From: Gemmatimonadales bacterium | Lineage (GTDB): Bacteria > Gemmatimonadota > Gemmatimonadetes > Gemmatimonadales > GWC2-71-9 | DNA: 64,000 bases | Assembly (NCBI GenBank): GCA_041615815.1 | Contig: JBFJCP010000001.1 | Span: forward strand, 64,001-128,000 | Direction: 5' to 3' | Shown: positions 1-64,000 of the stretch, piece after piece | How the letters are laid out: the number at the start of each line of letters is the position of its first letter | How positions within the stretch are numbered: position 1 is the stretch's first letter | Notes under the pieces: model-generated | Told to the model about the DNA's origin: nothing | The model's database searches: none | The model's input: the letters and a program-made list of their open reading frames with translations, nothing else | Translations under genes and position numbers: made by a program

Positions 1-493
1 GCTTGCCGACCGTGGTGAGCTGCGCAGGTTGGAAGTGCGTGTAGGCCAACGTCGCCACGTCACGGTGCCGCAGCGCAAAGGTGCGAAGCCCCTGCAGCAC
101 GGCCACGAGGCGGCCCAGGAGCAAACGCAGCCCCTCGCGGAGCACGACGAGATCCGCGTTGTCCGTCACATAGGCGCTCGTGGCTCCCAGGTGGAGATAG
201 GGACGCGCTGCCGGGGCCTGGTCTGCGAACGCGTGGATATGGGCCATCACGTCGTGCCGTACCCGCTGCTCGTAGCGACGGACCACGGCGAGGTCCACAT
301 CATCCAGATGGCGCTCCATCTGCCGAAGCGCCTCCTCGGGAATGTCGAGGCCGAGCCGCCGCTGTTCGGTGGCGAGGGCGAGCCACAGCCGACGCCACAG
401 TCGGGCGCGATGCTCGGCGCTCCAGAGCCGCAGCATCGCGGGCGAGGCGTATCGGGTGGCCAGCGCTGACTGATACCTCCCGGGGTCGGTCAT
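1..493 (-). CDS. purB: Adenylosuccinate lyase (5' part; runs off window start)
   Basis: Not in ORF track; my translation from ATG 493: [25 protein letters not shown]...RHDVMAHIHAF...LHLGATSAYVTDNAD...LAYTHFQPAQLTTVGK. The ATG overlaps the stop of the upstream protease (ATGA). Confidence 0.93.
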   Translation of the reverse strand, partial: MTDPGRYQSALATRYASPAMLRLWSAEHRARLWRRLWLALATEQRRLGLDIPEEALRQMERHLDDVDLAVVRRYEQRVRHDVMAHIHAFADQAPAARPYLHLGATSAYVTDNADLVVLREGLRLLLGRLVAVLQGLRTFALRHRDVATLAYTHFQPAQLTTVGK

Positions 494-1908
494 CGAATGC
501 GAAAGTCGGTGAACCCGAGGGCAGCGGCACGTTCGAAGTAGACCCGGACGGCGCCACGGCCAGCCGCCGTCCGAAAGGCCTGCCGGGCCTCTTCGGCGGA
601 CGTGATGGGCTCTCGGTTGATCTGGATGATTACGTCTCCTGAGCGAAGCCCCGTGTTGCGCTGAGTCTCCTCACCCACGTCGTAGATCAGGGCGCCGTGC
701 TCTCGCCGGACGCCACGCTCCTGGCGGACGGCCGGCGTCAAGGTGACCAGACGAATATCTCCGAGCACCGTGAGTTTTTCGGCGACCGTACTGGGCAGCT
801 CCTCCACCGTCAGCTGTGCGGGACGGTCCCGTCCATCTCGCTGCACGACGATGCTGAGCTGGTCCCCCGGGCCCACGTCCAACTTCACGGCCTCCCAGTC
901 CAAGAATGTGCGAATGGGACGGCCTCCCGCGGAGACGAGGACGTCGTCCGGCCGAACACCCGCTCGGGCCGCGGGGCCATCCGGCGCGACCGACGTCACG
1001 GGAACGCCGCCGCGACGCTTCCAGTCGCGCCGATCGTCCATGCCGGCCACCTCCATTCCCACCCACGCGCGGCGCACGATGCCGTACTCCTCCAGCTCGC
1101 GGGCCACGCGGAGGGCGCGCTCCACCGGAATGGCGAATCCGATGCCAATCGAGCCCCCTCCTTGAGAGAAGATCGAGCTATTGACCCCTATCACCTCGCC
1201 GAGCGCGTTGATGAGTGGTCCGCCACTGTTCCCAGGATTGATGGCGGCATCTGTCTGGATCATCTGTACGTACACACGCCCATCGTCACCGGAAGGCAAC
1301 AGATTCCGTCCTACGGCGCTCACGACTCCCGCCGTGACTGATGGTTCGGTATTGCCCAAGAGGTAGCCATAGGGATTCCCGATGGCGACCACCCATTCTC
1401 CAATCATCAAGTCGGTACTGGTCCCAATGGGTGCTGTCGGAAACTCGTGTCCTTCGATTTTGAGCACCGCGATATCGGTGAGCGGATCTTCGCCCAGGAG
1501 TGCGGCCTCGTAGTCCGCCCCATCTCGGGTCGTGACGACGATCCGCTCGGCACCCGTCGTGACGTGTTGATTGGTCAGAATGAGACCGTCGGCAGACACG
1601 ATGAATCCCGATCCCAGTCCCTCGACCAAGCGCTCGTAGCCGCGAGGAATGAAAAAGAGATCCCACGCCGAGCGCGCCGTGCGACGTACCCGCCGCACGA
1701 CGTTGACACTCACGACCGTGGGAGCCACCCGGGCGGCCGCTTCCACAATGGCCGAATGGCGAGAGTTCGTGAGGCTGTCGGAGAGCGACTGCCGACGCTG
1801 GGTGTGCGCCGAGGAGTCCGCGGCCTGGATGGACCGAGCCGCGGCCTGTGGCGCCGCGTCCCCACAGGCGGCACTGACGGCGAGCGCCAGCGCCACAACA
1901 ATGGTCAA
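490..1908 (-). CDS. HtrA/DegP-family trypsin-like serine protease with two PDZ domains, probable lipoprotein
   Basis: [22 protein letters not shown] and [15 protein letters not shown] motifs; PDZ-like C-terminus. TTG 1908 overlaps the transaldolase stop and gives a signal peptide ending in lipobox SAAC. Confidence 0.9.
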
Positions 1909-2573
1909 GCGCGGACCTTGGACCGCCCCGTCAGCTTGCTCCAATCGTTGAGGAATTGATCCAACCCTCGGTCGGTCAGCGGATGAAGGAGGAGCTTCTT
2001 CAAGGTGCTCGTGGGCATCGTCGCGACATCCGCCCCGATCATCGCCGCCTCGGCCACGTGGCGTGGGTGACGGATCGACGCAGCGAGAATGCGCGTCTCG
2101 ATACCATAATTGTCGTAGATCTGCCGTGTCTCTCGCACCACGTCCATTCCGTCGTGCCCAATGTCGTCCAGCCGGCCCAAAAACGGCGAGATGAACGTGG
2201 CCCCGGCCTTGGCGGCGATCAAACACTGAACGGAACTGAACGCCAGTGTGACGTTCACCTTGATGCCTTCGGAGACGAGTCGACGCACCGCGGCCATCCC
2301 GTCCTCGAGCATGGGAATCTTGATCACGATGTTGTCCGCCAGTTTCGCGAGCTCCCGTCCCTCCTGGTACATCCCTTCGGTATCGATCGCCACCACTTCG
2401 GCACTCACTGGTCCGTGAACGAGCGAACAAATCTCTTTGAGGACGTCGTTGGGTTCGAGATCACCCGCCACTTTGGACAGGAGCGTGGGATTCGTGGTGA
2501 CTCCGTCAATCAAACCCGCCTGAGACGCCCAGCGGATGTCGCTGAGATCAGCGGTGTCGAGAAAGAATTTCAT
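1905..2573 (-). CDS. Transaldolase / fructose-6-phosphate aldolase (TalC/Fsa family)
   Basis: [22 protein letters not shown] (Schiff-base Lys), [22 protein letters not shown]. Confidence 0.93.
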
Positions 2574-3343
2574 TGGTCGATACCCTCGGCAAGTTGGGGG
2601 TAGCGTGCGCCCACAAAATACAGCCCCTGTGGTGGGGCCGGCGGGCTCGCGTCCCGGTTCGAATGGCTCTGAAGCAGGTGCGCAGCGTCTTGCACTGGTC
2701 GACGCCCACGCCCCACATCCACCATGACACCAATCAAAAACCGCACCATTCGGTGCAGGAAGCGATCCGCTTCGATCGTAAAGATAAAACCTTCCCCGTC
2801 CGGCCGCGCCTGCCACTCCGAGACCCCTACGCCACATCGATAGTGCTGTTTGGGCTGCCCCACGGCCGAATACCCTCGGAAGTCGTGTTCCCCCACAAAC
2901 AGGGCGGCGGTTTCGGACAAGGCCTCGGCATCGAGCGGTCCCCCGATCGCCCATTCATAGGGGCGGCGAAACGGGGAGAACGCCGCGGGATCGCACCCCA
3001 CGACATATCGATAGCGGCGAACGAGGGCGTCGCGACGGGCGTGGAACCCCACCGGCGCGTGCCCGAGGCGGGCAATCCAGATGTCGGGCGGGGTGAGCGC
3101 GCGCAACGCCCGAAGCAGACTGCCCAACTCCCACGGTTTGGGAGTCCGGAAGCTGACCACCTGGCCAAGTGCGTGGACCCCCGCGTCGGTGCGGCCGGCC
3201 GCGTTGGTGGCCACCCGCTCGCCAATGAGGCGCTCCAGAACGTTCTCGAACTCGCCCTGGGCCGTGCGATGCGCGGGTTGGCGCTGCCAACCGGCAAAAT
3301 CGCGCCCAAAGTACTGGACGACAGCATAGTAGTGCTCCGACAT
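2570..3343 (-). CDS. truA: tRNA pseudouridine(38-40) synthase
   Basis: [46 protein letters not shown]. Confidence 0.95.
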
Positions 3344-3351
3344 GCGGCGTG

Positions 3352-3380
3352 AAGATAGATGGCCACGGATGTAGCAGCAA
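3352..3380 (-). promoter_or_regulatory. sigma70-type promoter for truA (near-leaderless)
   Basis: TTGCTG-N17-TATCTT on minus strand, ending 8 nt before ATG 3343; no Shine-Dalgarno. Confidence 0.5.
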
Positions 3381-3457
3381 GCAGCACAAGCACTTGCCGC
3401 ATTGACAGCGGCCGACCGTCGCCCGAACCTTGCAGGCCCAATGAGCCAACACCTACG

Positions 3458-4510
3458 ATGACCGCACCCCTGAGCCCCGCACTGCTCGAAGCGCTGCGCG
3501 CGTTGGCGGACGGCAAATCCCCGGGCGAGCACTGCACCGCGCAGGCATTTGCGGCCGTCATGCGTGGGGAGGCCGTCCCGTCACAAATCGGCGGGCTGCT
3601 CCTGGGCCTTCGCGCCAAGGGGGAAACCGAGGAGGAGGTGCGCGGCATCGTGCGCGCCCTCCGCGACGCCATGATCCGGGTCGCCGTTCCCGATCCGTCG
3701 CGGCTCATCGATACCTGTGGCACCGGTGGGGGCACGATCTCCACGTTCAACATCTCGACGGTGGCGGCGTTTGTCGCCGCGGCGGCGGGCGCCGTCGTGG
3801 CGAAGCACGGGAACCGCTCGTATACGTCGCGCTGCGGATCCGCCGATCTCTTGGAAGCGCTGGGTGTGCGCATCATCGTGGACGCCCAACAGGCAGCGGC
3901 GCTCTTGCGGGACCACCGATTGGCCTTCCTGTTCGCGCCCGCGTTTCATCCAGCGATGCGCTCGGTCACCCCGGTCCGAAGAGAACTTGGTGTCCCCACG
4001 ATCATGAATCTCGTTGGCCCCATGGCCAACCCCGCTGGAGCACGCCGACAAGTGCTGGGGGTCTGGGACGTGTCGCGCGCGCCACTCGTGGCCCGCGTGC
4101 TGGCCCGTCTCGACGCCGAGCACGTCCTGGTGGTGCACGCGCGGATTGGGATGGACGAGATCGCTCCGGTTGGGATCACGGATGCCTGGGAGGTACGGAA
4201 CGGAGCGGTGCGCCAGCTCACGATCGATCCGGCTACGCATGGACTGGTACGTGACGACGTGGGTTTGTTGGCGGGCGGCACACCGACGGACAACGCGCAA
4301 CGGGTGGTGCGCCTCCTGGAAAACCCGCGCTCCGACGAAGACGGGCGTGCGGCGGTGGGCCTCAACGCGGGGGCAGCAATCATGGTCTCCGGCGTCACCG
4401 AGACGATGGAGCGGGGCGTCGAGTTGGCGTTGGAAACGCTCGATACCGGTGCGGGAGCGGAGTGGCTCGAGCGGCTTCGGCACGCAGCGCCGGCTAGTAC
4501 TTCCGAATGA
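3458..4510 (+). CDS. trpD: Anthranilate phosphoribosyltransferase
   Basis: DTCGTGG, FNIST, KHGNRS, GSADLLEALG, FAPAFHPAM, GMDE. Confidence 0.95.
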   Translation: MTAPLSPALLEALRALADGKSPGEHCTAQAFAAVMRGEAVPSQIGGLLLGLRAKGETEEEVRGIVRALRDAMIRVAVPDPSRLIDTCGTGGGTISTFNISTVAAFVAAAAGAVVAKHGNRSYTSRCGSADLLEALGVRIIVDAQQAAALLRDHRLAFLFAPAFHPAMRSVTPVRRELGVPTIMNLVGPMANPAGARRQVLGVWDVSRAPLVARVLARLDAEHVLVVHARIGMDEIAPVGITDAWEVRNGAVRQLTIDPATHGLVRDDVGLLAGGTPTDNAQRVVRLLENPRSDEDGRAAVGLNAGAAIMVSGVTETMERGVELALETLDTGAGAEWLERLRHAAPASTSE

Positions 4511-5102
4511 CTCCCACGACGATGCCCTGAATCAGGATGTTGTCTTCGTGAACGCGAAGCGGCGGGACTCGATCGTTCGCCGGTTGTAACCGGATCCACC
4601 CACCCGGTTCGCGAAACAGCCGTTTGACGGTTGCGGATGTCCCGTCCACCAGGGCGATCACCATTTCGCCGTTGTCCGCCGCCTCCCGCCCCTGGACGAC
4701 CACGTAGTCACCGTCCTGAATGTGCTCGTCGATCATCGACTCGCCGCGAACCCGAAGCACGTACGCGTGGCCCCGGCGGGGAAGGAGGTCGTTGGGCACC
4801 GGGATCGTCTCGGGGACCGTGACGGCTTCGATGGGCTCGCCGGCGGCCACTTCGCCGAGTAACGGGAGTTCCGTAGCCCCAGACTGGCCGGGTGGCGGCA
4901 CCAGCTCGATGGACCGACTCTCGTTGTACCCCCGCCGGATATAGCCTTTTCGCTGCAGGTTCGTGAGGTGCTCGTGAACCGTCGCGAGCGAGGCGAAGGA
5001 GAAGTGCTCCGCGATCTCCTCGAACGACGGCGCAAAGCCGTGATCCTGGATGTAGTTTTGGAGGTAGTCCAAAATCTGTTTTTGGCGGCGGGTGAGCGGC
5101 AT
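4494..5102 (-). CDS. lexA: SOS repressor LexA
   Basis: wHTH (PSFEEIA...SLATVHEHL), cleavage site VAAGEP, catalytic Ser (GESM) and Lys (ATVKR). Confidence 0.96.
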   Translation of the reverse strand: MPLTRRQKQILDYLQNYIQDHGFAPSFEEIAEHFSFASLATVHEHLTNLQRKGYIRRGYNESRSIELVPPPGQSGATELPLLGEVAAGEPIEAVTVPETIPVPNDLLPRRGHAYVLRVRGESMIDEHIQDGDYVVVQGREAADNGEMVIALVDGTSATVKRLFREPGGWIRLQPANDRVPPLRVHEDNILIQGIVVGVIRKY

Positions 5103-5122
5103 ATCCAGCCCCCGTTCCGTGA

Positions 5123-5171
5123 CCGAAGGTATTCCGAAGCTCAACATACCCGAACACAGCCCGAAACGCAA
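5123..5171 (-). promoter_or_regulatory. lexA promoter with two overlapping direct-repeat candidate LexA boxes
   Basis: Minus strand TTGCGT(5171-5166)-N17-TATGTT(5148-5143); TTTC-N7-GTTC between the hexamers and CTTC-N7-CTTC after the -10. Confidence 0.6.
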
Positions 5172-5179
5172 GGAGAGCT

Positions 5180-5971
5180 TTGTCCGCCTCGGTCCTCGAC
5201 GCGCTCCTTGACGCCGCGAATCGGACCGTCCGGGAGTTGCGCTCTCGGCGCGCAGTGATCGAAGCCGCGGCATTGAGCGCTCCCGTCCCGGTATCATGGC
5301 GGGGTGTGCTCGCCCCAGCCACGGTGGCTGTCGTCGCGGAGGTCAAACGCCGATCGCCATCGTCGGGCGCCATTGCCCCGTCGTTGGACGCCGCCGCACA
5401 GGCTCGGGCGTACCAGGCGGGCGGTGCGGGGGCGGTCTCCGTCCTCACGGAACACGAGCATTTTGGCGGCTCTATCAGGGACCTAGAGATCGTGCGATCG
5501 TCGGTCGGCATCCCGATTCTCCGAAAGGACTTCATTATCGACCCTGTCCAAGTGGCGGAGTCGCGAGCGACGGGTGCGAGCGCGGTCCTCCTGATCGTTC
5601 GGGCGCTGGATTCCCTGCAAATGACGGATCTGGCCGCCTGTGCGCGTGATTGGGGGCTCGGACGTTTGATCGAAGTCCACGACGAGCGGGAACTGGAGCT
5701 TGCCTTGCAGCTGGCACCGGAGTCGGTGGGCGTGAATTCTCGTGATTTGGCAACCCTCGAGGTGCATCGGGGAGTTCACGAGCGGGTCATCCCTCTGGTG
5801 CCCTCGGGCATCGCGGTCGTGGCTGAGAGCGGTCTGCGCGATCGCGCAGACGTGGAACGGGTGGCTGGCTGGGGCGCGGACGCGGTCCTGGTCGGGACCG
5901 CGGTGTCGGCCGCCAGCCACCCGGAGTCCGCGGTTCGGGCCCTGACCGGGGTCGAGCGTCATGGCCGCTGA
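5180..5971 (+). CDS. trpC: Indole-3-glycerol phosphate synthase
   Basis: [40 protein letters not shown] before the TTG start. Confidence 0.95.
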
Positions 5972-7178
5972 CGTGCGCGCGGGCGAGGCGGCGAGCGTGA
6001 CGGCACCGCCCGTCCGGTTTGGCCGTTACGGCGGCCGCTATGTTCCCGAGACGCTGATGCCGGCTCTCGAGGAATTGGCCGCGGCTTACGACCGTCTCGC
6101 CGAGGACGCGGAGTTCCAGGGCGAACTCGCCAACCTCCTTGCCACGTATGCGGGCCGCCCGACGCCGCTTTCGGAGGCTCCGCGTTTGTCCGAGCGGGTG
6201 GGTCGGCGCGTGCTCCTCAAGCGCGAGGATTTGGCGCACACGGGTGCGCACAAGATCAACAACACGCTCGGCCAGGTCTTGCTGGCCCGGCGGATCGGCA
6301 AGCGCCGGATCATCGCCGAGACCGGGGCCGGTCAACACGGGGTCGCGACGGCGACGGCCTGTGCGCGATTGGGGTTGGAGTGTGTGGTGTACATGGGTGC
6401 CGAAGACATGGATCGGCAGCGGCTCAATGTCTTTCGGATGGAGCTGCTCGGGGCCACCGTCGTGCCAGTCACGTCTGGCACGCGCACGCTCAAAGATGCC
6501 ACGAACGAGGCCCTGCGGGATTGGGTCGCCAGCGTCCGCACCACGCACTACGTGATTGGATCCGTGGTGGGACCCGATCCATTTCCCCGCCTTGTGCGGG
6601 ATTTTCAGCGGGTCATCGGCCGCGAGACGCGGGACCAGGTCGTCCAACGTACGGGCCAGTTGCCAGCCGCCGTCATCGCCTGCGTGGGTGGCGGGTCGAA
6701 TGCGCTCGGGATCTTTACTGCGTTCCTGGACGATGCCGGGGTCGTGCTGGTCGGCGTGGAGGCTGCCGGATTCGGAACCGATACTGGCAAGCATGCGGCG
6801 TCGCTGAGCTGCGGACGGCCGGGGATTCTCCACGGTAGCTTGAGTTATCTCTTGCAGGACGCCGATGGGCAGGTGCGTGCGGCCCATTCGATTTCCGCGG
6901 GTCTTGACTACCCCGGCGTGGGTCCCGAACATGCGTACTTGCGTGACTCCGGCCGCGTCCGTTACGAGACAGTGACGGACACCGCAGCTCTGGAGGCGTT
7001 CTACACGCTCGCTCGACTGGAGGGCATTCTACCGGCGCTCGAAAGCGCCCACGCCGTGGCATGGCTTCTGGAGACTCGGACGCTTGAGCGGGCAGAGGGG
7101 GTCGTGGTGGTGAACCTGAGTGGCCGCGGCGACAAAGACGTGGCGCAGATCGCTGCTTTGAGAGGGAAGGCCGGGTGA
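5961..7178 (+). CDS. trpB: Tryptophan synthase beta chain
   Basis: [62 protein letters not shown]. Confidence 0.97.
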
Positions 7179-8851
7179 CCGAACCGACCACCGCAGATAC
7201 TGCTCCCGACACGGCGGCCGTCTCGAATCTGCTGCAGGTCTTTTCCAAGGGACTGCGGGCGATCCAGCTCTATCTCCCCAACAATCCCGTCTATCAGAAG
7301 TCGATCGAGAACATCCGCACGTCGTTTCCAGCGGTGTGGGAAGAGTGCGCCGAACTCGAGCTGGAGGTCACCGAGACCGACCTCCGGTGGGAGGACCAGG
7401 TCGTCTACTCGCAGCCCAAGACGGACAGTCTGGCGTGGGTCATGTACAAGGACGGCGTCCGCGTTCTCACCCTGATCCCGGGCGTGGAGGATGAGGAGAT
7501 CGTCCGATTCCTGCACGTGATCAATACCGCCAAGCATCTAGCACCGGAGTCCAACGACGACCTCCTGACGCTGCTGTGGGAAGAGAACTTCGAGACGGTC
7601 AAGTACGATTACGTGGACCTATCCGCGGTTGACGTACACCCCATCACCGAATCGGATGCCAAACCCGAGGCGCTCGCGGAGGACGTGCGCCGCGAGGTGG
7701 AGGAGGAGCCCCCGCCCGATCGACCTCCCGGTCTGGTGGACATCGACGAGTTTGACTCCACGCTCTACTTCTTGGAGCCAAAGGAAATCGATTACTTGAA
7801 GGGCGAGGTGGACCGCGAGTACGCGCAGAATCTCCGCGCCAACGTGCTCGCGATGTTGTTCGACCTCCTCGAGCTCCAGACGTACGCGACCGTTCGTGCC
7901 GAACTCATCTCCATCGTCGAGAACTTCATTCCGTACCTGCTGGCCGCCGGCGATTATCAGTCGGTCGCCTACGTGCTCCGAGAAATCCGCGTCGTCATGC
8001 AGCGGGCGAGGGAGCTGCTGGACGAGCATCGGGGCACGTTGGAGGAACTGCCCGCCAAGATCTCACAACCCGAGTCGTTGTCGCAGCTGCTGCAGTCGCT
8101 GGACGAAGCCCACGTGCATCCGACCGAGGAGGAGCTGGCTGACCTTTTCCGGGAATTGCGGCCGGACGCGTTGGCGACGCTCCTGTCGTGGCTGCCGAAG
8201 CTGACGAATCAACGGGTGCGGGAGCTCCTCTCGCACGCGACGCGGCGGCTGGGAAGTGCGCATCCCGATCTCCTGGCTGCGGCGGTCCGGTCCGACGATG
8301 AGGCCATAGCGCTGGAGGCGATTCGCGTCGTCGGCCACGTGAAGCTCCCGCCCGTCATTCCAGCCCTCGGTGAGGCGCTCGAGCGCGAAATCCCCGCGCT
8401 GCGGCGGGCCGCCGTCACGGCGTTGGCGGCGATCGGGTCGCCGGGAGCCTTGCGTCACCTGGAAGTGGCGGTGGAGGACAACGACCGCGATGTTCGGATC
8501 GGTGCCGTGCGGGCGTTTGCCAACCGCGGCTATCGCGGTGGGTTTGCAAAGATCGAGTCGGTGGTCCTCGGCTCCGGGCTGCGCGACGCGGATCTCACGG
8601 AAAAGACCGCCTTCTTCGAGGCGTACGGCAAACTCGCGGGGCCCGCGGGAATCGGGAGGCTGCAGTCGATGCTGCGTGCCCGGGGGGGATTCATGAAGCG
8701 AAAGGAAGATCCCGAGACTCGCGCGTGCGCGGCGATGGCGCTGGGCAAGATCCGCACGCCCGAGGCCCGGCAGATTCTCGAAGACGCCGCCGAGGACAAA
8801 GACCCGCTGGTCCGTAATGCCGTGAACCGAGCGATGCGGGAGATGGGCTGA
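7175..8851 (+). CDS. HEAT-repeat protein with uncharacterised N-terminal domain
   Basis: C-terminal HEAT/PBS-lyase-like repeats ([44 protein letters not shown]); start overlaps the trpB stop. Confidence 0.8.
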
Positions 8852-8853
8852 GC

Positions 8854-10335
8854 ATGACATCGGATGCGGCCGGACGGGAATCCCGGACGACACTGACCGA
8901 TGCGGTGGGGACGGCGGCGAGCGTCTTGCGGCACGCTGGACGCAGCTTCCTGGTGTCGTTCTACGCCGCCCTTCGAAGCCTCAAGCTCTACCCCGTCGAA
9001 AACGACCAGGTCCAGCGCGCCCTAGATGACCTGGCGACCTCGGGTCGGCAACTCCTGGATCTCGAAGACGAGCTCGAGGTCCGCATCGCCGGGGAGTTCA
9101 TCTTCGTCAACTCCACCCGCCTCCGGCTCGATCTGGACAACTACGCCTCTTTCAGCCACGTCCTCACGACCTTGCGCCAATGCGACATTGGTGTGCTCCG
9201 CGTCGATGATCGGATGGAGCGACGTGAGTGGCAGGTCTTGATCTCGCTGTTGCTGACATTCGCCGCGCGCGATACCGATCCCAACAAACTGTTCGAGCTC
9301 CAGCAGAAGCTCCTGCAGGGCGGGGTCACGCACGTCGTCGTCGAGCCCCAGGCAGAAAGTGAAGAGGACACGCAGGACGAGGAGAAACAGAAGGAGATTG
9401 CGAAGCGAACCTACGAGCGCTCCGTTGCCGTGACCAAGGAGGTCATCAATAGCGTGCGGATGGGGCGGACCGCGAGCGTCCGAAAGGTGAAACGCGCGGT
9501 GCAGGGCATCGTCGATCAGGTGCTGAAAAACGAGGTATCCCTCATTGGACTGACGACGATCCGAGACTACGACGAGTACACATTCACGCACTCGGTGAAC
9601 GTCTGCATTTTCAGTGTTTCCATCGGGAAACGGATTGGGCTTTCAAAGCTGCAGCTGTACGACTTGGGACTCGCGGCCCTGTTTCACGACGTGGGGAAAA
9701 GCCGGGTACCGATCGAGATTCTCAGCAAAGAAGGAGCTTTGACCGACGAAGAGTGGCGGATCATGCAGGCCCACCCGTGGCTGGGTGTGCTCACCCTGTT
9801 TGGACTGCGCGGATACGGGGAGATTCCCTATCGCGCCATGATCGCGGCGTACGAACATCACATGAAGGTGGATCTCACAGGATATCCGAAATCCGTGCGC
9901 GCGCGGAACCTGTCGGTCTTTTCCAAGATCGTCGCCGTCGCCGACGCGTTCGACGCCGCGACCACCCGTCGCAGTTATCAGACCGTGCCGCTGCAGCCCG
10001 ACGAAGTGCTCCGCGAGATGTGGGAGAATCCGCGCCGGGGCTTCGACCCCGTGGTGGTCAAAGCGTTGATCAATCTCGTGGGCGTGTATCCTGTGGGGAC
10101 CTGTGTGATTCTCGATACCTACGAGTTGGCCGTGGTGCACGCAGCCAACTCGGATGTCTCCCAGCTGCACCGCCCGGTGGTCCGCGTGATCAGTACTCCC
10201 GAGGGCGGCATGTTGCGCCCCGGGGTCGTCACCGAGTTGTCGGAGCGCACCGCCGATGGCGGGTTCAAACGCTCCATCGTGAAGGTGACCGACCCGGCAA
10301 AATACGGCATCAACCCCGGCGACTACTTTGTCTGA
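8854..10335 (+). CDS. HD-GYP domain phosphodiesterase (putative c-di-GMP PDE)
   Basis: HSVNV, FHDVGK, AHP, EHH...TGYP, VAVADAFDA motifs. Confidence 0.88.
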   Translation: MTSDAAGRESRTTLTDAVGTAASVLRHAGRSFLVSFYAALRSLKLYPVENDQVQRALDDLATSGRQLLDLEDELEVRIAGEFIFVNSTRLRLDLDNYASFSHVLTTLRQCDIGVLRVDDRMERREWQVLISLLLTFAARDTDPNKLFELQQKLLQGGVTHVVVEPQAESEEDTQDEEKQKEIAKRTYERSVAVTKEVINSVRMGRTASVRKVKRAVQGIVDQVLKNEVSLIGLTTIRDYDEYTFTHSVNVCIFSVSIGKRIGLSKLQLYDLGLAALFHDVGKSRVPIEILSKEGALTDEEWRIMQAHPWLGVLTLFGLRGYGEIPYRAMIAAYEHHMKVDLTGYPKSVRARNLSVFSKIVAVADAFDAATTRRSYQTVPLQPDEVLREMWENPRRGFDPVVVKALINLVGVYPVGTCVILDTYELAVVHAANSDVSQLHRPVVRVISTPEGGMLRPGVVTELSERTADGGFKRSIVKVTDPAKYGINPGDYFV

Positions 10336-11134
10336 CGCGTCACTCGAGGCGTGCTGGACGCGCCTCCGCCACACCCGCCGCCCTGCACTCATTCCTTACC
10401 TCACTGCTGGCTTCCCCTCGCCTGACGCATCGCGGGAGGCCTTGGCCATGGTGGCCGAGGCGGGAGCGGACGTCGTGGAGCTGGGCATGCCGTTCAGCGA
10501 TCCGGTGGCGGACGGTCCGGTGATCCAACGCGCCAACCAACAGGCACTCGACGCGGGCATGTCGATCGAGAAAACGCTCGCCATGGTGCAATCCGGCTCA
10601 AGCGACATCCCGATCGTCCTGTTTGGCTATGTAAACCCGATCCTGGCGTATGGACTCGCCCGCTTCGTCGAGGACGCCGCGGCAGCCGGCGCGGCGGGCC
10701 TGCTCGTGACGGATCTCCCCGCAGGAGCGGACGCGGAGATGGAGCAAACGCTCGACGCTCCCTCGCTGCCCCTGATTCGTCTGATCGCCCCCACCACGGA
10801 CGACGCTCGGTGCGCGCGCATCCTGCAGGGCGCCCGCGGCTTTGTCTACGTCATCGCGCGGTTGGGCGTCACCGGTGCGCGGACGGTCGTGGGTGACGAT
10901 CTAACGGAGATCGTGGCCCGCGTCCGGCGAGCCACACCCTTGCCGCTTGCCGTTGGGTTTGGGCTGCGGGATGCCGCCCAGGCCGCGGCGGTGGCCCAAG
11001 TGGCCGACGGCGTCGTGGTCGGGAGCGCCCTGCTCGAACGTCTGGCCGTGAGCATACCGGATGCCCACGCGTTTCTCGCGGAGCTGCGCGCCGCGCTTGA
11101 CGGGGTGTCACCCAGCCGGCGAGGTGCGGCATGA
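10328..11134 (+). CDS. trpA: Tryptophan synthase alpha chain
   Basis: [54 protein letters not shown]. Confidence 0.96.
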
Positions 11135-13227
11135 CGGCAAGGGTGGCACTGACGATGACGTTCTCGCGAGCACTCGTGTACATCGGGGCCACGCTGTTCA
11201 TCCTCGTCTTGGCGGTCGATCAAGCGTGGCTCGGGGAGTGGCAGGGGTTGCTCGTGCTGGCGCTTGCGGCGGTACCACTGCGCGCGTTTCACCTCGGGAT
11301 CGGCAAGTACTCCTACGCCACCCAGGTGGGCATCGCGTTGTTGGCGGGCGCGATCTTGTTCGGGCCGGGAACGACCGCGCTCGGCATGGCGCTCGGGCTC
11401 TTTCTCACGGACTGGATCTGGTTCCGCAAGGACCCGCGCGCCGCTCTCGTCAACGCCGCCCGCGAGGTGGTAGCGCTCGTTACGGCGTACGGATTCTATG
11501 CGGCAGCTCTCCGGATATCGGGTGTCAGTGGTCCTCGAGCGTACGAATCGATCTTCGCCATCACCCTGTTCGGGCTCAGCTACTTCGTCGTTTCCCGGAG
11601 CCTCTTCTACTACACGCTCATCGTCCGCAACAAGCTGCCACCCGATGAGCGGCTCTTCGTGCTACGCTACGAAGTCGTGGCGTACGGGATCACGCTGGTT
11701 GGTGCCGGGGTGGCCGTGCTCACCGTCGTCTCCCTGCCGCCCATTAGTTGGCCCTTCGTGGCAGTCCCCGTGCTGTTCAGCGGTTCGATCATCAAGCGGA
11801 TCCTCGAAGAGGCAATTCAGGCGGAAGAGCTCAACAAACTCCAGACGATGGAGCTCCTGATCACCAGCAACGTGAGCCTGGACCAGGCGCTCCACGGTAT
11901 CGAAGAGCTCGCCCATCAAATCCTGGACTGGCGTGACTACCGCGTGTACCGACGGACCACGGCGGGGTTCACCCTGCTCTATCGGGGTGACATGGGGACG
12001 TCGGACGACGACGCCCCCGGGGTGTTCGCGACGCTCCGGGAAGAAGCGTTTCACCAGCGGCAAACGCTCACGGTGCAGGATGCCGAGCGCGACGCGCGTA
12101 CGGTGGGCCTCCTGGGCTATGTCAAAAGCCTGGTGATCGTACCGCTGGTCTTCGGCGAGGAATTGATCGGAACGCTCGAACTGGATCATCACAAGCGCCG
12201 GCAATACGGTCGCCGCCAGCTCAGCCTCGTCGAAACGTGCGCCCGGCGCATTGCCACCGCCATTCACATCCACGACTTGCGCAAGCCGTTGCTGGATACG
12301 GTCGCGCGTATCAACCAGCAGGTTGCCACCCTGGGAACGCTGGCCGATGACCTCCGGACGGCGGCCGAAACGATGACCGGATCCATCGAGGCCATCGGTA
12401 CCGGACTCTCCCAGCAGGACCGCGAGGTCGTCAGTGGCCTGGAAGCGACCGGGGAGCTGAGCTCCGCCACCGAACGGGTCTCCCAGGACAGCGGTGACGC
12501 CGCCAAGGCCAGCGGAACCGCCAGTGATCTCGCGGAACGCCACCGGCAGACCATTGGAGGGGCCATCGAGCGCCTGATCACCCTCAAGACGTTTGTGGCG
12601 GAGAGCTCGGAGAAAGTGGGAGAACTCGGCACCGCCAGCCGACGGATCGTGAGGTTCCTCGCCTCCATCCGTGAGCTGGCCGACCTGACCCATTTGCTCG
12701 CGTTGAACGCCGCCATCGAGGCTGCCCGCGCCGGCACGCACGGGCGAGGATTTGCCGAAGTCGCCCGTGAGGTCCGAAGCTTGGCAGAGCAGAGCGTGTC
12801 CACGGCCGACGAAGCGGCGCAACTCGTCGAAGACATGCAGGACCGCCTGGGCGAAGTGGTCGAGCAGATGCGCCGCGGCCAGGTGGCGGTGGGCGGAGTC
12901 GAAGAACTCAGTACCGAAGGCCTGCAGGCACTCGAGACCATCACCAAGGCCACCGTGGAAGCGACCGAGCATGTCCGCCGCATTACGGAAACGGCGGAGC
13001 GACAGCACCATGTGTTCGCGCGGCTGCGCGAGCGCATCAACGGGTTCGCCGACATCTCCTCGCGCAACCGCAAGGACGCCGACACCGTGCTCGAGCGCGC
13101 CAAGGACGTGGCTTCGGGCGTCGAGGACATGGGGCGCGCCGCCCGGGAACTCAACGCGATCGCCGTCATGCTCTCCCAGATCACCGAGCAGGTGGCATCC
13201 GTCGACGGCCCCACGCCAGACCTTTGA
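11131..13227 (+). CDS. Methyl-accepting chemotaxis-like transducer with multi-TM sensor and GAF domain
   Basis: Several N-terminal hydrophobic helices, GAF-like segment ([17 protein letters not shown]), MCP signature [33 protein letters not shown]. Confidence 0.88.
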
Positions 13228-13252
13228 CTCCATTCGGCGACGTCGATACCGT
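13224..13252 (+). promoter_or_regulatory. sigma70-type leaderless promoter for folB
   Basis: TTGACT-N17-TACCGT ending 6 nt before GTG 13259. Confidence 0.55.
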
Positions 13253-13258
13253 ACCACC

Positions 13259-13636
13259 GTGACCACCAACGACTGTATTACCCTGCGCGGCATGCGGTTT
13301 CACACCTGCGTCGGCTTGTTGCCACACGAGAAGTCGGTACCGCAACCACTGGATGTGGACCTCACCGTGTGGTTGTCGCTCCGACAGGTCGGGGAGACCG
13401 ACTCACCCCGCAGCCTCTTGGACTACCGCGACCTGTACGCCCTCGTCGCAGACACGGTCGGAACCAGCCATCACCGGCTCCTGGAAGCGCTGTGCGAGAA
13501 GATCGCGGGACGGGCGCTGGAGCTGGATCGCGTGGAACGGGTGCGGATCGCCGCGCGAAAGCCCCACGCCCCCATCCACGGGTTGCTGGATTACGTGGAG
13601 GTGGTGCTGGAGCGGGGCCGCGATGGTTCGGCGTGA
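13259..13636 (+). CDS. folB: Dihydroneopterin aldolase
   Basis: ITLRGMRFHTCVGLLPHEK...Q, LDY, LLEAL, RKPHAPI; directly upstream of folK. Confidence 0.9.
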   Translation: MTTNDCITLRGMRFHTCVGLLPHEKSVPQPLDVDLTVWLSLRQVGETDSPRSLLDYRDLYALVADTVGTSHHRLLEALCEKIAGRALELDRVERVRIAARKPHAPIHGLLDYVEVVLERGRDGSA

Positions 13637-14039
13637 GGATGCGTTCATCGCCCTGGGATCGAACGTGGGAGATCGCGAACGCCATCTGGCCCATGGTCGG
13701 GGTCGCCTGGCTGCCCTCCCCATGACGGAGGTGGCGGCGGTCAGCACGATCGAAGAAACCGAACCCATCGGTCCGGCCCAGCCGAGCTACCTGAACCAAA
13801 TGGTGCTGATCCGCACGGGACTGACCCCGCGGGTCTTACTCTCGGCCTGTCAGGCCATCGAGCGCGCGGCTGGGCGGACGCGAGACCGCCGCTGGGGACC
13901 GCGTACGCTCGACCTCGACATCGTGCGCTACGGAGACGTAGCCGTCAGCGAGCCGGACCTGACGATCCCTCATCCGGAGCTGCCGCACCGCCCGTTTTGG
14001 CAACGCGAGCTCGCAGAGCTCGAGGGACGGCTCCGGTGA
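13623..14039 (+). CDS. folK: 2-amino-4-hydroxy-6-hydroxymethyldihydropteridine pyrophosphokinase
   Basis: IALGSNVG, YLNQM, RWGPRTLDLDI, LTIPHP. Confidence 0.94.
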   Translation: MVRREDAFIALGSNVGDRERHLAHGRGRLAALPMTEVAAVSTIEETEPIGPAQPSYLNQMVLIRTGLTPRVLLSACQAIERAAGRTRDRRWGPRTLDLDIVRYGDVAVSEPDLTIPHPELPHRPFWQRELAELEGRLR

Positions 14040-14602
14040 CGGCCACCCTCCCACCGTGGGCCCATGTCACTGCACCGCGCGTGGCACACATTCATCGGGT
14101 GACGGCGCTGCTGGAGGAGTGGGCACAGGCACTCGGTGTGGACGCGGGCGAGCGCGAGCGGTGGCTCCGCGCCGCCATCCTCCACGACGCGCTCAAAGAT
14201 GCCACACCCACGCTCCTGCGTGACATCGCACCCGACGCGTGGGACAACGACGCCCTGCGCCACGGTCCCGCCGCGGCGGTCATGGCGGCGCGACACGGCG
14301 AGACCGACCGCGGCGTGCTGGATGCCGTTCGCTATCATTCGGTCGGATTCGCCGGCTGGGACGACACCGGCCGGCTCCTCTACCTGGCCGATTATCTGGA
14401 GCCCGGCCGGCCCGACGAGGGTCACCGACGCCGCTGGGCCCGGGAGGTTACCGGCGACGTAGCGGGCTCCGTTCAGCGAGTGGCGCGGGCCAGGATCCAG
14501 CGCTCCGTCGCGCAGGGATTGCCACTGCTGGCCGAGACCGTGACGTTCTGGAATGCGCTGGTATGCGCCGCCCCACCCTCCTCGCGACACTCGCGCTCGT
14601 AG
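14036..14602 (+). CDS. YqeK-like HD hydrolase (putative Ap4A hydrolase)
   Basis: RVAHIHRV, AAILHDALK, HG, AVRYHSVG, LYLADYLEPGR. Confidence 0.8.
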   Translation: MTATLPPWAHVTAPRVAHIHRVTALLEEWAQALGVDAGERERWLRAAILHDALKDATPTLLRDIAPDAWDNDALRHGPAAAVMAARHGETDRGVLDAVRYHSVGFAGWDDTGRLLYLADYLEPGRPDEGHRRRWAREVTGDVAGSVQRVARARIQRSVAQGLPLLAETVTFWNALVCAAPPSSRHSRS

Positions 14603-14970
14603 CACTCGGGGCGTTCTTGGGCGCCGCGCTCGTGCTGCGGGGTCGGGAGTCCAGCCTTCCCATCCCCGGGGAGCGCCATCGCTTCGCCGTCGAGGTGCTG
14701 AATGGCACGAGCGTCGATGGGCTGGCTCGAGAAACCACCCGGCGACTCAGGCGCGCCGGGATCGACGTGGTCTACTTTGGGGACGCGTCCGAGGATGCTG
14801 CCCGGACGACGCGAATTCTGATTCGGCGGGGCGACTCGAGCGCCGCGGTGGTCGTGCGCGACGTCCTGGGCACCGGAGACATCATCTCCGCACCAAACGC
14901 ACGACTCCTAGTCGACGTGTCGGTGATCCTGGGTCGCGACCTCGCGCCTGGCGTCGATCTCGATCCGTAG
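14563..14970 (+). CDS. LytR/CpsA/Psr C-terminal domain membrane protein
   Basis: N-terminal TM helix, VEVLNGTSVDGLA and DVSVILGRD motifs. Confidence 0.8.
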   Translation: MRRPTLLATLALVALGAFLGAALVLRGRESSLPIPGERHRFAVEVLNGTSVDGLARETTRRLRRAGIDVVYFGDASEDAARTTRILIRRGDSSAAVVVRDVLGTGDIISAPNARLLVDVSVILGRDLAPGVDLDP

Positions 14971-15969
14971 CTGTCCACACGCCGCGCTGATGTCGAGGCC
15001 GCGGCTCCGACGCACCGTCGCGGCGACCCCCCGTTTGCCGAGGTGCTGGGCAAATCGCTGAATGGCCTCAGGCGGCGTCGCCTCGAGTCCCGGAGCGCCC
15101 CCAGGGTGAAGCGGCAAGAGATTCACGTGGGCGCTGAGCGGCCGCGCCAGTGTGGCGAGGCGCTCTGCGTGGTCCAACCCATCGTTCACTCCGCGAATCA
15201 TCACGTACTCCAAGGTCACGCGGCGTCGGAAGGACCTCACCGCGTCCATGACGTCTCGAAGGGCGTACTTGGTCTCGATGGGCATGAGACGCGCCCTCGT
15301 CGCGCTGTCGGCGGCGTGCAAGGAGACGGCCAACCGAAACTGTTCCGGCCGCTGCGCCAGTTTGGCGAGGTTGGGAACGATGCCAATGGTGCTGACCGTG
15401 ATGTGACGGGCACCGATCCCGAGGCCCTCGGGATCGTTCAGAATCGTCAGCGCGCGATCCACGTTGTTCCAATTGTGCAGCGGCTCACCCATGCCCATGA
15501 ACACCACGTGCGACGGTCGCATGGGCTCGGCGCAGAGCAGGAGCTCCCGGACCTGAGCCGCGATCTCCCATGCCTCGAGGTGCCGCCGGAATCCCATCCT
15601 GCCCGTTGCGCAGAACGTGCATCCGTAGGCGCAGCCCGCTTGGGAGGAAACGCACAACGTTCGACGCTTTCCGTCCGGGATCAGTACCGATTCCACAGCC
15701 TCGCCGTCGCCAAAGCCCCAGAGAAATTTGATCGTGCCGTCCTCGGACACCTGACGGGACACGAGCTGGGGTCGAGGGAGCGGAGCCGTGGTCTCGAGGG
15801 CATCGCGCAGTCGCGCGGGCAGCTCGGTCGCCGCCGCCCACGCCGTCACCGGCTGGCGCCACAGCCGGCGATGGATCTGGCGCGCCCGATACGCAGCCTC
15901 CCCGCGATCCGCCACCCACGGCGCCAGAGCTTCGAGGGCATCGGACGGGGTCAAATCCAGCAAGTTCAT
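14908..15969 (-). CDS. rlmN: Dual-specificity rRNA/tRNA methyltransferase RlmN
   Basis: CVSSQAGCAYGCTFC, FMGMGEP, SLHA, LEYVMI, DISAACGQL. Confidence 0.95.
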   Translation of the reverse strand: MNLLDLTPSDALEALAPWVADRGEAAYRARQIHRRLWRQPVTAWAAATELPARLRDALETTAPLPRPQLVSRQVSEDGTIKFLWGFGDGEAVESVLIPDGKRRTLCVSSQAGCAYGCTFCATGRMGFRRHLEAWEIAAQVRELLLCAEPMRPSHVVFMGMGEPLHNWNNVDRALTILNDPEGLGIGARHITVSTIGIVPNLAKLAQRPEQFRLAVSLHAADSATRARLMPIETKYALRDVMDAVRSFRRRVTLEYVMIRGVNDGLDHAERLATLARPLSAHVNLLPLHPGGAPGLEATPPEAIQRFAQHLGKRGVAATVRRSRGLDISAACGQLRIEIDARREVATQDHRHVD

Positions 15970-16862
15970 CGAATGAACACCACGTCGATGCCGAGGCGGA
16001 AGGTGCCGCCCACATCGTTGATGCCCTGACTGCGGGCGAACGTGATGGCATAGCGACCCACGGCGATCTCGAGGCCGAATCCGGGCCGCCACGCCGCGTC
16101 GTCAAACGCGGTCTCACGCACCAACACGGCGTCCACCCGCACCGCGTCTTCGAACACCGCGCCGGCGCCAACGCCGTGTTCGAGATCTCCCGACGGACGC
16201 CAGCTGAGGCCGTAACGCCCTGTGAATCGCGTCCTGAGCCCGGCCACGGACACGCTGGGCGTGATGAGATATTCGACCGCGGCGAAGTAGTCGGTGTTCT
16301 CCCGCTCGCTCAAGTTGACCGGAAGGAAATGGGTGGCGACGGCGACGAGCACCCGCGGGTGCGGGTTCGCCCGGGCCCCCAGGTCCACGGTGACCCCACC
16401 TTCGCGTATGAAATCGAACCGGGCATCGTGAAATCGGATGAGCGCACCGACGTCGAGACGGGGCAGACGGGCCCGGAGATGGGCGCCAAACATCTGATCG
16501 TAGACCGGGATCGAACCGAGCGTCGCCGTGGGGGAACTTCCGGTCCGCACGAGGTCTCGCACATCCATCCGTGCCACGACGGCCCCCACCTGCGCGCGGG
16601 GTCCCAAGGACTTGGTGACGCCGGCCAGAATGCCGGTGAGCCCGAGGACATTGGAGGTCTGCACCACCTGGATCCCGGCTGCCAGATCGTCCCAGTCGCT
16701 GGCCGCGGGATTCCAGAAGGGTCCAGTGGCCCCTCCGGCGAGCGCCGCCGGGGTCGTGAGGGATGCGGCGGCCACACGCCAGACGCTCGCGGACGGGGGG
16801 GCCTGGGCGGGCGCCGGCACGGGGACCAGGGCGAGGAACGCAGCCCAGCTAAGTGCGCGCAC
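15966..16862 (-). CDS. Exported putative outer-membrane beta-barrel protein (PorV/FadL-like)
   Basis: Signal peptide (..APAQA), FWNPAA motif, alternating beta-strand pattern, C-terminal ...IDVVF. Start supported by the upstream promoter. Confidence 0.6.
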   Translation of the reverse strand: MRALSWAAFLALVPVPAPAQAPPSASVWRVAAASLTTPAALAGGATGPFWNPAASDWDDLAAGIQVVQTSNVLGLTGILAGVTKSLGPRAQVGAVVARMDVRDLVRTGSSPTATLGSIPVYDQMFGAHLRARLPRLDVGALIRFHDARFDFIREGGVTVDLGARANPHPRVLVAVATHFLPVNLSERENTDYFAAVEYLITPSVSVAGLRTRFTGRYGLSWRPSGDLEHGVGAGAVFEDAVRVDAVLVRETAFDDAAWRPGFGLEIAVGRYAITFARSQGINDVGGTFRLGIDVVFIR

Positions 16863-16868
16863 GGCCGA

Positions 16869-16897
16869 AGGTTGATGGGTCCCCCCGGGGGTGTCAA
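16869..16897 (-). promoter_or_regulatory. sigma70-type leaderless promoter
   Basis: TTGACA-N17-CAACCT on minus strand, ending 6 nt before GTG 16862. Confidence 0.5.
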
Positions 16898-17110
16898 GCG
16901 GCCGCTTGCTGCCCCATTGGAGGCCCATTATGTTGATGTTTTGCCGGGACTTGGCTATTTCGGGTCCCCCGAGGTCGAAACGAGTGCAACTGCAAGCCAA
17001 CGCGTTGATACCCCATCGGACGCCGCCCGCCGTCCGCCCACCACGCCTGGGCGGCAGCGCGCCGCACCCGTTGTCGCCTCATTTCGCGAGCGTCTAACCT
17101 GACCGAACAC

Positions 17111-18886
17111 GTGGCCGCGACGGCGATGCGTACGCACCGCTGTGGGGCTCTCCGGGCGTCCCACGTCGGCGCCACCGTCCGATTGGGCGGGTGGGTGCAC
17201 CGCATACGGAATCTGGGCGGGCTCGTCTTCTTCGACCTCCGCGACCGCGAGGGCATCGTACAAGTGGCGTTTGGCCCGGACTGGGCCACCGCCGCGGTGC
17301 TCGCCCAGGCTGGTGACGTCAGCCCCGAATCCGTCGTGGTGGTGCAAGGGGTGGTGCAGGCTCGGCCTGCCGACGCGCGCAACCCGGAGATGAAGACGGG
17401 GGAGGTCGAGGTGCGGGCATCCACGCTCGACGTGGTGGGGCCAGCTGAGCCTGCGGCATTGCCCATCCCGGTGTGGCGGGCCAAGGGTGAGGACCTACCG
17501 GCGGAGGAGCATCGGCTCGAGCATCGCCATTTGGACCTCAGGCGTCCGGAACTGCAGCGCAACTTCGAGCTCCGACACCGCCTCTTGCAGCGGGCTCGGC
17601 ACGCACTCAGCGCCCTCGACTTCTTCGAGGTCGAAACGCCGATCCTGACCAAGCCGACGCCGGAAGGCGCCCGGGATTACCTCGTGCCGTCGCGGGTCCA
17701 CCGCGGACAGTTTTACGCGCTTCCCCAGTCGCCCCAGATCTACAAGCAGATTCTCATGATGTCGGGGTTCGACCGATATTTTCAGATTGCGCGATGCTTT
17801 CGGGATGAAGACTTGCGAGCGGATCGGCAGCCAGAGTTCACGCAGATCGATCTCGAGGCGTCGTTCGTGACGTGCGACGACGTGTATCACGTGATCGAAG
17901 CGGTGTTCGTGCATCTGTGGGACGAGGCGGGTCACACCATTGCGGCGCCGTTCGAACGCCTCTCGTACCGCGACGCGATGGAGCGCTTTGGCACCGACAA
18001 GCCCGATCTCCGTTTTCCCCTCGAGCTCGAGGACCTCGGCGACGTGCTGGGTGGGAGAGGCTTTCGGGCGTTTGATGCCGTGCTTGGCGATGGCGGCCGG
18101 GTACGCGGCCTCAAGGTTCCCGGGGGCGCGGGGCTCTCACGAAAGGAGATCGATACCCTTACGGCGGCGGCGAAGGCGGCCGGCGCCGGCGGACTCGCCA
18201 CGCTCAAGCGCAAGGGCGAGGCTCTGTCAGGACCGCTTGCGAGTCTCGACGGCATGAGTGCCGAGCTGGTGGGTCTCGAAGATGGGGCGCTCCTCCTCGC
18301 CACGGCGGGTGCCGACGCCGTCACTTCGGCGGCGCTCGATCGTGTGCGCCTCGCTGTCATTCGGCGTCTGCGCCTGCCCCCGAGCCGCTCCCATGCATTT
18401 TGCTGGATCGCGGACTTCCCTCTGTTCGAGCACGACGCCGCAGCGGGCCAATGGATGTTCGCGCACCATCCGTTCACCGCGCCGCATCCAGACGATGTCA
18501 CCCGTGTGCTGCAGGGGGATGTGGAGGGGGTGCGGGCGCTGCACTACGACCTGGTGTACAACGGCAACGAGCTGGGAAGCGGGTCGATCCGGATCACCAA
18601 CGCGGACCTGCAGTTGCACATCTTGGGGCTTCTCGGGATGCCGGAGGCCGACGCCCATCGACGGTTCGGTTTTCTCCTCCGCGCGCTCCGGGCTGGCGCC
18701 CCCCCGCATGGCGGCTTCGCGGTGGGATTTGATCGTGTCGCGATGCTGCTGGCGGGCGCCTCGAGCCTGCGGGACGTCATCGCCTTTCCCAAGACGACCG
18801 CGGCCCGCGCGCTGTTCGAGGATGCGCCGGCACCGCTGGATCCCGCGGAACTTCGCGAGCTCGCGCTCAGGGTCGACGCGTCGTGA
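17111..18886 (+). CDS. aspS: Aspartate--tRNA ligase
   Basis: MRTHRCG, FFDLRDREG, TPEGARDYLVPSR, LPQSPQ, CFRDEDLRADRQPEFTQ, PPHGG, VIAFPK. Confidence 0.97.
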   Translation: MAATAMRTHRCGALRASHVGATVRLGGWVHRIRNLGGLVFFDLRDREGIVQVAFGPDWATAAVLAQAGDVSPESVVVVQGVVQARPADARNPEMKTGEVEVRASTLDVVGPAEPAALPIPVWRAKGEDLPAEEHRLEHRHLDLRRPELQRNFELRHRLLQRARHALSALDFFEVETPILTKPTPEGARDYLVPSRVHRGQFYALPQSPQIYKQILMMSGFDRYFQIARCFRDEDLRADRQPEFTQIDLEASFVTCDDVYHVIEAVFVHLWDEAGHTIAAPFERLSYRDAMERFGTDKPDLRFPLELEDLGDVLGGRGFRAFDAVLGDGGRVRGLKVPGGAGLSRKEIDTLTAAAKAAGAGGLATLKRKGEALSGPLASLDGMSAELVGLEDGALLLATAGADAVTSAALDRVRLAVIRRLRLPPSRSHAFCWIADFPLFEHDAAAGQWMFAHHPFTAPHPDDVTRVLQGDVEGVRALHYDLVYNGNELGSGSIRITNADLQLHILGLLGMPEADAHRRFGFLLRALRAGAPPHGGFAVGFDRVAMLLAGASSLRDVIAFPKTTAARALFEDAPAPLDPAELRELALRVDAS

Positions 18887-19836
18887 AGTCCGGGGACGTG
18901 ACGCACCGCCTGTCCGCCGAGGGGGCTGACCCTCTCGCGCTCGCCGGCGTCAACGATGGGAACCTGCTGGAGCTCGAGCGCGCCACGGGTGTGCGGGCGT
19001 CGTTGCGCGGCGACCAAGTCACGATCGCCGGAGGTCTCGAAGCCGTCGAGCGCGCCACGCGCGTGGCGGCTGCCATGATCGACCTGGCGCGCATTGGCGA
19101 GGCCGTGAGCCCGGAGCAAGTCCGCCAATTGGCGGATGAGGATGGGGAGGGTCTAATCGTCAATGGGGACCCGGATCTCAAAATCGTGTTGCCCGGCATC
19201 CGCCGCGCGATTCAACCGCGCAGCGCAGGACAGCGCGAGTACCTCCGAGCACTCCGCGACAACGACATCGTCATCGGCATCGGTCCCGCGGGTACAGGTA
19301 AGACGTACCTGGCCGTGGCGGCGGGTGCGGAAGCGTTGGCCCGCAAGCGGGTCCGACGATTGGTCTTGGCACGCCCGGCCGTCGAAGCTGGAGAGCGCCT
19401 GGGATTCCTCCCGGGTGACATGCAGGCGAAGGTGGATCCCTATCTCCGTCCGCTCTACGACGCGCTCGAAGACATGATGCCGTTCGATCGCATCCAGAAG
19501 GCGCTGGAGACCCGCACGATCGAGATCGCACCGCTGGCGTACATGCGAGGGCGGACCCTCGCGGACGCGTTTGTGATCCTTGACGAGGCGCAGAACGTCA
19601 CCGGGATGCAGATGAAAATGTTTCTGACGCGCCTCGGGTTGAATTCCCGCGCCGTGATCGTCGGCGACAAGACGCAGATCGACCTGCCCCTCAGAGAGGA
19701 GTCCGGACTGATCCAGGTGGAGCGCATCCTCCCGGGCATCGACGGCGTGGCGTTTTGCTATCTGGACGAACGCGACGTCGTGCGACATCGCCTCGTACGG
19801 GAGATCGTGCGCGCGTACGCGGAGGATCAAAGCTGA
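18883..19836 (+). CDS. PhoH-family ATPase
   Basis: GPAGTGKTYLA, RPAVEAGERLGFLPGD, APLAYMRGRT, LDEAQN, MFLTRLG. Confidence 0.94.
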   Translation: MKSGDVTHRLSAEGADPLALAGVNDGNLLELERATGVRASLRGDQVTIAGGLEAVERATRVAAAMIDLARIGEAVSPEQVRQLADEDGEGLIVNGDPDLKIVLPGIRRAIQPRSAGQREYLRALRDNDIVIGIGPAGTGKTYLAVAAGAEALARKRVRRLVLARPAVEAGERLGFLPGDMQAKVDPYLRPLYDALEDMMPFDRIQKALETRTIEIAPLAYMRGRTLADAFVILDEAQNVTGMQMKMFLTRLGLNSRAVIVGDKTQIDLPLREESGLIQVERILPGIDGVAFCYLDERDVVRHRLVREIVRAYAEDQS

Positions 19837-22043
19837 TGAACCCCGCGGATCGCCGCTCGCTGCAGCTCGATCTCGAACCAAGCAAGCTCCCTCGAGCGGT
19901 GGCATATCACGGCGCCCGGTGGGGCCTGTTGCTCGGTTTGGCGCTGCTCACGTACGTGTTGTTCCCCGTCGCCGGCGGGTTTGACGTGCCCCTGCCCGCG
20001 GTGGGAGAGGTGGCCCCGACCGAGGTTATTGCGCCCTTCGACCTCATCGTTCGAAAATCATCCACCGAGCTCGAACGCGAGCGCGCCACGTTGGCCGCCA
20101 CGGTGCCCCCGGTATACGACTACCAGGCCGCGATTCGGGACTCGGTGTTGGCCCGGACCGATGCGCTGTTTGCCGCATTGGATAGTGCCCGGACCCCGGA
20201 TGCGCTGACCGCGGCTGCCCAAGGCTTCGGGATTCGCCTGAACTCGGACGAATCCCAGTATCTGACGGCCCCGAACCGGCTCGCGCGCTTCCGCAGCGCG
20301 GTCCGCACCACGCTCCGGCGCGAGCTGAGCCGAGGCGTGCCGGCGACGGGGACGGTGGAGTCCGAGCAACACACCACGATCGTGGTACGCCGGGGCGATA
20401 GTGAACGGGTCATCGCCCGCGACTCGATCCGAAGCTATCAAGGGTTCCTGGAGAGCGGGGCGCAGCAACACCCCGACCCGAACTCGACGGTGGGGAACGG
20501 GCTCTATGTGAAACTCCTCGCCGGGCTGTTTCAGCCCACCCTCGCGCCGAACGTCGCGCTCACGAATCAGCTTCGGGCCGACCTCCAGGCCAGCGTGGAC
20601 TCGGTGAAGGATCGGGTGCGGGCGAACGAGCGCATCGTGGATGCCAACGAGCTGGTCACGCCTCAGATCCGGGATCGGCTCCTCGCGTTGCGCGGGGAAC
20701 AGTTGCAGCGGGGTGGCGGGGCTGAGCGCAGCTTCCTGGGCATTGTGGCCCAGGTCCTCACCAATGCGCTGATTCTCGCGGCGTTCTGGCTCTTGCTGAT
20801 GCTGTACCGGGCGCACACGTACGCGAATCTGCGGCACATGTCCGTGTTCGCGGTCCTGTTCGCCATCGCGATTGCCGGCGCGTGGTTCAATCGCGGGCTG
20901 ATCTCGGAAGCCCCAGAGCTCATCCCTATTCCATTTGCGGCGATGCTCATCACCGTGCTGTTCAGCGGGCGGGTAGCGATCGTCGCGGCGCTGGTGCTCG
21001 CGATCTTGATTGGGACGCAGGCCGTGTACGAGGGGGCGGACGCACTGTTTGTCGCGTTCGTGGGAGGCGTGTCCGCCGCGCTCGGTGTCCGCGTGATCAG
21101 GCGCCGGACACAGCTCTTGGTCTCCGTGGCTGTGGTGGCGGGCGCCTATCTGTTGGCGGACGTGGTGGTGGGGCTGCGCAGCGGGGTTGCGGTGGCCGAT
21201 ATCGGTCTGAACGTGTTCGCAGGCGGGATGAACGCCCTGGTGTCCGGGGCGCTCGTCCTGATCGGCCTCCCGATCTTCGAGTCGATGGCCAAAGTCACCA
21301 CGGACCTGACGCTGCTGGAGCTCTCGGATCCGAGTCGCCCGTTGCTCCGCCGCTTGGCCACCGAGGCGCCCGGCACGTACGCCCATTCCATCGCCATGGC
21401 GAACCTGTGCGAGGCCGCGTGTAACGCCATTGGGGCCGACGGGCTCCTCGCACGGGTCGGGTGCTACTACCACGATGTGGGAAAGCTCAAGAAGCCGCAG
21501 TTCTTCGTCGAGAATCAGCTCCCGGGCAGTAACCCCCACGATAAGCTGAAGCCGGACGTGTCCGCCGCGATCATCCGCAATCACGTCCGGGAGGGTTTGG
21601 CCCTCGCGGACGACCACAAGCTGCCCAACGCCGTCAAGTCATTCATCCCGGAACATCACGGGACGATGGAGATCAGCTATTTCCTGGACCGGGCACGCGC
21701 CCGCAACTCCGGACCCGAGATCAAGCCCGAGGAGTATCGGTATCCAGGCCCGCGACCCCAATCGGTGGAAACGGCCGTGACGATGCTCGCCGATGGGGTC
21801 GAGGCGGCGGTCCGGGTACTCGACGATCCTACCCCTGAAAAGGTCAGCGAAGCCATCGATCACATCGTTCAGCGACGCATCCAAGCGGGCCAGCTCGACG
21901 ATGCCCCCATCACCCTGTCCCAGCTCAATCGGACCAAACAAGAGTTCGCGCGCGTGTTGGGCGGGGTGTATCACAACCGCATCGACTACCCAAGCTCCGT
22001 CGGTGGGATCTCGGCAGACTGGCAGCCAGCGTCCACCGCATGA
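19836..22043 (+). CDS. 7TM-HD phosphohydrolase (PgpH-like)
   Basis: N-terminal TM, large extracytoplasmic domain, multi-TM region, then EAPGTYAHS...YHDVGK...FFVENQ...EHHGT...YPGP...MLAD; lies between phoH and ybeY. Confidence 0.88.
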   Translation: MNPADRRSLQLDLEPSKLPRAVAYHGARWGLLLGLALLTYVLFPVAGGFDVPLPAVGEVAPTEVIAPFDLIVRKSSTELERERATLAATVPPVYDYQAAIRDSVLARTDALFAALDSARTPDALTAAAQGFGIRLNSDESQYLTAPNRLARFRSAVRTTLRRELSRGVPATGTVESEQHTTIVVRRGDSERVIARDSIRSYQGFLESGAQQHPDPNSTVGNGLYVKLLAGLFQPTLAPNVALTNQLRADLQASVDSVKDRVRANERIVDANELVTPQIRDRLLALRGEQLQRGGGAERSFLGIVAQVLTNALILAAFWLLLMLYRAHTYANLRHMSVFAVLFAIAIAGAWFNRGLISEAPELIPIPFAAMLITVLFSGRVAIVAALVLAILIGTQAVYEGADALFVAFVGGVSAALGVRVIRRRTQLLVSVAVVAGAYLLADVVVGLRSGVAVADIGLNVFAGGMNALVSGALVLIGLPIFESMAKVTTDLTLLELSDPSRPLLRRLATEAPGTYAHSIAMANLCEAACNAIGADGLLARVGCYYHDVGKLKKPQFFVENQLPGSNPHDKLKPDVSAAIIRNHVREGLALADDHKLPNAVKSFIPEHHGTMEISYFLDRARARNSGPEIKPEEYRYPGPRPQSVETAVTMLADGVEAAVRVLDDPTPEKVSEAIDHIVQRRIQAGQLDDAPITLSQLNRTKQEFARVLGGVYHNRIDYPSSVGGISADWQPASTA

Positions 22044-22467
22044 GATCCGGATTGCGGATCCCGATGGGCTGGCACCGGTGGCCCCGGCGAGCGTGCGGCG
22101 CGCCGTGCGCGCCGTGCTGCATGGCGAGGGCGTGGCCGCAGCGGCCATGAGTGTCACGTTTCTCAATGGTCGCAGGATGCGGGGGCTCAATCGGCGCACC
22201 TTCGGCCGGGACTGCGCGACGGATGTCATCGCCCTGCAGCTCGCCCACCCCGGAATGGCGGTCGGTGATATCTACATCTGTCCGTCCGTCGCTCGCCGCC
22301 GGCGCGAGCGTGGCGTCGAGGAGCGAGAAGAGATCATTCGGTTGGTGGTCCACGGAACACTGCATGCCCTGGGGTACGAGCATCCCGAGCGCGGCGATCG
22401 GGCGCGGTCGACCATGTGGCAGCGCCAGGAGCGATACGTTCAGTCGCTCGTTGCTCCACGGCAATGA
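22003..22467 (+). CDS. ybeY: rRNA maturation endoribonuclease YbeY (start approximate)
   Basis: LNRRTFGRDCATDVI, GDIYIC, HGTLHALGYEH zinc motif. Confidence 0.9.
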   Translation: MGSRQTGSQRPPHEIRIADPDGLAPVAPASVRRAVRAVLHGEGVAAAAMSVTFLNGRRMRGLNRRTFGRDCATDVIALQLAHPGMAVGDIYICPSVARRRRERGVEEREEIIRLVVHGTLHALGYEHPERGDRARSTMWQRQERYVQSLVAPRQ

Positions 22468-23657
22468 GTGAGAGCGGTGTGACCGTCTTGTTGCTTGGCG
22501 TGGGGGCTGCCAGCGCGGTGTGGGTGGCCCTCTTGGTCCTGGCGGAGGAGGCACCCACCAGTCGGAGCCTTCATGGCCGGGGCCACACCGGCCCGTTCCG
22601 CACCGCGCCGATCGCCCGCTTGACCCTCCTCTTGATTGGCGGACTGTGCGCCGCCGCGGCGGTCGAGTGGTGGCAGCGCCCCCCCATGGAGGCCGCGGTC
22701 AGCGTCCTCTTGGCCACGGGATCGCTGTTCCTGCTGGCCGAGGGAATCCCGCGGGCGTTGGGTATTCTGATGCCCGGTCTGGCCGCAACGATCGTTCGCG
22801 TCGTCGAGCACACCCTCCCACCCTTCACCCTGCTGGCCGCTTTGCTGAAGCGCGTCGAACGACGCATGGGGCGTCTGCTGCCGCCGGCGCCGCGGGAGCG
22901 CAGTGCGTTCGGCCTGGGGCAGCGGGACATGCTGCTGGGCCTGCTGTCGCTGCGTGACCGGACGGTCGATGAGGCGATGACGCCCAGACTCGACATCGTA
23001 GCCCTCGACACCAAGGCGAGTGCACGGGAAGTCGTCGACCTGCTCCGGCGTACGGAACACGCTCGCATCCCGATCTACGGCGAGGATCTCGACAACATCA
23101 TCGGCGTGCTTTACGCCAAAGACCTGACGCCGGCCGCAGCCGGGATCGCCGACCCTCCGGCCAACTGGCACGAGCTCGTGCGCCCGCCGCAGTTCGTACC
23201 GGAGTCGAAGTCGCTGGCGGCACAGCTGCGAGAGTTCCAGCAGGGCCCGTCCCATCTGGCGATCGTGGTGGACGAGTTCGGCGGTACCTCGGGCCTCGTG
23301 ACGCTCGAGGACATCTTGGAAGAAGTCGTGGGAGAGATCTACGACGAGTCCGATGTGGATGAAGAGCCCGCCATCGAGCAAGAGGGCACGGATCGGTTCT
23401 GGGTGGATGGACGCCTCACCCTGGACGACCTGGAAGCGCGACTCGGCGCTGCGTTCGGAGATGAGGACATCGCAACGGTAGGGGGTCTGGTATACGCCGA
23501 GCTGGGACGCGTGCCGCAGCCGGGTGAGGAGCTCAGAATCGGTGAGTTTCGCGTCGTGGTGGAGCAGGTGGTGCGACGACGTGTGCGCCGGGTCTACTTC
23601 GAGCGGTTGGGGGCCGATGTGCACGTCGAAGCCGCGTCTGAGGACGAGGGTCGATGA
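22464..23657 (+). CDS. HlyC/CorC (CNNM)-family CBS-domain membrane protein
   Basis: TM N-terminus, MTPRLDI, HARIPIY, VVDEFGGTSGLVTLEDILEEVVGEI, CorC C-terminal domain. Confidence 0.88.
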   Translation: MSESGVTVLLLGVGAASAVWVALLVLAEEAPTSRSLHGRGHTGPFRTAPIARLTLLLIGGLCAAAAVEWWQRPPMEAAVSVLLATGSLFLLAEGIPRALGILMPGLAATIVRVVEHTLPPFTLLAALLKRVERRMGRLLPPAPRERSAFGLGQRDMLLGLLSLRDRTVDEAMTPRLDIVALDTKASAREVVDLLRRTEHARIPIYGEDLDNIIGVLYAKDLTPAAAGIADPPANWHELVRPPQFVPESKSLAAQLREFQQGPSHLAIVVDEFGGTSGLVTLEDILEEVVGEIYDESDVDEEPAIEQEGTDRFWVDGRLTLDDLEARLGAAFGDEDIATVGGLVYAELGRVPQPGEELRIGEFRVVVEQVVRRRVRRVYFERLGADVHVEAASEDEGR

Positions 23658-24841
23658 TGGTGTGGGCGTTGATCGTCGTGGGAAGCTTCATCGCCGCCCT
23701 CGGCATGACCCTCGCCGTGGGGGCCGGGACGGTGAGCCGGGTCGAGCTGTACCGCTGGATCTCCACTCGGCTTCCACAAGCCGGCGCGGCCGGTGCCCTG
23801 CTCACTGTGCCGGCGCGTCTCGTCGGATCCGCCAATGGGATAGCCGCGGTGGGAACGATCCTCGCGGCTTTCGGCGTCATGGCCCTGGTGGCCCCCCTCC
23901 CCGTCTGGATCGGCACGGTCACCATTCTCGTGATCGTGGTTCCGCTCATGGGGTCGCTCACGTATGCGATCCCGCGTGCCGTGGGTCAACGCTGGGCAGA
24001 GGAGATCGTAAAGGCCGCGGTCCCGTGGCTCAACCGTCTCTCCACCATCGTGGCGCCGTTCACCCCCGGGGGTCGGGATGGACGGCCGCGCGCGGCGTTG
24101 GCTGCCGTACTCGAGTCGGACGAGGAGGCGCTCGGGACGCACGAGCTCGTGCCCGTACTCTTAGGAGTGTTGAGCTTTACGGAACGTCCGGTGCGCGAGA
24201 TCATGACCCCGCGCACCGAGATCGTGGCCGTTCGCGAGGGCGCGGCGTTGGAGGAGGTCGGACAAATCTTCGCCGAGTCCGGATACTCGCGCATTCCGGT
24301 CTACCGCGAGACCCTCGACAACATCGTGGGGATGATCTACGCCCTCGATCTCCTCAGGGTCCTGCCCGCCGAGGAGCTTCCGGTGCGGCCCGTCACGGTG
24401 GCGCCGGCGTCCAAGCGGTGTGCAGATCTGCTGTTCGAGATGCAACGCGATCGCCGACACCTCGCCGTGGTCCTCGACGAGTTCGGCGGCACGGCCGGCA
24501 TCGCGACGTTTCAGGACCTCTTGGAGGAGCTCGTGGCTGAGGTGTTTGCCGATACCGATGCCCGCGCTGGCGCCGCCTCCGCCGCCGTGGAGATCGTGGA
24601 GGTCACCGGGACCACGCCCTGCGACGAGCTGTCTGCCCAGTTTGGGGTCGCCCTGCCGGCCGATGCCGAAACGGTGGGCGGGCTCTTAGCGCGGGCCGCC
24701 GGCCGTATTCCCCAGACCGGCGAGCGTTACGTGGTGGCCGGTCTGGAATTCGACGTCTTACAGGCCACGCCCACGCGGGTGGAGCGTATTGTGGTCCGGC
24801 GCAGCCCGGTCCCCTTGGCCTATTTGGGAGGCGCTCCGTGA
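23654..24841 (+). CDS. Second HlyC/CorC (CNNM)-family CBS-domain membrane protein
   Basis: IMTPRTEI, GYSRIPVY, VLDEFGGTAGIATFQDLLEEL. Confidence 0.88.
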   Translation: MMVWALIVVGSFIAALGMTLAVGAGTVSRVELYRWISTRLPQAGAAGALLTVPARLVGSANGIAAVGTILAAFGVMALVAPLPVWIGTVTILVIVVPLMGSLTYAIPRAVGQRWAEEIVKAAVPWLNRLSTIVAPFTPGGRDGRPRAALAAVLESDEEALGTHELVPVLLGVLSFTERPVREIMTPRTEIVAVREGAALEEVGQIFAESGYSRIPVYRETLDNIVGMIYALDLLRVLPAEELPVRPVTVAPASKRCADLLFEMQRDRRHLAVVLDEFGGTAGIATFQDLLEELVAEVFADTDARAGAASAAVEIVEVTGTTPCDELSAQFGVALPADAETVGGLLARAAGRIPQTGERYVVAGLEFDVLQATPTRVERIVVRRSPVPLAYLGGAP

Positions 24842-25491
24842 GCACCGTTGGCCGCCGGTTTCGCCGGTATTTCTTCGTGGGCTTGGTCGTGATCGCGCCC
24901 GTCGGGCTCACAATCTTCGTCCTCCGGTGGATCTTCGAGACGCTCGACGCCATCCTCGGCAATCCACTTCGGGCTGCCCTTGGCGTGCGCATCCCCGGGC
25001 TTGGCTTCGTCCTCCTCACCGTTTTCGTCGTGATCGTGGGGTGGATCGTGCACCGGGCCGCCGGCCGTCAACTGCTCCACTGGTGGAACGAGGCGCTCGT
25101 CCGTTTCCCGCTCACCGGTCGCATATACAACGCCGTCAGCCAGATCATCCAGTCGATGGTGGGGGAGCAGCGGAAGCTCTTTCGCCGCACGGTGCTGATT
25201 CCGTATCCCACCGAGGGACTCTGGGCGATCGCGTTCGTGACCAACGAAGACGCCCCCATGATGTCGCGCATCGTGGGTGAACCCTGCCTCAACGTGTTCG
25301 TCCCATCCACGCCGAACCCGACCACCGGGTTCATGCTCGTCGTGCCGCGCACGCGCGTCCGCGACACAGCCATCACGGTGGAGGATGCGATGAAGCTCAT
25401 TCTCTCAGGTGGAGCCGTGAGTCCGAGCGAAACCCCTTCGGTGCGCCAGCGCCGGGGTCTCGACCTCGATTCCCTCTTGCGAGACAACTGA
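24838..25491 (+). CDS. DUF502 membrane protein
   Basis: Two TM helices, RFPLTGRIY, VFVPSTPNPTTGF, AMKLILSGG. Confidence 0.88.
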   Translation: MSTVGRRFRRYFFVGLVVIAPVGLTIFVLRWIFETLDAILGNPLRAALGVRIPGLGFVLLTVFVVIVGWIVHRAAGRQLLHWWNEALVRFPLTGRIYNAVSQIIQSMVGEQRKLFRRTVLIPYPTEGLWAIAFVTNEDAPMMSRIVGEPCLNVFVPSTPNPTTGFMLVVPRTRVRDTAITVEDAMKLILSGGAVSPSETPSVRQRRGLDLDSLLRDN

Positions 25492-26840
25492 TGGTGGACC
25501 CGGTGACACCGGATTACGCGGAACTCCGGCATCTCGCCGAAGCCGGTGAGATCGGGCAGTTCCTCGCGGCGGCAAGAGGGCTTCACGCGTCGGACCTGTC
25601 CGACGTGCTCGCGAGGCTCGAGCCCGACGTCCGACTCCGCATCGTTCGGGAGCTCCCCCCGGAGCTGGTCTCGGACGCGCTGGCCGAGATGGAGGAGGAA
25701 GAGCATCCGGAAGAAGTGCTGGCGGCACTGCTTCCCGACCAAGCGGCCCACATCGTGGAGGAGTTGGAGGTCGACGACGCCGTCGACCTGATCGGGGATC
25801 TGCCACCGGAGAGCGTCGCGCCGATCCTGAGCCGGGTGGCCGATCGAGCCGAGATCGAGCGACTGCTCGGTTACGACGAGGACACGGCGGGCGGCCGGAT
25901 GAACGCAGCGGTCCTCGCGGTGGAGGAGTCGGCGACGGCGCAGGAGGCCATTGACGAGATCCGGCGCCAGGCCGAGGAGATCGGCGAGTTCTACCAAGTG
26001 TACTGCGTCGACGATCGCTTTCGGCTCGTCGGAGTCCTCCCGCTGCAACGAGTGGTCATTGCGCCACCATCCACACGCGTCAAGGCACTGATGGAGGCAC
26101 CGGTGGCCGTCGCCACACCGGACCAAGACCAGGAAGAGGTCGCACGCCTCATGGGCCGATACAACGTGCCGGCCCTCCCGGTGGTGAGCGCCGACGGGAA
26201 ACTGATTGGGCGCGTCACCTTCGACGATGTGATGGACGTCGTGGAAGCCGAGACGACCGAAGACATCTTGAAGTTCGGTGGCGTGCCGGGCGACGAGCAG
26301 TTGGGTGGCGACTGGCGTCAGGCTGTCCGCAGTCGGCTGCCATGGCTCTCGCTCAACATGTTCACCGCATTCCTCGGTGCCGTGGTGGTGTATTTCTTTC
26401 AGCATGCCATTGAAGGGGTGCTCGCGCTCGCCATGCTGATGCCGGTGATCGCCGGCCTGGGTGGAAACGCCGGTACGCAGGCGCTCGCCGTGACGGTGCG
26501 CCGAATTGCCGTGGGCGGAATCGCGCCGGGACAGGGATGGCGTCTCGTCGGAAAGGAACTCGTGGTCGGCTTGGTGAACGGGTTTGCCGTGGGCGTGATG
26601 GTGGCCGCCGTGACCGGCTTGGTGGGGCTCGGGTGGGAGTTGGGACTCGTGGTGTTGCTGGCAATGTGGGGGAATCTGATTCTGGCAACCTTCTTTGGCG
26701 CCACCGTTCCCCTCATCCTCGAGCGTCTGGGCGCAGACCCGGCGGTCGCAAGCTCGACCTTCGTGACGGCGTTCACGGACGTCTTTGGATTCCTGCTGCT
26801 GCTCGGACTCGCCGCGGCGGTGCTATTACCGGTCGGGTAG
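25491..26840 (+). CDS. mgtE: Magnesium transporter MgtE
   Basis: MgtE N-domain, YDEDTAGG, CBS pair, RLPWL, GGNAGTQ, DPAVASSTFVTAFTDVFG. Confidence 0.95.
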   Translation: MVDPVTPDYAELRHLAEAGEIGQFLAAARGLHASDLSDVLARLEPDVRLRIVRELPPELVSDALAEMEEEEHPEEVLAALLPDQAAHIVEELEVDDAVDLIGDLPPESVAPILSRVADRAEIERLLGYDEDTAGGRMNAAVLAVEESATAQEAIDEIRRQAEEIGEFYQVYCVDDRFRLVGVLPLQRVVIAPPSTRVKALMEAPVAVATPDQDQEEVARLMGRYNVPALPVVSADGKLIGRVTFDDVMDVVEAETTEDILKFGGVPGDEQLGGDWRQAVRSRLPWLSLNMFTAFLGAVVVYFFQHAIEGVLALAMLMPVIAGLGGNAGTQALAVTVRRIAVGGIAPGQGWRLVGKELVVGLVNGFAVGVMVAAVTGLVGLGWELGLVVLLAMWGNLILATFFGATVPLILERLGADPAVASSTFVTAFTDVFGFLLLLGLAAAVLLPVG

Positions 26841-26869
26841 GGGACCGTCGGGTTGCCAGAAGGCTAGGT

Positions 26870-27908
<1,039 letters not shown>

Positions 27909-27919
<11 letters not shown>

Positions 27920-29552
27920 CAGTGGGCGAGAGCGATGGACCAAGCGCTACGACGAAGGACGCAAGCGCGATATCGATTTCGTGACCCAGAGCTCCGCCCC
28001 GGTCGATCCCCTCTACACCCCACGGGCCGTGGAGGGATTCGACTATGACCGCGACCTCGGATACCCTGGGGAGTTTCCCTTCACGCGCGGTATCCATCCC
28101 ACCATGTATCGTGGCCGGTTATGGACCATGCGTCAGTTCGCCGGCTTCGGAACTGCCGAGGACACGAACGAGCGATACAAGTACCTGCTAGAGCATGGTC
28201 AAACGGGTCTGTCCGTCGCCTTCGACTTTCCCACGCTCATGGGCTATGACTCCGACCATGCTCGGGCCGAAGGCGAAGTAGGGAAATGCGGTGTTGCGAT
28301 CTCGTCCCTCGCGGACATGGAAACGCTCTTTGATGGGATTCCGCTCGATCAGGTGTCGACGTCGATGACGATCAACGGACCGGCGGCGTTGCTGTTCTGT
28401 TTTTACGTCGCGGCGGCCGAGCGACAGGGAGTCGACCTCGCGCAACTCCGGGGTACCGTCCAGAATGACATTCTGAAAGAGTACATGGCGCAGCACGCCT
28501 GGATCTTTCCCGCGGAGCCGGCGCTGAAGATCATCGTGGATATGTTCGAGTGGGCAACCGAGCATACGCCCATGTGGAATACGATTTCCATCAGCGGCTA
28601 TCATATCCGCGAGGCAGGAGCCACAGCAGTTCAAGAGCTGGCGTTCACGCTGGCCAATGGGTTCGAGTACGTCGAGCGGGGGATTGCTCGTGGCCTAGCT
28701 GTGGACGCGTTCACACCTCGGCTCTCGTTCTTTTGGGATGTGCACAACGATTTCTTCGAGGAGATCGCGAAAATGCGGGCGGCGCGGCGCATCTGGGCGC
28801 GTCACCTCCGCGACCGATACGGTGCGCAGTCCGAACGCGCGTGGACCATGCGGTTTCACTGCCAAACGGCCGGCGTGTCGCTGACCGCCCAACAACCGAT
28901 GAACAACGTGGTACGGGTGGCGTACCAGGCGATGGCGGCGGCGCTGGGTGGGGCACAGTCGCTGCACACCAACTCCCTGGATGAGACCTATGCCCTGCCG
29001 ACGGAAGAAAGTGTCACGCTGGCGCTGCGAACACAGCAGATCCTCGCCTACGAAACCGGCGTCGCCAATGTGATCGACCCGCTGGGCGGGTCGTATTTCC
29101 TCGAGGCCCTGACGGATCGGATGGAACGCGAGGCCGAGTCGCTCTTTGCGGAAATCGCAGCCCAAGGTGGTGTGGTGCCAGGCATCGAATCCGGCTGGTT
29201 CCAACGCCAGATTCATCAAAGCGCCATGCGGTTTCAGCGAGAGGTGGAAGACAGACGGAGGCTCGTGGTGGGCGTCAACGCGTTCCGCGATGGCTCGGGG
29301 AGCGATCTGGAGATCCTCAAGGTGAGTGACGAGCCGGCGCGGGTGCAGCGTCGTCGCCTGCAAGCGCTCCGAGCACAGCGGGATAACGCCCAAGTCGAGC
29401 GCGCGCTCACGGCCCTTCGCACGGCCGCCGAGCGCGATGACAACGTAATTCCAGCCATGTTGGACTGTGCGCGTGCCTATTGCACGCTGTTCGAGATCCG
29501 GCATGCGCTAGAGGAGGTGTATGGTGCCTACCGCGAGCCGGTCATCTTCTGA
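27909..29552 (+). CDS. Acyl-CoA mutase large (substrate-binding) subunit, isobutyryl-CoA mutase-type residues
   Basis: [53 protein letters not shown]; no fused B12 domain. Confidence 0.92.
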
Positions 29553-30786
29553 GCGCGACGTCATCGAGCGGGGAGCGAACCGTTCCTCGGATACATCGGG
29601 AGCGGGTGTACGCGAGCTGCGGCCGTTGGTGGAGTGGCTCACCGCCCTGGGCGCCCAGGAACAGGAGTGGGTCGTCTCCTGCTACCTGAAGCTGGAGCCG
29701 CGGGACCGCAGCCGAGGCAAATACCTGATCAAGCTGAAGAATCGAGTCAAGGAGCGGCTGGACTGGTTGGAGCGTCGTGGCGTCAGCCGAGACACTCGGG
29801 AAGCCGTGGGACGCGATTTGGCACGGGTACGGGGGTATTTGGAGCATCCCACGAACCTGCCACCGGGCCGCGGAATCGCGATATTCGCGTCCGAAGCCTT
29901 AAACCTCTTCGAGACCATTCCTCTTCCGCGAGTGTTCCGATCCCGCCTGTCGGTGGACCGCTCGCCTCTGGTGCGTGAGCTGGCGGCCCTGGACGACGAG
30001 TTCGGCCTGGTGCTGTGCGCGCTGTACGATCGGACGACGGCGCGATTCTTCCAGGTAACCGCCTCCGACGTGGAAGAGCTCACAGGCATGCCGGCGGGCG
30101 ACGCCACACGGGGCGGCAAGTTCCGTCGCGGCCGTTCGGTCCCTGGTCGCGGCACCGGCTTAGCCGGCGCAGGCGAGCACAACTACCACCAACGCATTCA
30201 GGAAGAGAAACAGCGCCATTATGCCCAGATCGCACAACGGCTGTTCGAGCTGGCGCGGGGGGATGCGGTCCGCGGCATCGTCCTGGCGGGGACGGGCGCC
30301 GAAGCCGATGCGGTCCGCTCCCATCTGCATCCTTACGTCGAGAAGCGTTTGATGAGCGCCGTACGCTTGAACCCCAAGTCCGCGACTCCGCAAGAGGTGA
30401 TGGAGGCGGTCCTGGAAGCGCGACGGGAGCAAGAGCGCCAGTGGGAGGTGCAGGCGATTGAGACGATGGCGGAAGGCCTCGGGACGGGGTGGGCCGTGAA
30501 CGGCGCGGAACCGACGCTCACCGCTCTGGCGCGCGGCCAGGTGCGTACGCTGCTCGTGGACCCGATGGCGGAGCTCGGCGGCTACCGGTGTCATGATTCC
30601 GGACGCCTGACGACCGTACAAGACCACTGTGAGGGCGAGGGTGTTCCGGAACCGATGCCCGACATCATCGACGAAGCCATCGAGGACGCGCTACGCCAAG
30701 GCAGCCATGTCGAGGTGCTGGAAGACCAATCCGCCAGGAACCAGGTGGACGCACTCGCGGCGCTTCTGCGCTTCAAACACCGGTGA
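29521..30786 (+). CDS. Bacterial archaeo-eukaryotic release factor (aeRF1/pelota-like) family protein
   Basis: VVSCYL, GIAIFA, ARFFQV middle domain, L7Ae-like C-domain ([22 protein letters not shown]...ALAALLRF). Start uncertain. Confidence 0.75.
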
Positions 30787-30794
30787 CGATCTGC

Positions 30795-30823
30795 TTGTCA
30801 CCTCCAATCGCCATTACTAGGTT
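30795..30823 (+). promoter_or_regulatory. sigma70-type promoter for mutase small subunit (very short leader)
   Basis: TTGTCA-N17-TAGGTT ending 9 nt before ATG 30833. Confidence 0.55.
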
Positions 30824-30832
30824 GCGCGCACA

Positions 30833-31276
30833 ATGAGCGGCCAGGCAACTTCTCGGACGCCCTCGGACAGCCAGGCGCGACCCATTCGGATCTTGGTGGG
30901 AAAGCCTGGGCTCGACGGCCATGACCGTGGTGCGAAAGTCGTGGCGGCAGCCCTGCGGGATGCCGGCATGGAAGTCATCTACACTGGGCTTCACCAAACA
31001 CCGGAGATGATCGCGACGGCCGCGGTGCAGGAAGACGTGGACGTGGTGGGGTTGTCCATTCTCTCCGGTGCGCACATGACGCTCTTCCCACGAGTCCGGG
31101 CCCTGCTGGCCGACGCCGGACGCGACGACGTCCTGCTCATTGGCGGCGGGATCATCCCGCATGAGGATATCGAGCGGCTCGAGCGGGAAGGTGTGGCGAA
31201 ACTCTTCACGCCGGGGACGACCACCAGCGACATCATCGATTTCATTCACACGTGGGCGGCGAGTCGCGCCGAGTGA
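30833..31276 (+). CDS. Acyl-CoA mutase small, cobalamin-binding subunit
   Basis: [12 protein letters not shown] (DxHxxG), [15 protein letters not shown]. Confidence 0.94.
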
Positions 31277-32889
31277 GCGGAACGTCCACTGGCCACCGAA
31301 GCCGGCTTCGGGAGCTGACCGAGGCGTACCGCGAACTCGCGGTGCGGTTGTCGCAGGGTGGTGGCCCCGACCGCATCGCCCGCCAGCACCAGCAGGGGAA
31401 GCTGACCGCGCGCGAGCGCGTGCAGCAACTGCGCGATGCAGACACGCCCTGGATCGAGATCGGACTGCTCGTGGCGTATGACCGTTACGAGGGCCAAGCG
31501 CCGGGTGCGGGGGTCGTCACGGGCGTGGGGATCGTGGCGGACCACCATTGTGTGGTCGTGGCAAACGACGCCACGGTCAAGGCAGGGTCGTGGTGGCCCG
31601 AAACGATCAAGAAGATGCTGCGCGCGCAGGAAATCGCGATGCGGCAGCGTATACCGATCATCTATCTCGTCGATTCGGCTGGCGTGAATCTCCCCTACCA
31701 GGGTGGCGTGTTTCCGGGACAGTACGGGGCGGCCCGACTGTTCTACTACAACTCGATCATGCGGCGCTATCTCCACGTGCCCCAAATCAGCGCCGTGATG
31801 GGCCAGTGCGTTGCCGGGGGTGCGTATCTGCCGGCGCTTTCCGATGTCATTTTCATGGTAGAAGGCACGTCGTTCATGGGACTGGGTGGGCCCAATCTGG
31901 TGCAAGGCGCCACCGGGCAGCGCGTCGATGCCGAGACGCTCGGCGGGGCGGTCACGCACACCACCAAGAGCGGCGTCGCCCACTACCGGGCACGGAACGA
32001 CCACGAGTGCATCGAGCAGCTTCGTGAGTACGTCGGCCGACTCCCCGCGGGCCGTGCGTCGAGCGTCGCACCAGACCGAGCACCGCAGGCCCCCGCCCGT
32101 CTTCCGGCCGAATTGTACGACATCCTGCCGCCGGACCACCGCATGGCGTATGACATGCGTGACGTCTTGGCGTGTCTCTTGGATGGAGGCGTGCTCGACG
32201 AGTTCCAACCCGACATGGCAAAAGAGATGTTGTGCGGCCACGGTGCGGTTGCCGGGCAACCGGTGGCTGTGATCGCCAACCAGCGCGGGCTGATCAAGCG
32301 AGACGGTAGCGGACCCCCGCGGATCGGCGGGATCGTCTACACGGAGAGTGCGGAGAAGGTTGCGTACTTCATTGAGACCGCCAGCCGGGAACGGATCCCG
32401 TTGTTGTTCGTGCAGGACGTGAGCGGATTCATGGTGGGACCGGACGCCGAGCAGTCCGGCATCATTCGCGCTGGTGCTCGGTTCGTCGAGGCCATGGCGA
32501 CAGCGGTGGTTCCGAAGATCGTCCTGACCGTCAACCACGCCTCCGGAGCCGGGTACTATGCCATGGCGGGGCAGGGGTTCGACCCGGATTTCATCTTTTC
32601 CTGGCCCACCGGCCGTATGGGTGTCATGGAAGGCGATTCCGCGGTGCGCGCGGTGTTCGGCGATCGTGTCGAGGACCCATCCAGCGCATCGGCGGTCGAG
32701 CAAATGCGCGAAGACTATGACCATCAGTTGGACGCGAAGTACGCGGGTGCCCGGGGATTCGTGGACACGATCATCGCCCCGGAGGACACGCGGTCAGTGC
32801 TCGCGTTCGCCCTCTCCGTCACGCGGCACCATCGCGGACCGCACATCGGACCTTTCGTGCTGCCCACGCAGGAGTCTCCTGATACATGA
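31273..32889 (+). CDS. Acyl-CoA carboxylase carboxyltransferase (methylcrotonyl/geranyl-CoA carboxylase beta-like)
   Basis: [54 protein letters not shown]. Confidence 0.9.
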
Positions 32890-35777
32890 CACGCCTCGTC
32901 GCATCCATGTCCGCCGCGTTCGCCTCGTCCTTCTTTTTGTTCGGGTGTGGCGGCGGACCCGCACCCGCACCGCCACCGGCACCGGCATCCGCAGCAACCA
33001 CACCTGCCGCTCCGGCAGCGGAACCGGACCGCACCGTGGTGGCGCCGCGCCGCGAGCCCGTCCTCCCTCCGCAGCTGGCGATGCTCGCAGGTCTTCTGCC
33101 GCTCCGCAGCATTGGCGCGGACACCTTTCGTGTGGCACATCCGACGTACGACGGCCGCGGTGTCATCATCGCCATTCTGGATTCCGGAATCGATGCGGGG
33201 GTTCCCGGGCTGCGAACGACGACCACCGGTGAGCGCAAGATTCTCGACCTGCGTGACTTTTCGGGGGAGGGGCGGGTCGCGCTGAACGCGGTGCGCCCGG
33301 AAGGTGGGATCGTCACGATCGGTACCCACCGCCTGGGCGGGTTTGGGCGGGTCGCCCGTATGGCGGCGCCGCCCTACTACGGGGGTGTCTTCTCCGAAAT
33401 CACGCTCGGCACCGCCCCCGACGGCGACCTCAACGGCAACGGGAGCATCCGAGACGAGTATCCGCTGATCGTTGGCAAGGCCAGCAGCGGCTGGGTGCTG
33501 TTCGCCGACACCGACGGAGACGGCTCCTTGGATGACGAGCGGCCGGTACACGACTTTGCCGTGCTCGGTGAGACTCTCTCCTTTTCCGTGCCCGGAAGCA
33601 TGGCGCCCGGACCCATGGCGGTGGCGGCCAATTTCGACGAACACGACGGGCGACCGTTCCTCGATCTCTTCATGGATAATTCGAGCCACGGCACGCACGT
33701 CGCGGGGATTGCGGCAGGGCACGACATGTTCGGTGTCGAGGGGTTCGATGGTGTTGCTCCTGGCGCGTGGCTACTGGGTCTGAAGATCTCCAACAACGCG
33801 CGCGGTGGGGTCTCCGTGACAGGGAGCATGCTGCGAGCGCTGAACTACGCCGCCGATTTCGCGAACCGACGAGCCCTCCCGCTCGTCGTGAACCTGAGCT
33901 TCGGCGTCGGGAACGAACGGGAGGGTGCCGCCGCCATCGATTCCCTCATCGATGAGTTTTCGCTCAAGCATCCAGAGGTCCTCGTCGTCATTAGCGCCGG
34001 CAACGACGGTCCGGGTTGGTCCACGATCGGATTCCCCGGTTCAGCCGAGCTCGCGCTCTCGGTATGTGCGCTCTTCCCCGGAGTGTTCGCGCAGGCACCC
34101 CAACCCGGGGTCCCGCCGGCCCCGGACGTGCTGGGGTGGTGGAGCGGTCGCGGTGGGGAAGTGGCGAAACCCGATATTTGCGCGCCCGGAGTTGCCTTCT
34201 CCAACGTGCCGCCGTGGCGTACCGGCGAGGAAGTATCGGGTGGGACCAGTATGGCCGCCCCGCACGTAGCCGGGACGGTAGCCCTGCTGCTTTCCGCATC
34301 CCACCAACAGGGACGACCCACACGTGCCGTCGATCTCAAGCGGGCCCTCCTCGCATCGGCGACACCCCTGGCCGGAGCCACCGTGCTCGACGTGGGGGCC
34401 GGCGTGGTCAACATTAGCGGGGCCTACCGCTGGTTGATGGCGGCTCACCAAACGGGGGTGTACGACATCCGTGCCCTGAGCCGAGATCTCGGAGCCACGG
34501 GGTCCGCTGCGTTCAGGCGAAATGGTCTGCGAAACGCCACCGACACCCTGCAGCAATTCGTGATCCGGTCGGTTGGGGGGCAGCCGGCCGCACGGCTGCT
34601 CCTGGCAACAGATCAGCCGTGGCTCCGCGCTCCCCCGCACGTGGATCTCCAGGGGCGCCCCGAAACCGTGACCGTCCACTATGACGCGCTCCGGCTCCAA
34701 CGTCCCGGTGCCTACGTCGGCACCGTCTGGGCGATTCCGGCGACGGATACGATTGCCGGTCCTTCCTTTGGACTGGTGAACACGATCGTCGTCCCGCACA
34801 AGCTGGACGACCCATACCTGGCCCGAGGCACGCTCCAGCCCGGTGCCACCGCGCGCCATTTCGTCGACGTGTCGTCGACACGCGGCCTGTCGATCACGCT
34901 GCAGGTATCCGAACCCGGCGAGGAGGCCACCTTGTACGTCTTCGAGCCCTCCGGTCAGCCGCTGCGAGGCGAAAACACCACGACAGCCGGCGCTCAGGCA
35001 GGGCCGACTGCGACGATTCACGTGCCGTCTGACGATCTCGTTCCCGGCGTCTACGAAGCCGTCGTCGTCGCCCCGCCCACGGGTGCCGCGCAATATCTTC
35101 TCGAGGCGGCAGTCCCGGCTGTCGGGATCGGTGCGATCGACCCGGGTCCGCGCGCCCGTGTGACGAACGAATCGGGCAGCACGCTCCCGGTCACCGTGGC
35201 GGGTATCCTCGTGGGCGCGGTTCGTGGGACCACGGTGCGGGGAACACGGGCAGCCCCGGTCCTGATCGGCCTCGACCCGCCCACGTGGGCGAGGCGTGTG
35301 CAGATCGACGTGACGCTGCCCGTTCCCGTTTGGCATCTCCTCACCGACTTCGGCGTGACGGTGTTCGACCAGACGGGAGAGAAGGTCAGTGACAGCCCCT
35401 TGAATTACGCGTTTGGGCGACACACGGTCGATCTCGACTCGTCGGGGGCGCAGGGTCCCTTGATCTTGGAGCTGCTCCCGGGCTTCGCCCACCTCGCTCC
35501 CCCAGAGGACTGGTACGCCGACGTGCGCGTGATCTTCGAGCTCGACGAAGCGATCCCGCTCGCGTTGGAGAGTGCCGACTCGGCGGGCGTCGTGCTCGGT
35601 GCAGGGGAGAGCCGCGAAGTGCAATTCTCGATCCCCGCGGCCGACGACGTTGCGTTCCCGCAGGGATTCGAATCCTGGGTTGAAATCTCGGCGCATGCGC
35701 CACGCGGACCCAGGGCGGCGCGGCGCGCCCCCGGTGGCTCCCCACCCCCAGCCACCGACGTCGATCCGACTCCCTGA
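32886..35777 (+). CDS. S8 subtilase, tripeptidyl-peptidase II-like, probable lipoprotein
   Basis: Catalytic Asp (ILDSGID), His (HGTHVAG), Ser (GTSMAAP), oxyanion SAGNDG; lipobox LFGC then a Pro/Ala linker. Confidence 0.88.
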   Translation: MTRLVASMSAAFASSFFLFGCGGGPAPAPPPAPASAATTPAAPAAEPDRTVVAPRREPVLPPQLAMLAGLLPLRSIGADTFRVAHPTYDGRGVIIAILDSGIDAGVPGLRTTTTGERKILDLRDFSGEGRVALNAVRPEGGIVTIGTHRLGGFGRVARMAAPPYYGGVFSEITLGTAPDGDLNGNGSIRDEYPLIVGKASSGWVLFADTDGDGSLDDERPVHDFAVLGETLSFSVPGSMAPGPMAVAANFDEHDGRPFLDLFMDNSSHGTHVAGIAAGHDMFGVEGFDGVAPGAWLLGLKISNNARGGVSVTGSMLRALNYAADFANRRALPLVVNLSFGVGNEREGAAAIDSLIDEFSLKHPEVLVVISAGNDGPGWSTIGFPGSAELALSVCALFPGVFAQAPQPGVPPAPDVLGWWSGRGGEVAKPDICAPGVAFSNVPPWRTGEEVSGGTSMAAPHVAGTVALLLSASHQQGRPTRAVDLKRALLASATPLAGATVLDVGAGVVNISGAYRWLMAAHQTGVYDIRALSRDLGATGSAAFRRNGLRNATDTLQQFVIRSVGGQPAARLLLATDQPWLRAPPHVDLQGRPETVTVHYDALRLQRPGAYVGTVWAIPATDTIAGPSFGLVNTIVVPHKLDDPYLARGTLQPGATARHFVDVSSTRGLSITLQVSEPGEEATLYVFEPSGQPLRGENTTTAGAQAGPTATIHVPSDDLVPGVYEAVVVAPPTGAAQYLLEAAVPAVGIGAIDPGPRARVTNESGSTLPVTVAGILVGAVRGTTVRGTRAAPVLIGLDPPTWARRVQIDVTLPVPVWHLLTDFGVTVFDQTGEKVSDSPLNYAFGRHTVDLDSSGAQGPLILELLPGFAHLAPPEDWYADVRVIFELDEAIPLALESADSAGVVLGAGESREVQFSIPAADDVAFPQGFESWVEISAHAPRGPRAARRAPGGSPPPATDVDPTP

Positions 35778-37163
35778 GTGTCGGAACGCCTACCCGTGAG
35801 CCAGACCATTCGCATTGCATCCGGACAGGGCTTTTGGGGTGACTGGCTCGAGGCTCCAGTCCGGCAGGTGGAGGGCGGACCGATCGACTATTTGATGATG
35901 GACTATCTGGCCGAAGTCACGATGTCCATCATGCAGAAACAGCGTGGTCGGGACCCGACCCTCGGATACGCCAAAGACTTCGTTCCGCTGATGGAACGTC
36001 TCCTTCCGATGCTCGTGGAGCGAGGAATCCGGGTAACGGCCAACGCTGGGGGCGTGAATCCGCGCGCTTGCGCCGAAGCAGTGGTTGGCGCTGCCCGCCG
36101 CCTGGGCCTTCGCGGGAAAGTGCGACTCGGGATCGTCGAAGGGGACGACATCTTGGACCGCCTCGACGATCTATTGGCCCGCGGACACACCCTGGCCAAT
36201 CTGGACACCGCCGAGCCGCTCGCTACAGTACGCGACGCGGTGCAGAGTGCGAACGCGTACCTCGGCGCCTGGCCGGTGGTAGAGGCGCTTCGGCAAGGTG
36301 CGAACATCGTCGTGACCGGAAGGGTCACGGATACCGGACTCACCTTGGGTCCCCTGATTCACGCGTTTCAATGGGCTCCGGAGGCATGGGACCTTCTGGC
36401 CGCAGGGACCGTGGCCGGCCACATCATCGAGTGTGGGGCACAGTGCAGCGGCGGCAATTGTCTGGTGGGATGGGAGCGCCTGCCGAACATGGCCGACCCC
36501 GGCTACCCCATCATCGAGGCTCACCCCAACGGTGAGTTTCTCGTCACCAAGCATTCCGGGACCGGCGGCAGGATCACGGTAGCCAGCGTCACCGAGCAGC
36601 TCGTGTACGAGATGGGAGATCCCCGTCACTACATCACGCCGGACTGTGTTGCGGATTTTACCACGATCCAGTTGCGCAACGCGGGAAGAGACCGCGTGCG
36701 GGTCACCGGTATCCGGGGTCGTCCCGCCACCGATTCGCTCAAAGTCTCACTCTCGTATCACTACGGCTACAAGGCCGTCGGTACACTCGTCTACGCTTGG
36801 CCCGACGCGGTGAAGAAGGCCAAACGGGCAGACAAGATTCTGCGGGCACGCTTGGATGCGCTTGGACTCGAGTTCGAAGAGATCCTCACGGAATACGTGG
36901 GGGTGAATGCAACCCATGGGCCGCTGGCTCCCCCGCCGGATCCGAATCTCGCCGAGGTACAGCTACGGGTGGGGGTCCGGGCCCGCGAACGGGCACCGGT
37001 GGACCGGTTCACGCGAGAGATTGCGCCACTCATTCTGAACGGGCCCCCGAGCGTCACGGGGTTCGCCGGCGGCCGCCCCAAGGTCGAGGAAATCGTGGCT
37101 TACTGGCCAGCGCTCATTCCGAAGTCCGAAATCCGTCCTACCGTTTCCATCGTCGAGGCGTGA
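35778..37163 (+). CDS. AtuA-family (DUF1446) protein, N-terminal part
   Basis: [56 protein letters not shown]. Confidence 0.88.
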
Positions 37164-37165
37164 GC

Positions 37166-37537
37166 ATGGGTCGGAAAGGCGCTAGGCGAGCGGCTCGGGG
37201 CACCCGGATGGTGCCACTCGTCACCTTGGCACACGCACGCAGCGGTGACAAGGGCAACACGGCCAATGTCGGCCTGATCGCGCTCCGCCCCGAATACTAT
37301 CCGCTCCTCGTGCGCGAAGTCACGGCAGCGCGCGTGGCCCGACATTTTCGCGGTGCCATCGACGGCCCGGTGGAGCGGTTTGAGCTTCCCAATTTGCGTG
37401 CGCTCAACTTTCTCCTCCACGGTGCGCTTGGCGGTGGCGGCACGCTCTCCCTCAAGACGGACGCTCAGGGAAAGGTGTTTTCGACCGCCCTCTTGCGCAT
37501 GGCCATCCCCGTCCCGCGAGATCTCGATGTCCGCTGA
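37166..37537 (+). CDS. AtuA C-terminal-like small protein
   Basis: AHARSGDKGNTANVG, VERFELP, ALGGGG, DAQGK. Confidence 0.85.
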   Translation: MGRKGARRAARGTRMVPLVTLAHARSGDKGNTANVGLIALRPEYYPLLVREVTAARVARHFRGAIDGPVERFELPNLRALNFLLHGALGGGGTLSLKTDAQGKVFSTALLRMAIPVPRDLDVR

Positions 37538-38288
37538 GCGTCTTCGACTCGAGCTCGCGGACGGCGTGTACACCATCACCTTGGATCGTCCGGAAAAACG
37601 TAACGCCGTGGATGCGTCCATGGTGGACGCGCTGTTGAATGCGCTGGACCGCGCGGACCTCGAGGCCGGCGTTCGCGTCGTTGCCGTTCGGGGAGCCGGC
37701 AAAGACTTCTGTGCCGGAGCGGATCTAGCGGAACTCCTCGCGTCCGTAGACCACGCACCGGAAGCCAACGCGCGCAGTGCCGCGCGCCTGGGCGAGGTAT
37801 TCGTCCGCATGCGCCGTTTGCCGAAGCCGGTTGTGGCCATCGTGCATGGACGAGCGCTTGCCGGAGGATGCGGGCTCGCCACCGCCTGTGATCTCGTGCT
37901 GGCACATGAAGCGGCCGTGTTTGGCTACCCAGAGGTGCGACGCGGCTTTGTCCCAGCCATGGTGATGGCCATGCTGCGCCGGGCCGTGGGGGAGCGGGTC
38001 GCGTTCGACCTGGTCGCGACGGGTCGCCTACTCTCCGCCGCCGAGGCACAGGCCGTGGGACTCATTGCCCGCGTGCTGCCAGCGAGCCAGTTCGATCCCG
38101 AGGTCCAAACGGTGCTACAGCAGCTGGCCGGGGCGAGCGCATCCGCGCTTTCGCTGATCAAGCGACAGCTCTATGAGCTCGAGGGCAAGAGCTTCGACGA
38201 AGCCATTGCGCTCGGGGCCGACGTCAACGCGCTCGCTCGGTCCACCCCGGACTTTCGAGCCGCGGTTGCACGTTTTCTCCAACGATGA
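37527..38288 (+). CDS. Enoyl-CoA hydratase/isomerase (methylglutaconyl-CoA hydratase-like)
   Basis: LDRPEKRNA, FCAGADL, ALAGGCGLATACD, GYPEVRRG. Confidence 0.9.
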   Translation: MSAERLRLELADGVYTITLDRPEKRNAVDASMVDALLNALDRADLEAGVRVVAVRGAGKDFCAGADLAELLASVDHAPEANARSAARLGEVFVRMRRLPKPVVAIVHGRALAGGCGLATACDLVLAHEAAVFGYPEVRRGFVPAMVMAMLRRAVGERVAFDLVATGRLLSAAEAQAVGLIARVLPASQFDPEVQTVLQQLAGASASALSLIKRQLYELEGKSFDEAIALGADVNALARSTPDFRAAVARFLQR

Positions 38289-39220
38289 GGGATCGTGTGC
38301 GGCTGGGTGTCACCGCAGCCGTCCTCGTTCTCACGGGTTGTGAGGCCACACCAACTCCGCACAATCTCGCCACCCAAGACTACAGCGTTGGGACGCATGT
38401 AGTGTTGCTCGGAACGGGAACGCCAAACGCGGAACCCGATCGATCTGGGACCGCGTTGGCGGTGTTGGTGGAGGGCAAGGCGTACTTGGTCGATGCCGGC
38501 CCGGGCGTGGTCCGTCAGGCCGCGGCCGCGTTGCAGCGGGGATTGGCGCCGCTCAGAATCCCCGATCTCGACATCGTGTTTCTGACCCACCTGCACAGCG
38601 ACCATACGGTGGGCCTGCCCGACCTGATTTTCACTCCATGGGTGCTGGGCCGGGAGCAGGCTTTGCGACTCTACGGACCCCCGGGAACGGCCCGTCTCGC
38701 CCATGCGCTCGTCGACGCCTACGCCGACGACATTCGGATTCGTACCAGCGGGCTCGAGCCCGGGAACGCCACTGGGTTCCGGGTCGAGCCGGTCGAGATC
38801 GACTCCGGCATCGTGTACCGTGACCAACGGGTGACCGTCACGGCCTTCCGCGTGCGGCACGCGTCGTGGCCGCGTGCCTTGGGATATCGCTTCGCAAGCG
38901 CCACTCGGACGATCGTCATCTCCGGCGACGCCGCCCCGAGCCCATCCGTCGTCACGGCCTGCGACGGCTGTGACGTCCTCGTGCACGAGGTCTATTCCGC
39001 GACGAGCTTCGCGCGCCGGGCCCCCCAATGGCAGCGCTACCATGCCTCGGCGCATACGTCCAGTGTTGAGTTGGCGGCGCTGGCGCGAGAGGCACGCCCG
39101 CGCGTCCTCGTGCTCTATCACCAGCTTCTGTGGGGGACGAGCCCCGAGAGTCTCGTGGCCGAAGTCCAAGCCGGGTGGAGTGGAACGGTCGCGTACGGCC
39201 AGGATCTGGATGTGTTTTGA
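38285..39220 (+). CDS. MBL-fold metallohydrolase (RNase Z/AtsA-like), probable lipoprotein
   Basis: LLGTGTP, LVDAG, FLTHLHSDH, ISGD, LVHE; lipobox LTGC. Confidence 0.85.
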   Translation: MRDRVRLGVTAAVLVLTGCEATPTPHNLATQDYSVGTHVVLLGTGTPNAEPDRSGTALAVLVEGKAYLVDAGPGVVRQAAAALQRGLAPLRIPDLDIVFLTHLHSDHTVGLPDLIFTPWVLGREQALRLYGPPGTARLAHALVDAYADDIRIRTSGLEPGNATGFRVEPVEIDSGIVYRDQRVTVTAFRVRHASWPRALGYRFASATRTIVISGDAAPSPSVVTACDGCDVLVHEVYSATSFARRAPQWQRYHASAHTSSVELAALAREARPRVLVLYHQLLWGTSPESLVAEVQAGWSGTVAYGQDLDVF

Positions 39221-39329
39221 AGTGCCGAAGGTCGGTGCGCGAAAACGCTCCGCGGCGCGAGCCGATGATTGGAAGCAAAGATGAGTGCGGCTCCACGATC
39301 AGGGGCGATTCGAATGAACCGAGGGCAAC

Positions 39330-40601
39330 GTGGATCGCCCAGTTTCGTTACATACCGCGCGCCTCATCCTTCAGCGATGGTGGGGACACGACGACTTTCA
39401 CTATCACCAGCGGCGTGCCATCCTCGCGGCGCTCCGCGGCCGGGACTGTCTGGCCGTCTTGCCCACCGGCGGCGGCAAGTCACTTTGCTATCAGATTCCA
39501 GGACTTGTGCGCCCTGGCCTCACCGTGATCGTCTCTCCCCTCGTGTCGCTGATGCAGGACCAGGTAGCGGCGCTTCGCGCGCGCCACCTCCCGGCAGCGT
39601 ACGTGGCTGGCGACCAGCCCCGGGTATCCCAGGAGGCTGTGTGGAGCGGCGTCCGAAGCGGGCGCGTGAAGCTGCTGTATGTAGCGCCCGAGCGCTTGCG
39701 TCAGACGGCCGAACGCGTGGGCCGTCGTCCGGTCGGACTCTTGGCCGTGGACGAAGCACACTGCATCTCGGAGTGGGGACACGAGTTTCGACCCACGTAT
39801 CGCGGCTTGGGCCAATACGTCCAGGTCTTGGGCACGCCACCGGTCATGGCGGTGACCGCGACGGCCACGCCGGCCACGCGATGGGAGATCGTACGCAGCC
39901 TCCGCCTCAAGCGACCGGTCATGGCGCTACGCTCGTTCGATCGGCCCAACCTGTGGTTGGGGGTGCGGTGTTTTGCCAACGCCGCGAGCAGGCTCGGAAC
40001 CACCGCGCGAATGCTACGCCGCGTGGCCGACGGAGTGGCGTTGGTGTATGCCCCTACCCGGCATCGGACGGATGATGTCGCGGCCGTGCTTCGCTGGTGG
40101 GGGATCCGAGCGTGGCCCTATCACGCCGGACTGCCCGCGCATGCCCGGCGCCGACTGCTCTACCGCTTTCGGTGCGGCGAGCTCCGGGTGGTGGTCGCCA
40201 CCAGCGCTTTCGGGATGGGGATCGACCGCCCCGACGTGCGCCTCGTGATCCATCTTGGCCTCCCGGTGCGTCCGGAGGCCTACTATCAGCAGGCCGGCCG
40301 CGCGGGCCGTGACGGTGAGCCAGCGGCATGTTGGCTATTCTGGGAAAAGGGGGACCTGCGGCTTGCGTCCCGCTTGGCTGCCCGGGGCGGCGCGGACGGA
40401 CCCGGAACCGTTGCGGCACGCGAGTCTCGCGCCCGAGCGCTCGCCACGATGGAACGGTACGTCAGGGGTCGACAATGCCGTCGACGAGCGCTCCTTGCCT
40501 ATCTCGGGGAGTCGCTCTCACGGTGTGCCGGGTGTGACCGTTGCGCCCGACGCGGGATTCGTGATCCGCTGCGGTACGGCAGTCCCACCTCGAACCGTTG
40601 A
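39330..40601 (+). CDS. recQ: RecQ-family DNA helicase (short form)
   Basis: PTGGGKSLCYQ, VDEAHCISEWGHEFRP, TATA, YHAG, AFGMGID, QQAGRAGRDG, CRR...CAGCDRC zinc site. Confidence 0.88.
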   Translation: MDRPVSLHTARLILQRWWGHDDFHYHQRRAILAALRGRDCLAVLPTGGGKSLCYQIPGLVRPGLTVIVSPLVSLMQDQVAALRARHLPAAYVAGDQPRVSQEAVWSGVRSGRVKLLYVAPERLRQTAERVGRRPVGLLAVDEAHCISEWGHEFRPTYRGLGQYVQVLGTPPVMAVTATATPATRWEIVRSLRLKRPVMALRSFDRPNLWLGVRCFANAASRLGTTARMLRRVADGVALVYAPTRHRTDDVAAVLRWWGIRAWPYHAGLPAHARRRLLYRFRCGELRVVVATSAFGMGIDRPDVRLVIHLGLPVRPEAYYQQAGRAGRDGEPAACWLFWEKGDLRLASRLAARGGADGPGTVAARESRARALATMERYVRGRQCRRRALLAYLGESLSRCAGCDRCARRGIRDPLRYGSPTSNR

Positions 40602-40607
40602 CGCGAC

Positions 40608-41933
40608 ATGCTCGACCGCTTCTTCCAATTGCACGCGCATCAAACCACGGTTCGCCGCGAGATCGGCGCCGGGGCCACCACCTTCGTCACGATGTCGTAC
40701 ATCATTTTCGTGCAACCGGTGGTCCTGGGGGCCGCGGGCATGGATCCGGGCGCGGTGATGACGGCGACCTGTCTGTCCAGTGCTCTGGCCACGCTCCTGA
40801 TGGGGCTCCTCGCCAATTATCCCATTGCTCTAGCGCCAGGAATGGGGCACAACTTCTTCTTCACCTACACGGTCGTGATCCTGTTGGGATACACCTGGCA
40901 GCAAGCGCTCGGTGCCATCTTCGTTTCCGGGGTATTGTTCATCGTTCTGGCCTTCATCGGGTTTCGCGAGCGGTTATTGAATGCCGTCCCGGCGGCGTTG
41001 CGCAACGGCATTGCAGCAGGCATTGGCCTCTTGATTGCGCTGGTGGGACTCCAGTGGGGCGGTATCGTCGTCGATAGCCCCGGAACACTCGTGCAGCTGG
41101 GCTCCTTGGGGTCACTCCCGGTGTTGCTCACCGTGCTGGGACTCGCGGTTACGTCGATCCTGCTCGCCTGGCGGGTGCGGGCCGCTATTCTCCTCGGGAT
41201 CGTGACCACCCTGGTGGTCGGGCTGGCGCTGGGAGTGACGGAGTTTCACGGAGTCGTGGGACGTCCTCCAGCGCTGCGCGCCACATTCCTCCAGCTGGAC
41301 GTGCTTGGGGCGCTCCAGACCGGGATGCTCTCCGTCATCTTCGTGTTCTTCTTCCTCGATCTGTTCGACACGGTCGGGACCCTCATTGGCGTCACGCAGG
41401 AGGCGGGGTTGGTGCGGGAGGACGGCACGCTTCCTCGGGCCCGCGGCGCACTCTTGGCCGACGCCATCGGCACCGTGAGCGGAACGCTCCTGGGCACGTC
41501 GACGATCACGAGCTACGTGGAGAGTGCCGCCGGTGTGACCGCCGGAGGCCGTACCGGCCTAGCCAGCGTCGTTACGGCACTCCTCTTCGTGAGTGCGCTG
41601 TTTTGTGCACCGTTGGTGGCGATGATCGGTCGGGGCGTACCGATGGGCGAGGGGCGTGTGCTCTATCCGATGGTCGCACCGGCGTTGATCCTCGTGGGGA
41701 GCTACATGATGAAAAGCGTTGTGCGGATCGAGTGGTCGGATCCGAGCGAAGCGATCCCGGCATTCCTCACGATTCTCGTCATGCCCCTGACCTTCAGCAT
41801 TACCGAGGGCATCGCGTTCGGATTCATTGCCTATGTCGTGCTCAAAGGGGCACGTGGTCGGCTTCGTGAGGTACCCCTGCTCATACAAGTGTTCGCCGGG
41901 TTGTTCGTCCTCCGTTACCTGTTGCTCTCGTGA
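40608..41933 (+). CDS. NCS2/AzgA-family purine permease
   Basis: TTFVTMSYI, LAPGMG, FDTVGTL, YVESAAG, GGRTGL; multi-TM. Confidence 0.92.
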   Translation: MLDRFFQLHAHQTTVRREIGAGATTFVTMSYIIFVQPVVLGAAGMDPGAVMTATCLSSALATLLMGLLANYPIALAPGMGHNFFFTYTVVILLGYTWQQALGAIFVSGVLFIVLAFIGFRERLLNAVPAALRNGIAAGIGLLIALVGLQWGGIVVDSPGTLVQLGSLGSLPVLLTVLGLAVTSILLAWRVRAAILLGIVTTLVVGLALGVTEFHGVVGRPPALRATFLQLDVLGALQTGMLSVIFVFFFLDLFDTVGTLIGVTQEAGLVREDGTLPRARGALLADAIGTVSGTLLGTSTITSYVESAAGVTAGGRTGLASVVTALLFVSALFCAPLVAMIGRGVPMGEGRVLYPMVAPALILVGSYMMKSVVRIEWSDPSEAIPAFLTILVMPLTFSITEGIAFGFIAYVVLKGARGRLREVPLLIQVFAGLFVLRYLLLS

Positions 41934-41956
41934 AGGTGCAGGGGGTGTCGATCGGC

Positions 41957-41985
41957 TTGCCAGCTTACCGCATGCCAAGCATCAT
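41957..41985 (+). promoter_or_regulatory. sigma70-type leaderless promoter for acyltransferase
   Basis: TTGCCA-N17-CATCAT ending 6 nt before GTG 41992. Confidence 0.45.
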
Positions 41986-41991
41986 TGTGGC

Positions 41992-42783
41992 GTGAGTTCC
42001 CCCGCGAAACGCGAGGTCGCGACCTCGGCTCGAAGCAGACGGAGGGGCATTACCGAGCGGCTGAGGAGACACGCACCGCCGCGCCGTGGGCCTCTCTTCC
42101 GGCTTTTTTGGCCGATCACGGCCTATCTGCTCACCAACATCACGGTCACGTTCTTCTGGGTCGTATTCCGGGTGTTCAATCGGACCGTGGTCACGGGCTT
42201 GGAACACATCGACGACGAGCCCAACACGATGTTACTGTCGAATCATCAGTCCATGATCGACAGCTTCTTGGTGGGCCTCGTCGCCTATTTCCCACGGGCC
42301 ATGTGGAAACCGCATCTCTTGCCGTGGAATCCGGCCGCCGAAGAGAATTTTTACAGGACGCCCGTGTTACGATGGTTTGCAGACAACTGGAAGTGCATTC
42401 CCATCAAGGAGGGCCGGCGAGACCTGCACGCTCTCCACCGAATGCTGCAGGTATTGCCTGCGGGGGTCATGACCCTCTTCCCCGAGGGCACACGCACGCG
42501 AGATGGCTCGGTGGGCCGCGGCCGACCGGGGGCAGGGCTCGTGATCCTCGGAAGCCGCCCCAAAGTCATTCCCGTCGCCATTGACGGGATGCAGGACGTC
42601 TTACCGATTGGGGCGGTGCTGCCCCGGTTGTTCAAACGGATCTACGTGGCGTACGGCGAGCCGCTCGATTACGCCGACCTTCTCAACAAGCCCCGCTCAC
42701 GCGAAACTGCCCAGGAGGTCGTGGACCGCGCGATGGACGCGGTTCGCCGCAAGCTCGAGGAAATCAGGCGTGATCGGCGGTAG
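41992..42783 (+). CDS. Lysophospholipid acyltransferase (PlsC family)
   Basis: SNHQSMID (HxxxxD), FPEGTRT, VIPVAI. Confidence 0.9.
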   Translation: MSSPAKREVATSARSRRRGITERLRRHAPPRRGPLFRLFWPITAYLLTNITVTFFWVVFRVFNRTVVTGLEHIDDEPNTMLLSNHQSMIDSFLVGLVAYFPRAMWKPHLLPWNPAAEENFYRTPVLRWFADNWKCIPIKEGRRDLHALHRMLQVLPAGVMTLFPEGTRTRDGSVGRGRPGAGLVILGSRPKVIPVAIDGMQDVLPIGAVLPRLFKRIYVAYGEPLDYADLLNKPRSRETAQEVVDRAMDAVRRKLEEIRRDRR

Positions 42784-44356
42784 CTGCCGCCGCAACTTGC
42801 GTAGCCGGTTGCGGCTTGATGCCGTCTCCATTCACCTTCTTGAGATAGGCGGTCGGATCGTGCAGCAGCGATCCTTCGGGCAGGTACTCCCAGAGCGCTC
42901 CAAGGTCGCTCTTCATGCGCTCGATGTAGAATGACGGGATCTGCGTCGTCTCTCCTTCGAAAAAGCGGCGCGTCGGGCCGTCGGTTGCGAGGAGCTGTTT
43001 GATCTTCTTGTAGTACTTGATGCGTCCGAATCCCTCGGAAGACACTGCCCGAAGAAGGTTGATCCAGCGCGAAAATCCCCGCCTCGTCCCGCGCGCTCGC
43101 CGCACGATGTTCTTCCAGGAAAACGAGTATTGGGTCAGATCGATGACGTGATCGTAAAACTCCCCCCACTCGTAGTTCCTGGGCTCGACATTCATCGCCT
43201 GATTGTTGTTCAAGAAGTGGAACGGGAACGGGCGGACTCGCCCGGCGCGTTGAAACTCGAGGTTGAGGGGTGCGGCCTCTCCAAACGCGGACAAGAGTGA
43301 ATAGCCCGGGAATGCGCCGGGTGTCTTGTCGATGAATTGCTTGGTGAGCTCGAACGGCTCCGGTCCCTCATCCACGTCGAGACCCAGGACGAAATTGGTT
43401 TGGACGTAAGGGATGTATTCCAATATCATGTTTACGTGGTCGGAGACCTGTTGCACCTTCTCGAGACCACGCTTCTTTCCCGTCTTGGACTTGCCACCCA
43501 AATCGTACCATGACTCGATCCCCGGGAGCATCACCTTGAAGCCCGCGGCGCTCAGGCGCTGCAAGTTCGCTTCCTTGAGGAGGGAGAGACTGCTCTCCGC
43601 GGCGAACGTCAGCGTCCCGGGACGGATGGCATCTTCGATCGCGCTCATGTAGTCGTCGAAGCGAACGCCGAAGTTCGGATCGTGCCAGCCGATCCAGGCG
43701 TTCGGCATACGGTCGACGAGGAAACGCAGGTCCTCACGAATCTGGTCGTAGTCCAACGGCTGATAATCGACCACCGAATCGATGCAGAAGCTGCACGTGT
43801 AGGGACACCCGAGACTGCCGATCATCGGGATGCCTTTGATCGGTGTCGGTGATTTGGCGATGGTGTGTTCGATGAAGCGCCAACGCTCTCGCACACCTGG
43901 CAATGTCTGGGGTTGCCGCGGCGCACTGAGGTGCAGCCCCATGGGGCGATGGGGTGCGCAATCGCGCAAGATCTCGTCGATGATCGCCTTATCGGTGAAC
44001 CCGACGACGTAATCGAAGTACTTCCGGGCATCCTCGGGGTAGCACCGCGCGTGCGGCCCGCCGAGAACCGTGACCGCCCCCCGCTGCCGAAACAGATTGC
44101 TCAGGGCATACGACAGCTGAGCCGCCTGGCTGAAGGCGCCGATGAAGAGCAGATCCATGTCCGCGGGAAACGCTTCGAGGAGATCCTCCGACCCGGTGAA
44201 GCACTCGAAAGTGACGTGATGGCCCGCCTCCTCGCACCAGACGCCCACGGCTTGTGGCATGATGCTGGCCAAATTCGGGTGCATCAGGCGGCCGTACAGC
44301 GCTTTGGTGGGTCCCTTCGTGACGAGGTCGAGGATACCGATCCGTAGTCGTCGCAC
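42764..44356 (-). CDS. Cobalamin-binding radical SAM protein
   Basis: N-terminal B12-binding Rossmann domain (TVLGGPHA), GCPYTCSFC, GIES, NFVLGLD. Confidence 0.88.
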   Translation of the reverse strand: MRRLRIGILDLVTKGPTKALYGRLMHPNLASIMPQAVGVWCEEAGHHVTFECFTGSEDLLEAFPADMDLLFIGAFSQAAQLSYALSNLFRQRGAVTVLGGPHARCYPEDARKYFDYVVGFTDKAIIDEILRDCAPHRPMGLHLSAPRQPQTLPGVRERWRFIEHTIAKSPTPIKGIPMIGSLGCPYTCSFCIDSVVDYQPLDYDQIREDLRFLVDRMPNAWIGWHDPNFGVRFDDYMSAIEDAIRPGTLTFAAESSLSLLKEANLQRLSAAGFKVMLPGIESWYDLGGKSKTGKKRGLEKVQQVSDHVNMILEYIPYVQTNFVLGLDVDEGPEPFELTKQFIDKTPGAFPGYSLLSAFGEAAPLNLEFQRAGRVRPFPFHFLNNNQAMNVEPRNYEWGEFYDHVIDLTQYSFSWKNIVRRARGTRRGFSRWINLLRAVSSEGFGRIKYYKKIKQLLATDGPTRRFFEGETTQIPSFYIERMKSDLGALWEYLPEGSLLHDPTAYLKKVNGDGIKPQPATQVAAAATADHA

Positions 44357-44457
44357 TGAAACCCCTATGAGGTCAAAGGATGGGCGAAAGGTTCACCACC
44401 GCAGCGGCGAAAGCAACCCCGGCTTGACGATGCTCCCACGGGACCGCACGATCACGC

Positions 44458-45162
44458 ATGGCCGAGCGGCTCGTACGCTACCGATGGAACGTCGCCGTGG
44501 TCGAGGTGGCGGCACCCGGAGCACCGTTCCGTGCCCTGGAACGTATCATCCGCCAAGGCATCGGCCCGGCCACGAGCGATCCGGTCTTTCAGGAGCATGC
44601 GGTGGCTTTCGCCGTCTCGAAGACCGCCGAGCCAACGGCCGAAGACCGGGTCCGGGGCTGGGTTGATCTGACCGCTGTCGCGCCGTCCGACTCGCCGATC
44701 CGCGGGGCGGTGCAGCGCCATCTGGGCGATCTCGGCGCCATCGAGGAGCCGCCATCGGATGCTGACCCGCTCCTGCTGCCCCAGGCCGCGGAGTATCGCC
44801 GCGGCCTCACTGACATGGTGGCCATCGCCTTGGACCTGCATGGCGCGGATCCGACCACGCTGCGGGCGCATCAAGGTGAGCTGCTCCAAGTGGCGTGCAG
44901 CGCTACCGATCCCCGGTTCCAGCTCCACCCGTATCTCTCGGAGCACAGCAAGGTCTACCGTGCCCGCACTGGCGTGCCGCCGGACGGGAGTAGCTGGTCC
45001 TGGGAGCACGAGGAGTGTTGGGCCCGATTCTACACTCCCGGACCGATGGCGACGCTCGCGGCCCCCATCTACGCCCTGCTGAACGTGGTGCTCGGCATCG
45101 TCCCGCGGCGCTGGGACCGCCCGGACGCGCTGGCGGCACGCATCGATATCCCCCTGCCGTGA
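44458..45162 (+). CDS. Hypothetical protein
   Basis: 234-aa ORF fills the gap between the two rSAM genes; TTGACG(44424)-N17-CACGAT promoter-like element ends 5 nt before the ATG. Confidence 0.6.
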   Translation: MAERLVRYRWNVAVVEVAAPGAPFRALERIIRQGIGPATSDPVFQEHAVAFAVSKTAEPTAEDRVRGWVDLTAVAPSDSPIRGAVQRHLGDLGAIEEPPSDADPLLLPQAAEYRRGLTDMVAIALDLHGADPTTLRAHQGELLQVACSATDPRFQLHPYLSEHSKVYRARTGVPPDGSSWSWEHEECWARFYTPGPMATLAAPIYALLNVVLGIVPRRWDRPDALAARIDIPLP

Positions 45163-45226
45163 GGCCCGAGCGCCGACCGGACGGGCCGTGGACCCCGAAG
45201 GTCAGAGGCTCAAAGGGCGAGCGCGC

Positions 45227-46702
45227 TCAGGCCACCTTGGATACGAGGCGACGTTGGTCGGACCGCCCGTTCCCACCCTCCCGCCGGGGCGCTCGCACGC
45301 GGACCGGTGGCTTGAGGTACGCCTTCGGCTGCCGCATTTCAGAGACGGCGCTGTACACCCGTCGCATACACCAGAGCTTGCCACCCACCGCCATGCGCGC
45401 GGCCTTGAAGAGCATGGGGACCGTCAGCCGCGTCGTCTTGACCGTGAGATCGTACAGCTGCGCCAAGCGCTCGTAGAACTGCTCGAGCGGCAGCCGCGTT
45501 GGCAGGACGGCATGAATCACGTCGTAGTACCCATAGTCATGCGTCGTGAGCTCGTGCTGCCGCTCCTTGTAGAGCTCGGTTCCCGGGAGCGGGGTGAGAA
45601 CGGTAAACGCGGGATTGGGCAGCTCGTAGCGTCGGATGTATTCCTCGAGCCGATCGAACCCCTGCTCGTCCCAATCCGGATCTGTGATAAACGAGGTCAG
45701 GGGCGTGATCCCAGCGTCCTTGAGGATCTGGATCGCTTCGACATTGGCGTCCGCACCACCCTTGGTCCGTTTCCGCACGGACTTGAGGCCATCGTCGTCG
45801 ATTTTCTCGACGCCGAGAAAGACCGTATGGAGCCCCGCTCGCTTCCAGAGAGGGAACAGATCACGATACTTGATGACCAGGTCGCAGCGAGTCTCACACG
45901 TGTATTTCTTCTCCATCCCCGACGCGATGATGCGCTCGGCCATCTCTTTGTAGGACTCGTAGTGCAGGAATGCGATGTCGTCGGTGAAGAACACCTCGTA
46001 TTCGTCGATGGCTTCGAGCTCGGCCACGATCGCTTCCGGTGAACGGCGGCGCGCGCGACGCTGGTAAAAGACCCAGACGCTGCAGAAGTTGCAGTCGAAC
46101 GGGCACCCCCGGGACGTTTCGACGCTGGCCGACGGTGAGGCCTGACCGTGATGGTACCACTTGCGATATTGCGCGGTCAGGGACCGATCGGGAGCGGGGA
46201 CGGTGTCGAACCCCTGCAGGGCGCTCTGATGCCGAAAGCCGTCCTCGCGGTTCTTCCAGGTCATGACACCGGGCACCGCGTCGATGGGGGTCCGATGCCG
46301 CATGGCTTCGATCAGATCGGCGGCAGGACGCTCGCCCTCCCCAATCACTACGCCATCCACGGGGGAGTTCGGGTGAAAGAAGTCGCTTGGCACCAGGGAG
46401 GCGTGGTGCCCGCCAACGATGATGGGAAGGTCGGGCCGGCGTTCCTTGACAAAATGCGCGACCTCGAGACTCGGGTAGACGTCGGTGGTGAACGAGCAGC
46501 TTATGCCCACGACGTCGGGCGGATCGTCGAGGGTGGAATCGAGATTTTCCCAAGTGTCGATACGGAGATCGATCAGTTCAGCCTCGACTCCCCGTTGCCG
46601 AACGGCCGCCCCCACACATTCCAAGCCAAGTGGCTCCACGCGGAGTATGCGGGTGAGTCCGAAGCGTGTTCCCTGGGGCGGCTGGACGAGAAGCATTTTC
46701 AT
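45227..46702 (-). CDS. Cobalamin-binding radical SAM protein (HpnR-like lipid methylase family)
   Basis: EPLGLE, VGGHHAS, GEGE, SRGCPFDCNFC, FLGVE, DPDWD, TPLPGT, HAVLPTRLPL; GGAG before ATG 46702. Confidence 0.88.
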   Translation of the reverse strand: MKMLLVQPPQGTRFGLTRILRVEPLGLECVGAAVRQRGVEAELIDLRIDTWENLDSTLDDPPDVVGISCSFTTDVYPSLEVAHFVKERRPDLPIIVGGHHASLVPSDFFHPNSPVDGVVIGEGERPAADLIEAMRHRTPIDAVPGVMTWKNREDGFRHQSALQGFDTVPAPDRSLTAQYRKWYHHGQASPSASVETSRGCPFDCNFCSVWVFYQRRARRRSPEAIVAELEAIDEYEVFFTDDIAFLHYESYKEMAERIIASGMEKKYTCETRCDLVIKYRDLFPLWKRAGLHTVFLGVEKIDDDGLKSVRKRTKGGADANVEAIQILKDAGITPLTSFITDPDWDEQGFDRLEEYIRRYELPNPAFTVLTPLPGTELYKERQHELTTHDYGYYDVIHAVLPTRLPLEQFYERLAQLYDLTVKTTRLTVPMLFKAARMAVGGKLWCMRRVYSAVSEMRQPKAYLKPPVRVRAPRREGGNGRSDQRRLVSKVA

Positions 46703-46932
46703 GGCGGGGCACTCCAGGGCAAAGAGTGTCACAGGCCGGGTGCCGGCGATGGGTCCAAAGGGGTGATGACACCATCGCCAGTCGCTCAGGCGCTGCGTCA
46801 ATGACAGAGGCCGGTCGGACGTGAGAATGTCACGCACCGACCGGCCCGGTCTCTAGGTTACGTTCTCACCGATCGAGAGAACGTAGGACTATTGCTCCAC
46901 TTCCCGAGTTCGGCGGACGGCGGCGTGCCAGC

Positions 46933-48792
46933 TCAATGACATCCACACGCGCCGTCGCCGTTGCCGGCCCCAACGCCGGCAGCCACGACTGGAAGCGACC
47001 GGCTCGTCTTGCCGGGAAGGTCCATGGGGCGGTTCCCCGCGTAGATCTTGTGTCGGCTGCGGGTCTTGAACCAGTCCTTCGTAGTGGCCACCATGTGCAT
47101 GTTCTCCACCACCTGGCGCCAGCCCACGCCAGTGTTGTAGGCGCAGAAGGAGATCTCACCCTCCTGGGTGGCGTAGGGGATCACACACATCTCGGTGCGG
47201 CGAAAATCGTACGTCCACAGATCCTGGAACCACATGCCGCCGATCCACATGAGCTTCCACTCGGGTGGCGGCGGCTTCTTCCCACCGGTAAAGGCGCCAC
47301 CCATCTTGCGATTGAAGAGTCTCGCGAACTCTTTGAGGTCGAATCCTGGAGGTGCCTTGGACTGATCGAAGTTCCGTAGTACCGCCATGCCCACCTGCGC
47401 AACCGTGAGCTTCTTGCCCCGCGCCGTATCGCAGATGACCGACACATCCTTCATGAACTGCCAGACGTTGAAGAACTGCGTGAGGGGGGCCCACTCCTTG
47501 GTCCGCTCGTTCACGGTGAGCAACACCGAAGAACCGCAGTTGGGGTGACACGAGCAATTGAGACCCCCGAAGTCGACGTCCGAGCCCCGGATGTGGTCCG
47601 CCAGTGCCGTGAAGGCACCCATGGCCCCGAGCGGATACCAGTCGCGGTACGGATCGATCTTCCCGTCGTAGTAACGGTGCAGCTCGTGCGCCAGATGCGA
47701 AATGGTGTAGCGCTGCGCGTGACGGTCTTCGTCGCTGATATCCTCGTCGCGGCCCGTGAACGACACGGGCTGGAAGGACACGCCACCCATCTTGTCCGAG
47801 TTCTCGATGACGAAATCGAGAATCGGTCCCACCTGGGTGTCGTTGATCGTATTGACGACGGTGGTGACCGGCGTGATATCGATGCCAGCGGCGGCCATGT
47901 GCTCGACGGCCATCCGCTTGGCATCGAACAGGTTCGTGATTTGCCGGTGTTGGTTGGACTCGTTGGTGACGCCATCGAACTGGAAGTACGCCATATCGAG
48001 GCCGGCTTCCTTGGCCTGGAAAGCGTATTCCGGCTCCAGCGCGAATCGCAGCCCGTTAGTGGCCGCCTGGACGGTGTAGTAACCCACTTTTTTTGCGTAG
48101 GCACAGGCTTCCAGGAAGTGCGGTGACATGGTGGGTTCGCCGCCGGAAAACTGCACGGACATCTGTCGGCGCGGCTTGAACGAAATAGACGTATCCAGGA
48201 TTTCCTTGATGTCCTCCATCGAGAGCTCGTGGACGTAGCCCACCTGATTGGCGTCCATGAAGCACGGGTTGCACATCATGTTGCATCGGTTGGTGAGGTC
48301 GATCGTGAGCACGGCACCCCGACCGTACCGAATCGATGATGTCCCGTGTCGGTGGATCAGCGCATCCTCCGCGGTCCGAAAGTCGCGGCCGGGATAGCGC
48401 TCCTCGATGAGCTCGCTGAACTTGGCGTCGATGCTGAGTACGTCGACAAACTCCCCGTGCACGGGGCAGGTCTTCCGCATCAGAATCTGACCGTCTTCCT
48501 CGACGATGGTCGCCCGGATCTCGCCCGGGTGCCCATGGACCAACTCGGCGAGATCCCGATCGCCCCTGATAATGGCTTCTCGCGTCTCCTTGACGCATCG
48601 GGGGCAGAGCGAATCGGTCTCCCGCGGCCATCCGAGCGGCGGACGGCTGCGCTCGTAACTCTTGAGCAACGGCCCGGGAGCCCACTGTGGATGGATCGAC
48701 TCGTTCTCGGGAACTCGGGTGTTGACGGACTGGAACGCCCGCCACCCGAGATCGGCTGCGTGGCGGATCGCGGCCGCCAGTACTTCGCTCAT
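46933..48792 (-). CDS. tes: Tetraether lipid synthase (Tes/GDGT-MAS)-like radical SAM protein
   Basis: TDSLCPRC...KTCPVHGEF, DLTNRCNMMCNPCF, VQFSGGEPT, ATNG, YFQFDG, FQPVSFTGR, SCHPNCG, MWFQD, CVIPYAT...SFCAYN; GGAGG before ATG 48792. Confidence 0.82.
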   Translation of the reverse strand: MSEVLAAAIRHAADLGWRAFQSVNTRVPENESIHPQWAPGPLLKSYERSRPPLGWPRETDSLCPRCVKETREAIIRGDRDLAELVHGHPGEIRATIVEEDGQILMRKTCPVHGEFVDVLSIDAKFSELIEERYPGRDFRTAEDALIHRHGTSSIRYGRGAVLTIDLTNRCNMMCNPCFMDANQVGYVHELSMEDIKEILDTSISFKPRRQMSVQFSGGEPTMSPHFLEACAYAKKVGYYTVQAATNGLRFALEPEYAFQAKEAGLDMAYFQFDGVTNESNQHRQITNLFDAKRMAVEHMAAAGIDITPVTTVVNTINDTQVGPILDFVIENSDKMGGVSFQPVSFTGRDEDISDEDRHAQRYTISHLAHELHRYYDGKIDPYRDWYPLGAMGAFTALADHIRGSDVDFGGLNCSCHPNCGSSVLLTVNERTKEWAPLTQFFNVWQFMKDVSVICDTARGKKLTVAQVGMAVLRNFDQSKAPPGFDLKEFARLFNRKMGGAFTGGKKPPPPEWKLMWIGGMWFQDLWTYDFRRTEMCVIPYATQEGEISFCAYNTGVGWRQVVENMHMVATTKDWFKTRSRHKIYAGNRPMDLPGKTSRSLPVVAAGVGAGNGDGACGCH

Positions 48793-48925
48793 GGCACCTC
48801 CAGATGGGAGCAAAGTGTCTTACGACGCCTGACCCCACCCCTCCGGCGCTTGCTGCGGCTGTACCAGGGCGCCGACCGGAGAAAATCGGCACGCAGGGCG
48901 GGTGGTTTTCATAAGGGGCGCACGG

Positions 48926-48955
48926 TGAGAATGGTTCCCACGGTACGCCCTGCAA
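48926..48955 (-). promoter_or_regulatory. Candidate tes promoter overlapped by a Fur-like 7-1-7 palindrome
   Basis: TTGCAG-N16-CATTCT on minus strand; TGAGAAT-G-GTTCCCA at 48926-48940. Confidence 0.35.
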
Positions 48956-48989
48956 ACTTGCCCGAGTATGACGCTTAGCACCCCTCGCG

Positions 48990-50060
48990 TCAAGGCCCGG
49001 GTTGGCTCTGCGGAACGGCCGCGGGAAGGGGTATTCCCGCCTCGAAAAGACGCCGTTCGACCTCGGGCGCTAACCGCGCGCTCGGCTCGACCCACCGTAG
49101 CCCTTCGCCGAGCAGCGCACGCATCCGTTGCTGTGTTGTGCGGCCCGTTACGTCGTCGAATTTCGACGCGAGCCCTTGGAGCCATGGCGCCGACGCCACG
49201 AGCTTCGTGGCGCCCACTTCCGATGGTTGGGTGTGCGGCCGGCCCGAGGGGAGCGTGAGCACGCTTTGGCCGTCGCCGACATAGGTATACCAGGCCATCC
49301 GCACCGTGGGTGTCACACCCACCGCTTCGAACAACACGACGTCCTCCGCCTGCGGAGCACACTGCAACACCCGGTCTCGAACGAAATCGATTGCGTCGCC
49401 ATGGCTGAATTCCACGCGGTCCAACGTCCCGTCCGCACGAGCGGCGTAATGGATCCCTGCCACGTCGTCGGGCTCGGCCTTCCGGGCCTCACCGCGCCAA
49501 TTCTGCGCCCGCTCCGGGGTATCGAGGACCTGCGATCGATCCCACAGAAACCCGTGGCCCACGATACCGTTGGTTCCCTCGTCGCTTCGGTCGGGTAGGA
49601 TGATGGTGTCCGGAATGCCCGCCGCCTGCCGAAGGGCGAGTAGTCGCGTCGCACTGACCGCATCGGTGGCCACGGCAACCCGGGCACCGCTGTCGCGCAC
49701 GGCCTCGCCCAACTGGTCGTCGGAGAGATCGTGCGACAGCCCCACCGGAACGCCCCGGAGTCCCTGTACGGCAAAATCGACGTAGAGCCACATCGGCCGT
49801 AACGGTCCGAATACAGCCACGCGGTCCTCCGCACCGACCTGGAGATTCCCACTGAGAAAGAGGGCAACCCGAATCACCTGGCGATCGAATCGCCAATCGG
49901 GATCGCTGACCCATTGCTCGTCCGCCCAATGCCGAACGACGGCGGGACGTGCGTGCTCGCGCATGGCGAGATAGAACAGGGCATTGACCGTTTCCGGAAT
50001 GGTGTGGAGCGGTCGAACCTCACGGTCCCGCGCCTCACCGGTCGTGATATACAGCAGCAT
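48990..50060 (-). CDS. Degenerate, truncated long-chain acyl-CoA synthetase-like (AMP-binding N-domain) protein
   Basis: EDRVAVFG...WLYVDFAVQ...VPVGL...DSGARV and PDDVAGIHY follow the FadD pattern; P-loop not conserved; ends before the GYG motif. Confidence 0.7.
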   Translation of the reverse strand: MLLYITTGEARDREVRPLHTIPETVNALFYLAMREHARPAVVRHWADEQWVSDPDWRFDRQVIRVALFLSGNLQVGAEDRVAVFGPLRPMWLYVDFAVQGLRGVPVGLSHDLSDDQLGEAVRDSGARVAVATDAVSATRLLALRQAAGIPDTIILPDRSDEGTNGIVGHGFLWDRSQVLDTPERAQNWRGEARKAEPDDVAGIHYAARADGTLDRVEFSHGDAIDFVRDRVLQCAPQAEDVVLFEAVGVTPTVRMAWYTYVGDGQSVLTLPSGRPHTQPSEVGATKLVASAPWLQGLASKFDDVTGRTTQQRMRALLGEGLRWVEPSARLAPEVERRLFEAGIPLPAAVPQSQPGP

Positions 50061-50066
50061 CTGGAC

Positions 50067-50597
50067 TCAACCTCTCGGAATGGAATGCGGCTTCAAGGCC
50101 TGCCACAATGATTCGATCGTCGGATCTGTGATCTGCCACCGCTCCATGGCATGAATGAGCGTCCGAACATACTCGACGCCGGTCCCCACGGTGCCGTGGG
50201 CCGCGCGGAAGGCGTCCCCCAGGGCGCCGTTCTCGACACTCCAGGGCGGAGCCGCCTGGACCGCTGGCTTCGTGACCCAGACGAGCGCCGTGGCACGAGT
50301 TCCGTCACGCAGGTCGATCCGCACCTTCTTACGCGCAAACTCTGCCTGACCTTCCCGTCGCTCGATCTTGCGCACCACGTCTTTCTCATCGCTCTTCGGG
50401 ATCTCGAACGCGACGCCCTCACACTCTCCTCCGCTCGATAACCCCAGAATGGGCGAGGGGTGGGTCGGGGTTCCCCACCGTTTCGTGGACGAGTGGTTGA
50501 ACGACCGGTGATAGCCGGTGAGGCGGGCTGGTGTCCCTCGGTAGAACCTCATGGCGTTGTCGCCCATGAGACTGCCGTAAGCGAAGATCCACGTCAC
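50067..50597 (-). CDS. ChaC-family gamma-glutamylcyclotransferase
   Basis: WIFAYGSLM, GYHRSF, RWGTP...LGL, CEGVAF, RRE, GTGVEYV. Confidence 0.88.
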   Translation of the reverse strand: MTWIFAYGSLMGDNAMRFYRGTPARLTGYHRSFNHSSTKRWGTPTHPSPILGLSSGGECEGVAFEIPKSDEKDVVRKIERREGQAEFARKKVRIDLRDGTRATALVWVTKPAVQAAPPWSVENGALGDAFRAAHGTVGTGVEYVRTLIHAMERWQITDPTIESLWQALKPHSIPRG

Positions 50598-50741
50598 GCC
50601 CAAATCCTTCCCGCTCCAGACAGTTGCGAAGCTCGAAACCCGTTGGGGTGCTTGCGGATTGCGTCGAGCGGCTTAGTCTACTACCCGAAGGCCGATTTTC
50701 AAGGGTCCCCTGCGCCTGCACTTACCCACACCACGCAGACC

Positions 50742-51038
50742 ATGATGCATCGTGCCAATGTCCTGGACGTCGTCCGAGCCGTGACGCAGGTGGCGACCAA
50801 CCACCCTCAGGTGTCGGTGTGGTGGTATGTGCCGCGGCTCCTGGACAACCCCAACATCGAGCTCCTGGTGAAGGTTGAGGATGAGCACCCCACCGACCTC
50901 GATGCGATCGCGCGCGAGGTCGACGCCTTGCTCGATGGCGCCAACGTCACCGTGAAGCGTCATGCGGACGGGGACGGGGAACGCCGGCTGTTCCGCGTGC
51001 TCAGTCACAACCAAGCCGCCGTCGACAGCGCCTCCTAG
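50742..51038 (+). CDS. Small hypothetical protein
   Basis: 98-aa ORF with GC-rich third positions; faint minimal-nucleotidyltransferase-like pattern. Confidence 0.6.
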   Translation: MMHRANVLDVVRAVTQVATNHPQVSVWWYVPRLLDNPNIELLVKVEDEHPTDLDAIAREVDALLDGANVTVKRHADGDGERRLFRVLSHNQAAVDSAS

Positions 51039-51096
51039 CCGCTCCTCTCTCGAGACCGACCCAGCCACCGCCGGCTGCGAGACCGCCCGCGGGTCA

Positions 51097-51241
51097 TGTC
51101 CTCTTTTGAGCACAAGATTTCCGGCAGAATGCGACCTGGCGTAGACAACCTCGGGCCTGGCGTGCAACGACGTAATTCCTTGATAGATATGAAATTAGGC
51201 CGGAGCGCCTCGCGGGCGGAACTTCTGGCACAGAATTTCCA
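51097..51241 (+). promoter_or_regulatory. Candidate sigma54 promoter with IHF site and upstream activator sequence
   Basis: TGT-N12-ACA (51097-51114); IHF consensus TATCAA-GGAA-TTA on minus strand (51173-51185); TGGCAC-N5-TTCCA (51226-51241), one mismatch at -12. Confidence 0.5.
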
Positions 51242-51251
51242 TTTAGGGGAT

Positions 51252-51367
51252 GCAAAGAAAAACTGCGGCGTGCTGAACGTCTTGTCGCCAGGCAAGAAAT
51301 CTCGTCGGGAGGGGACGAGCGGGACCACACCAAAGCCCGGTTCAGCACGCCGCAGCGCTTTTTGTTT
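51252..51367 (+). ncRNA. Candidate novel structured small RNA (four-way junction)
   Basis: Perfect 16-bp inverted repeat 51263-51278/51340-51355 enclosing three hairpins, followed by a T-tract; begins where a sigma54 start site is expected. Confidence 0.5.
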
Positions 51368-51523
51368 CGCTACGGTCTTCACAATATGTCACATGGCGCG
51401 GGGAACCGCAATCACGCCCGTACCGTCCGCAGACCCCGTATCACTCGTTGCTTCCCAGCACATAGCCTGCCCTCTAACTTTCACAAGACACCGCACGAAG
51501 CACGCTTTCTAGGAGGGGACGTA

Positions 51524-52858
51524 GTGAGTCACTCCAGGCTCGTTTTGCTCGCTTCTTTACTGGTCGCCGCCACCGGGACGCTTCCAGCACAGGACGCACC
51601 AGTGCGTCGAATCCCGGTTACGGGCACCATCGAATTGGGGATCGCGCCGTTCGTTGCCCGCGGGCTGTCGGAAGCACAGAAAGAGGGTGCCCGCGCCGTG
51701 GTGCTCGAGATCGAGACCCCGGGCGGTCGTGTGGATGCGGCACAGCACATCGTCAAAGCGATCATCCAGACCGAGATTCCGGTCTATGCCTTCGTGAACG
51801 CCCACGCCTGGAGTGCTGGGGCACTCATCGCGCTCGCCGCGGACTCCATCTACATGGGTCCCGGGTCATCTATCGGGGCGGCAACACCCGTGGGGGGAAC
51901 CGGAGAGAAGCTCTCCGAGAAGATCGTCAGCGCCATGCGCGGGGAGTTCCGCTCGCTCGCCGAGCGTCGGGGGCTGGACCCGCGGATCGCCGAGGCCATG
52001 GTCGATGAGGAGATTGCCGTCGAGGGCGTGGTGGAGGCGGGGAAACTGCTCACGCTCACTGCGGCGGAAGCAGTGGAAACCGGAGTGGCCGCAGCCGAAG
52101 TGGAGAATCTGGACGATCTGCTCCGGCAGGTGGGGCTGGGCGAGGTCGGCGTGGCCACGGTGAGCATCAACTGGGCGGAACAGCTCGTCCGGTTCCTGTC
52201 ACACCCGCTGGTGGCGCCCCTGCTCCTGTCCATTGGCACGCTGGGGCTCATCATCGAGATCAAGACGCCTTCCTTTGGGCTGGCGGGGCTCACCGGCATC
52301 GTGGCCTTGGGTGCCTTTTTCGGAAGCCATTTGATCGTCGGGCTTGCCGGCTGGGAAGAGGTCATATTGCTGGTCGCCGGCTTGATCGCCCTGGCGATCG
52401 AAGTGTTCGTGGTGCCGGGCTTCGGGATCGCGGGGATGATTGCCATCCTCTGCATCGGGTCGGCTACGTTCTTGGCGTTGATCGGCGCACTGCCTACCTG
52501 GGGCGATATCGCGAGAGCGAGTGGCATTCTCGTGACGTCGTTCATGATCGTGGCGGCCGCGGTGTATGCCATCGTGCGCCATTTGCCGACGAGCGAGCGG
52601 TGGAGGGGTATCTTCTTGCGGGCGGCGACCACGAAAGAAACCGGGTACCTCTCCGCGCCGGCTCGTGCCGAGTTGGTGGGCCTGGAGGGATTGGCGGTCA
52701 CGGACCTCCGCCCGTCCGGCACCATGCGGATTGGCAACGAGCGGCACGACGTCGTCTCCGATACGGGGTTCATCCCCAAAGGCGCGCGGGTACGGATCAT
52801 CCGCTCGGAAACCTACCGGCTGGTCGTCGAGGAAGTGGCCGACACCGCCAGCGTTTAA
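51524..52858 (+). CDS. nfeD: NfeD-family membrane protein (ClpP-like domain, TM region, OB fold)
   Basis: IETPGG, AWSAGALIALA, IGAATP, TDLRPSG; AGGAGG Shine-Dalgarno. Confidence 0.9.
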   Translation: MSHSRLVLLASLLVAATGTLPAQDAPVRRIPVTGTIELGIAPFVARGLSEAQKEGARAVVLEIETPGGRVDAAQHIVKAIIQTEIPVYAFVNAHAWSAGALIALAADSIYMGPGSSIGAATPVGGTGEKLSEKIVSAMRGEFRSLAERRGLDPRIAEAMVDEEIAVEGVVEAGKLLTLTAAEAVETGVAAAEVENLDDLLRQVGLGEVGVATVSINWAEQLVRFLSHPLVAPLLLSIGTLGLIIEIKTPSFGLAGLTGIVALGAFFGSHLIVGLAGWEEVILLVAGLIALAIEVFVVPGFGIAGMIAILCIGSATFLALIGALPTWGDIARASGILVTSFMIVAAAVYAIVRHLPTSERWRGIFLRAATTKETGYLSAPARAELVGLEGLAVTDLRPSGTMRIGNERHDVVSDTGFIPKGARVRIIRSETYRLVVEEVADTASV

Positions 52859-52873
52859 TGGACGAGGACGACT

Positions 52874-53866
52874 ATGAGTGAACTGTTTGCGATAGCACCG
52901 TGGCTGCTACCGGTGGCGCTGGTGGTCATCGTGCTGTTCTTGGGGTGGTTCATCAGCTTCATCCCGATCCGGTTGTGGATCGAGGCACTGGCCGCCGGCG
53001 TCCGCGTCACCTTCCGAACGTTGGTCGGCATGCGGCTGAGAAAGGTCAATCCGGCCGCCGTCGTGCGCCCCATGATCAACGCGACCAAAGCAGGGCTCTC
53101 TCTCGGCATCGACATGCTGGAAGCGCACTACTTGGCTGGGGGAAACGTGGATCGCGTCGTGAAAGCGCTGATCTCTGCGGATAAAGCGGGGATCGATCTC
53201 CCCTTCAAGCAGGCGACGGCCATTGACCTGGCGGGACGGGACGTCCTCGAGGCCGTACAGGTCTCGGTCAATCCGAAGGTGATCCAAACGCCCAAAGTGG
53301 CCGCGATGGCGAAGGACGGCATCCAGCTCATCGCGCTGGCCCGCGTCACCGTCCGGGCGAACATCAACCGCCTGGTCGGTGGGGCGGGGGAAGAGACCAT
53401 TCTCGCGCGGGTCGGCGAAGGCATCGTGTCGACGATTGGATCGTCGGCCTCGCACAAAGCGGTGCTCGAAAACCCGGACAACATCTCCAAAACCGTCCTC
53501 GCCAAGGGACTCGACAGCGGGACGGCCTTCGAGATCCTCTCTATCGATATCGCCGATGTCGACGTGGGCAAGAACATTGGGGCCGAGCTGCAGACCGACC
53601 AGGCCGAAGCCGACAAGCGGATCGCGCAGGCGAAGGCGGAGGAACGGCGGGCTATGGCCGTGGCGTCAGAGCAGGAGATGAAGGCCAAGACCCAGGAGAT
53701 GCGGGCCAAGTTGGTGGAGTCCGAAGCCCAGGTCCCGCTGGCGATCGCTGACGCGTTCAAGGGCGGCCAGCTCGGCATCATGGATTACGCACGGTGGCGG
53801 AACATCGAGGGAGATACGGCCATGCGGCGCAGCATCGCCGGTGAGAAGGGCGAGGAAAACAGCTAA
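52874..53866 (+). CDS. floA: Flotillin-like protein FloA (YqfA)
   Basis: [68 protein letters not shown]. Confidence 0.93.
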
Positions 53867-53872
53867 CGCCCC

Positions 53873-54355
53873 ATGGAAGAGCTCTTCCAGATCGTCCTGA
53901 TCGCCATCTTTCTGCTGGCCGGGCTACTCGGGAGTCGCAAGAAAAAACCCTCGGAGAAGCGGCCGCAGACCCGTCCGTCCCGTCCCCGTCGGCCTCCGGT
54001 TGCGCGCCCCGCCCGTCCGCCGACCGCGGCTACCGCGCCCCCACGACCCACCAAGACTCCCCAGGAGACACTCCTCGACCTGCTCATGAAGCAGCTCCCG
54101 GAGGAGATGCGGGCTCCGGCACCCGAGCCGCCCCCACCCCCGCTGCCCCCTGAGCCTGACGAGGCGGTCTCGCTCGAGCCCCTGGACATCGACGCGGCGG
54201 CGCGGCACGAGGCCTTCCACGAGCGCTACCCGGAGTCGAGTCCGGCGATGATCACGCCGTCGCGGCCGAAACACCGGTTTCTCAGGAGCCCAACCTCCCT
54301 GCGGGATGCCGTGATCTGGCGGGCGGTGCTCGGCCCCCCCAAGGGCCTCGAATAG
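53873..54355 (+). CDS. Pro-rich membrane-anchored hypothetical protein (third gene of nfeD-floA operon)
   Basis: N-terminal TM helix, C-terminal [16 protein letters not shown] typical of floA-linked YqfB-like proteins. Confidence 0.7.
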
Positions 54356-54410
54356 GCCACCCAGCCCACGGACAGGGGTACGGCACAGCCCCTGCTATAT
54401 TTCAGCCGCC

Positions 54411-55676
54411 ATGAAGGACTTCCCCTATTTGACCGACGAGCACCATCAGGTGCGCGACATCGTGCGAGACTTCGCCGAGCGGGAGATTCGCCCCGTAGCT
54501 AGGGAGTACGACACCCAGAATCGGTTCCCTTGGGACAACGTGAAAAAGATGGGGGAGCTGGGCTTCTTGGGCGCCCCGTGGCCTCCGGAGCTCGGCGGCG
54601 CCGGAATGGACTATCTGTCCTACATCATTTTGGTGGAGGAACTCGCCCGGGTGGACGCGAGCCACGCCATCACGGTTTCGGCGCACACGACGCTCGGGAC
54701 GTCGCCGATCATGAGCTTCGGCTCCGACGAGCAGAAGCAGCAGTTCGTGCCACTCCTGGCGTCGGGGCAGGTGCTAGGCGGCTTCGGCCTGACGGAACCG
54801 GGCGCGGGGTCGGACGCGGGCGGAACCCAGACGACCGCTGTCGACAAGGGCGACCATTTCGTCATCAACGGATCGAAGATTTTCATTACGAACGCCGGCG
54901 TCGGGGAGATCTTCGTGATCACGGCACGGACGGATGCCGACGCGGACAACCGCAGTGGTGGCATCACATCCTTCATCGTGACCAAGGACACCGTCGACCT
55001 CGAGGTGACGACCGCGCTGGGTGTGGGGCACGCGGCCGGCCTCCCCAAGACGACTGGAGTCCGCGCGGCGAAAAAAGAGGACAAGCTGGGGTGGCGCGCG
55101 TCTGACACGCGCGAGTTAGTGTTGGAAGACGCGGTGGTGCCGAAAGCACAGGTTCTGGGCGATCGAGGCCGCGGCTACGCCAACTTCCTCAAGACACTCG
55201 ACTCCGGCCGCATTGGTCTCGCGGCGTTGTCACTGGGATTGGCACAGGGCGCCCTGGATGAATGTCTGGCCTACACGGCGGAGCGGCGCCAGTTTGGCCG
55301 CGCGATCGCTTCGTTCCAGGGGGTGCACTTTGCACTGGCGGACATGGCGACGGAGATCGAGGCTGCGCGCCACCTCATCTATCACGCCGCCTGGCTCAAC
55401 CAGCACGCGCGACCCCACAAGCGCGAAGCAGCCATGGCCAAGCTCTTTGCTTCCGAGCTGGCCATGCGCGCCACCACCAAAGCCGTGCAACTGCATGGCG
55501 GATACGGGTACACCACCGAGTACCCGGTCGAGCGGATGATGCGTGATGCGAAAGTCTGCGAGATCGGCGAGGGCACGAGCGAGATTCAACGAATCGTGAT
55601 TGCGCGGGAACTCCTGGGTGATCTGATCACGGTCACGGGTGGTGGAGGGATCGGAGCGGCGACCGAGGTTGGGTAG
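54411..55676 (+). CDS. Acyl-CoA dehydrogenase
   Basis: [52 protein letters not shown]. Confidence 0.94.
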
Positions 55677-55958
55677 CGCCCAGAAACCGCATGATGTATC
55701 ATCATTCAAGCCATTATTGAACAACCAGTTACGGTATGACTATTCCGATTGGTTCGATCCCCGGGGGTGGCCGGCGCGCCGTGTCGATTCGGCCGGCCAG
55801 CGCCCGCCGTCCGGGAGCGAAACCGACCTGGATCGGGCGAGGCCCGCGAACGGTGGGGACGGCCATACCGGTCAATTCTTCTTCACCGATGGGGGGGACG
55901 GCGGCCGGCCCGTGGGCCGCGCCGGCGGGACCGCCCAATCGCACAGAGGGTAGGGACG

Positions 55959-57485
55959 TTGAAGCGGGAAATTCTCATCAACGGGACGTCGCGGGAAACT
56001 CGTGTGGCGATCCTGGAAGACGAACGCCTCGTCGAGCTGCTGCTGGACCATCCGGACAATCAGCGGACGGTTGGCAACATCTATCTCGGCAAGGTGGAGG
56101 CGGTCTTGCCCGGTATGCAGGCCGCGTTCGTGAACATCGGGGAGGGAAAGAGCGCGTTTCTCCACGCGTCTGACCTGATCGAACCCGAGGACGAAGACGA
56201 AGACAACGGGAACGGCGGGCGTTCGAGCCGGCGGTTACCCAACATTCAAGACCATTTGAAACGGGGACAAGCGCTCCTGGTGCAGGTGACCAAGGAGCCT
56301 ATCGGTACCAAAGGGCCCCGCGTGACCGCGCAGATTTCGCTGGCGGGGCGTTTCCTCGTTTACCTCCCGAACGGATCCAAGATCGGCGTGAGCCGAAAGA
56401 TCGACTCGCGGGAAGAGCGTGCCCGACTCCGCGAGTTGGTTGGCAAGCGACTGCGGGACGGGTCCGGCGGTGTGATCGTGCGCACCGTCGCGGAAGACCT
56501 CACCGAGGGACACATCAAGCGGGAACTCAAGTCGCTGCGCGACCTCTGGAAGAAGATCAACCGCAAGGCCCACTTCGTCCGGCTCAAGGCACCGGCGTTG
56601 GTGCACCGCGAAGCCAAGCTGACCAGCGGCATCATCCGTGACGTCTTCAGCGACAAGGTCGACAAGCTCCACGTCGACTCCCGAGCCGTGCACAACGAGG
56701 TGCGGCGCTACCTCGAGCAGGTAGATCCGGATCTCATGAAACGCGTCGAGCTCTACCGGGGGAAAACACCGCTGTTCGACAAGTTCGGGATCGAGAACGA
56801 GATTCGCGCGCTCTTCGAGCGGGAGGTACCGCTCGAGACCGGGGGCTCGCTCGTGATCGAACCTACCGAGGCACTCGTCTCCATCGACGTGAACACCGGG
56901 AGTTACACCGGCCGGAAGGACCCGGAGAAGACGATTCTCCGAACCAACCTCGCCGCCGCTCGCGAGATCGCTCGGCAGATTCGGCTCCGGGATCTCGGGG
57001 GAATTATCGTCATCGACTTCATCGACATGGAGAGCCGCTCGAATCGAGAACGGGTCCTGCACGAGTTGCGGACCCACCTTGGGCGCGATCGGGCACGCAC
57101 CCGCGCGTTTCAGGTGAGCGAATTGGGCCTGGTGGAAATGACCCGCCAACGGGTCCGACCGTCGCTGTGGCAATCCATGACCACCGACTGCCCCACGTGC
57201 GCCGGGACCGCCAAGGTCTTTCGCCCGGCGGTCGTGGTGCGGCGCCTGGAACGCTCCCTCGTACGCGTCGCGCACGAGAAGCAAGAGCGCCGTATGACGG
57301 TCCGGGTGCATCCCGAAGTCGCGCTCTACCTCATGGAAGAGGAGCCGGAGTTTCTCAATCGGATGCGGAAGATGACCGGGATCGAGCTCGACATGCGCGA
57401 CGATCCCATCACCCGCATGGACGAGTTCCGGCTGGTGGCCCTTCCTGCCGGGCGAGATGTGACGGAACAGTATGCAGTTGCATGA
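55959..57485 (+). CDS. Rne/Rng-family ribonuclease
   Basis: [64 protein letters not shown]. Confidence 0.95.
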
Positions 57486-57596
57486 GGTGGGAAGGTGGCA
57501 CAGCCGGACGGCTGGAAGGCTCAAAGGGCTTGAGCAGACCGACCCTTCCTCCGCCTGGGCCATCCACGCTTGCGACCTCCCGACCTGCGGTCCATC

Positions 57597-57625
57597 TTGA
57601 CCCTTCCGAGTGGCGTAAGTACTTT
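57597..57625 (+). promoter_or_regulatory. sigma70-type near-leaderless promoter for rplU-rpmA
   Basis: TTGACC-N17-TACTTT ending 8 nt before ATG 57634; no Shine-Dalgarno. Confidence 0.6.
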
Positions 57626-57633
57626 TCCACGCT

Positions 57634-57951
57634 ATGACATACGCTATTTTCAAGGCTGCGGGACAGCAGTTTCGCGCGGAAAAGGGCCGCACGGTCCGGA
57701 TCCCCAAAGTCGAGGGGGAGCCCGGTTCCAAGGTCACCTTCGACGATGTGCTGTTGACCAGCGACGGGGAGACCGTCAAGGCCGGTCAGCCCAAGGTCAA
57801 AGGGGCCAAGGTCGTGGGCCAAATCGTCCGGCACGGCCGCGACACCAAGATCGTGGTGTTCCGATTCAAGCGCCGGAAGAACTACCGCCGCAAGACCGGA
57901 CACCGGCAGCCGTTTACCGAGATCCAGATTACGGACGTGAAGGCAGGGTGA
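57634..57951 (+). CDS. rplU: 50S ribosomal protein L21
   Basis: [28 protein letters not shown]. Confidence 0.97.
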
Positions 57952-57958
57952 CGTAGAT

Positions 57959-58234
57959 ATGGCGCACAAGAAGGGCGTTGGCTCCAGTCGTAACGGGCGC
58001 GATTCCAAGCCCAAATTTCTCGGTGTCAAGCGGTTTGGCGGCGAACGGGTGCGGGCCGGCAACATCATCGTTCGGCAGCGCGGCACCAAGTTCCACCCGG
58101 GTCGGAACGTCAAGCGGGCGAAGGACGATACGCTGTTCGCGCTCGTGGACGGGATCGTCAAGTTCGAGCCACGCGATAAGCGGCGCCAGCAAGTGAGCGT
58201 CTACCCCTTCGCGGCACAAGCGGCTGCGTCCTAG
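57959..58234 (+). CDS. rpmA: 50S ribosomal protein L27
   Basis: [36 protein letters not shown]. Confidence 0.98.
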
Positions 58235-58261
58235 ACGTTAGGCCGAGATCCGCATGCAACG

Positions 58262-58289
58262 ACGGGAGCCCCTTGGGCTCCCGTTCTTT
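58262..58289 (+). terminator. Intrinsic terminator after rpmA
   Basis: Perfect 10-bp stem ACGGGAGCCC / GGGCTCCCGT, 3-nt loop, followed by TCTTT; lies between convergent genes. Confidence 0.75.
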
Positions 58290-58806
58290 ATGACCGCGGC
58301 GCTCTCCGCGGTGGTGGGACAGCGGGAGGTGAGCCCGCGGCGGGGATGGCGCCTTGGCGGCGGGCTTCCCGCAGCTGCTTGAGATCTCGCTTGGCGATGC
58401 GTGCTTTTCGGGCAAAGTACACGAATGGCCCGAGCGCCCCCACACCCACTCCACCGGCCAGCAGGGCCCGAGCCAGATCGAAGGTTTCGGCTCCGGCCAC
58501 GAGCCAGACCGCCGCCAACTCCGCCGCGATCACGACTGCGGCAAACCCGTCGCGGATTCCAGCCATGTCTTTGCGATAACTGTTGAGACGCACCTCGGCG
58601 GCAGTTTCGGCCGCGCCCGCGGCCAGCAGTTCGCCCTCGGCCGTGTAGATGGCACCGCACCTGGCACAGATCCGGAGCTGGCCGGTGAAGTAGCTCAGCA
58701 CACCCTTCCACCAGTATCGCGTCCAGCGTAAACGCCGCACCGGGTGTCGGAGGTGCTCGAGTCCGGCGCCGCATCGCTTACAGCGCTCCGTATCCCCCAT
58801 GGTCAT
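58288..58806 (-). CDS. Hypothetical zinc-ribbon membrane protein
   Basis: CKRC and CARC pairs, then two hydrophobic helices. Confidence 0.65.
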   Translation of the reverse strand: MTMGDTERCKRCGAGLEHLRHPVRRLRWTRYWWKGVLSYFTGQLRICARCGAIYTAEGELLAAGAAETAAEVRLNSYRKDMAGIRDGFAAVVIAAELAAVWLVAGAETFDLARALLAGGVGVGALGPFVYFARKARIAKRDLKQLREARRQGAIPAAGSPPAVPPPRRAPRS

Positions 58807-58830
58807 CCCTACGCGTCGCTCGAGAGACGG

Positions 58831-59688
58831 TTACAGTGGGGAAGGGGACATCGTCTTGGCATGGAACAGCTCCAGGAGACGCCTGGCCATGGGCCCCGGC
58901 ACGCCCGCACCCACCGGACGGTCGTCCACGCGCACGATCGGCATGACTTCGACTGTGGTGCCGACGAGGAGCAGCTCCTCGGCCATCGGAAGCTCGTGCG
59001 CGAAGATGGGTCGCTCCTGCACTGGGATCTCGTGCGCAGCGCACAAGTCCAGCACCACGCGCCTGGTGATCCCCGGAAGGATGTAGTTCGAGGCCGGCGC
59101 CGTCCGGACCTCTCCGTCGAAGACCCCAAAGAATGATGTGGCAGTCCCCTCGATGGCCACTCCATCGCGCACGAAGACCGCCTCGTGCGCTCCAGCATCC
59201 CGCGCCAGCTGGTTGGCGAGACAGTTGGGAAGCAGGGCCACCGACTTGATATCGCAGCGGCTCCACCGCGTGTCGGACACCGTAATGACCGCCACGCCGT
59301 GCTGTGGATCGCCGCGCGGTCGGAACGGCATGACCCGCGCGTAGACGGTGGGGGGGACCGGCGGTGTGGGAAAGGCGTGCGTGCGGGGCGCCACGCCGCG
59401 GGTAATCTGGACATAGATCAGCGCGTCCTCGCCCGAGAGACCGTTCCGCTCGAGCAATTCGGGTGACACGTGGGCCAGGCGGGCAATGTCCGCACCGGTG
59501 ATGCGGAGCGCGTCGAGACCCGCAGCCAGCCGCGCCAAGTGCGCCTCGAGCTCGAACAGCCGCCCAGCGTAGCTTCGAATGACTTCGTACACGCCATCCG
59601 CAAACAGGAAGCCCCGGTCATCGGGAGAGATCCTCACGTCGTCCAGCGGGAGGTACTCGCCACAGAAGTAGACCGTCGTTGTCGCCAT
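58831..59688 (-). CDS. dat: D-amino acid aminotransferase (class IV PLP)
   Basis: DRGFLFADGVYEV, YVQITRG, RWSRCDIKSVALL, ILPGITR. Confidence 0.88.
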   Translation of the reverse strand: MATTTVYFCGEYLPLDDVRISPDDRGFLFADGVYEVIRSYAGRLFELEAHLARLAAGLDALRITGADIARLAHVSPELLERNGLSGEDALIYVQITRGVAPRTHAFPTPPVPPTVYARVMPFRPRGDPQHGVAVITVSDTRWSRCDIKSVALLPNCLANQLARDAGAHEAVFVRDGVAIEGTATSFFGVFDGEVRTAPASNYILPGITRRVVLDLCAAHEIPVQERPIFAHELPMAEELLLVGTTVEVMPIVRVDDRPVGAGVPGPMARRLLELFHAKTMSPSPL

Positions 59689-59692
59689 GGGC

Positions 59693-60361
59693 TCACATCC
59701 AGTGTCGTTGGCCCCGTTTGAACGGGGTGTCCCGTGGGTCATGTTGCTCGGCAAACTCGCGGTACTTCGCTCTGAGCCGGCGGTACCGCACATTGTCCGT
59801 CGCGAGGCGTTCATGGCTCAGCTCGATCAGAAAGCGTTCCACTTTCCACACGTTGCGAACCGAGAGGCGCCAGTTGTAGCCACCGAGCTCCCGTAGATCC
59901 GCCAGGCCCCACGCGACGATCCTCGCGTTCCCGTCGATGTACGGCTCGTAGTAGCTCATCGCTAAGGCACGGAGCGAGCGGAAGACCGGTTTGCGCCCCG
60001 CCAGCCCCACGTCTCGAGAACCCGCCACCGATCCCCAGCGTCCCTCGCGGCGAAAGACGAACACGACATGATCGAGCCGGTCTTTCGATTCCAGGTCGAG
60101 CAGGAGAGGCGGATACCCGTGACACTCAAGTACGGTCGCGGCAGCCAGGGCGGCTTCCAGGCAGTGGGCCGTGCGATGCCGCACCACGCCCCGAAACGAA
60201 CGCAAGGTGAATCCGTGCCGCTCCCAGTTGTACGGCAGCGAACGAATCCACCGCTGGACGCGCTCCGGCGTGCCGCAGCGGGTTACCACGCGCCGCTCGC
60301 CCCGGGTGAGCAGCGAGAGCCGTGCATGACCCGATCGACGCTCGCCACGCCGGGCGCTCAT
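59693..60361 (-). CDS. Vasohibin-like (transglutaminase-fold) cysteine peptidase
   Basis: VQRWIRSLPYN, HCLEAA, DHVV, GRWGSVAGSR, PVFRSLRAL. Confidence 0.7.
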   Translation of the reverse strand: MSARRGERRSGHARLSLLTRGERRVVTRCGTPERVQRWIRSLPYNWERHGFTLRSFRGVVRHRTAHCLEAALAAATVLECHGYPPLLLDLESKDRLDHVVFVFRREGRWGSVAGSRDVGLAGRKPVFRSLRALAMSYYEPYIDGNARIVAWGLADLRELGGYNWRLSVRNVWKVERFLIELSHERLATDNVRYRRLRAKYREFAEQHDPRDTPFKRGQRHWM

Positions 60362-60729
60362 GGCGTCCTCAGCAGCCCCCACGCCACACAGACCCAGCCC
60401 GCGAGAAAGCAGACGCCACCGAGCGGCGTCACGGCCCCCCACCATCGAGCCCCGGTGAGTGCAAGCAGGTACAGGCTCCCGGAGAAGAGCAGCGTGCCGA
60501 TCACGAAGAGCCACGCCCCACCCAAGAGCCAAGCGGACGTCCAGCGGCTCAGTGTCCACGCTACGAAAAGCAGCGCCAATGCGTGATACATCTGGTACCG
60601 AGCGCCGGTCTCGAACACCGCCAAGAGGTCTGGGGTCAAACGGGCTCGGAGGGCGTGCGCGCCAAAGGCGCCGCCGAGCACCGCGAGGAACGCCGAGATG
60701 GCTCCCAGGGCACCCACGACCCGCTCCAC
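60358..60729 (-). CDS. DUF423 (YgdD/TMEM256) membrane protein
   Basis: GAFGAHAL, YQMYHAL, LFSGSLY, TPLGG. Confidence 0.92.
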   Translation of the reverse strand: MERVVGALGAISAFLAVLGGAFGAHALRARLTPDLLAVFETGARYQMYHALALLFVAWTLSRWTSAWLLGGAWLFVIGTLLFSGSLYLLALTGARWWGAVTPLGGVCFLAGWVCVAWGLLRTP

Positions 60730-60731
60730 GC

Positions 60732-60950
60732 TCAGGACTCCTGATCCGTAGTCGCTTCCGCGAGGATTCGACGTGCCTCGACGGCGTCACTGGCACGCAC
60801 GAGGATACTGGTGCCCGGCGAAAGAGGACCGTGCTGCATTCCCTCGGCGGACTGGATGACAAAGGGAATGCCGTTGGCCTTGAGCACCGTGGAAGCGAGC
60901 TCGGCCTCCAGACGCGTGCGGAAGTTCGCGACGACCTCAGGTGTCTTCAT
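60732..60950 (-). CDS. DUF2007-like small protein
   Basis: EAELASTVLKANGI...ILVRASDAVEARRIL pattern; start overlaps the transporter stop. Confidence 0.75.
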   Translation of the reverse strand: MKTPEVVANFRTRLEAELASTVLKANGIPFVIQSAEGMQHGPLSPGTSILVRASDAVEARRILAEATTDQES

Positions 60951-62380
60951 GGAGTCACGGGATTCTTGAGCCAAACGATCAAGGTAATTATAGCCACCGC
61001 GAGCACGTTGAGACCGATCCCCGCTCGCGCCATGTCCCGAGTGGAAACTGCACCGGATCCAAAGACGATGGCGTTGGGAGGTGTCGCGACCGGTAGCATG
61101 AACGCCATGGACGCCGCGAGCGCGCCGGTGATCATGAGCGGAAGCGCGGGAACTCCGAGACCCGCGGCGACCCCCACCATGAGGGGCATTCCCAGGGCTG
61201 CGGTCGCGGTGTTGCTCGTGAGCTCCGTGAGCAGGACGAAGAGCGTCGCCGTGGCCAACAGCACCACCGGTAACGGCGCCCCTGCCAAACCCTGGAGCAG
61301 CCCGCCAACCCACTCCGTGAGCCCGGTGCGCTCGAACGCACTGGCCAGGGAAAGGCCGCCGCCAAAGAGCAAGAGAATCCCCCACGGAACTTTGCGGGCG
61401 GACTCCCAATCCAGTGCCACGGCGAATCGCGACCGCGGCAGTGGAGTCACGAACAAGATGACGGCGGCCGCCAGGGCAATTCCCGCGTCGGAAATGCCCG
61501 GAATGAGATCGGTGAGTCCGGGAATCCGGATGGCGCCAAGGCTCTTCGGTGCGCGTACTATCCAGGCAGTCGCCGTCAGCGCAAAGACCGTGAGGACGAA
61601 TCGCTCACCACCGGAGAAACCCCCGAGATCCCGCCCTTCCCGATCGACGGCCTCTGCGAGACCCGGCAACGCGCCGCGTACACGAAACATGAGGACGAGC
61701 AAGAGCCAACAGGCAAACAGCATGGGAATCGTGATCAGGAGTCCCGTCCCGATCCAGCTTCCAAAGGAAATCTCGACACCCAACAGCTCGCGGGCGGCGC
61801 CCGCCAGAATCGCGTTGGGCGGGGTACCGATGAGGGTGGCCACGCCTCCGATGGAGCACGCGTAGGCAATTCCCAACATCAATGCGGTAGGAAACCCGGT
61901 AGCCGCTCTTCCACCGGTTCCGCGCGTGCCCACCACCGCCGCCGCAATGGGAAGCATCATGAGCGCCGTCGCGGTATTCGAGATCCACATGCTGGCTGCC
62001 GCAGAGGCGAGCATGAAGGCCAACACGACCCGCGGGGCATCCGTGCCCACGGCCCGGACGGTGGCGAGCGCGAAACGCCGGTGCAGCTCCCACCGCTCGA
62101 GCGTTGCCGCCAGAAAGAACCCACCGAGGAATAGGAAGATGATGGGGTCCGCGTAGGGAGCGGCCACTTCCCCCACCGACCCGGCACGAACCAACGGGAG
62201 CAGCACGATGGGAAGGAGCGCCGTGGCTTCCAGGGGAACCACCGCGGAGAGCCACCACACCGCCATCCACGCGGCGAGGCCCGCCACGCGCCACCCAGTA
62301 GCCGCGAGGAGCGGCGGGGGTGGGGTGACCAGGCCAACGAGAAAGAGCAGGGGCCCCAGCAGGAGCGCAACGCGTCGCAT
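60947..62380 (-). CDS. SLC13/DASS sodium:dicarboxylate/anion symporter
   Basis: SMWISNTAT, IGTPPN, TELTSNTAT, FMLPVATPPNA. Confidence 0.93.
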   Translation of the reverse strand: MRRVALLLGPLLFLVGLVTPPPPLLAATGWRVAGLAAWMAVWWLSAVVPLEATALLPIVLLPLVRAGSVGEVAAPYADPIIFLFLGGFFLAATLERWELHRRFALATVRAVGTDAPRVVLAFMLASAAASMWISNTATALMMLPIAAAVVGTRGTGGRAATGFPTALMLGIAYACSIGGVATLIGTPPNAILAGAARELLGVEISFGSWIGTGLLITIPMLFACWLLLVLMFRVRGALPGLAEAVDREGRDLGGFSGGERFVLTVFALTATAWIVRAPKSLGAIRIPGLTDLIPGISDAGIALAAAVILFVTPLPRSRFAVALDWESARKVPWGILLLFGGGLSLASAFERTGLTEWVGGLLQGLAGAPLPVVLLATATLFVLLTELTSNTATAALGMPLMVGVAAGLGVPALPLMITGALAASMAFMLPVATPPNAIVFGSGAVSTRDMARAGIGLNVLAVAIITLIVWLKNPVTP

Positions 62381-63246
62381 TATCGAGAGGGGAAAATCGC
62401 GAGGGGCGTGGAACGAGTAACCTGCGTCTTCAGGTCCTCCTCCAAGGGGAGACCGAGAAACTGGTCGAGGTTCTCACGCAGGTCGCGCACCCCGGGACTT
62501 GGCCAATCTGTTCCCCAGACCACGCGATCGCCGATCTCCGCCAGCCGTGGGAAGTACTCCAGCAGTTTCTTGGGCGGAATGCCCGACAGTTCCAAGTACA
62601 CGTTGCGATGCCGACGCATGATGAAGAATGCTTCGTTCATCCACAGTGGGCGCCCGCCGTGCGCCATGAGGATCACCAAATCAGGAAAGTCGATGGCTAC
62701 GTCGTCGATCTCCATCGGACGGCCATACTTCGACCGCGCGCCGGGGAAGATGCTGGTCCCGGTGTGGATCATGACCGGCAGGCCGCGCTCCTCACAACGC
62801 CGGTAAATGCGGCCGAGGGCCTCGAGCCCCAGCGTGTAGGCGTTGGCCGGGAAGACTTGGTGGGGCGGGTGGATCTTGAGACAGCGGATGCCGAGCTGCA
62901 GGAGCTCTTCCACCTGGCCCTCCGGGTCCTGCGTGAACCGCGGATGCACACCACCGTAGGGCAGAAGTCGCTCCGGCGCTGCGGCCGCGTACTCCGCGGC
63001 GAAGGTGTTGGTGGAATCGTCGAACCCCATCAGGTCCGGACTCGGATAGTTGACCAGCCCGACCCGCCAGACCTCGCTGTCGTCCAGCACTTCGAGGAGA
63101 GCCGCAGGGTCGTCCATCAGCGCGAGGAGGCGCTCCCAATGCGCCTCTTTCCCGCGCCGCATCACCGTGGCTACGTGGGGCTTGAGTTGCCGCCACGGCT
63201 GGATGTGAATGTGGAGATCGCTGACCCCAGGGGTACCAGCGGTCAT
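62380..63246 (-). CDS. Amidohydrolase_2-family protein
   Basis: DLHIH, LKIHP, IHTG, MAHGG, WGTDWP. Confidence 0.9.
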   Translation of the reverse strand: MTAGTPGVSDLHIHIQPWRQLKPHVATVMRRGKEAHWERLLALMDDPAALLEVLDDSEVWRVGLVNYPSPDLMGFDDSTNTFAAEYAAAAPERLLPYGGVHPRFTQDPEGQVEELLQLGIRCLKIHPPHQVFPANAYTLGLEALGRIYRRCEERGLPVMIHTGTSIFPGARSKYGRPMEIDDVAIDFPDLVILMAHGGRPLWMNEAFFIMRRHRNVYLELSGIPPKKLLEYFPRLAEIGDRVVWGTDWPSPGVRDLRENLDQFLGLPLEEDLKTQVTRSTPLAIFPSR

Positions 63247-64000
63247 TGGCCGGTAAACGTGGCCTTGCGTTTCTCGAGGAAGGCGCTCACGCCCTCCTTT
63301 TTGTCTTCGGAGGAAAAGGCAAGACCAAACAGCGTGGTCTCGAGACGCAGGCCCTCGTCGAGCGGCTGCCGCACGCTGGCGCGCACCGCCTCTTTGATCA
63401 GCTGGAGCGCTACCGGGCTTTTCTCGGCAATGGCGGCGGCGAGCGCCCGGGATCGTTCTCTCAGCTTGTCCGCGGGGTGGACTTCATCGACCAAGCCGAG
63501 ACGCCATGCCTCCGATGCCGGGATCATGTCGCCGGTGTAGAGGAGCTTGTAGGCGGCGCCGAGCCCGACCAGGCGGGGGAGACGCTGCGTTCCCCCAGCT
63601 CCCGGTAGGATACCCAGGTTGATCTCCGGTTGACCGAGCTTGGCGTTCTCCGATGCCACACGGATGTCGCACGCCATCGCCAGTTCGCACCCACCACCCA
63701 AACAGAACCCATTGATGGCAGCGATGATCGGTTTGGGAAACGCGTCGGCCGCCTCAACCATGCCGAAGCCTTTCATGATACGGAACTGCTCCATCGGCGT
63801 GCGGCCCTCGAACTCGCCGATATCCGCTCCCGCAATGAACGCCTTTGGGCCGGCCCCGGTCACGATGACCACCCGGACATCGCTGTTGGCCTCGAGGTCC
63901 TGCAGGGCGCTGACGAACGCCCGCCGGACCTCGGTGTTCAATGCGTTTAGCTTGTCGGGACGATTGATAGTGAGGGTAGCAACGTGACCGTCGATCTCGG
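63243..64000 (-). CDS. Enoyl-CoA hydratase (crotonase family; 5' end beyond window)
   Basis: TLTINRPDKLNALN, AFIAGADI, LGGGCELAMACD, GQPEINLGILPGAGGTQRL; reading frame is open to the window edge. Confidence 0.93.
   Translation of the reverse strand, partial: EIDGHVATLTINRPDKLNALNTEVRRAFVSALQDLEANSDVRVVIVTGAGPKAFIAGADIGEFEGRTPMEQFRIMKGFGMVEAADAFPKPIIAAINGFCLGGGCELAMACDIRVASENAKLGQPEINLGILPGAGGTQRLPRLVGLGAAYKLLYTGDMIPASEAWRLGLVDEVHPADKLRERSRALAAAIAEKSPVALQLIKEAVRASVRQPLDEGLRLETTLFGLAFSSEDKKEGVSAFLEKRKATFTGQ

What the first reader, a model, noticed from the sequence alone, without database searches (positions are those of the whole stretch)
41992..50060. Candidate membrane-spanning (brGDGT-type) lipid biosynthesis and modification cluster
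Seen: within 8 kb lie a Tes-like radical SAM gene, two B12-binding radical SAM genes on the same strand downstream, a PlsC-type acyltransferase, a degenerate acyl-CoA ligase upstream and one unknown ORF. Known: archaeal Tes/GDGT-MAS joins lipid tails by C-C coupling; B12-domain radical SAM enzymes (GrsA/B, Gms, HpnP/HpnR) cyclise, cross-link or methylate unactivated lipid carbons; producers and modifying enzymes of bacterial branched GDGTs are poorly known outside Acidobacteria. Inference: this locus makes and decorates bolaform lipids in a probable Gemmatimonadota member, which would matter for brGDGT paleoclimate proxies. No ether-forming gene is visible in the window, so the product could be ester-linked (iso-diabolic acid type).
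Basis: partly seen in the sequence, partly recalled or inferred. Interest (0 to 1): 0.9.

Follow-up and report, generated by a model that had tools for sequence, protein, structure and literature searches.

The report
Tes-like lipid-coupling operon with methylase
A Gemmatimonadales bacterium carries a conserved gene set built around a bacterial cousin of the archaeal enzyme that welds two lipid tails together, plus a cobalamin-type methylase and a dead ligase-like partner, which gives a testable candidate route to methylated membrane-spanning lipids outside the Acidobacteria.

Summary
Only three of them are co-conserved: the Tes-like radical SAM gene, the HpnR-like B12 radical SAM gene and the degenerate AMP-binding gene. 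Two unlisted genes also belong to the module: a ChaC-like gene (50067-50603) and a ~98-aa ORF (50742-51038).

The second B12 radical SAM gene (42764-44356) belongs to a stand-alone family. It occurs in 55 of 200 other phylum genomes and has no conserved neighbours.

The Tes-like protein is not an equivalog of archaeal Tes (311 bits against a cut-off of 450). It lacks the N-terminal Fe-S cluster ligands. It belongs to a long bacterial sister clade found in 138 of 151 Acidobacteriaceae and 67 of 71 Blastocatellia-class genomes, the groups reported to make iso-diabolic acid.

Within Gemmatimonadota, the HpnR-like orthologue occurs only in genomes that carry this Tes-like gene (7 of 7). It is adjacent to it in four different gene arrangements and does not track shc.

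The dead ligase is fused to the Tes-like gene in five proteins and is predicted to bind it.

No PlsA/Ger-type or ElbD-like gene was found with the two domain models searched.

Best reading, about 50%: the module makes ester-linked, extra-methylated membrane-spanning lipids. The function is untested. The scan has noted the Tes-like clade and the three-gene operon before, on other DNA.

The parts
50742..51038 (+). Small conserved ORF (~98 aa, no Cys), divergent from the ChaC-like gene. Its fold resembles a minimal nucleotidyltransferase (MNT).
   Evidence: Conserved next to the module in L027, L028, L029, L037 and L038 (32-60% identity). AlphaFold2 model: pLDDT 82.5. Foldseek best hits are MNT antitoxins (8xeo_B: E 9.7e-3, TMq 0.63, prob 1.00). 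This is weak, with no hit at E<=1e-3. No Pfam family.
50067..50603 (-). ChaC-like (gamma-glutamylcyclotransferase fold) gene, first gene of the minus-strand operon
   Evidence: PF04752: 77.9 bits, cut-off 21. Only 6 nt separate it from the next gene. Found in just 4 of 200 other phylum genomes (G060, G119, G086, G135), each time beside the Tes-like gene. Also present in L037.
48990..50060 (-). Degenerate ANL (AMP-binding) N-domain protein, predicted partner subunit of the Tes-like enzyme
   Evidence: PF00501: 58 bits, covering profile positions 27-270 of 384. The P-loop position is not conserved. Invariant motifs are PDWRxDR and LDTPERA. Adjacent to the Tes-like gene in 8 of 8 Gemmatimonadota loci. 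Fused to it in L043 and in four more proteins. Complex model score 0.82, best control 0.01.
46933..48813 (-). Long Tes-like radical SAM enzyme ('clade B'); likely start is the ATG at 48792
   Evidence: NF045702: 311.3 bits, cut-off 450. PDB 7TOL: E 4.9e-64 over residues 99-581. PF23545 zinc ribbon and PF04055 present. CX3CX2C at C177/C181/C184. [4Fe-4S]N ligand motif absent.
46808..46847 (-). GC-rich hairpin in the 230-nt spacer between the Tes-like and HpnR-like genes
   Evidence: Fold of 46760-46870(-): -53.1 kcal/mol, z -3.9, 0 of 200 shuffles as stable. The stem GGCCGGTCGG/CCGACCGGCC is kept in L037 and mostly in L027, with substitutions in both arms. No Rfam family matches.
45227..46702 (-). 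HpnR-like cobalamin-binding radical SAM enzyme (probable C-methylase), 491 aa
   Evidence: TIGR04367 HpnR: 355 bits, cut-off 650. PF02310: 70.5 bits. PF04055: 67.8 bits. The 491-aa form is P0001. Orthologues (>=53% identity) occur in 7 of 200 other phylum genomes, all of which carry the Tes-like gene. Adjacent to it in 6 of those 7; the seventh, G169, has both genes on short separate contigs.
44458..45162 (+). Unknown 234-aa ORF; fold resembles the LanB C-terminal (glutamate-elimination) domain; lineage-specific accessory
   Evidence: No Pfam or NCBIfam match. AlphaFold2 model: pLDDT 88.9. VIA-align: NisB 735-983 (Z 9.3, rmsd 4.6, 168 aligned), TbtD (Z 8.6), MibB (Z 8.4). Foldseek finds nothing at E<=1e-3. 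Found only in G060, L037 and one own paralogue on C13.
42764..44356 (-). Second B12-like radical SAM gene. Not part of the conserved module; it is inserted between plsC and the unknown ORF.
   Evidence: PF04055: 33.9 bits. PF02310: 20 bits, below its cut-off. Large family with 59-72% identity in 55 of 200 other phylum genomes. No shared neighbours in 8 loci. L027 has plsC and the unknown ORF adjacent without it.
41992..42783 (+). PlsC-family acyltransferase (start uncertain, 41827 to about 42016); lineage-specific accessory
   Evidence: PF01553: 62.4 bits. Best NCBIfam hits are the acyltransferase domain of Aas-type acyl-ACP-phospholipid O-acyltransferases. NHQSMID and FPEGTR are seen in the sequence (motif names recalled). 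Adjacent to the module only in L027 and L037.

Best explanation
The minus-strand operon ChaC-like, dead-ANL, Tes-like, HpnR-like, together with a divergent small ORF, is a lipid-tail modification module.

Inferred from the GDGT-MAS mechanism:
1. The Tes-like radical SAM enzyme cleaves SAM at its CX3CX2C cluster.
2. It abstracts a hydrogen from the terminal carbon of an acyl chain, presumably iso-branched.
3. It parks the radical on its C-terminal [4Fe-4S] cluster.
4. After a second SAM cleavage it joins two tails. The product is an iso-diabolic-acid-type membrane-spanning diacid.

Supported by gene fusion and a model, not shown experimentally: the enzyme works as a complex with the catalytically dead ANL-domain protein.

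Inferred: the HpnR-like cobalamin radical SAM enzyme then adds one or more methyl groups to unactivated carbons of that lipid.

Inferred: because no ester-to-ether enzyme was found with the models searched, the product is probably ester-linked.

Not assigned: the ChaC-like protein and the small MNT-fold protein are specific to the module, but their roles are unknown.

PlsC and the LanB-elimination-like ORF are later, lineage-specific additions. The second B12 radical SAM gene is a bystander.
For: Homology:
- Full-length match to GDGT-MAS (E 4.9e-64).
- Tes is the best NCBIfam model.
- The radical SAM cysteines, the rubredoxin-type CPxC...CxxH site and three C-terminal cysteines are conserved in both clades.

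Phyletic pattern of the same clade:
- 138 of 151 genomes in the family of Granulicella aggregans.
- 67 of 71 in the class of a Blastocatellia-labelled genome.
- 28 of 71 in a Vicinamibacterales-labelled class.
- 17 of 71 in a Thermoanaerobaculia-labelled class.
- iso-Diabolic acid is reported for acidobacterial subdivisions 1, 3, 4 and 6 (passages of PMC13274423; Table S21 of PMC13159169).

Module cohesion within Gemmatimonadota:
- HpnR-like orthologues occur in 7 of 200 other genomes, and all 7 are among the 9 with the clade-B Tes-like gene.
- The two genes are adjacent in four different arrangements.
- ChaC-like occurs in 4 of 200 other genomes, always beside the module.

Not a hopanoid system:
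- No shc in the genome.
- shc is present in only 1 of the 8 HpnR-like genomes.

Partner protein:
- Five natural fusions of the dead-ANL domain to the Tes-like enzyme.
- Complex model score 0.82 (runs 0.83, 0.82, 0.00), best of 3 controls 0.01.
- That mark was reached by 116 of 157 solved complexes and 2 of 215 mismatched pairs. These counts hold only roughly, because my own alignments were used.
- Contacts agree at >=44% between runs, and partner pLDDT is >=80.
- The interface falls on the family's invariant motifs.

Precedent: archaeal B12 radical SAM enzymes methylate GDGT tails (passages of bioRxiv 10.1101/2025.10.20.683597).
Against: - No bacterial Tes homologue has been shown to couple lipids (passages of PMC11868695).
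- The protein misses the Tes equivalog cut-off and lacks the [4Fe-4S]N site. Its chemistry may therefore differ.
- TrsS, the second-best model (209 bits), shows that this scaffold serves other functions.
- The clade also occurs in Polyangia, Latescibacterota and others, and in 17 of 71 genomes of the Thermoanaerobaculia-labelled class. I read no report of membrane-spanning lipids for these groups; Table S21 lists the one Thermoanaerobaculia strain without them.
- Sahonero-Canavesi et al. counted Tes homologues in only 3 of 14 iso-diabolic-acid-producing acidobacteria under their stricter criteria, and argued for another pathway.
- The HpnR-like orthologue was not found in 400 Acidobacteriota genomes (best 40-42% identity), nor in Granulicella, Edaphobacter, Bryobacterales or Polyangium genomes. 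It therefore cannot be the methylase of the known brGDGT producers.
- B12 radical SAM enzymes also cyclise, desaturate or dehydrate.
- The accessory proteins (ChaC-like, MNT-like, LanB-elimination-like) have no known lipid role.
- The neighbours of the Tes-like gene are not conserved outside this phylum.
- No lipid data exist for this organism.
Confidence: 0.5

Rival explanations
1. The module does radical chemistry on a hydrophobic substrate, but the product is not a membrane-spanning phospholipid. Examples are intramolecular macrocyclisation, coupling or cross-linking of another lipid class, or a reaction other than tail-to-tail coupling. The B12 enzyme might cyclise or desaturate rather than methylate.
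For: - The protein falls below the Tes equivalog cut-off and has lost the [4Fe-4S]N ligands.
- A long branch separates clade B from clade A (2.08 substitutions per site, support 0.908).
- GDGT-MAS itself also makes macrocyclic archaeol (section 2.1 of PMC13459092).
- Relatives of archaeal B12 radical SAM methylases include a desaturase.
- The clade occurs in phyla for which I read no report of spanning lipids.
Against: - The clade is near-universal in exactly the acidobacterial groups that make iso-diabolic acid.
- The C-terminal cluster cysteines, implicated in coupling, are kept.
- HpnR, a methylase, is by far the best model for the B12 enzyme (355 bits, next best 158).
Confidence: 0.25
2. 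The cluster matures a peptide or small-molecule natural product. The components would be a radical SAM enzyme, a B12 radical SAM C-methylase, a LanB-elimination-like protein, a gamma-glutamyl cyclotransferase-like protein and an adenylation-like scaffold.
For: - The unknown ORF's model aligns over its full length with NisB, MibB and MadB elimination domains and with the TbtD, PbtD and TsrL proteins (Z 9.3 to 6.6).
- B12 radical SAM RiPP methylase models also hit the HpnR-like protein, but weakly (82-105 bits).
- ChaC-like and LanB-type enzymes both handle glutamyl adducts (established knowledge).
Against: - No conserved small ORF was seen in the one spacer inspected, between the Tes-like and HpnR-like genes.
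- The LanB-like ORF is present in only 3 of the 8 module loci.
- The Tes-like gene stands alone, without conserved neighbours, in 77 of 80 loci. It is a core gene of Acidobacteriaceae.
- Homology to GDGT-MAS is full length, C-terminal domain included.
Confidence: 0.08
3. The locus makes true ether-linked brGDGTs, as in the first reader's headline. The ether bonds would be made by an enzyme encoded elsewhere or of an unknown type.
For: - Solibacter usitatus makes brGDGTs and has two Tes homologues (passages of PMC10087280).
- The genome is 95.7% complete, so a gene could have been missed.
Against: - No DUF2229 (PlsA/Ger) match in the genome.
- The only HGD-D and BcrAD matches form a four-subunit benzoyl-CoA-reductase-type cluster with hydratases and an SDR.
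- NAD_binding_4 occurs only in ORFs of 444 aa or less, so no ElbD-like multidomain protein is present.
- Agps was not searched.
Confidence: 0.07
4. The HpnR-like gene is a genuine hopanoid C-3 methylase that merely lies beside the Tes-like gene.
For: - HpnR is its best NCBIfam model.
- Some database relatives are named HpnR by their sources.
Against: - It scores 355 bits against a cut-off of 650.
- No squalene-hopene cyclase in the genome.
- shc occurs in 8 of 201 phylum genomes (6 over the family cut-off) and overlaps the HpnR-like set only in G086.
- The gene's presence follows the Tes-like gene instead.
Confidence: 0.03

Closest known systems
Archaeal tetraether synthase Tes / GDGT-MAS (M. 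jannaschii, PDB 7TOL/7TOM; NCBIfam NF045702)
   Same: - Full-length homology (E 4.9e-64).
- Rubredoxin-type N-terminal zinc-ribbon domain.
- CX3CX2C radical SAM core.
- Conserved C-terminal cysteines.
   Different: - 311 bits against a cut-off of 450.
- About 100-140 residues longer.
- The CX3CX2CX2H motif of the [4Fe-4S]N cluster is deleted.
- The expected substrate is a bacterial acyl lipid rather than archaeol.
- It has a dedicated dead-ANL partner.
Bacterial 'Tes homologs' of Acidobacteria, proposed for brGDGT synthesis (Zeng et al. 2022, PMC8941075; Halamka et al., PMC10087280)
   Same: - The window protein is 51-53% identical to those of Granulicella aggregans, an Edaphobacter MAG and a Solibacter-labelled MAG.
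- It falls in the same clade.
- Function is equally untested.
   Different: - In Gemmatimonadota the gene is patchy (9 of 200 other genomes).
- It sits in a subclade with Latescibacterota and a few other MAGs (support 0.994 and 1.0).
- It carries an operon (ChaC-like, dead ANL, HpnR-like) that the acidobacterial loci lack.
Mss, membrane-spanning lipid synthase of Thermotoga and Thermoanaerobacter (Sahonero-Canavesi et al. 2022, PMC13159169)
   Same: A radical SAM enzyme shown to couple fatty acyl tails into diabolic-type diacids. This is the reaction proposed here.
   Different: The authors describe Mss as only remotely related to Tes. No Mss sequence or model was at hand, so relatedness to the window gene was not tested.
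HpnR, hopanoid C-3 methylase (TIGR04367)
   Same: Cobalamin-binding domain plus radical SAM domain. It is the best-scoring family for the window gene.
   Different: 355 bits against a cut-off of 650. The genome has no hopene cyclase. The gene's distribution follows the Tes-like gene rather than shc.
Archaeal B12 radical SAM GDGT/GMGT methylases Gmm, Cgm and Pgm (PMC11214058, search listing only; bioRxiv 10.1101/2025.10.20.683597)
   Same: Same logic: a tail-coupling radical SAM enzyme followed by a cobalamin radical SAM enzyme that methylates the spanning lipid (passages).
   Different: The window gene's nearest model is bacterial HpnR.

Membership tests
Tes / GDGT-MAS (NF045702 equivalog) | Score at or above the curated cut-off of 450 bits | tested here: not met
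   311.3 bits. Relatives in the same clade score 298-347 bits. A shorter paralogous clade in other Gemmatimonadota, and a second copy in L091, score 553-583 bits.
Tes / GDGT-MAS (NF045702 equivalog) | Radical SAM CX3CX2C cluster motif | tested here: met
   C177, C181 and C184 are invariant in 13 sequences.
Tes / GDGT-MAS (NF045702 equivalog) | Rubredoxin-like iron site (3 Cys + 1 His, per PMC13459092 section 2.1) | tested here: met
   CPRC at residues 70-73 plus C116 and H119. PF23545: 50.6 bits. Sequence-level evidence only.
Tes / GDGT-MAS (NF045702 equivalog) | [4Fe-4S]N cluster (3 Cys + 1 His) in the N-terminal domain | tested here: not met
   GDGT-MAS and clade A have CPxDCGLCxxH just before the radical SAM motif. 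The window protein and all 8 clade-B rows have a 6-residue gap and no cysteine there.
Tes / GDGT-MAS (NF045702 equivalog) | [4Fe-4S]C cluster (3 Cys + Met) used to hold the substrate radical | tested here: met
   C426, C543 and C557 align with cysteines of 7TOL and are invariant in both clades. That these are the actual ligands is inferred; I did not read residue numbers from the structure paper.
Tes / GDGT-MAS (NF045702 equivalog) | Tail-to-tail C-C coupling of membrane lipids | not testable with these tools
   Needs expression or enzymology.
HpnR hopanoid C-3 methylase (TIGR04367) | Score at or above 650 bits | tested here: not met
   355.1 bits.
HpnR hopanoid C-3 methylase (TIGR04367) | Hopanoid substrate available (squalene-hopene cyclase in the genome) | tested here: not met
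   No TIGR01507 match in G000, which is 95.7% complete. Present in only 1 of the 8 genomes with the HpnR-like gene.
Class B (cobalamin) radical SAM enzymes | B12-binding domain followed by a radical SAM domain with CX3CX2C | tested here: met
   PF02310: 70.5 bits. PF04055: 67.8 bits. CPFDCNFC is seen in the sequence.
ANL adenylate-forming enzymes (acyl-CoA ligases) | ATP-binding P-loop and C-terminal domain | tested here: not met
   The P-loop position is unconserved or gapped in 10 of 10 orthologues. The Pfam match ends at profile position 270 of 384. Family representatives are almost all 210-435 aa. The canonical motif is recalled.
PlsC acyltransferases (PF01553) | Pfam gathering score; HX4D and FPEGTR-type motifs | tested here: met
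   62.4 bits against a cut-off of 23. NHQSMID and FPEGTR are present (motif definitions recalled).
ChaC / gamma-glutamylcyclotransferase (PF04752) | Pfam gathering score; catalytic glutamate | tested here: inconclusive
   77.9 bits against a cut-off of 21. YGSL is kept. The glutamate region is not invariant among 6 orthologues.
PlsA/Ger ester-to-ether lipid reductase | Fused activase/HGD-D protein with DUF2229 in the genome | tested here: not met
   No PF09989 match. The HGD-D matches belong to a separate four-subunit benzoyl-CoA-reductase-type cluster.
Mss membrane-spanning lipid synthase | Homology to the Thermotoga/Thermoanaerobacter enzymes | not testable with these tools
   No Mss sequence or model could be obtained.
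LanB C-terminal elimination domain (for the 234-aa ORF) | Shared fold over the whole domain | tested here: inconclusive
   VIA-align: Z 9.3 (NisB), 8.6 (TbtD), 8.4 (MibB), with 164-171 residues aligned. Foldseek finds nothing at E<=1e-3. No Pfam match.

The most novel reading that the evidence does not exclude
A subset of Gemmatimonadota are unrecognised producers of extra-methylated, ester-linked membrane-spanning lipids. On this reading:
- The HpnR-like cobalamin radical SAM enzyme would be the first identified gene for methyl-branching of a bacterial spanning lipid. That is the modification on which brGDGT methylation thermometers rest.
- This branch of Tes-like enzymes works only as a complex with a catalytically dead ANL-domain subunit.
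- The same Tes-like clade, core to Acidobacteriaceae and Blastocatellia, is the long-sought iso-diabolic acid synthase.
Probability: 0.3. Interest if true: 0.8.

Novelty: new variant of a known kind. Interest (0 to 1): 0.6.

Why it matters
Branched tetraether and iso-diabolic-acid lipids underlie widely used soil and lake palaeothermometers. In the papers I read, up to 2026, neither the acidobacterial tail-coupling enzyme nor any methylase is identified.

This locus adds three things.

1. **A gene set ready for expression.** The set is the coupling enzyme, its predicted partner and a methylase, held together by selection in four different gene arrangements.

2. **A different view of the published distribution.** The long Tes-like clade is nearly universal in the iso-diabolic-acid-producing acidobacterial groups. 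This weakens the published argument that Tes homologues are too rare there to be the synthase.

3. **A second phylum as a possible source.** Gemmatimonadota may contribute methylated spanning lipids, which matters for interpreting the proxies.

The limit is that everything functional is inferred.

Tried and rejected
- **Rooted tree with archaeal Tes, Mss, Grs, Gms or HpnP.** Not possible. No such sequences could be brought in. The single genome-contig scan kept the best 80 of 595 relatives, all bacterial. I used NCBIfam scores and a clade-A outgroup instead.
- **Conserved neighbours of the Tes-like gene outside Gemmatimonadota.** None useful. The largest ORF cluster covered 16 of 80 loci: ABC transporter, TPR, peptidases and TonB receptors. 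High-GC shadow ORFs make this crude.
- **HGD-D hits as a possible PlsA/Ger.** Rejected. They form a benzoyl-CoA-reductase-type cluster.
- **Unknown 234-aa ORF.** The protein atlas gave no usable hit. The neighbours of its paralogue on contig C13 are uninformative.
- **Second B12 radical SAM gene.** No PDB relative by sequence. No conserved neighbours. Relation to Grs was not tested.
- **Rfam scan of 41000-52000.** Only two sub-threshold chance-level hits.
- **Promoter and terminator scan.** Promoter-like sites at 50702-50675(-) and 48993-48965(-), each with 9 of 12 matches. Terminator-like sites were no more frequent than in shuffles. Not used as evidence.
- **Expression.** No RNA holder was listed among the 9 runs that hold the stretch.
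- **Earlier findings near this place.** None. None for the HpnR-like or the dead-ANL sequence.
- **Not tested.** Agps, capacity for iso-fatty-acid synthesis, and cobalamin supply in this genome.

Full report
**What is there**

The window is G000:C1:64001-128000 of a 4.19-Mb, 95.7%-complete assembly.
- PlsC-type acyltransferase, 41827/41992-42783 (+).
- Weak B12-like radical SAM gene, 42764-44356 (-).
- 234-aa ORF with no family, 44458-45162 (+).
- B12-binding radical SAM gene, 45227-46702 (-). The database copy P0001 is 491 aa.
- Radical SAM gene with an HMPTM zinc ribbon, 46933-48813 (-).
- 356-aa AMP-binding N-domain protein, 48990-50060 (-).

The neighbours are a permease and a RecQ-like helicase on one side. 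On the other side are ChaC-like, NfeD, FloA and acyl-CoA dehydrogenase genes.

A MAG titled 'Gemmatimonadales bacterium' (L037) is syntenic across the whole stretch. Its Tes-like gene is 93% identical.

**The central enzyme**

The 626-aa protein matches GDGT-MAS (PDB 7TOL) over residues 99-581 at E 4.9e-64. Its best NCBIfam model is tetraether synthase Tes, but it scores 311 bits against a curated cut-off of 450. TrsS is second at 209 bits.

I scored nine further proteins. They split into two clades:
- A long clade of about 590-630 aa, here called clade B, scoring 298-347 bits. It includes the window protein, Granulicella aggregans, a Solibacter-labelled MAG, Latescibacterota and Polyangium fumosum.
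- A short clade of about 480 aa, clade A, scoring 553-583 bits. It is found in other Gemmatimonadota families and as a second copy in one Acidobacteriaceae MAG.

The 2026 review describes four metal sites in GDGT-MAS: a rubredoxin-like Fe, [4Fe-4S]N, [4Fe-4S]RS and [4Fe-4S]C (section 2.1 of PMC13459092). Measured against that description:
- Clade B keeps the CPxC...CxxH site.
- It keeps the CX3CX2C motif.
- It keeps three C-terminal cysteines.
- It has a 6-residue gap and no cysteine where GDGT-MAS and clade A have CPxDCGLCxxH.

Earlier notes of this scan said the same of this branch on other DNA. I checked it here.

A FastTree (LG model, 94 sequences, clade A as outgroup) separates the clades by a long branch of 2.08 (support 0.908).
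- The window protein groups with seven other Gemmatimonadota sequences, one Myxococcales-labelled MAG and two Acidobacteriota-labelled MAGs (support 0.994).
- That group is sister to Latescibacterota (support 1.0).
- One Gemmatimonadota sequence (G105) sits elsewhere, with Acidiferrales-type sequences (support 0.934). That implies a separate acquisition.

**Distribution**

In a sample of 200 other genomes of the phylum:
- 9 carry clade B at 53-81% identity.
- 18 carry only the 34-38% clade-A type, concentrated in three families (18 of 19 genomes).

The clade is much more common in parts of Acidobacteriota:
- 138 of 151 genomes in the family of Granulicella aggregans, nearly all at 74-92% identity. 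This is 136 of 149 without the two genomes flagged unpublished.
- 67 of 71 genomes in the class of a Blastocatellia-labelled genome have a full-length 308-334-bit match (my count from the listed rows).
- 28 of 71 in a Vicinamibacterales-labelled class.
- 17 of 71 in a Thermoanaerobaculia-labelled class. This is 16 of 70 without the flagged genome.

At the thresholds used in these runs, the Tes model found only the three archaeal GDGT producers among the 14 control genomes.

iso-Diabolic acid is reported for acidobacterial subdivisions 1, 3, 4 and 6 (passages of PMC13274423). Table S21 of PMC13159169 lists it as absent from Thermoanaerobaculum.

The match is correlational, kin are not independent, and the class labels come from record titles. 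It still bears on the literature. Sahonero-Canavesi et al. found Tes homologues in only 3 of 14 iso-diabolic-acid-producing acidobacteria, using E<=1e-50 and >=30% identity to an archaeal query, and inferred another pathway. Their table lists none for Granulicella aggregans. I find a clade-B gene in a G. aggregans genome. The difference is probably one of threshold, but I could not verify that.

Zeng et al. had already proposed bacterial Tes homologues for brGDGT synthesis, and reported a 32%-identical homologue in Edaphobacter aggregans (passages). Later papers still call the activity unconfirmed.

**What travels with it**

Outside the phylum, nothing travels with it consistently.
- Among 80 loci, the HpnR-like orthologue appears only in L037.
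- The AMP-like gene appears in L037, L038 and L043, with a fourth weak match in L042.
- ORF clustering found no informative shared neighbour.

Within Gemmatimonadota the picture is different.
- The Tes-like, AMP-like and HpnR-like genes are adjacent in all eight loci with enough flank.
- They occur in four arrangements: HpnR-like downstream on the same strand; convergent; upstream of the ChaC-like gene; and convergent with a 1.2-kb gap.
- Selection, not mere inheritance of gene order, appears to hold them together.

HpnR-like orthologues (>=53% identity) occur in 7 of 200 other genomes. All 7 are among the 9 with clade B. The remaining genomes have none, except for three with a 37-38% relative.

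The ChaC-like gene occurs in 4 of 200 other genomes, always beside the module.

A ~98-aa ORF, divergent from the ChaC-like gene, is conserved in six loci. Its model weakly resembles minimal nucleotidyltransferases.

PlsC and the 234-aa ORF accompany the module only in the window, L037 and G060.

**The second B12 radical SAM gene**

It belongs to a large family with 6104 database proteins at E<=1e-10. The 120 listed hits are 67-100% identical.
- It is present in 55 of 200 other phylum genomes (54 of 199 without the flagged genome), most of which lack the Tes-like gene.
- It shares no neighbours across eight loci.
- In G060, plsC and the 234-aa ORF are adjacent without it.
- It is therefore an insertion here, not part of the module.

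**The methylase-like enzyme**

HpnR is its best model (355 bits, cut-off 650), followed by BchE at 158 bits. The genome has no squalene-hopene cyclase. In the phylum sample, shc is in 8 of 201 genomes (6 over the family cut-off) and overlaps the HpnR-like set only in G086. Hopanoids are therefore not the substrate.

The orthologue was not found in 400 Acidobacteriota genomes. The best matches were 40-42% identical, in 5 genomes, and only the top 3 candidates per genome were scored. It was also not found in Granulicella, Edaphobacter, Bryobacterales, Polyangium or Latescibacterota genomes. It is a Gemmatimonadota-specific addition, and it cannot explain C5/C6 methylation in the known brGDGT producers.

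Archaeal B12 radical SAM enzymes that methylate GDGT tails give a precedent for the logic.

**The dead ligase**

- The ten orthologues are only 21-54% identical.
- They lack a conserved P-loop and end before the ANL C-terminal domain.
- They share the invariant motifs PDWRxDR and LDTPERA.
- A profile search of 1.84 billion representatives found 162 proteins at E<=1e-30. Nearly all are stand-alone proteins of 210-435 aa.

In L043 the domain is fused in frame to the Tes-like enzyme as a 933-aa ORF without stops, carrying AMP-binding, zinc-ribbon and radical SAM domains. Four more fused proteins of 895-922 aa exist in two other sources.

A complex model of the window pair scored 0.82 (runs 0.83, 0.82, 0.00). 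The best of 3 controls scored 0.01.
- That mark was reached by 116 of 157 solved complexes and 2 of 215 mismatched pairs. These counts hold only roughly, because my own alignments were used.
- The runs agree in at least 44% of contacts.
- Partner pLDDT is at least 80.
- The predicted interface on the partner (residues 54-60 and 177-189) coincides with its invariant motifs.
- The model supports binding but does not show it.

**The unknown ORF**

Its AlphaFold2 model (pLDDT 88.9) aligns over its full length with the elimination domains of NisB (Z 9.3), MibB (8.4) and MadB (7.2). It also aligns with TbtD (8.6), PbtD (7.0) and TsrL (6.6). Foldseek gave nothing at E<=1e-3. This is a lead, not an assignment.

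**Ether genes**

- No DUF2229 match.
- The HGD-D and BcrAD matches form a benzoyl-CoA-reductase-type cluster.
- NAD_binding_4 occurs only in small ORFs.
- Agps was not searched.
- An ester-linked product is the better guess.

**Reading**

The most likely function, at about 50%, is tail-to-tail coupling of acyl chains by a Tes-like/dead-ANL complex, followed by cobalamin-dependent methylation. The product would be methylated iso-diabolic-acid-type lipids.

Rivals:
- A different lipid reaction (0.25).
- A peptide or small-molecule pathway (0.08).
- True ether brGDGTs made with an unseen ether enzyme (0.07).
- A hopanoid methylase lying there by chance (0.03).

**Novelty**

- The candidacy of bacterial Tes homologues is published.
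- This scan has noted the clade many times, and the three-gene operon once, on other DNA.
- New here are the strict linkage of an HpnR-like enzyme, the fusion and model evidence for the dead-ANL partner, the small ORF, and the distribution figures.
- I found nothing in print on Gemmatimonadota and brGDGT biosynthesis. The searches returned one unrelated title each, which I saw only as listings.

**Papers**

I saw passages only, one whole section and one supplementary table part.

Noticed in passing
G000:C2:82000-100000 (L121), outside the window: A TetR gene, two enoyl-CoA hydratases, an SDR, two HGD-D subunits, two BcrAD/BadFG ATPases and a zinc dehydrogenase lie in a row. This looks like a class I benzoyl-CoA-reductase-type aromatic degradation cluster, in a Gemmatimonadales genome.
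   Followed up: partly
L121:4720-6150 (-) = G000:C2, outside the window: A 476-aa radical SAM protein whose best, weak NCBIfam hit is Tes (57 bits). Whether it is an Mss-type enzyme could not be tested.
   Followed up: partly
window 46808-46847 (-): A very stable GC-rich hairpin (z -3.9) sits between the Tes-like and HpnR-like genes. It is kept in L037 and mostly in L027. It could be an intercistronic processing, stability or attenuation element.
   Followed up: partly
window 42764-44356 (-): This B12-like radical SAM family is highly conserved across Gemmatimonadota, with one Rhodothermales-labelled hit. Identity is 59-72% across the phylum genomes and 67-85% among the listed database hits. 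It has no conserved neighbours and no solved or named relative. It is an uncharacterised family in its own right.
   Followed up: partly
G060:C27:26549-27979: One genome carries a second HpnR-like copy (55% identity) away from the module, in addition to the adjacent 73% copy. This could mean two methylases with different positions or specificities.
   Followed up: no
Phylum sample, families f10-f12 (e.g. L017, L021, L024): Other Gemmatimonadota families carry the short paralogue instead. It scores above the Tes cut-off and keeps all cluster motifs (18 of 19 genomes). The phylum therefore holds both Tes types, in different lineages.
   Followed up: partly
L043:7023-9824 and P0392-P0395: Natural fusions of the dead-ANL domain to the Tes-like enzyme (895-933 aa) occur in an Acidobacteriota-labelled MAG and in metagenome proteins.
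   Followed up: yes
window 51362-53866 (+): An NfeD-FloA (flotillin-like) membrane-microdomain gene pair lies just beyond the module. It is syntenic in L037. No link to the module was tested.
   Followed up: no

Follow-up and report, generated by a model that had tools for sequence, protein, structure and literature searches.

An HpnR-like, predicted B12-binding radical SAM protein encoded beside a Tes homologue in a Gemmatimonadales bacterium

Temperature and pH proxies in wide use rest on how many extra methyl groups brGDGTs carry, and at which positions. The brGDGT pathway scheme given in PMC10087280 leaves the C5/C6 methylations without an assigned enzyme, and no named brGDGT alkyl-chain methylase was found in the literature that we searched. 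Bacterial Tes homologues have been put forward as enzymes of brGDGT synthesis (PMC8941075; Solibacter usitatus studies), their activity being described as unconfirmed. The described methylases of comparable lipids are archaeal. Gmm, Cgm and Pgm are B12 radical SAM methylases of GMGT/GDGT tails, encoded beside tetraether-lipid genes and proposed to methylate the hydrocarbon core (PMC11214058; 10.1101/2025.10.20.683597). Function varies within such families: the relatives of the GDGT methylases include the desaturase Ted, and ring synthases belong to the same enzyme class as the archaeal GDGT methylases (10.1101/2025.10.20.683597). The accessible text of the bacterial-Tes literature yielded no mention of brGDGTs or Tes homologues in Gemmatimonadota, and the five supplementary files of PMC11214058 and three of the four of PMC8941075 contain neither "Gemmatimonad" nor "HpnR".

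We analysed a 64-kb stretch of DNA from a soil-type Gemmatimonadales bacterium, called the window below, in which an HpnR-like gene stands next to a Tes homologue:

45227..46702, minus strand (longer ORF to GTG at 46837): HpnR-like, predicted cobalamin-dependent radical SAM protein, 491 aa (Pfam, TIGR04367, CX3CX2C motif, AF2 fold)
46703..46932, minus strand: spacer of 230 nt from the Tes homologue to the HpnR-like gene (sequence; no known RNA element)
46933..48813, minus strand: bacterial Tes (GDGT/MAS) homologue, 626 aa as longest ORF (NF045702, Zn_ribbon_HMPTM and Radical_SAM, 7TOL)

The ORF 45227..46837 (-) holds 536 open codons and starts at GTG, and an inner ATG at 46702 gives the 491-aa form. 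The alignments of 20/20 relatives begin at the start of this form, which is identical, letter for letter, to database record P0004, so that the shorter form, 45227..46702, is the likely gene. We observed a B12-binding domain (PF02310, 70.5 bits, cutoff 32.1; residues 67-175 of the long ORF) and a Radical_SAM domain (PF04055, 67.8 bits, cutoff 29.5). The CX3CX2C cluster motif reads CPFDCNFC, and its cysteines C200, C204 and C207 are invariant in all 20 aligned sequences. The motif blocks quoted for this gene in the preliminary description were all found in the translation (LRVEPLGLE, ETSRGCPFDCNFCSVWVFY, ETRCD, FLGVE, DPDWD and TTHDY...HAVLPTRLPLEQFY). The best PDB fold matches to the AF2 model (pLDDT 80.4) were AprD4, TsrM, CysS, TokK, OxsB and MgmA (E 2e-17 to 3e-14). 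Since the top match, AprD4, is a dehydratase and no methylase, the fold alone is no proof of methyl transfer. A search of PDB sequences gave weak matches only (TokK, E 9e-12) and no substrate hint. Judged from its sequence, the protein has the anatomy of a class B (cobalamin-dependent) radical SAM enzyme, with cobalamin binding and methyl transfer predicted.

We compared the protein with curated families. The best NCBIfam match was HpnR (TIGR04367, 355.1 bits, E 5e-106, curated cutoff 650) and the runner-up was BchE with 158 bits. The similarity to HpnR is therefore far beyond chance yet below the curated equivalog level, and the earlier designation "HpnR-like" holds with this restriction. The non-methylases BchE, HpnJ and AprD4, B12-domain radical SAM proteins of the same fold class, scored far under the HpnR match and all below their own cutoffs. 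Twenty NCBIfam families were listed for the protein, and by description none is a GDGT/GMGT methylase. On TIGR04367 the database relatives scored 320-358 bits (17/17), and the cutoff was reached by none of 81 locus proteins (best 369 bits), whereas true HpnRs span 789-899 bits (controls: true HpnR, 899.2; P0264, 788.7). As reference for HpnR, the hopanoid C-3 methylase of Methylococcus capsulatus type, we took a Kozakia baliensis plasmid gene named hpnR by NCBI. HpnR was the sole characterised enzyme that we identified among the relatives of the protein.

The two proteins have in common the order of domains, B12-binding followed by radical SAM, and the blocks GCPxDCxFCS, ETRxD, FxGxE, DPxWD and TTxDY...HAVLPTxLPL, and in both the target would be an sp3 carbon of a membrane lipid, as predicted for the HpnR-like protein. 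In contrast, the HpnR-like protein lacks the 60-70 residues that are conserved at the C-terminus of HpnR. The TIGR04367 match covers model positions 1-421 of 490 (true HpnR, 1-489), the hhalign alignment of the family with the true HpnR profile (probability 100, 35% identity, ~435 columns) ends at column 443 of 515, and the invariant tail residues of HpnR (Y466...R508) are without partner. Identity to true HpnRs is 31-34% for all family rows, non-family clusters alike, compared with at least 55% within true HpnR. With ~33% identity, and with 20 representative clusters scoring closer than true HpnR in a search with the family profile, the analogy to HpnR is distant.

The preliminary description had named a phylogeny with HpnR as a check. 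We built a tree of 86 rows (IQ-TREE, LG+G4, quick search). In the best tree the true HpnR rows formed one clade (SH-aLRT 100, stem 0.96) and the HpnR-like family, consisting of Gemmatimonadota and Acidobacteriota proteins, formed another (support 100). The separation stands in this tree, but an HpnR clade that takes in the window protein could not be excluded by the AU test, as constraining the protein with nine true-HpnR rows lowered lnL by 19.1 (p-AU 0.331) and the constrained tree was not rejected. From the sequence comparisons we conclude that the protein is not a true HpnR and represents an uncharacterised subfamily of class B radical SAM enzymes.

A divergent methylase of hopanoids or of another cyclic triterpenoid, acting on ring A as HpnR does and with shc elsewhere in the genome, would agree with the AU result and with HpnR as the best-scoring curated family, and our search of this genome for shc covered the 64-kb window. 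Such an enzyme is nevertheless highly improbable in view of the score of 355 bits, the identity no higher than that of non-family clusters, the unmatched C-terminal tail and the separate clades of the best tree. Further, the neighbour of the gene is a Tes homologue, in contrast to hopanoid genes. We scanned 55 non-overlapping ORFs tiling the window (17 + 38) with Pfam and found no match to squalene-hopene cyclase or an hpn family, and a cyclase gene (~1.9 kb) would not fit into the gaps left by the tiling, which bears out the earlier statement that the window holds no such gene. There was likewise no cyclase or hpn Pfam match among 54 neighbouring ORFs scanned in seven related loci. In its available sections, a survey places HpnR domains in Pseudomonadota, Desulfobacterota and Actinomycetota, with Gemmatimonadota unmentioned (PMC12324291). 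Public records already give relatives of the protein the name "hopanoid C-3 methylase HpnR"; this speaks for a hopanoid substrate at face value, but by the sequence criteria above the name is an over-annotation, and it could mislead surveys of 3-methylhopanoid sources.

The gene directly upstream of the HpnR-like gene, on the same strand, had been called tes. Its product matched NF045702 with 311.3 bits (model positions 2-483 of 486; curated cutoff 450) and the solved GDGT/MAS structure 7TOL with E 5e-64 (residues 99-581). Because homology to 7TOL is clear and the score lies below the cutoff, we classify it by sequence as a Tes homologue and not as the curated equivalog, and the reported adjacency is confirmed in these terms. 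The zinc ribbon and radical SAM core of Tes/GDGT-MAS are present (Pfam Zn_ribbon_HMPTM and Radical_SAM), and the protein shares 56% identity with the Tes homologue encoded at L056, a locus of Acidobacteriota. The alignments of relatives begin at residues 5-12, and translation probably starts a few codons inside the longest ORF. On annotated plasmids, we found Tes homologues in only three haloarchaeal records (25-27% identity) and no cultured example of the cluster.

Since a gap of 230 nt separates the two genes, their co-transcription is putative. An Rfam scan of 41000..52000 by E-value gave two weak, chance-level matches, none of them in the spacer, and no cobalamin riboswitch; such a riboswitch or another known RNA in the spacer was rejected on this basis. 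A promoter/terminator scan gave four promoter-like sites compared with 1.8 expected. Within the spacer it gave one weak promoter-like match on the opposite strand (46801..46828, +) and none usable on the strand of the HpnR-like gene.

We fetched six loci of the family clade, including L004, L005, L007, L011 and L010 (7.6 kb). A Tes homologue lies at most 2 kb from the HpnR-like gene in four of them (L004, L005, L007 and L011), the other two being short contigs. L006 has no Tes homologue in its 5.4 kb, and L010 keeps the divergent ChaC|HpnR-like arrangement of L011 up to the contig end. The HpnR-like proteins of these loci are 56-84% identical to the window protein, and in the Tes-linked loci their genes occur in three arrangements with the Tes homologue (co-directional, convergent and divergent). 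The linkage is conserved in Gemmatimonadota through these rearrangements, which extends the adjacency noted earlier beyond the window and strengthens the idea of a lipid-tail substrate.

Tes homologues also lie 1-8 kb from the genes of a second, separate HpnR-like clade (L052, L056, L059; support 100), found in Tes lipid clusters of Acidobacteriota and NC10 that hold an LpxL-type acyltransferase, a GT2, an MMPL transporter, a LolA-like protein and an AMP-binding enzyme. Among the best 120 matches to the L056 protein, five carry an organism name, all Vicinamibacterales/Vicinamibacteraceae MAGs, and there is no isolate; neither is there a cultured organism among the named relatives of the HpnR-like family.

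An unrelated substrate (another lipid, a cofactor or a secondary metabolite), the Tes homologue being a neighbour without shared function, would fit the very large HpnR-like radiation (5126 representatives at E <= 1e-30) with its diverse contexts, the spacer of 230 nt before the gene, and the sister clade L008/L009, where neither of two loci has a Tes homologue within 10 kb. Apart from the AMP-binding-like gene, the Tes homologue and the HpnR-like gene, which form a trio, the surrounding genes also differ from one relative to the next. We regard this explanation as unlikely, as the linkage outlasts three gene orders in four of six loci whose proteins have diverged to 56-84% identity, and as the second clade is linked to Tes homologues independently.

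Other HpnR-like relatives adjoin acyl-chain genes. One (P0278) is a FabD/NMO fusion, and another lies in a Clostridium plasmid cluster with FabD, an adenylating enzyme, a thioesterase and a carrier protein. Among the longer relatives we found fusions to FabD/NMO, to an aminotransferase and to a SnoaL-like domain, and none to Tes.

The genes around the pair are the following:

48990..50060, minus strand: short AMP-binding-like protein, 356 aa (PF00501, 58 bits, profile positions 27-270 of 384)
50067..50603, minus strand: ChaC-like protein of gamma-glutamylcyclotransferase fold (PF04752, 77.9 bits)
44458..45162, plus strand: conserved hypothetical protein, 234 aa (no Pfam/NCBIfam match)
42764..44356, minus strand: second, divergent radical SAM protein of B12-binding type, 530 aa, CPYTCSFC motif (Pfam)
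41827..42783, plus strand: PlsC-type acyltransferase, start uncertain (PF01553, 62.4 bits)

The ChaC-like gene is the first of the same-strand run, and L004, L010 and L011 hold homologues in syntenic position. The match of the AMP-binding-like protein to the adenylation domain is confined to the N-terminal part, and its homologue adjoins the Tes homologue in L004, L005, L007 and L011. The conserved hypothetical gene stands between the two B12 radical SAM genes, a position at which L004 holds a homologue with 45% identity. The PlsC-type ORF overlaps the preceding permease gene, holds the HX4D motif NHQSMID and is matched in L004 by a homologue of 73% identity. The Pfam scan of the tiling ORFs of the 64-kb window brought up no ether-lipid gene.

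The second radical SAM protein scored 33.9 bits on Radical_SAM and 20.3 bits on B12-binding (below cutoff), and matched no NCBIfam family at its cutoff. Among the related loci it is kept only in L004 (85%), and an Atlas search returned for it nothing but unnamed clusters of B12 radical SAM proteins, which occur most often in Gemmatimonadota, Rhodothermota and Myxococcota. We rejected an identification as Gms, which by its description is of SPASM/Twitch type and not of B12 type.

The HpnR-like enzyme might work in the same pathway by other chemistry, forming cyclopentane rings as GrsA/B do or removing hydrogens as Ted does on the lipid of the Tes homologue. The linkage is silent on the kind of reaction. 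GrsA/B belong to the B12-binding radical SAM enzymes (PMC11214058; PMC13459092), and Ted, a relative of the GDGT methylases, is likewise of B12 radical SAM type (10.1101/2025.10.20.683597). The top fold match is the dehydratase AprD4. We find this explanation doubtful, given that HpnR, the one characterised enzyme that we identified among the relatives, is a methylase and that the ring or desaturase enzyme might just as well be the protein at 42764..44356.

Our preferred reading, held tentatively as a real possibility short of probable, is that the HpnR-like protein works as a cobalamin-dependent C-methylase and modifies the alkyl chains of the lipid that the Tes homologue makes. In its favour are the class B radical SAM anatomy, HpnR, itself a lipid C-methylase, as the best curated family, the Tes linkage in four of six loci, the second Tes-linked clade and the acyl-chain contexts of other relatives. 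There is also a precedent in Gmm, whose gene, of B12 radical SAM type, was discovered next to tetraether genes (PMC11214058). Against it stand the distance from HpnR, the varying function within B12 radical SAM families, the sister clade and L006 with no Tes homologue nearby, the spacer of 230 nt and the negative scan of the window for ether-lipid genes. Clustering with tetraether-type genes, as for Gmm, Cgm and Pgm, is present at the HpnR-like gene in the window and, within 2 kb, in four of the six family loci. Moreover, cgm/pgm neighbourhoods often hold AMP-binding enzymes (25% co-occurrence; 10.1101/2025.10.20.683597), and an AMP-binding-like gene flanks the Tes homologue of the window. In contrast, Gmm, Cgm and Pgm are archaeal, act on isoprenoid tails and are described as similar to the methylase MoeK5 (PMC11214058).

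According to this methylase reading, the Tes homologue would join the ends of two lipid tails in the host to give a membrane-spanning lipid of iso-diabolic-acid or brGDGT type. The HpnR-like enzyme would then methylate this presumed substrate at unactivated sp3 carbons of the alkyl chain, the putative methylated positions. The chemistry may follow that proposed for HpnR and Gmm: SAM would methylate cob(I)alamin, and a second SAM would be cleaved at the [4Fe-4S] cluster to a 5'-deoxyadenosyl radical. This radical would abstract a hydrogen from the chain, and the substrate radical would take the methyl group from methylcobalamin.

In summary, with a candidate gene that conserved synteny links to a Tes homologue, the question of the chain methylase can be tested by co-expression, and the HpnR-like gene may serve as a marker for surveying metagenomes for producers. 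It is a speculative and rather improbable further step that the HpnR-like family would be the missing alkyl-chain methylase of bacterial membrane-spanning lipids, setting the degree of methylation read by the brGDGT palaeothermometer. In that case uncultured Gemmatimonadota would be unrecognised producers of extra-methylated brGDGT-type lipids, and a parallel methylase would be represented by the second HpnR-like clade linked to Tes, for which the nearest relatives in the database come from Vicinamibacterales MAGs; the two clades might differ in position, C5 versus C6.

The target gene, encoding an HpnR-like B12-binding radical SAM protein, lies in a 64-kb window of approximately 65% G+C. Its open frame (45227..46837, minus strand) has 536 codons; translation from the ATG at 46702 yields a protein of 491 aa (database record P0004) whose start is shared exactly by 20 of 20 aligned relatives. 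The sequence blocks quoted for it in the preliminary description were all present in the translation. By Pfam the protein has a B12-binding domain at its N terminus (70.5 bits) together with a radical SAM core (67.8 bits), and the cluster motif CPFDCNFC was invariant across the family alignment. The closest PDB folds to the AlphaFold model made from this alignment (pLDDT 80.4, pTM 0.85) were AprD4, TsrM, CysS, TokK, OxsB and MgmA, each with B12-domain radical SAM architecture. The surrounding features were as follows.

42764..44356, minus strand: divergent B12-type radical SAM protein (530 aa), two genes downstream of the target
Downstream of the target: PlsC-type acyltransferase
Downstream of the target, opposite strand: conserved hypothetical protein
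Upstream of the target, same strand: 230-nt spacer between the target and the Tes homologue
46933..48813, minus strand, upstream of the spacer: Tes homologue, with radical SAM and HMPTM-type zinc ribbon domains (Pfam)
Upstream of the Tes homologue, same strand as the target: short AMP-binding-like protein
Upstream of the Tes homologue, same strand as the target: ChaC-like protein

Tetraether lipid synthase (Tes, GDGT/MAS) was the top-scoring family for 46933..48813 (311 bits vs a cutoff of 450), and residues 99-581 aligned to the solved GDGT/MAS enzyme 7TOL (E 5e-64). The spacer gave no Rfam match. The 42764..44356 protein was more divergent than the target as a B12-type radical SAM protein, and no curated family fitted it. 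Among the fetched loci it was conserved in L004 only, and its Atlas neighbours were commonest in Gemmatimonadota, Rhodothermota and Myxococcota. Squalene-hopene cyclase or hpn families were matched in Pfam by 0 of 55 window-tiling ORFs. The observation of an HpnR-like gene beside tes, with no hopanoid genes in the window, was confirmed in all its parts.

Other genes of the window were also recorded. A membrane-microdomain pair also kept in L004, an NfeD-type membrane protease and after it flotillin-like FloA, lies just past the lipid genes (51362..53866, plus strand). A run of acyl-CoA metabolism genes (27909..38288 and 54411..55676) encodes methylmalonyl-CoA mutase, its B12-binding subunit, carboxyltransferase, AtuA, enoyl-CoA hydratase and acyl-CoA dehydrogenase; the two mutase subunits are separated by a baeRF-family protein, and the run also includes an S8 peptidase. 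A further radical SAM protein (394 aa, 14908..16092, minus strand) had a generic Pfam domain only.

We compared the target with HpnR, the hopanoid C-3 methylase. The curated model (TIGR04367) gave the target 355 bits, under its cutoff of 650, with only model positions 1-421 of 490 covered, while the Kozakia baliensis plasmid gene named hpnR by NCBI, located by tblastn, reached 899 bits over positions 1-489. All 17 database relatives of the target scored 320-358 bits, and of the 81 proteins taken from the fetched loci none reached the cutoff. Searched with a profile, 1.84 billion representatives yielded 5126 matches at E <= 1e-30; the family collapsed into P0123 (839 bits), below which came P0244 (614 bits), P0245 (559 bits) and a continuum of scores. 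Among the 92 of 150 listed representatives scanned with the HpnR model (short and very long ones left out), the single true HpnR was P0264 (789 bits, rank 22). The family profile matched that of ten true HpnRs with probability 100 and 35% identity, in an alignment that stopped short of the conserved HpnR tail. In the tree alignment each family row was 31-34% identical to true HpnRs, the same as non-family clusters, whereas true HpnRs shared at least 55% identity among themselves. Family members including P0010, P0017, P0020 and P0021 are publicly named 'hopanoid C-3 methylase HpnR'. Such members score about half the curated cutoff, and these names are likely over-annotation.

A maximum-likelihood tree (86 rows, LG+G4, quick search, rooted on 5 BchE-like rows) placed the family in a 16-row clade (SH-aLRT 100) made up of rows from Gemmatimonadota, two rows labelled Acidobacteriota and several database proteins without a name, with L008/L009/P0244 as sister (100). 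True HpnR rows formed their own clade (100, stem 0.96), and both clades fell within a 49-row polytomy. Holding the window protein with 9 true-HpnR rows was not rejected by the AU test (lnL lower by 19.1, p-AU 0.331), which runs against a clean separation of family and HpnR. The long HpnR stem could be attached at many positions at little cost, so their relation is not fixed by the tree alone. By the tests run here, taken together, the target would not be an HpnR. That it is instead a divergent triterpenoid methylase, compatible with the AU outcome and set against the low model scores and the lack of hopanoid genes in the window, appears very improbable.

The genome scan gave 80 loci; six belong to the family clade, at 53-84% identity. 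Four of these six (L004, L005, L007, L011) have, within 2 kb, a Tes homologue that shares 71-93% identity with the one in the window, each time alongside an AMP-binding-like gene.

L004 and L005: Tes homologue and target relative co-directional, as in the window
L007 (Gemmatimonadales, 11728-13522): Tes homologue convergent with the target relative, its match split in two over different frames, suggesting a frameshift or an assembly error
L011: Tes homologue divergent, behind ChaC-like and AMP-binding-like genes
L010 (7.6 kb contig): ChaC and target relative arranged as in L011, then the contig end
L006 (5.4 kb contig): DUF1501 gene upstream of the target relative, no Tes within the contig

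Tes was absent within 10 kb in the sister-clade loci L008 and L009; near the L008 relative lie genes for a ceramidase-like membrane protein, an SDR and an enzyme of the acyl-CoA-synthetase type. A separate HpnR-like clade, from NC10 (L052:10001-20764) and Acidobacteriota (L056:478-14302; L059:1793-11437), had Tes homologues 1-8 kb away, in clusters with an LpxL-type acyltransferase, GT2, an MMPL transporter, a LolA-like protein, an AMP-binding enzyme and further B12 radical SAM genes. Among the best 120 database hits of the L056 protein, the 5 organism-named ones were all Vicinamibacterales or Vicinamibacteraceae MAGs. Across three phyla, these linkages tie two HpnR-like branches to lipid clusters that contain Tes. 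Action of the target on an unrelated substrate, which the sister loci would favour and the Tes linkage of family members speaks against, is considered unlikely. HpnR-like enzymes were seen with acyl-chain genes as well: P0278 is fused to a FabD/NMO module, and on a Clostridium plasmid (L003:3078-9890) the gene lies beside FabD, an adenylating enzyme, a thioesterase and a carrier protein.

Synthesis of brGDGT-type lipids by bacterial Tes homologues is proposed, not shown, in PMC8941075 and PMC11868695. Solibacter usitatus, which carries Tes homologues, makes brGDGTs methylated at C5 to a degree that follows temperature (10.1101/2022.04.07.487437; PMC10087280), and the pathway scheme of PMC10087280 omits C5/C6 methylations. 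Koribacter versatilis reportedly makes C6-methyl iso-diabolic-acid tetraesters (PMC13274423, introduction), and it has a true hpnR that shares approximately 60% identity with the Methylococcus gene (PMC5462960). We found no named brGDGT chain methylase in the literature searched, whose coverage excluded most subscription journals. Gmm is a B12 radical SAM gene found beside gms (PMC11214058); GDGTs are methylated by Cgm and Pgm and desaturated by the related enzyme Ted (10.1101/2025.10.20.683597). The target may modify alkyl chains of the lipid formed by its Tes neighbour, and by analogy with HpnR and Gmm, C-methylation would tentatively be its likeliest reaction. Ring formation on the same substrate, or desaturation as by Ted, has a rather low probability.

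In summary, the earlier proposal of a tail methylase for brGDGT-type lipids survived these tests, still as a reading drawn from genomes. B12 radical SAM modifiers of lipid tails are already known, and the target would be a variant of them, of clear interest for lipid biomarker research.
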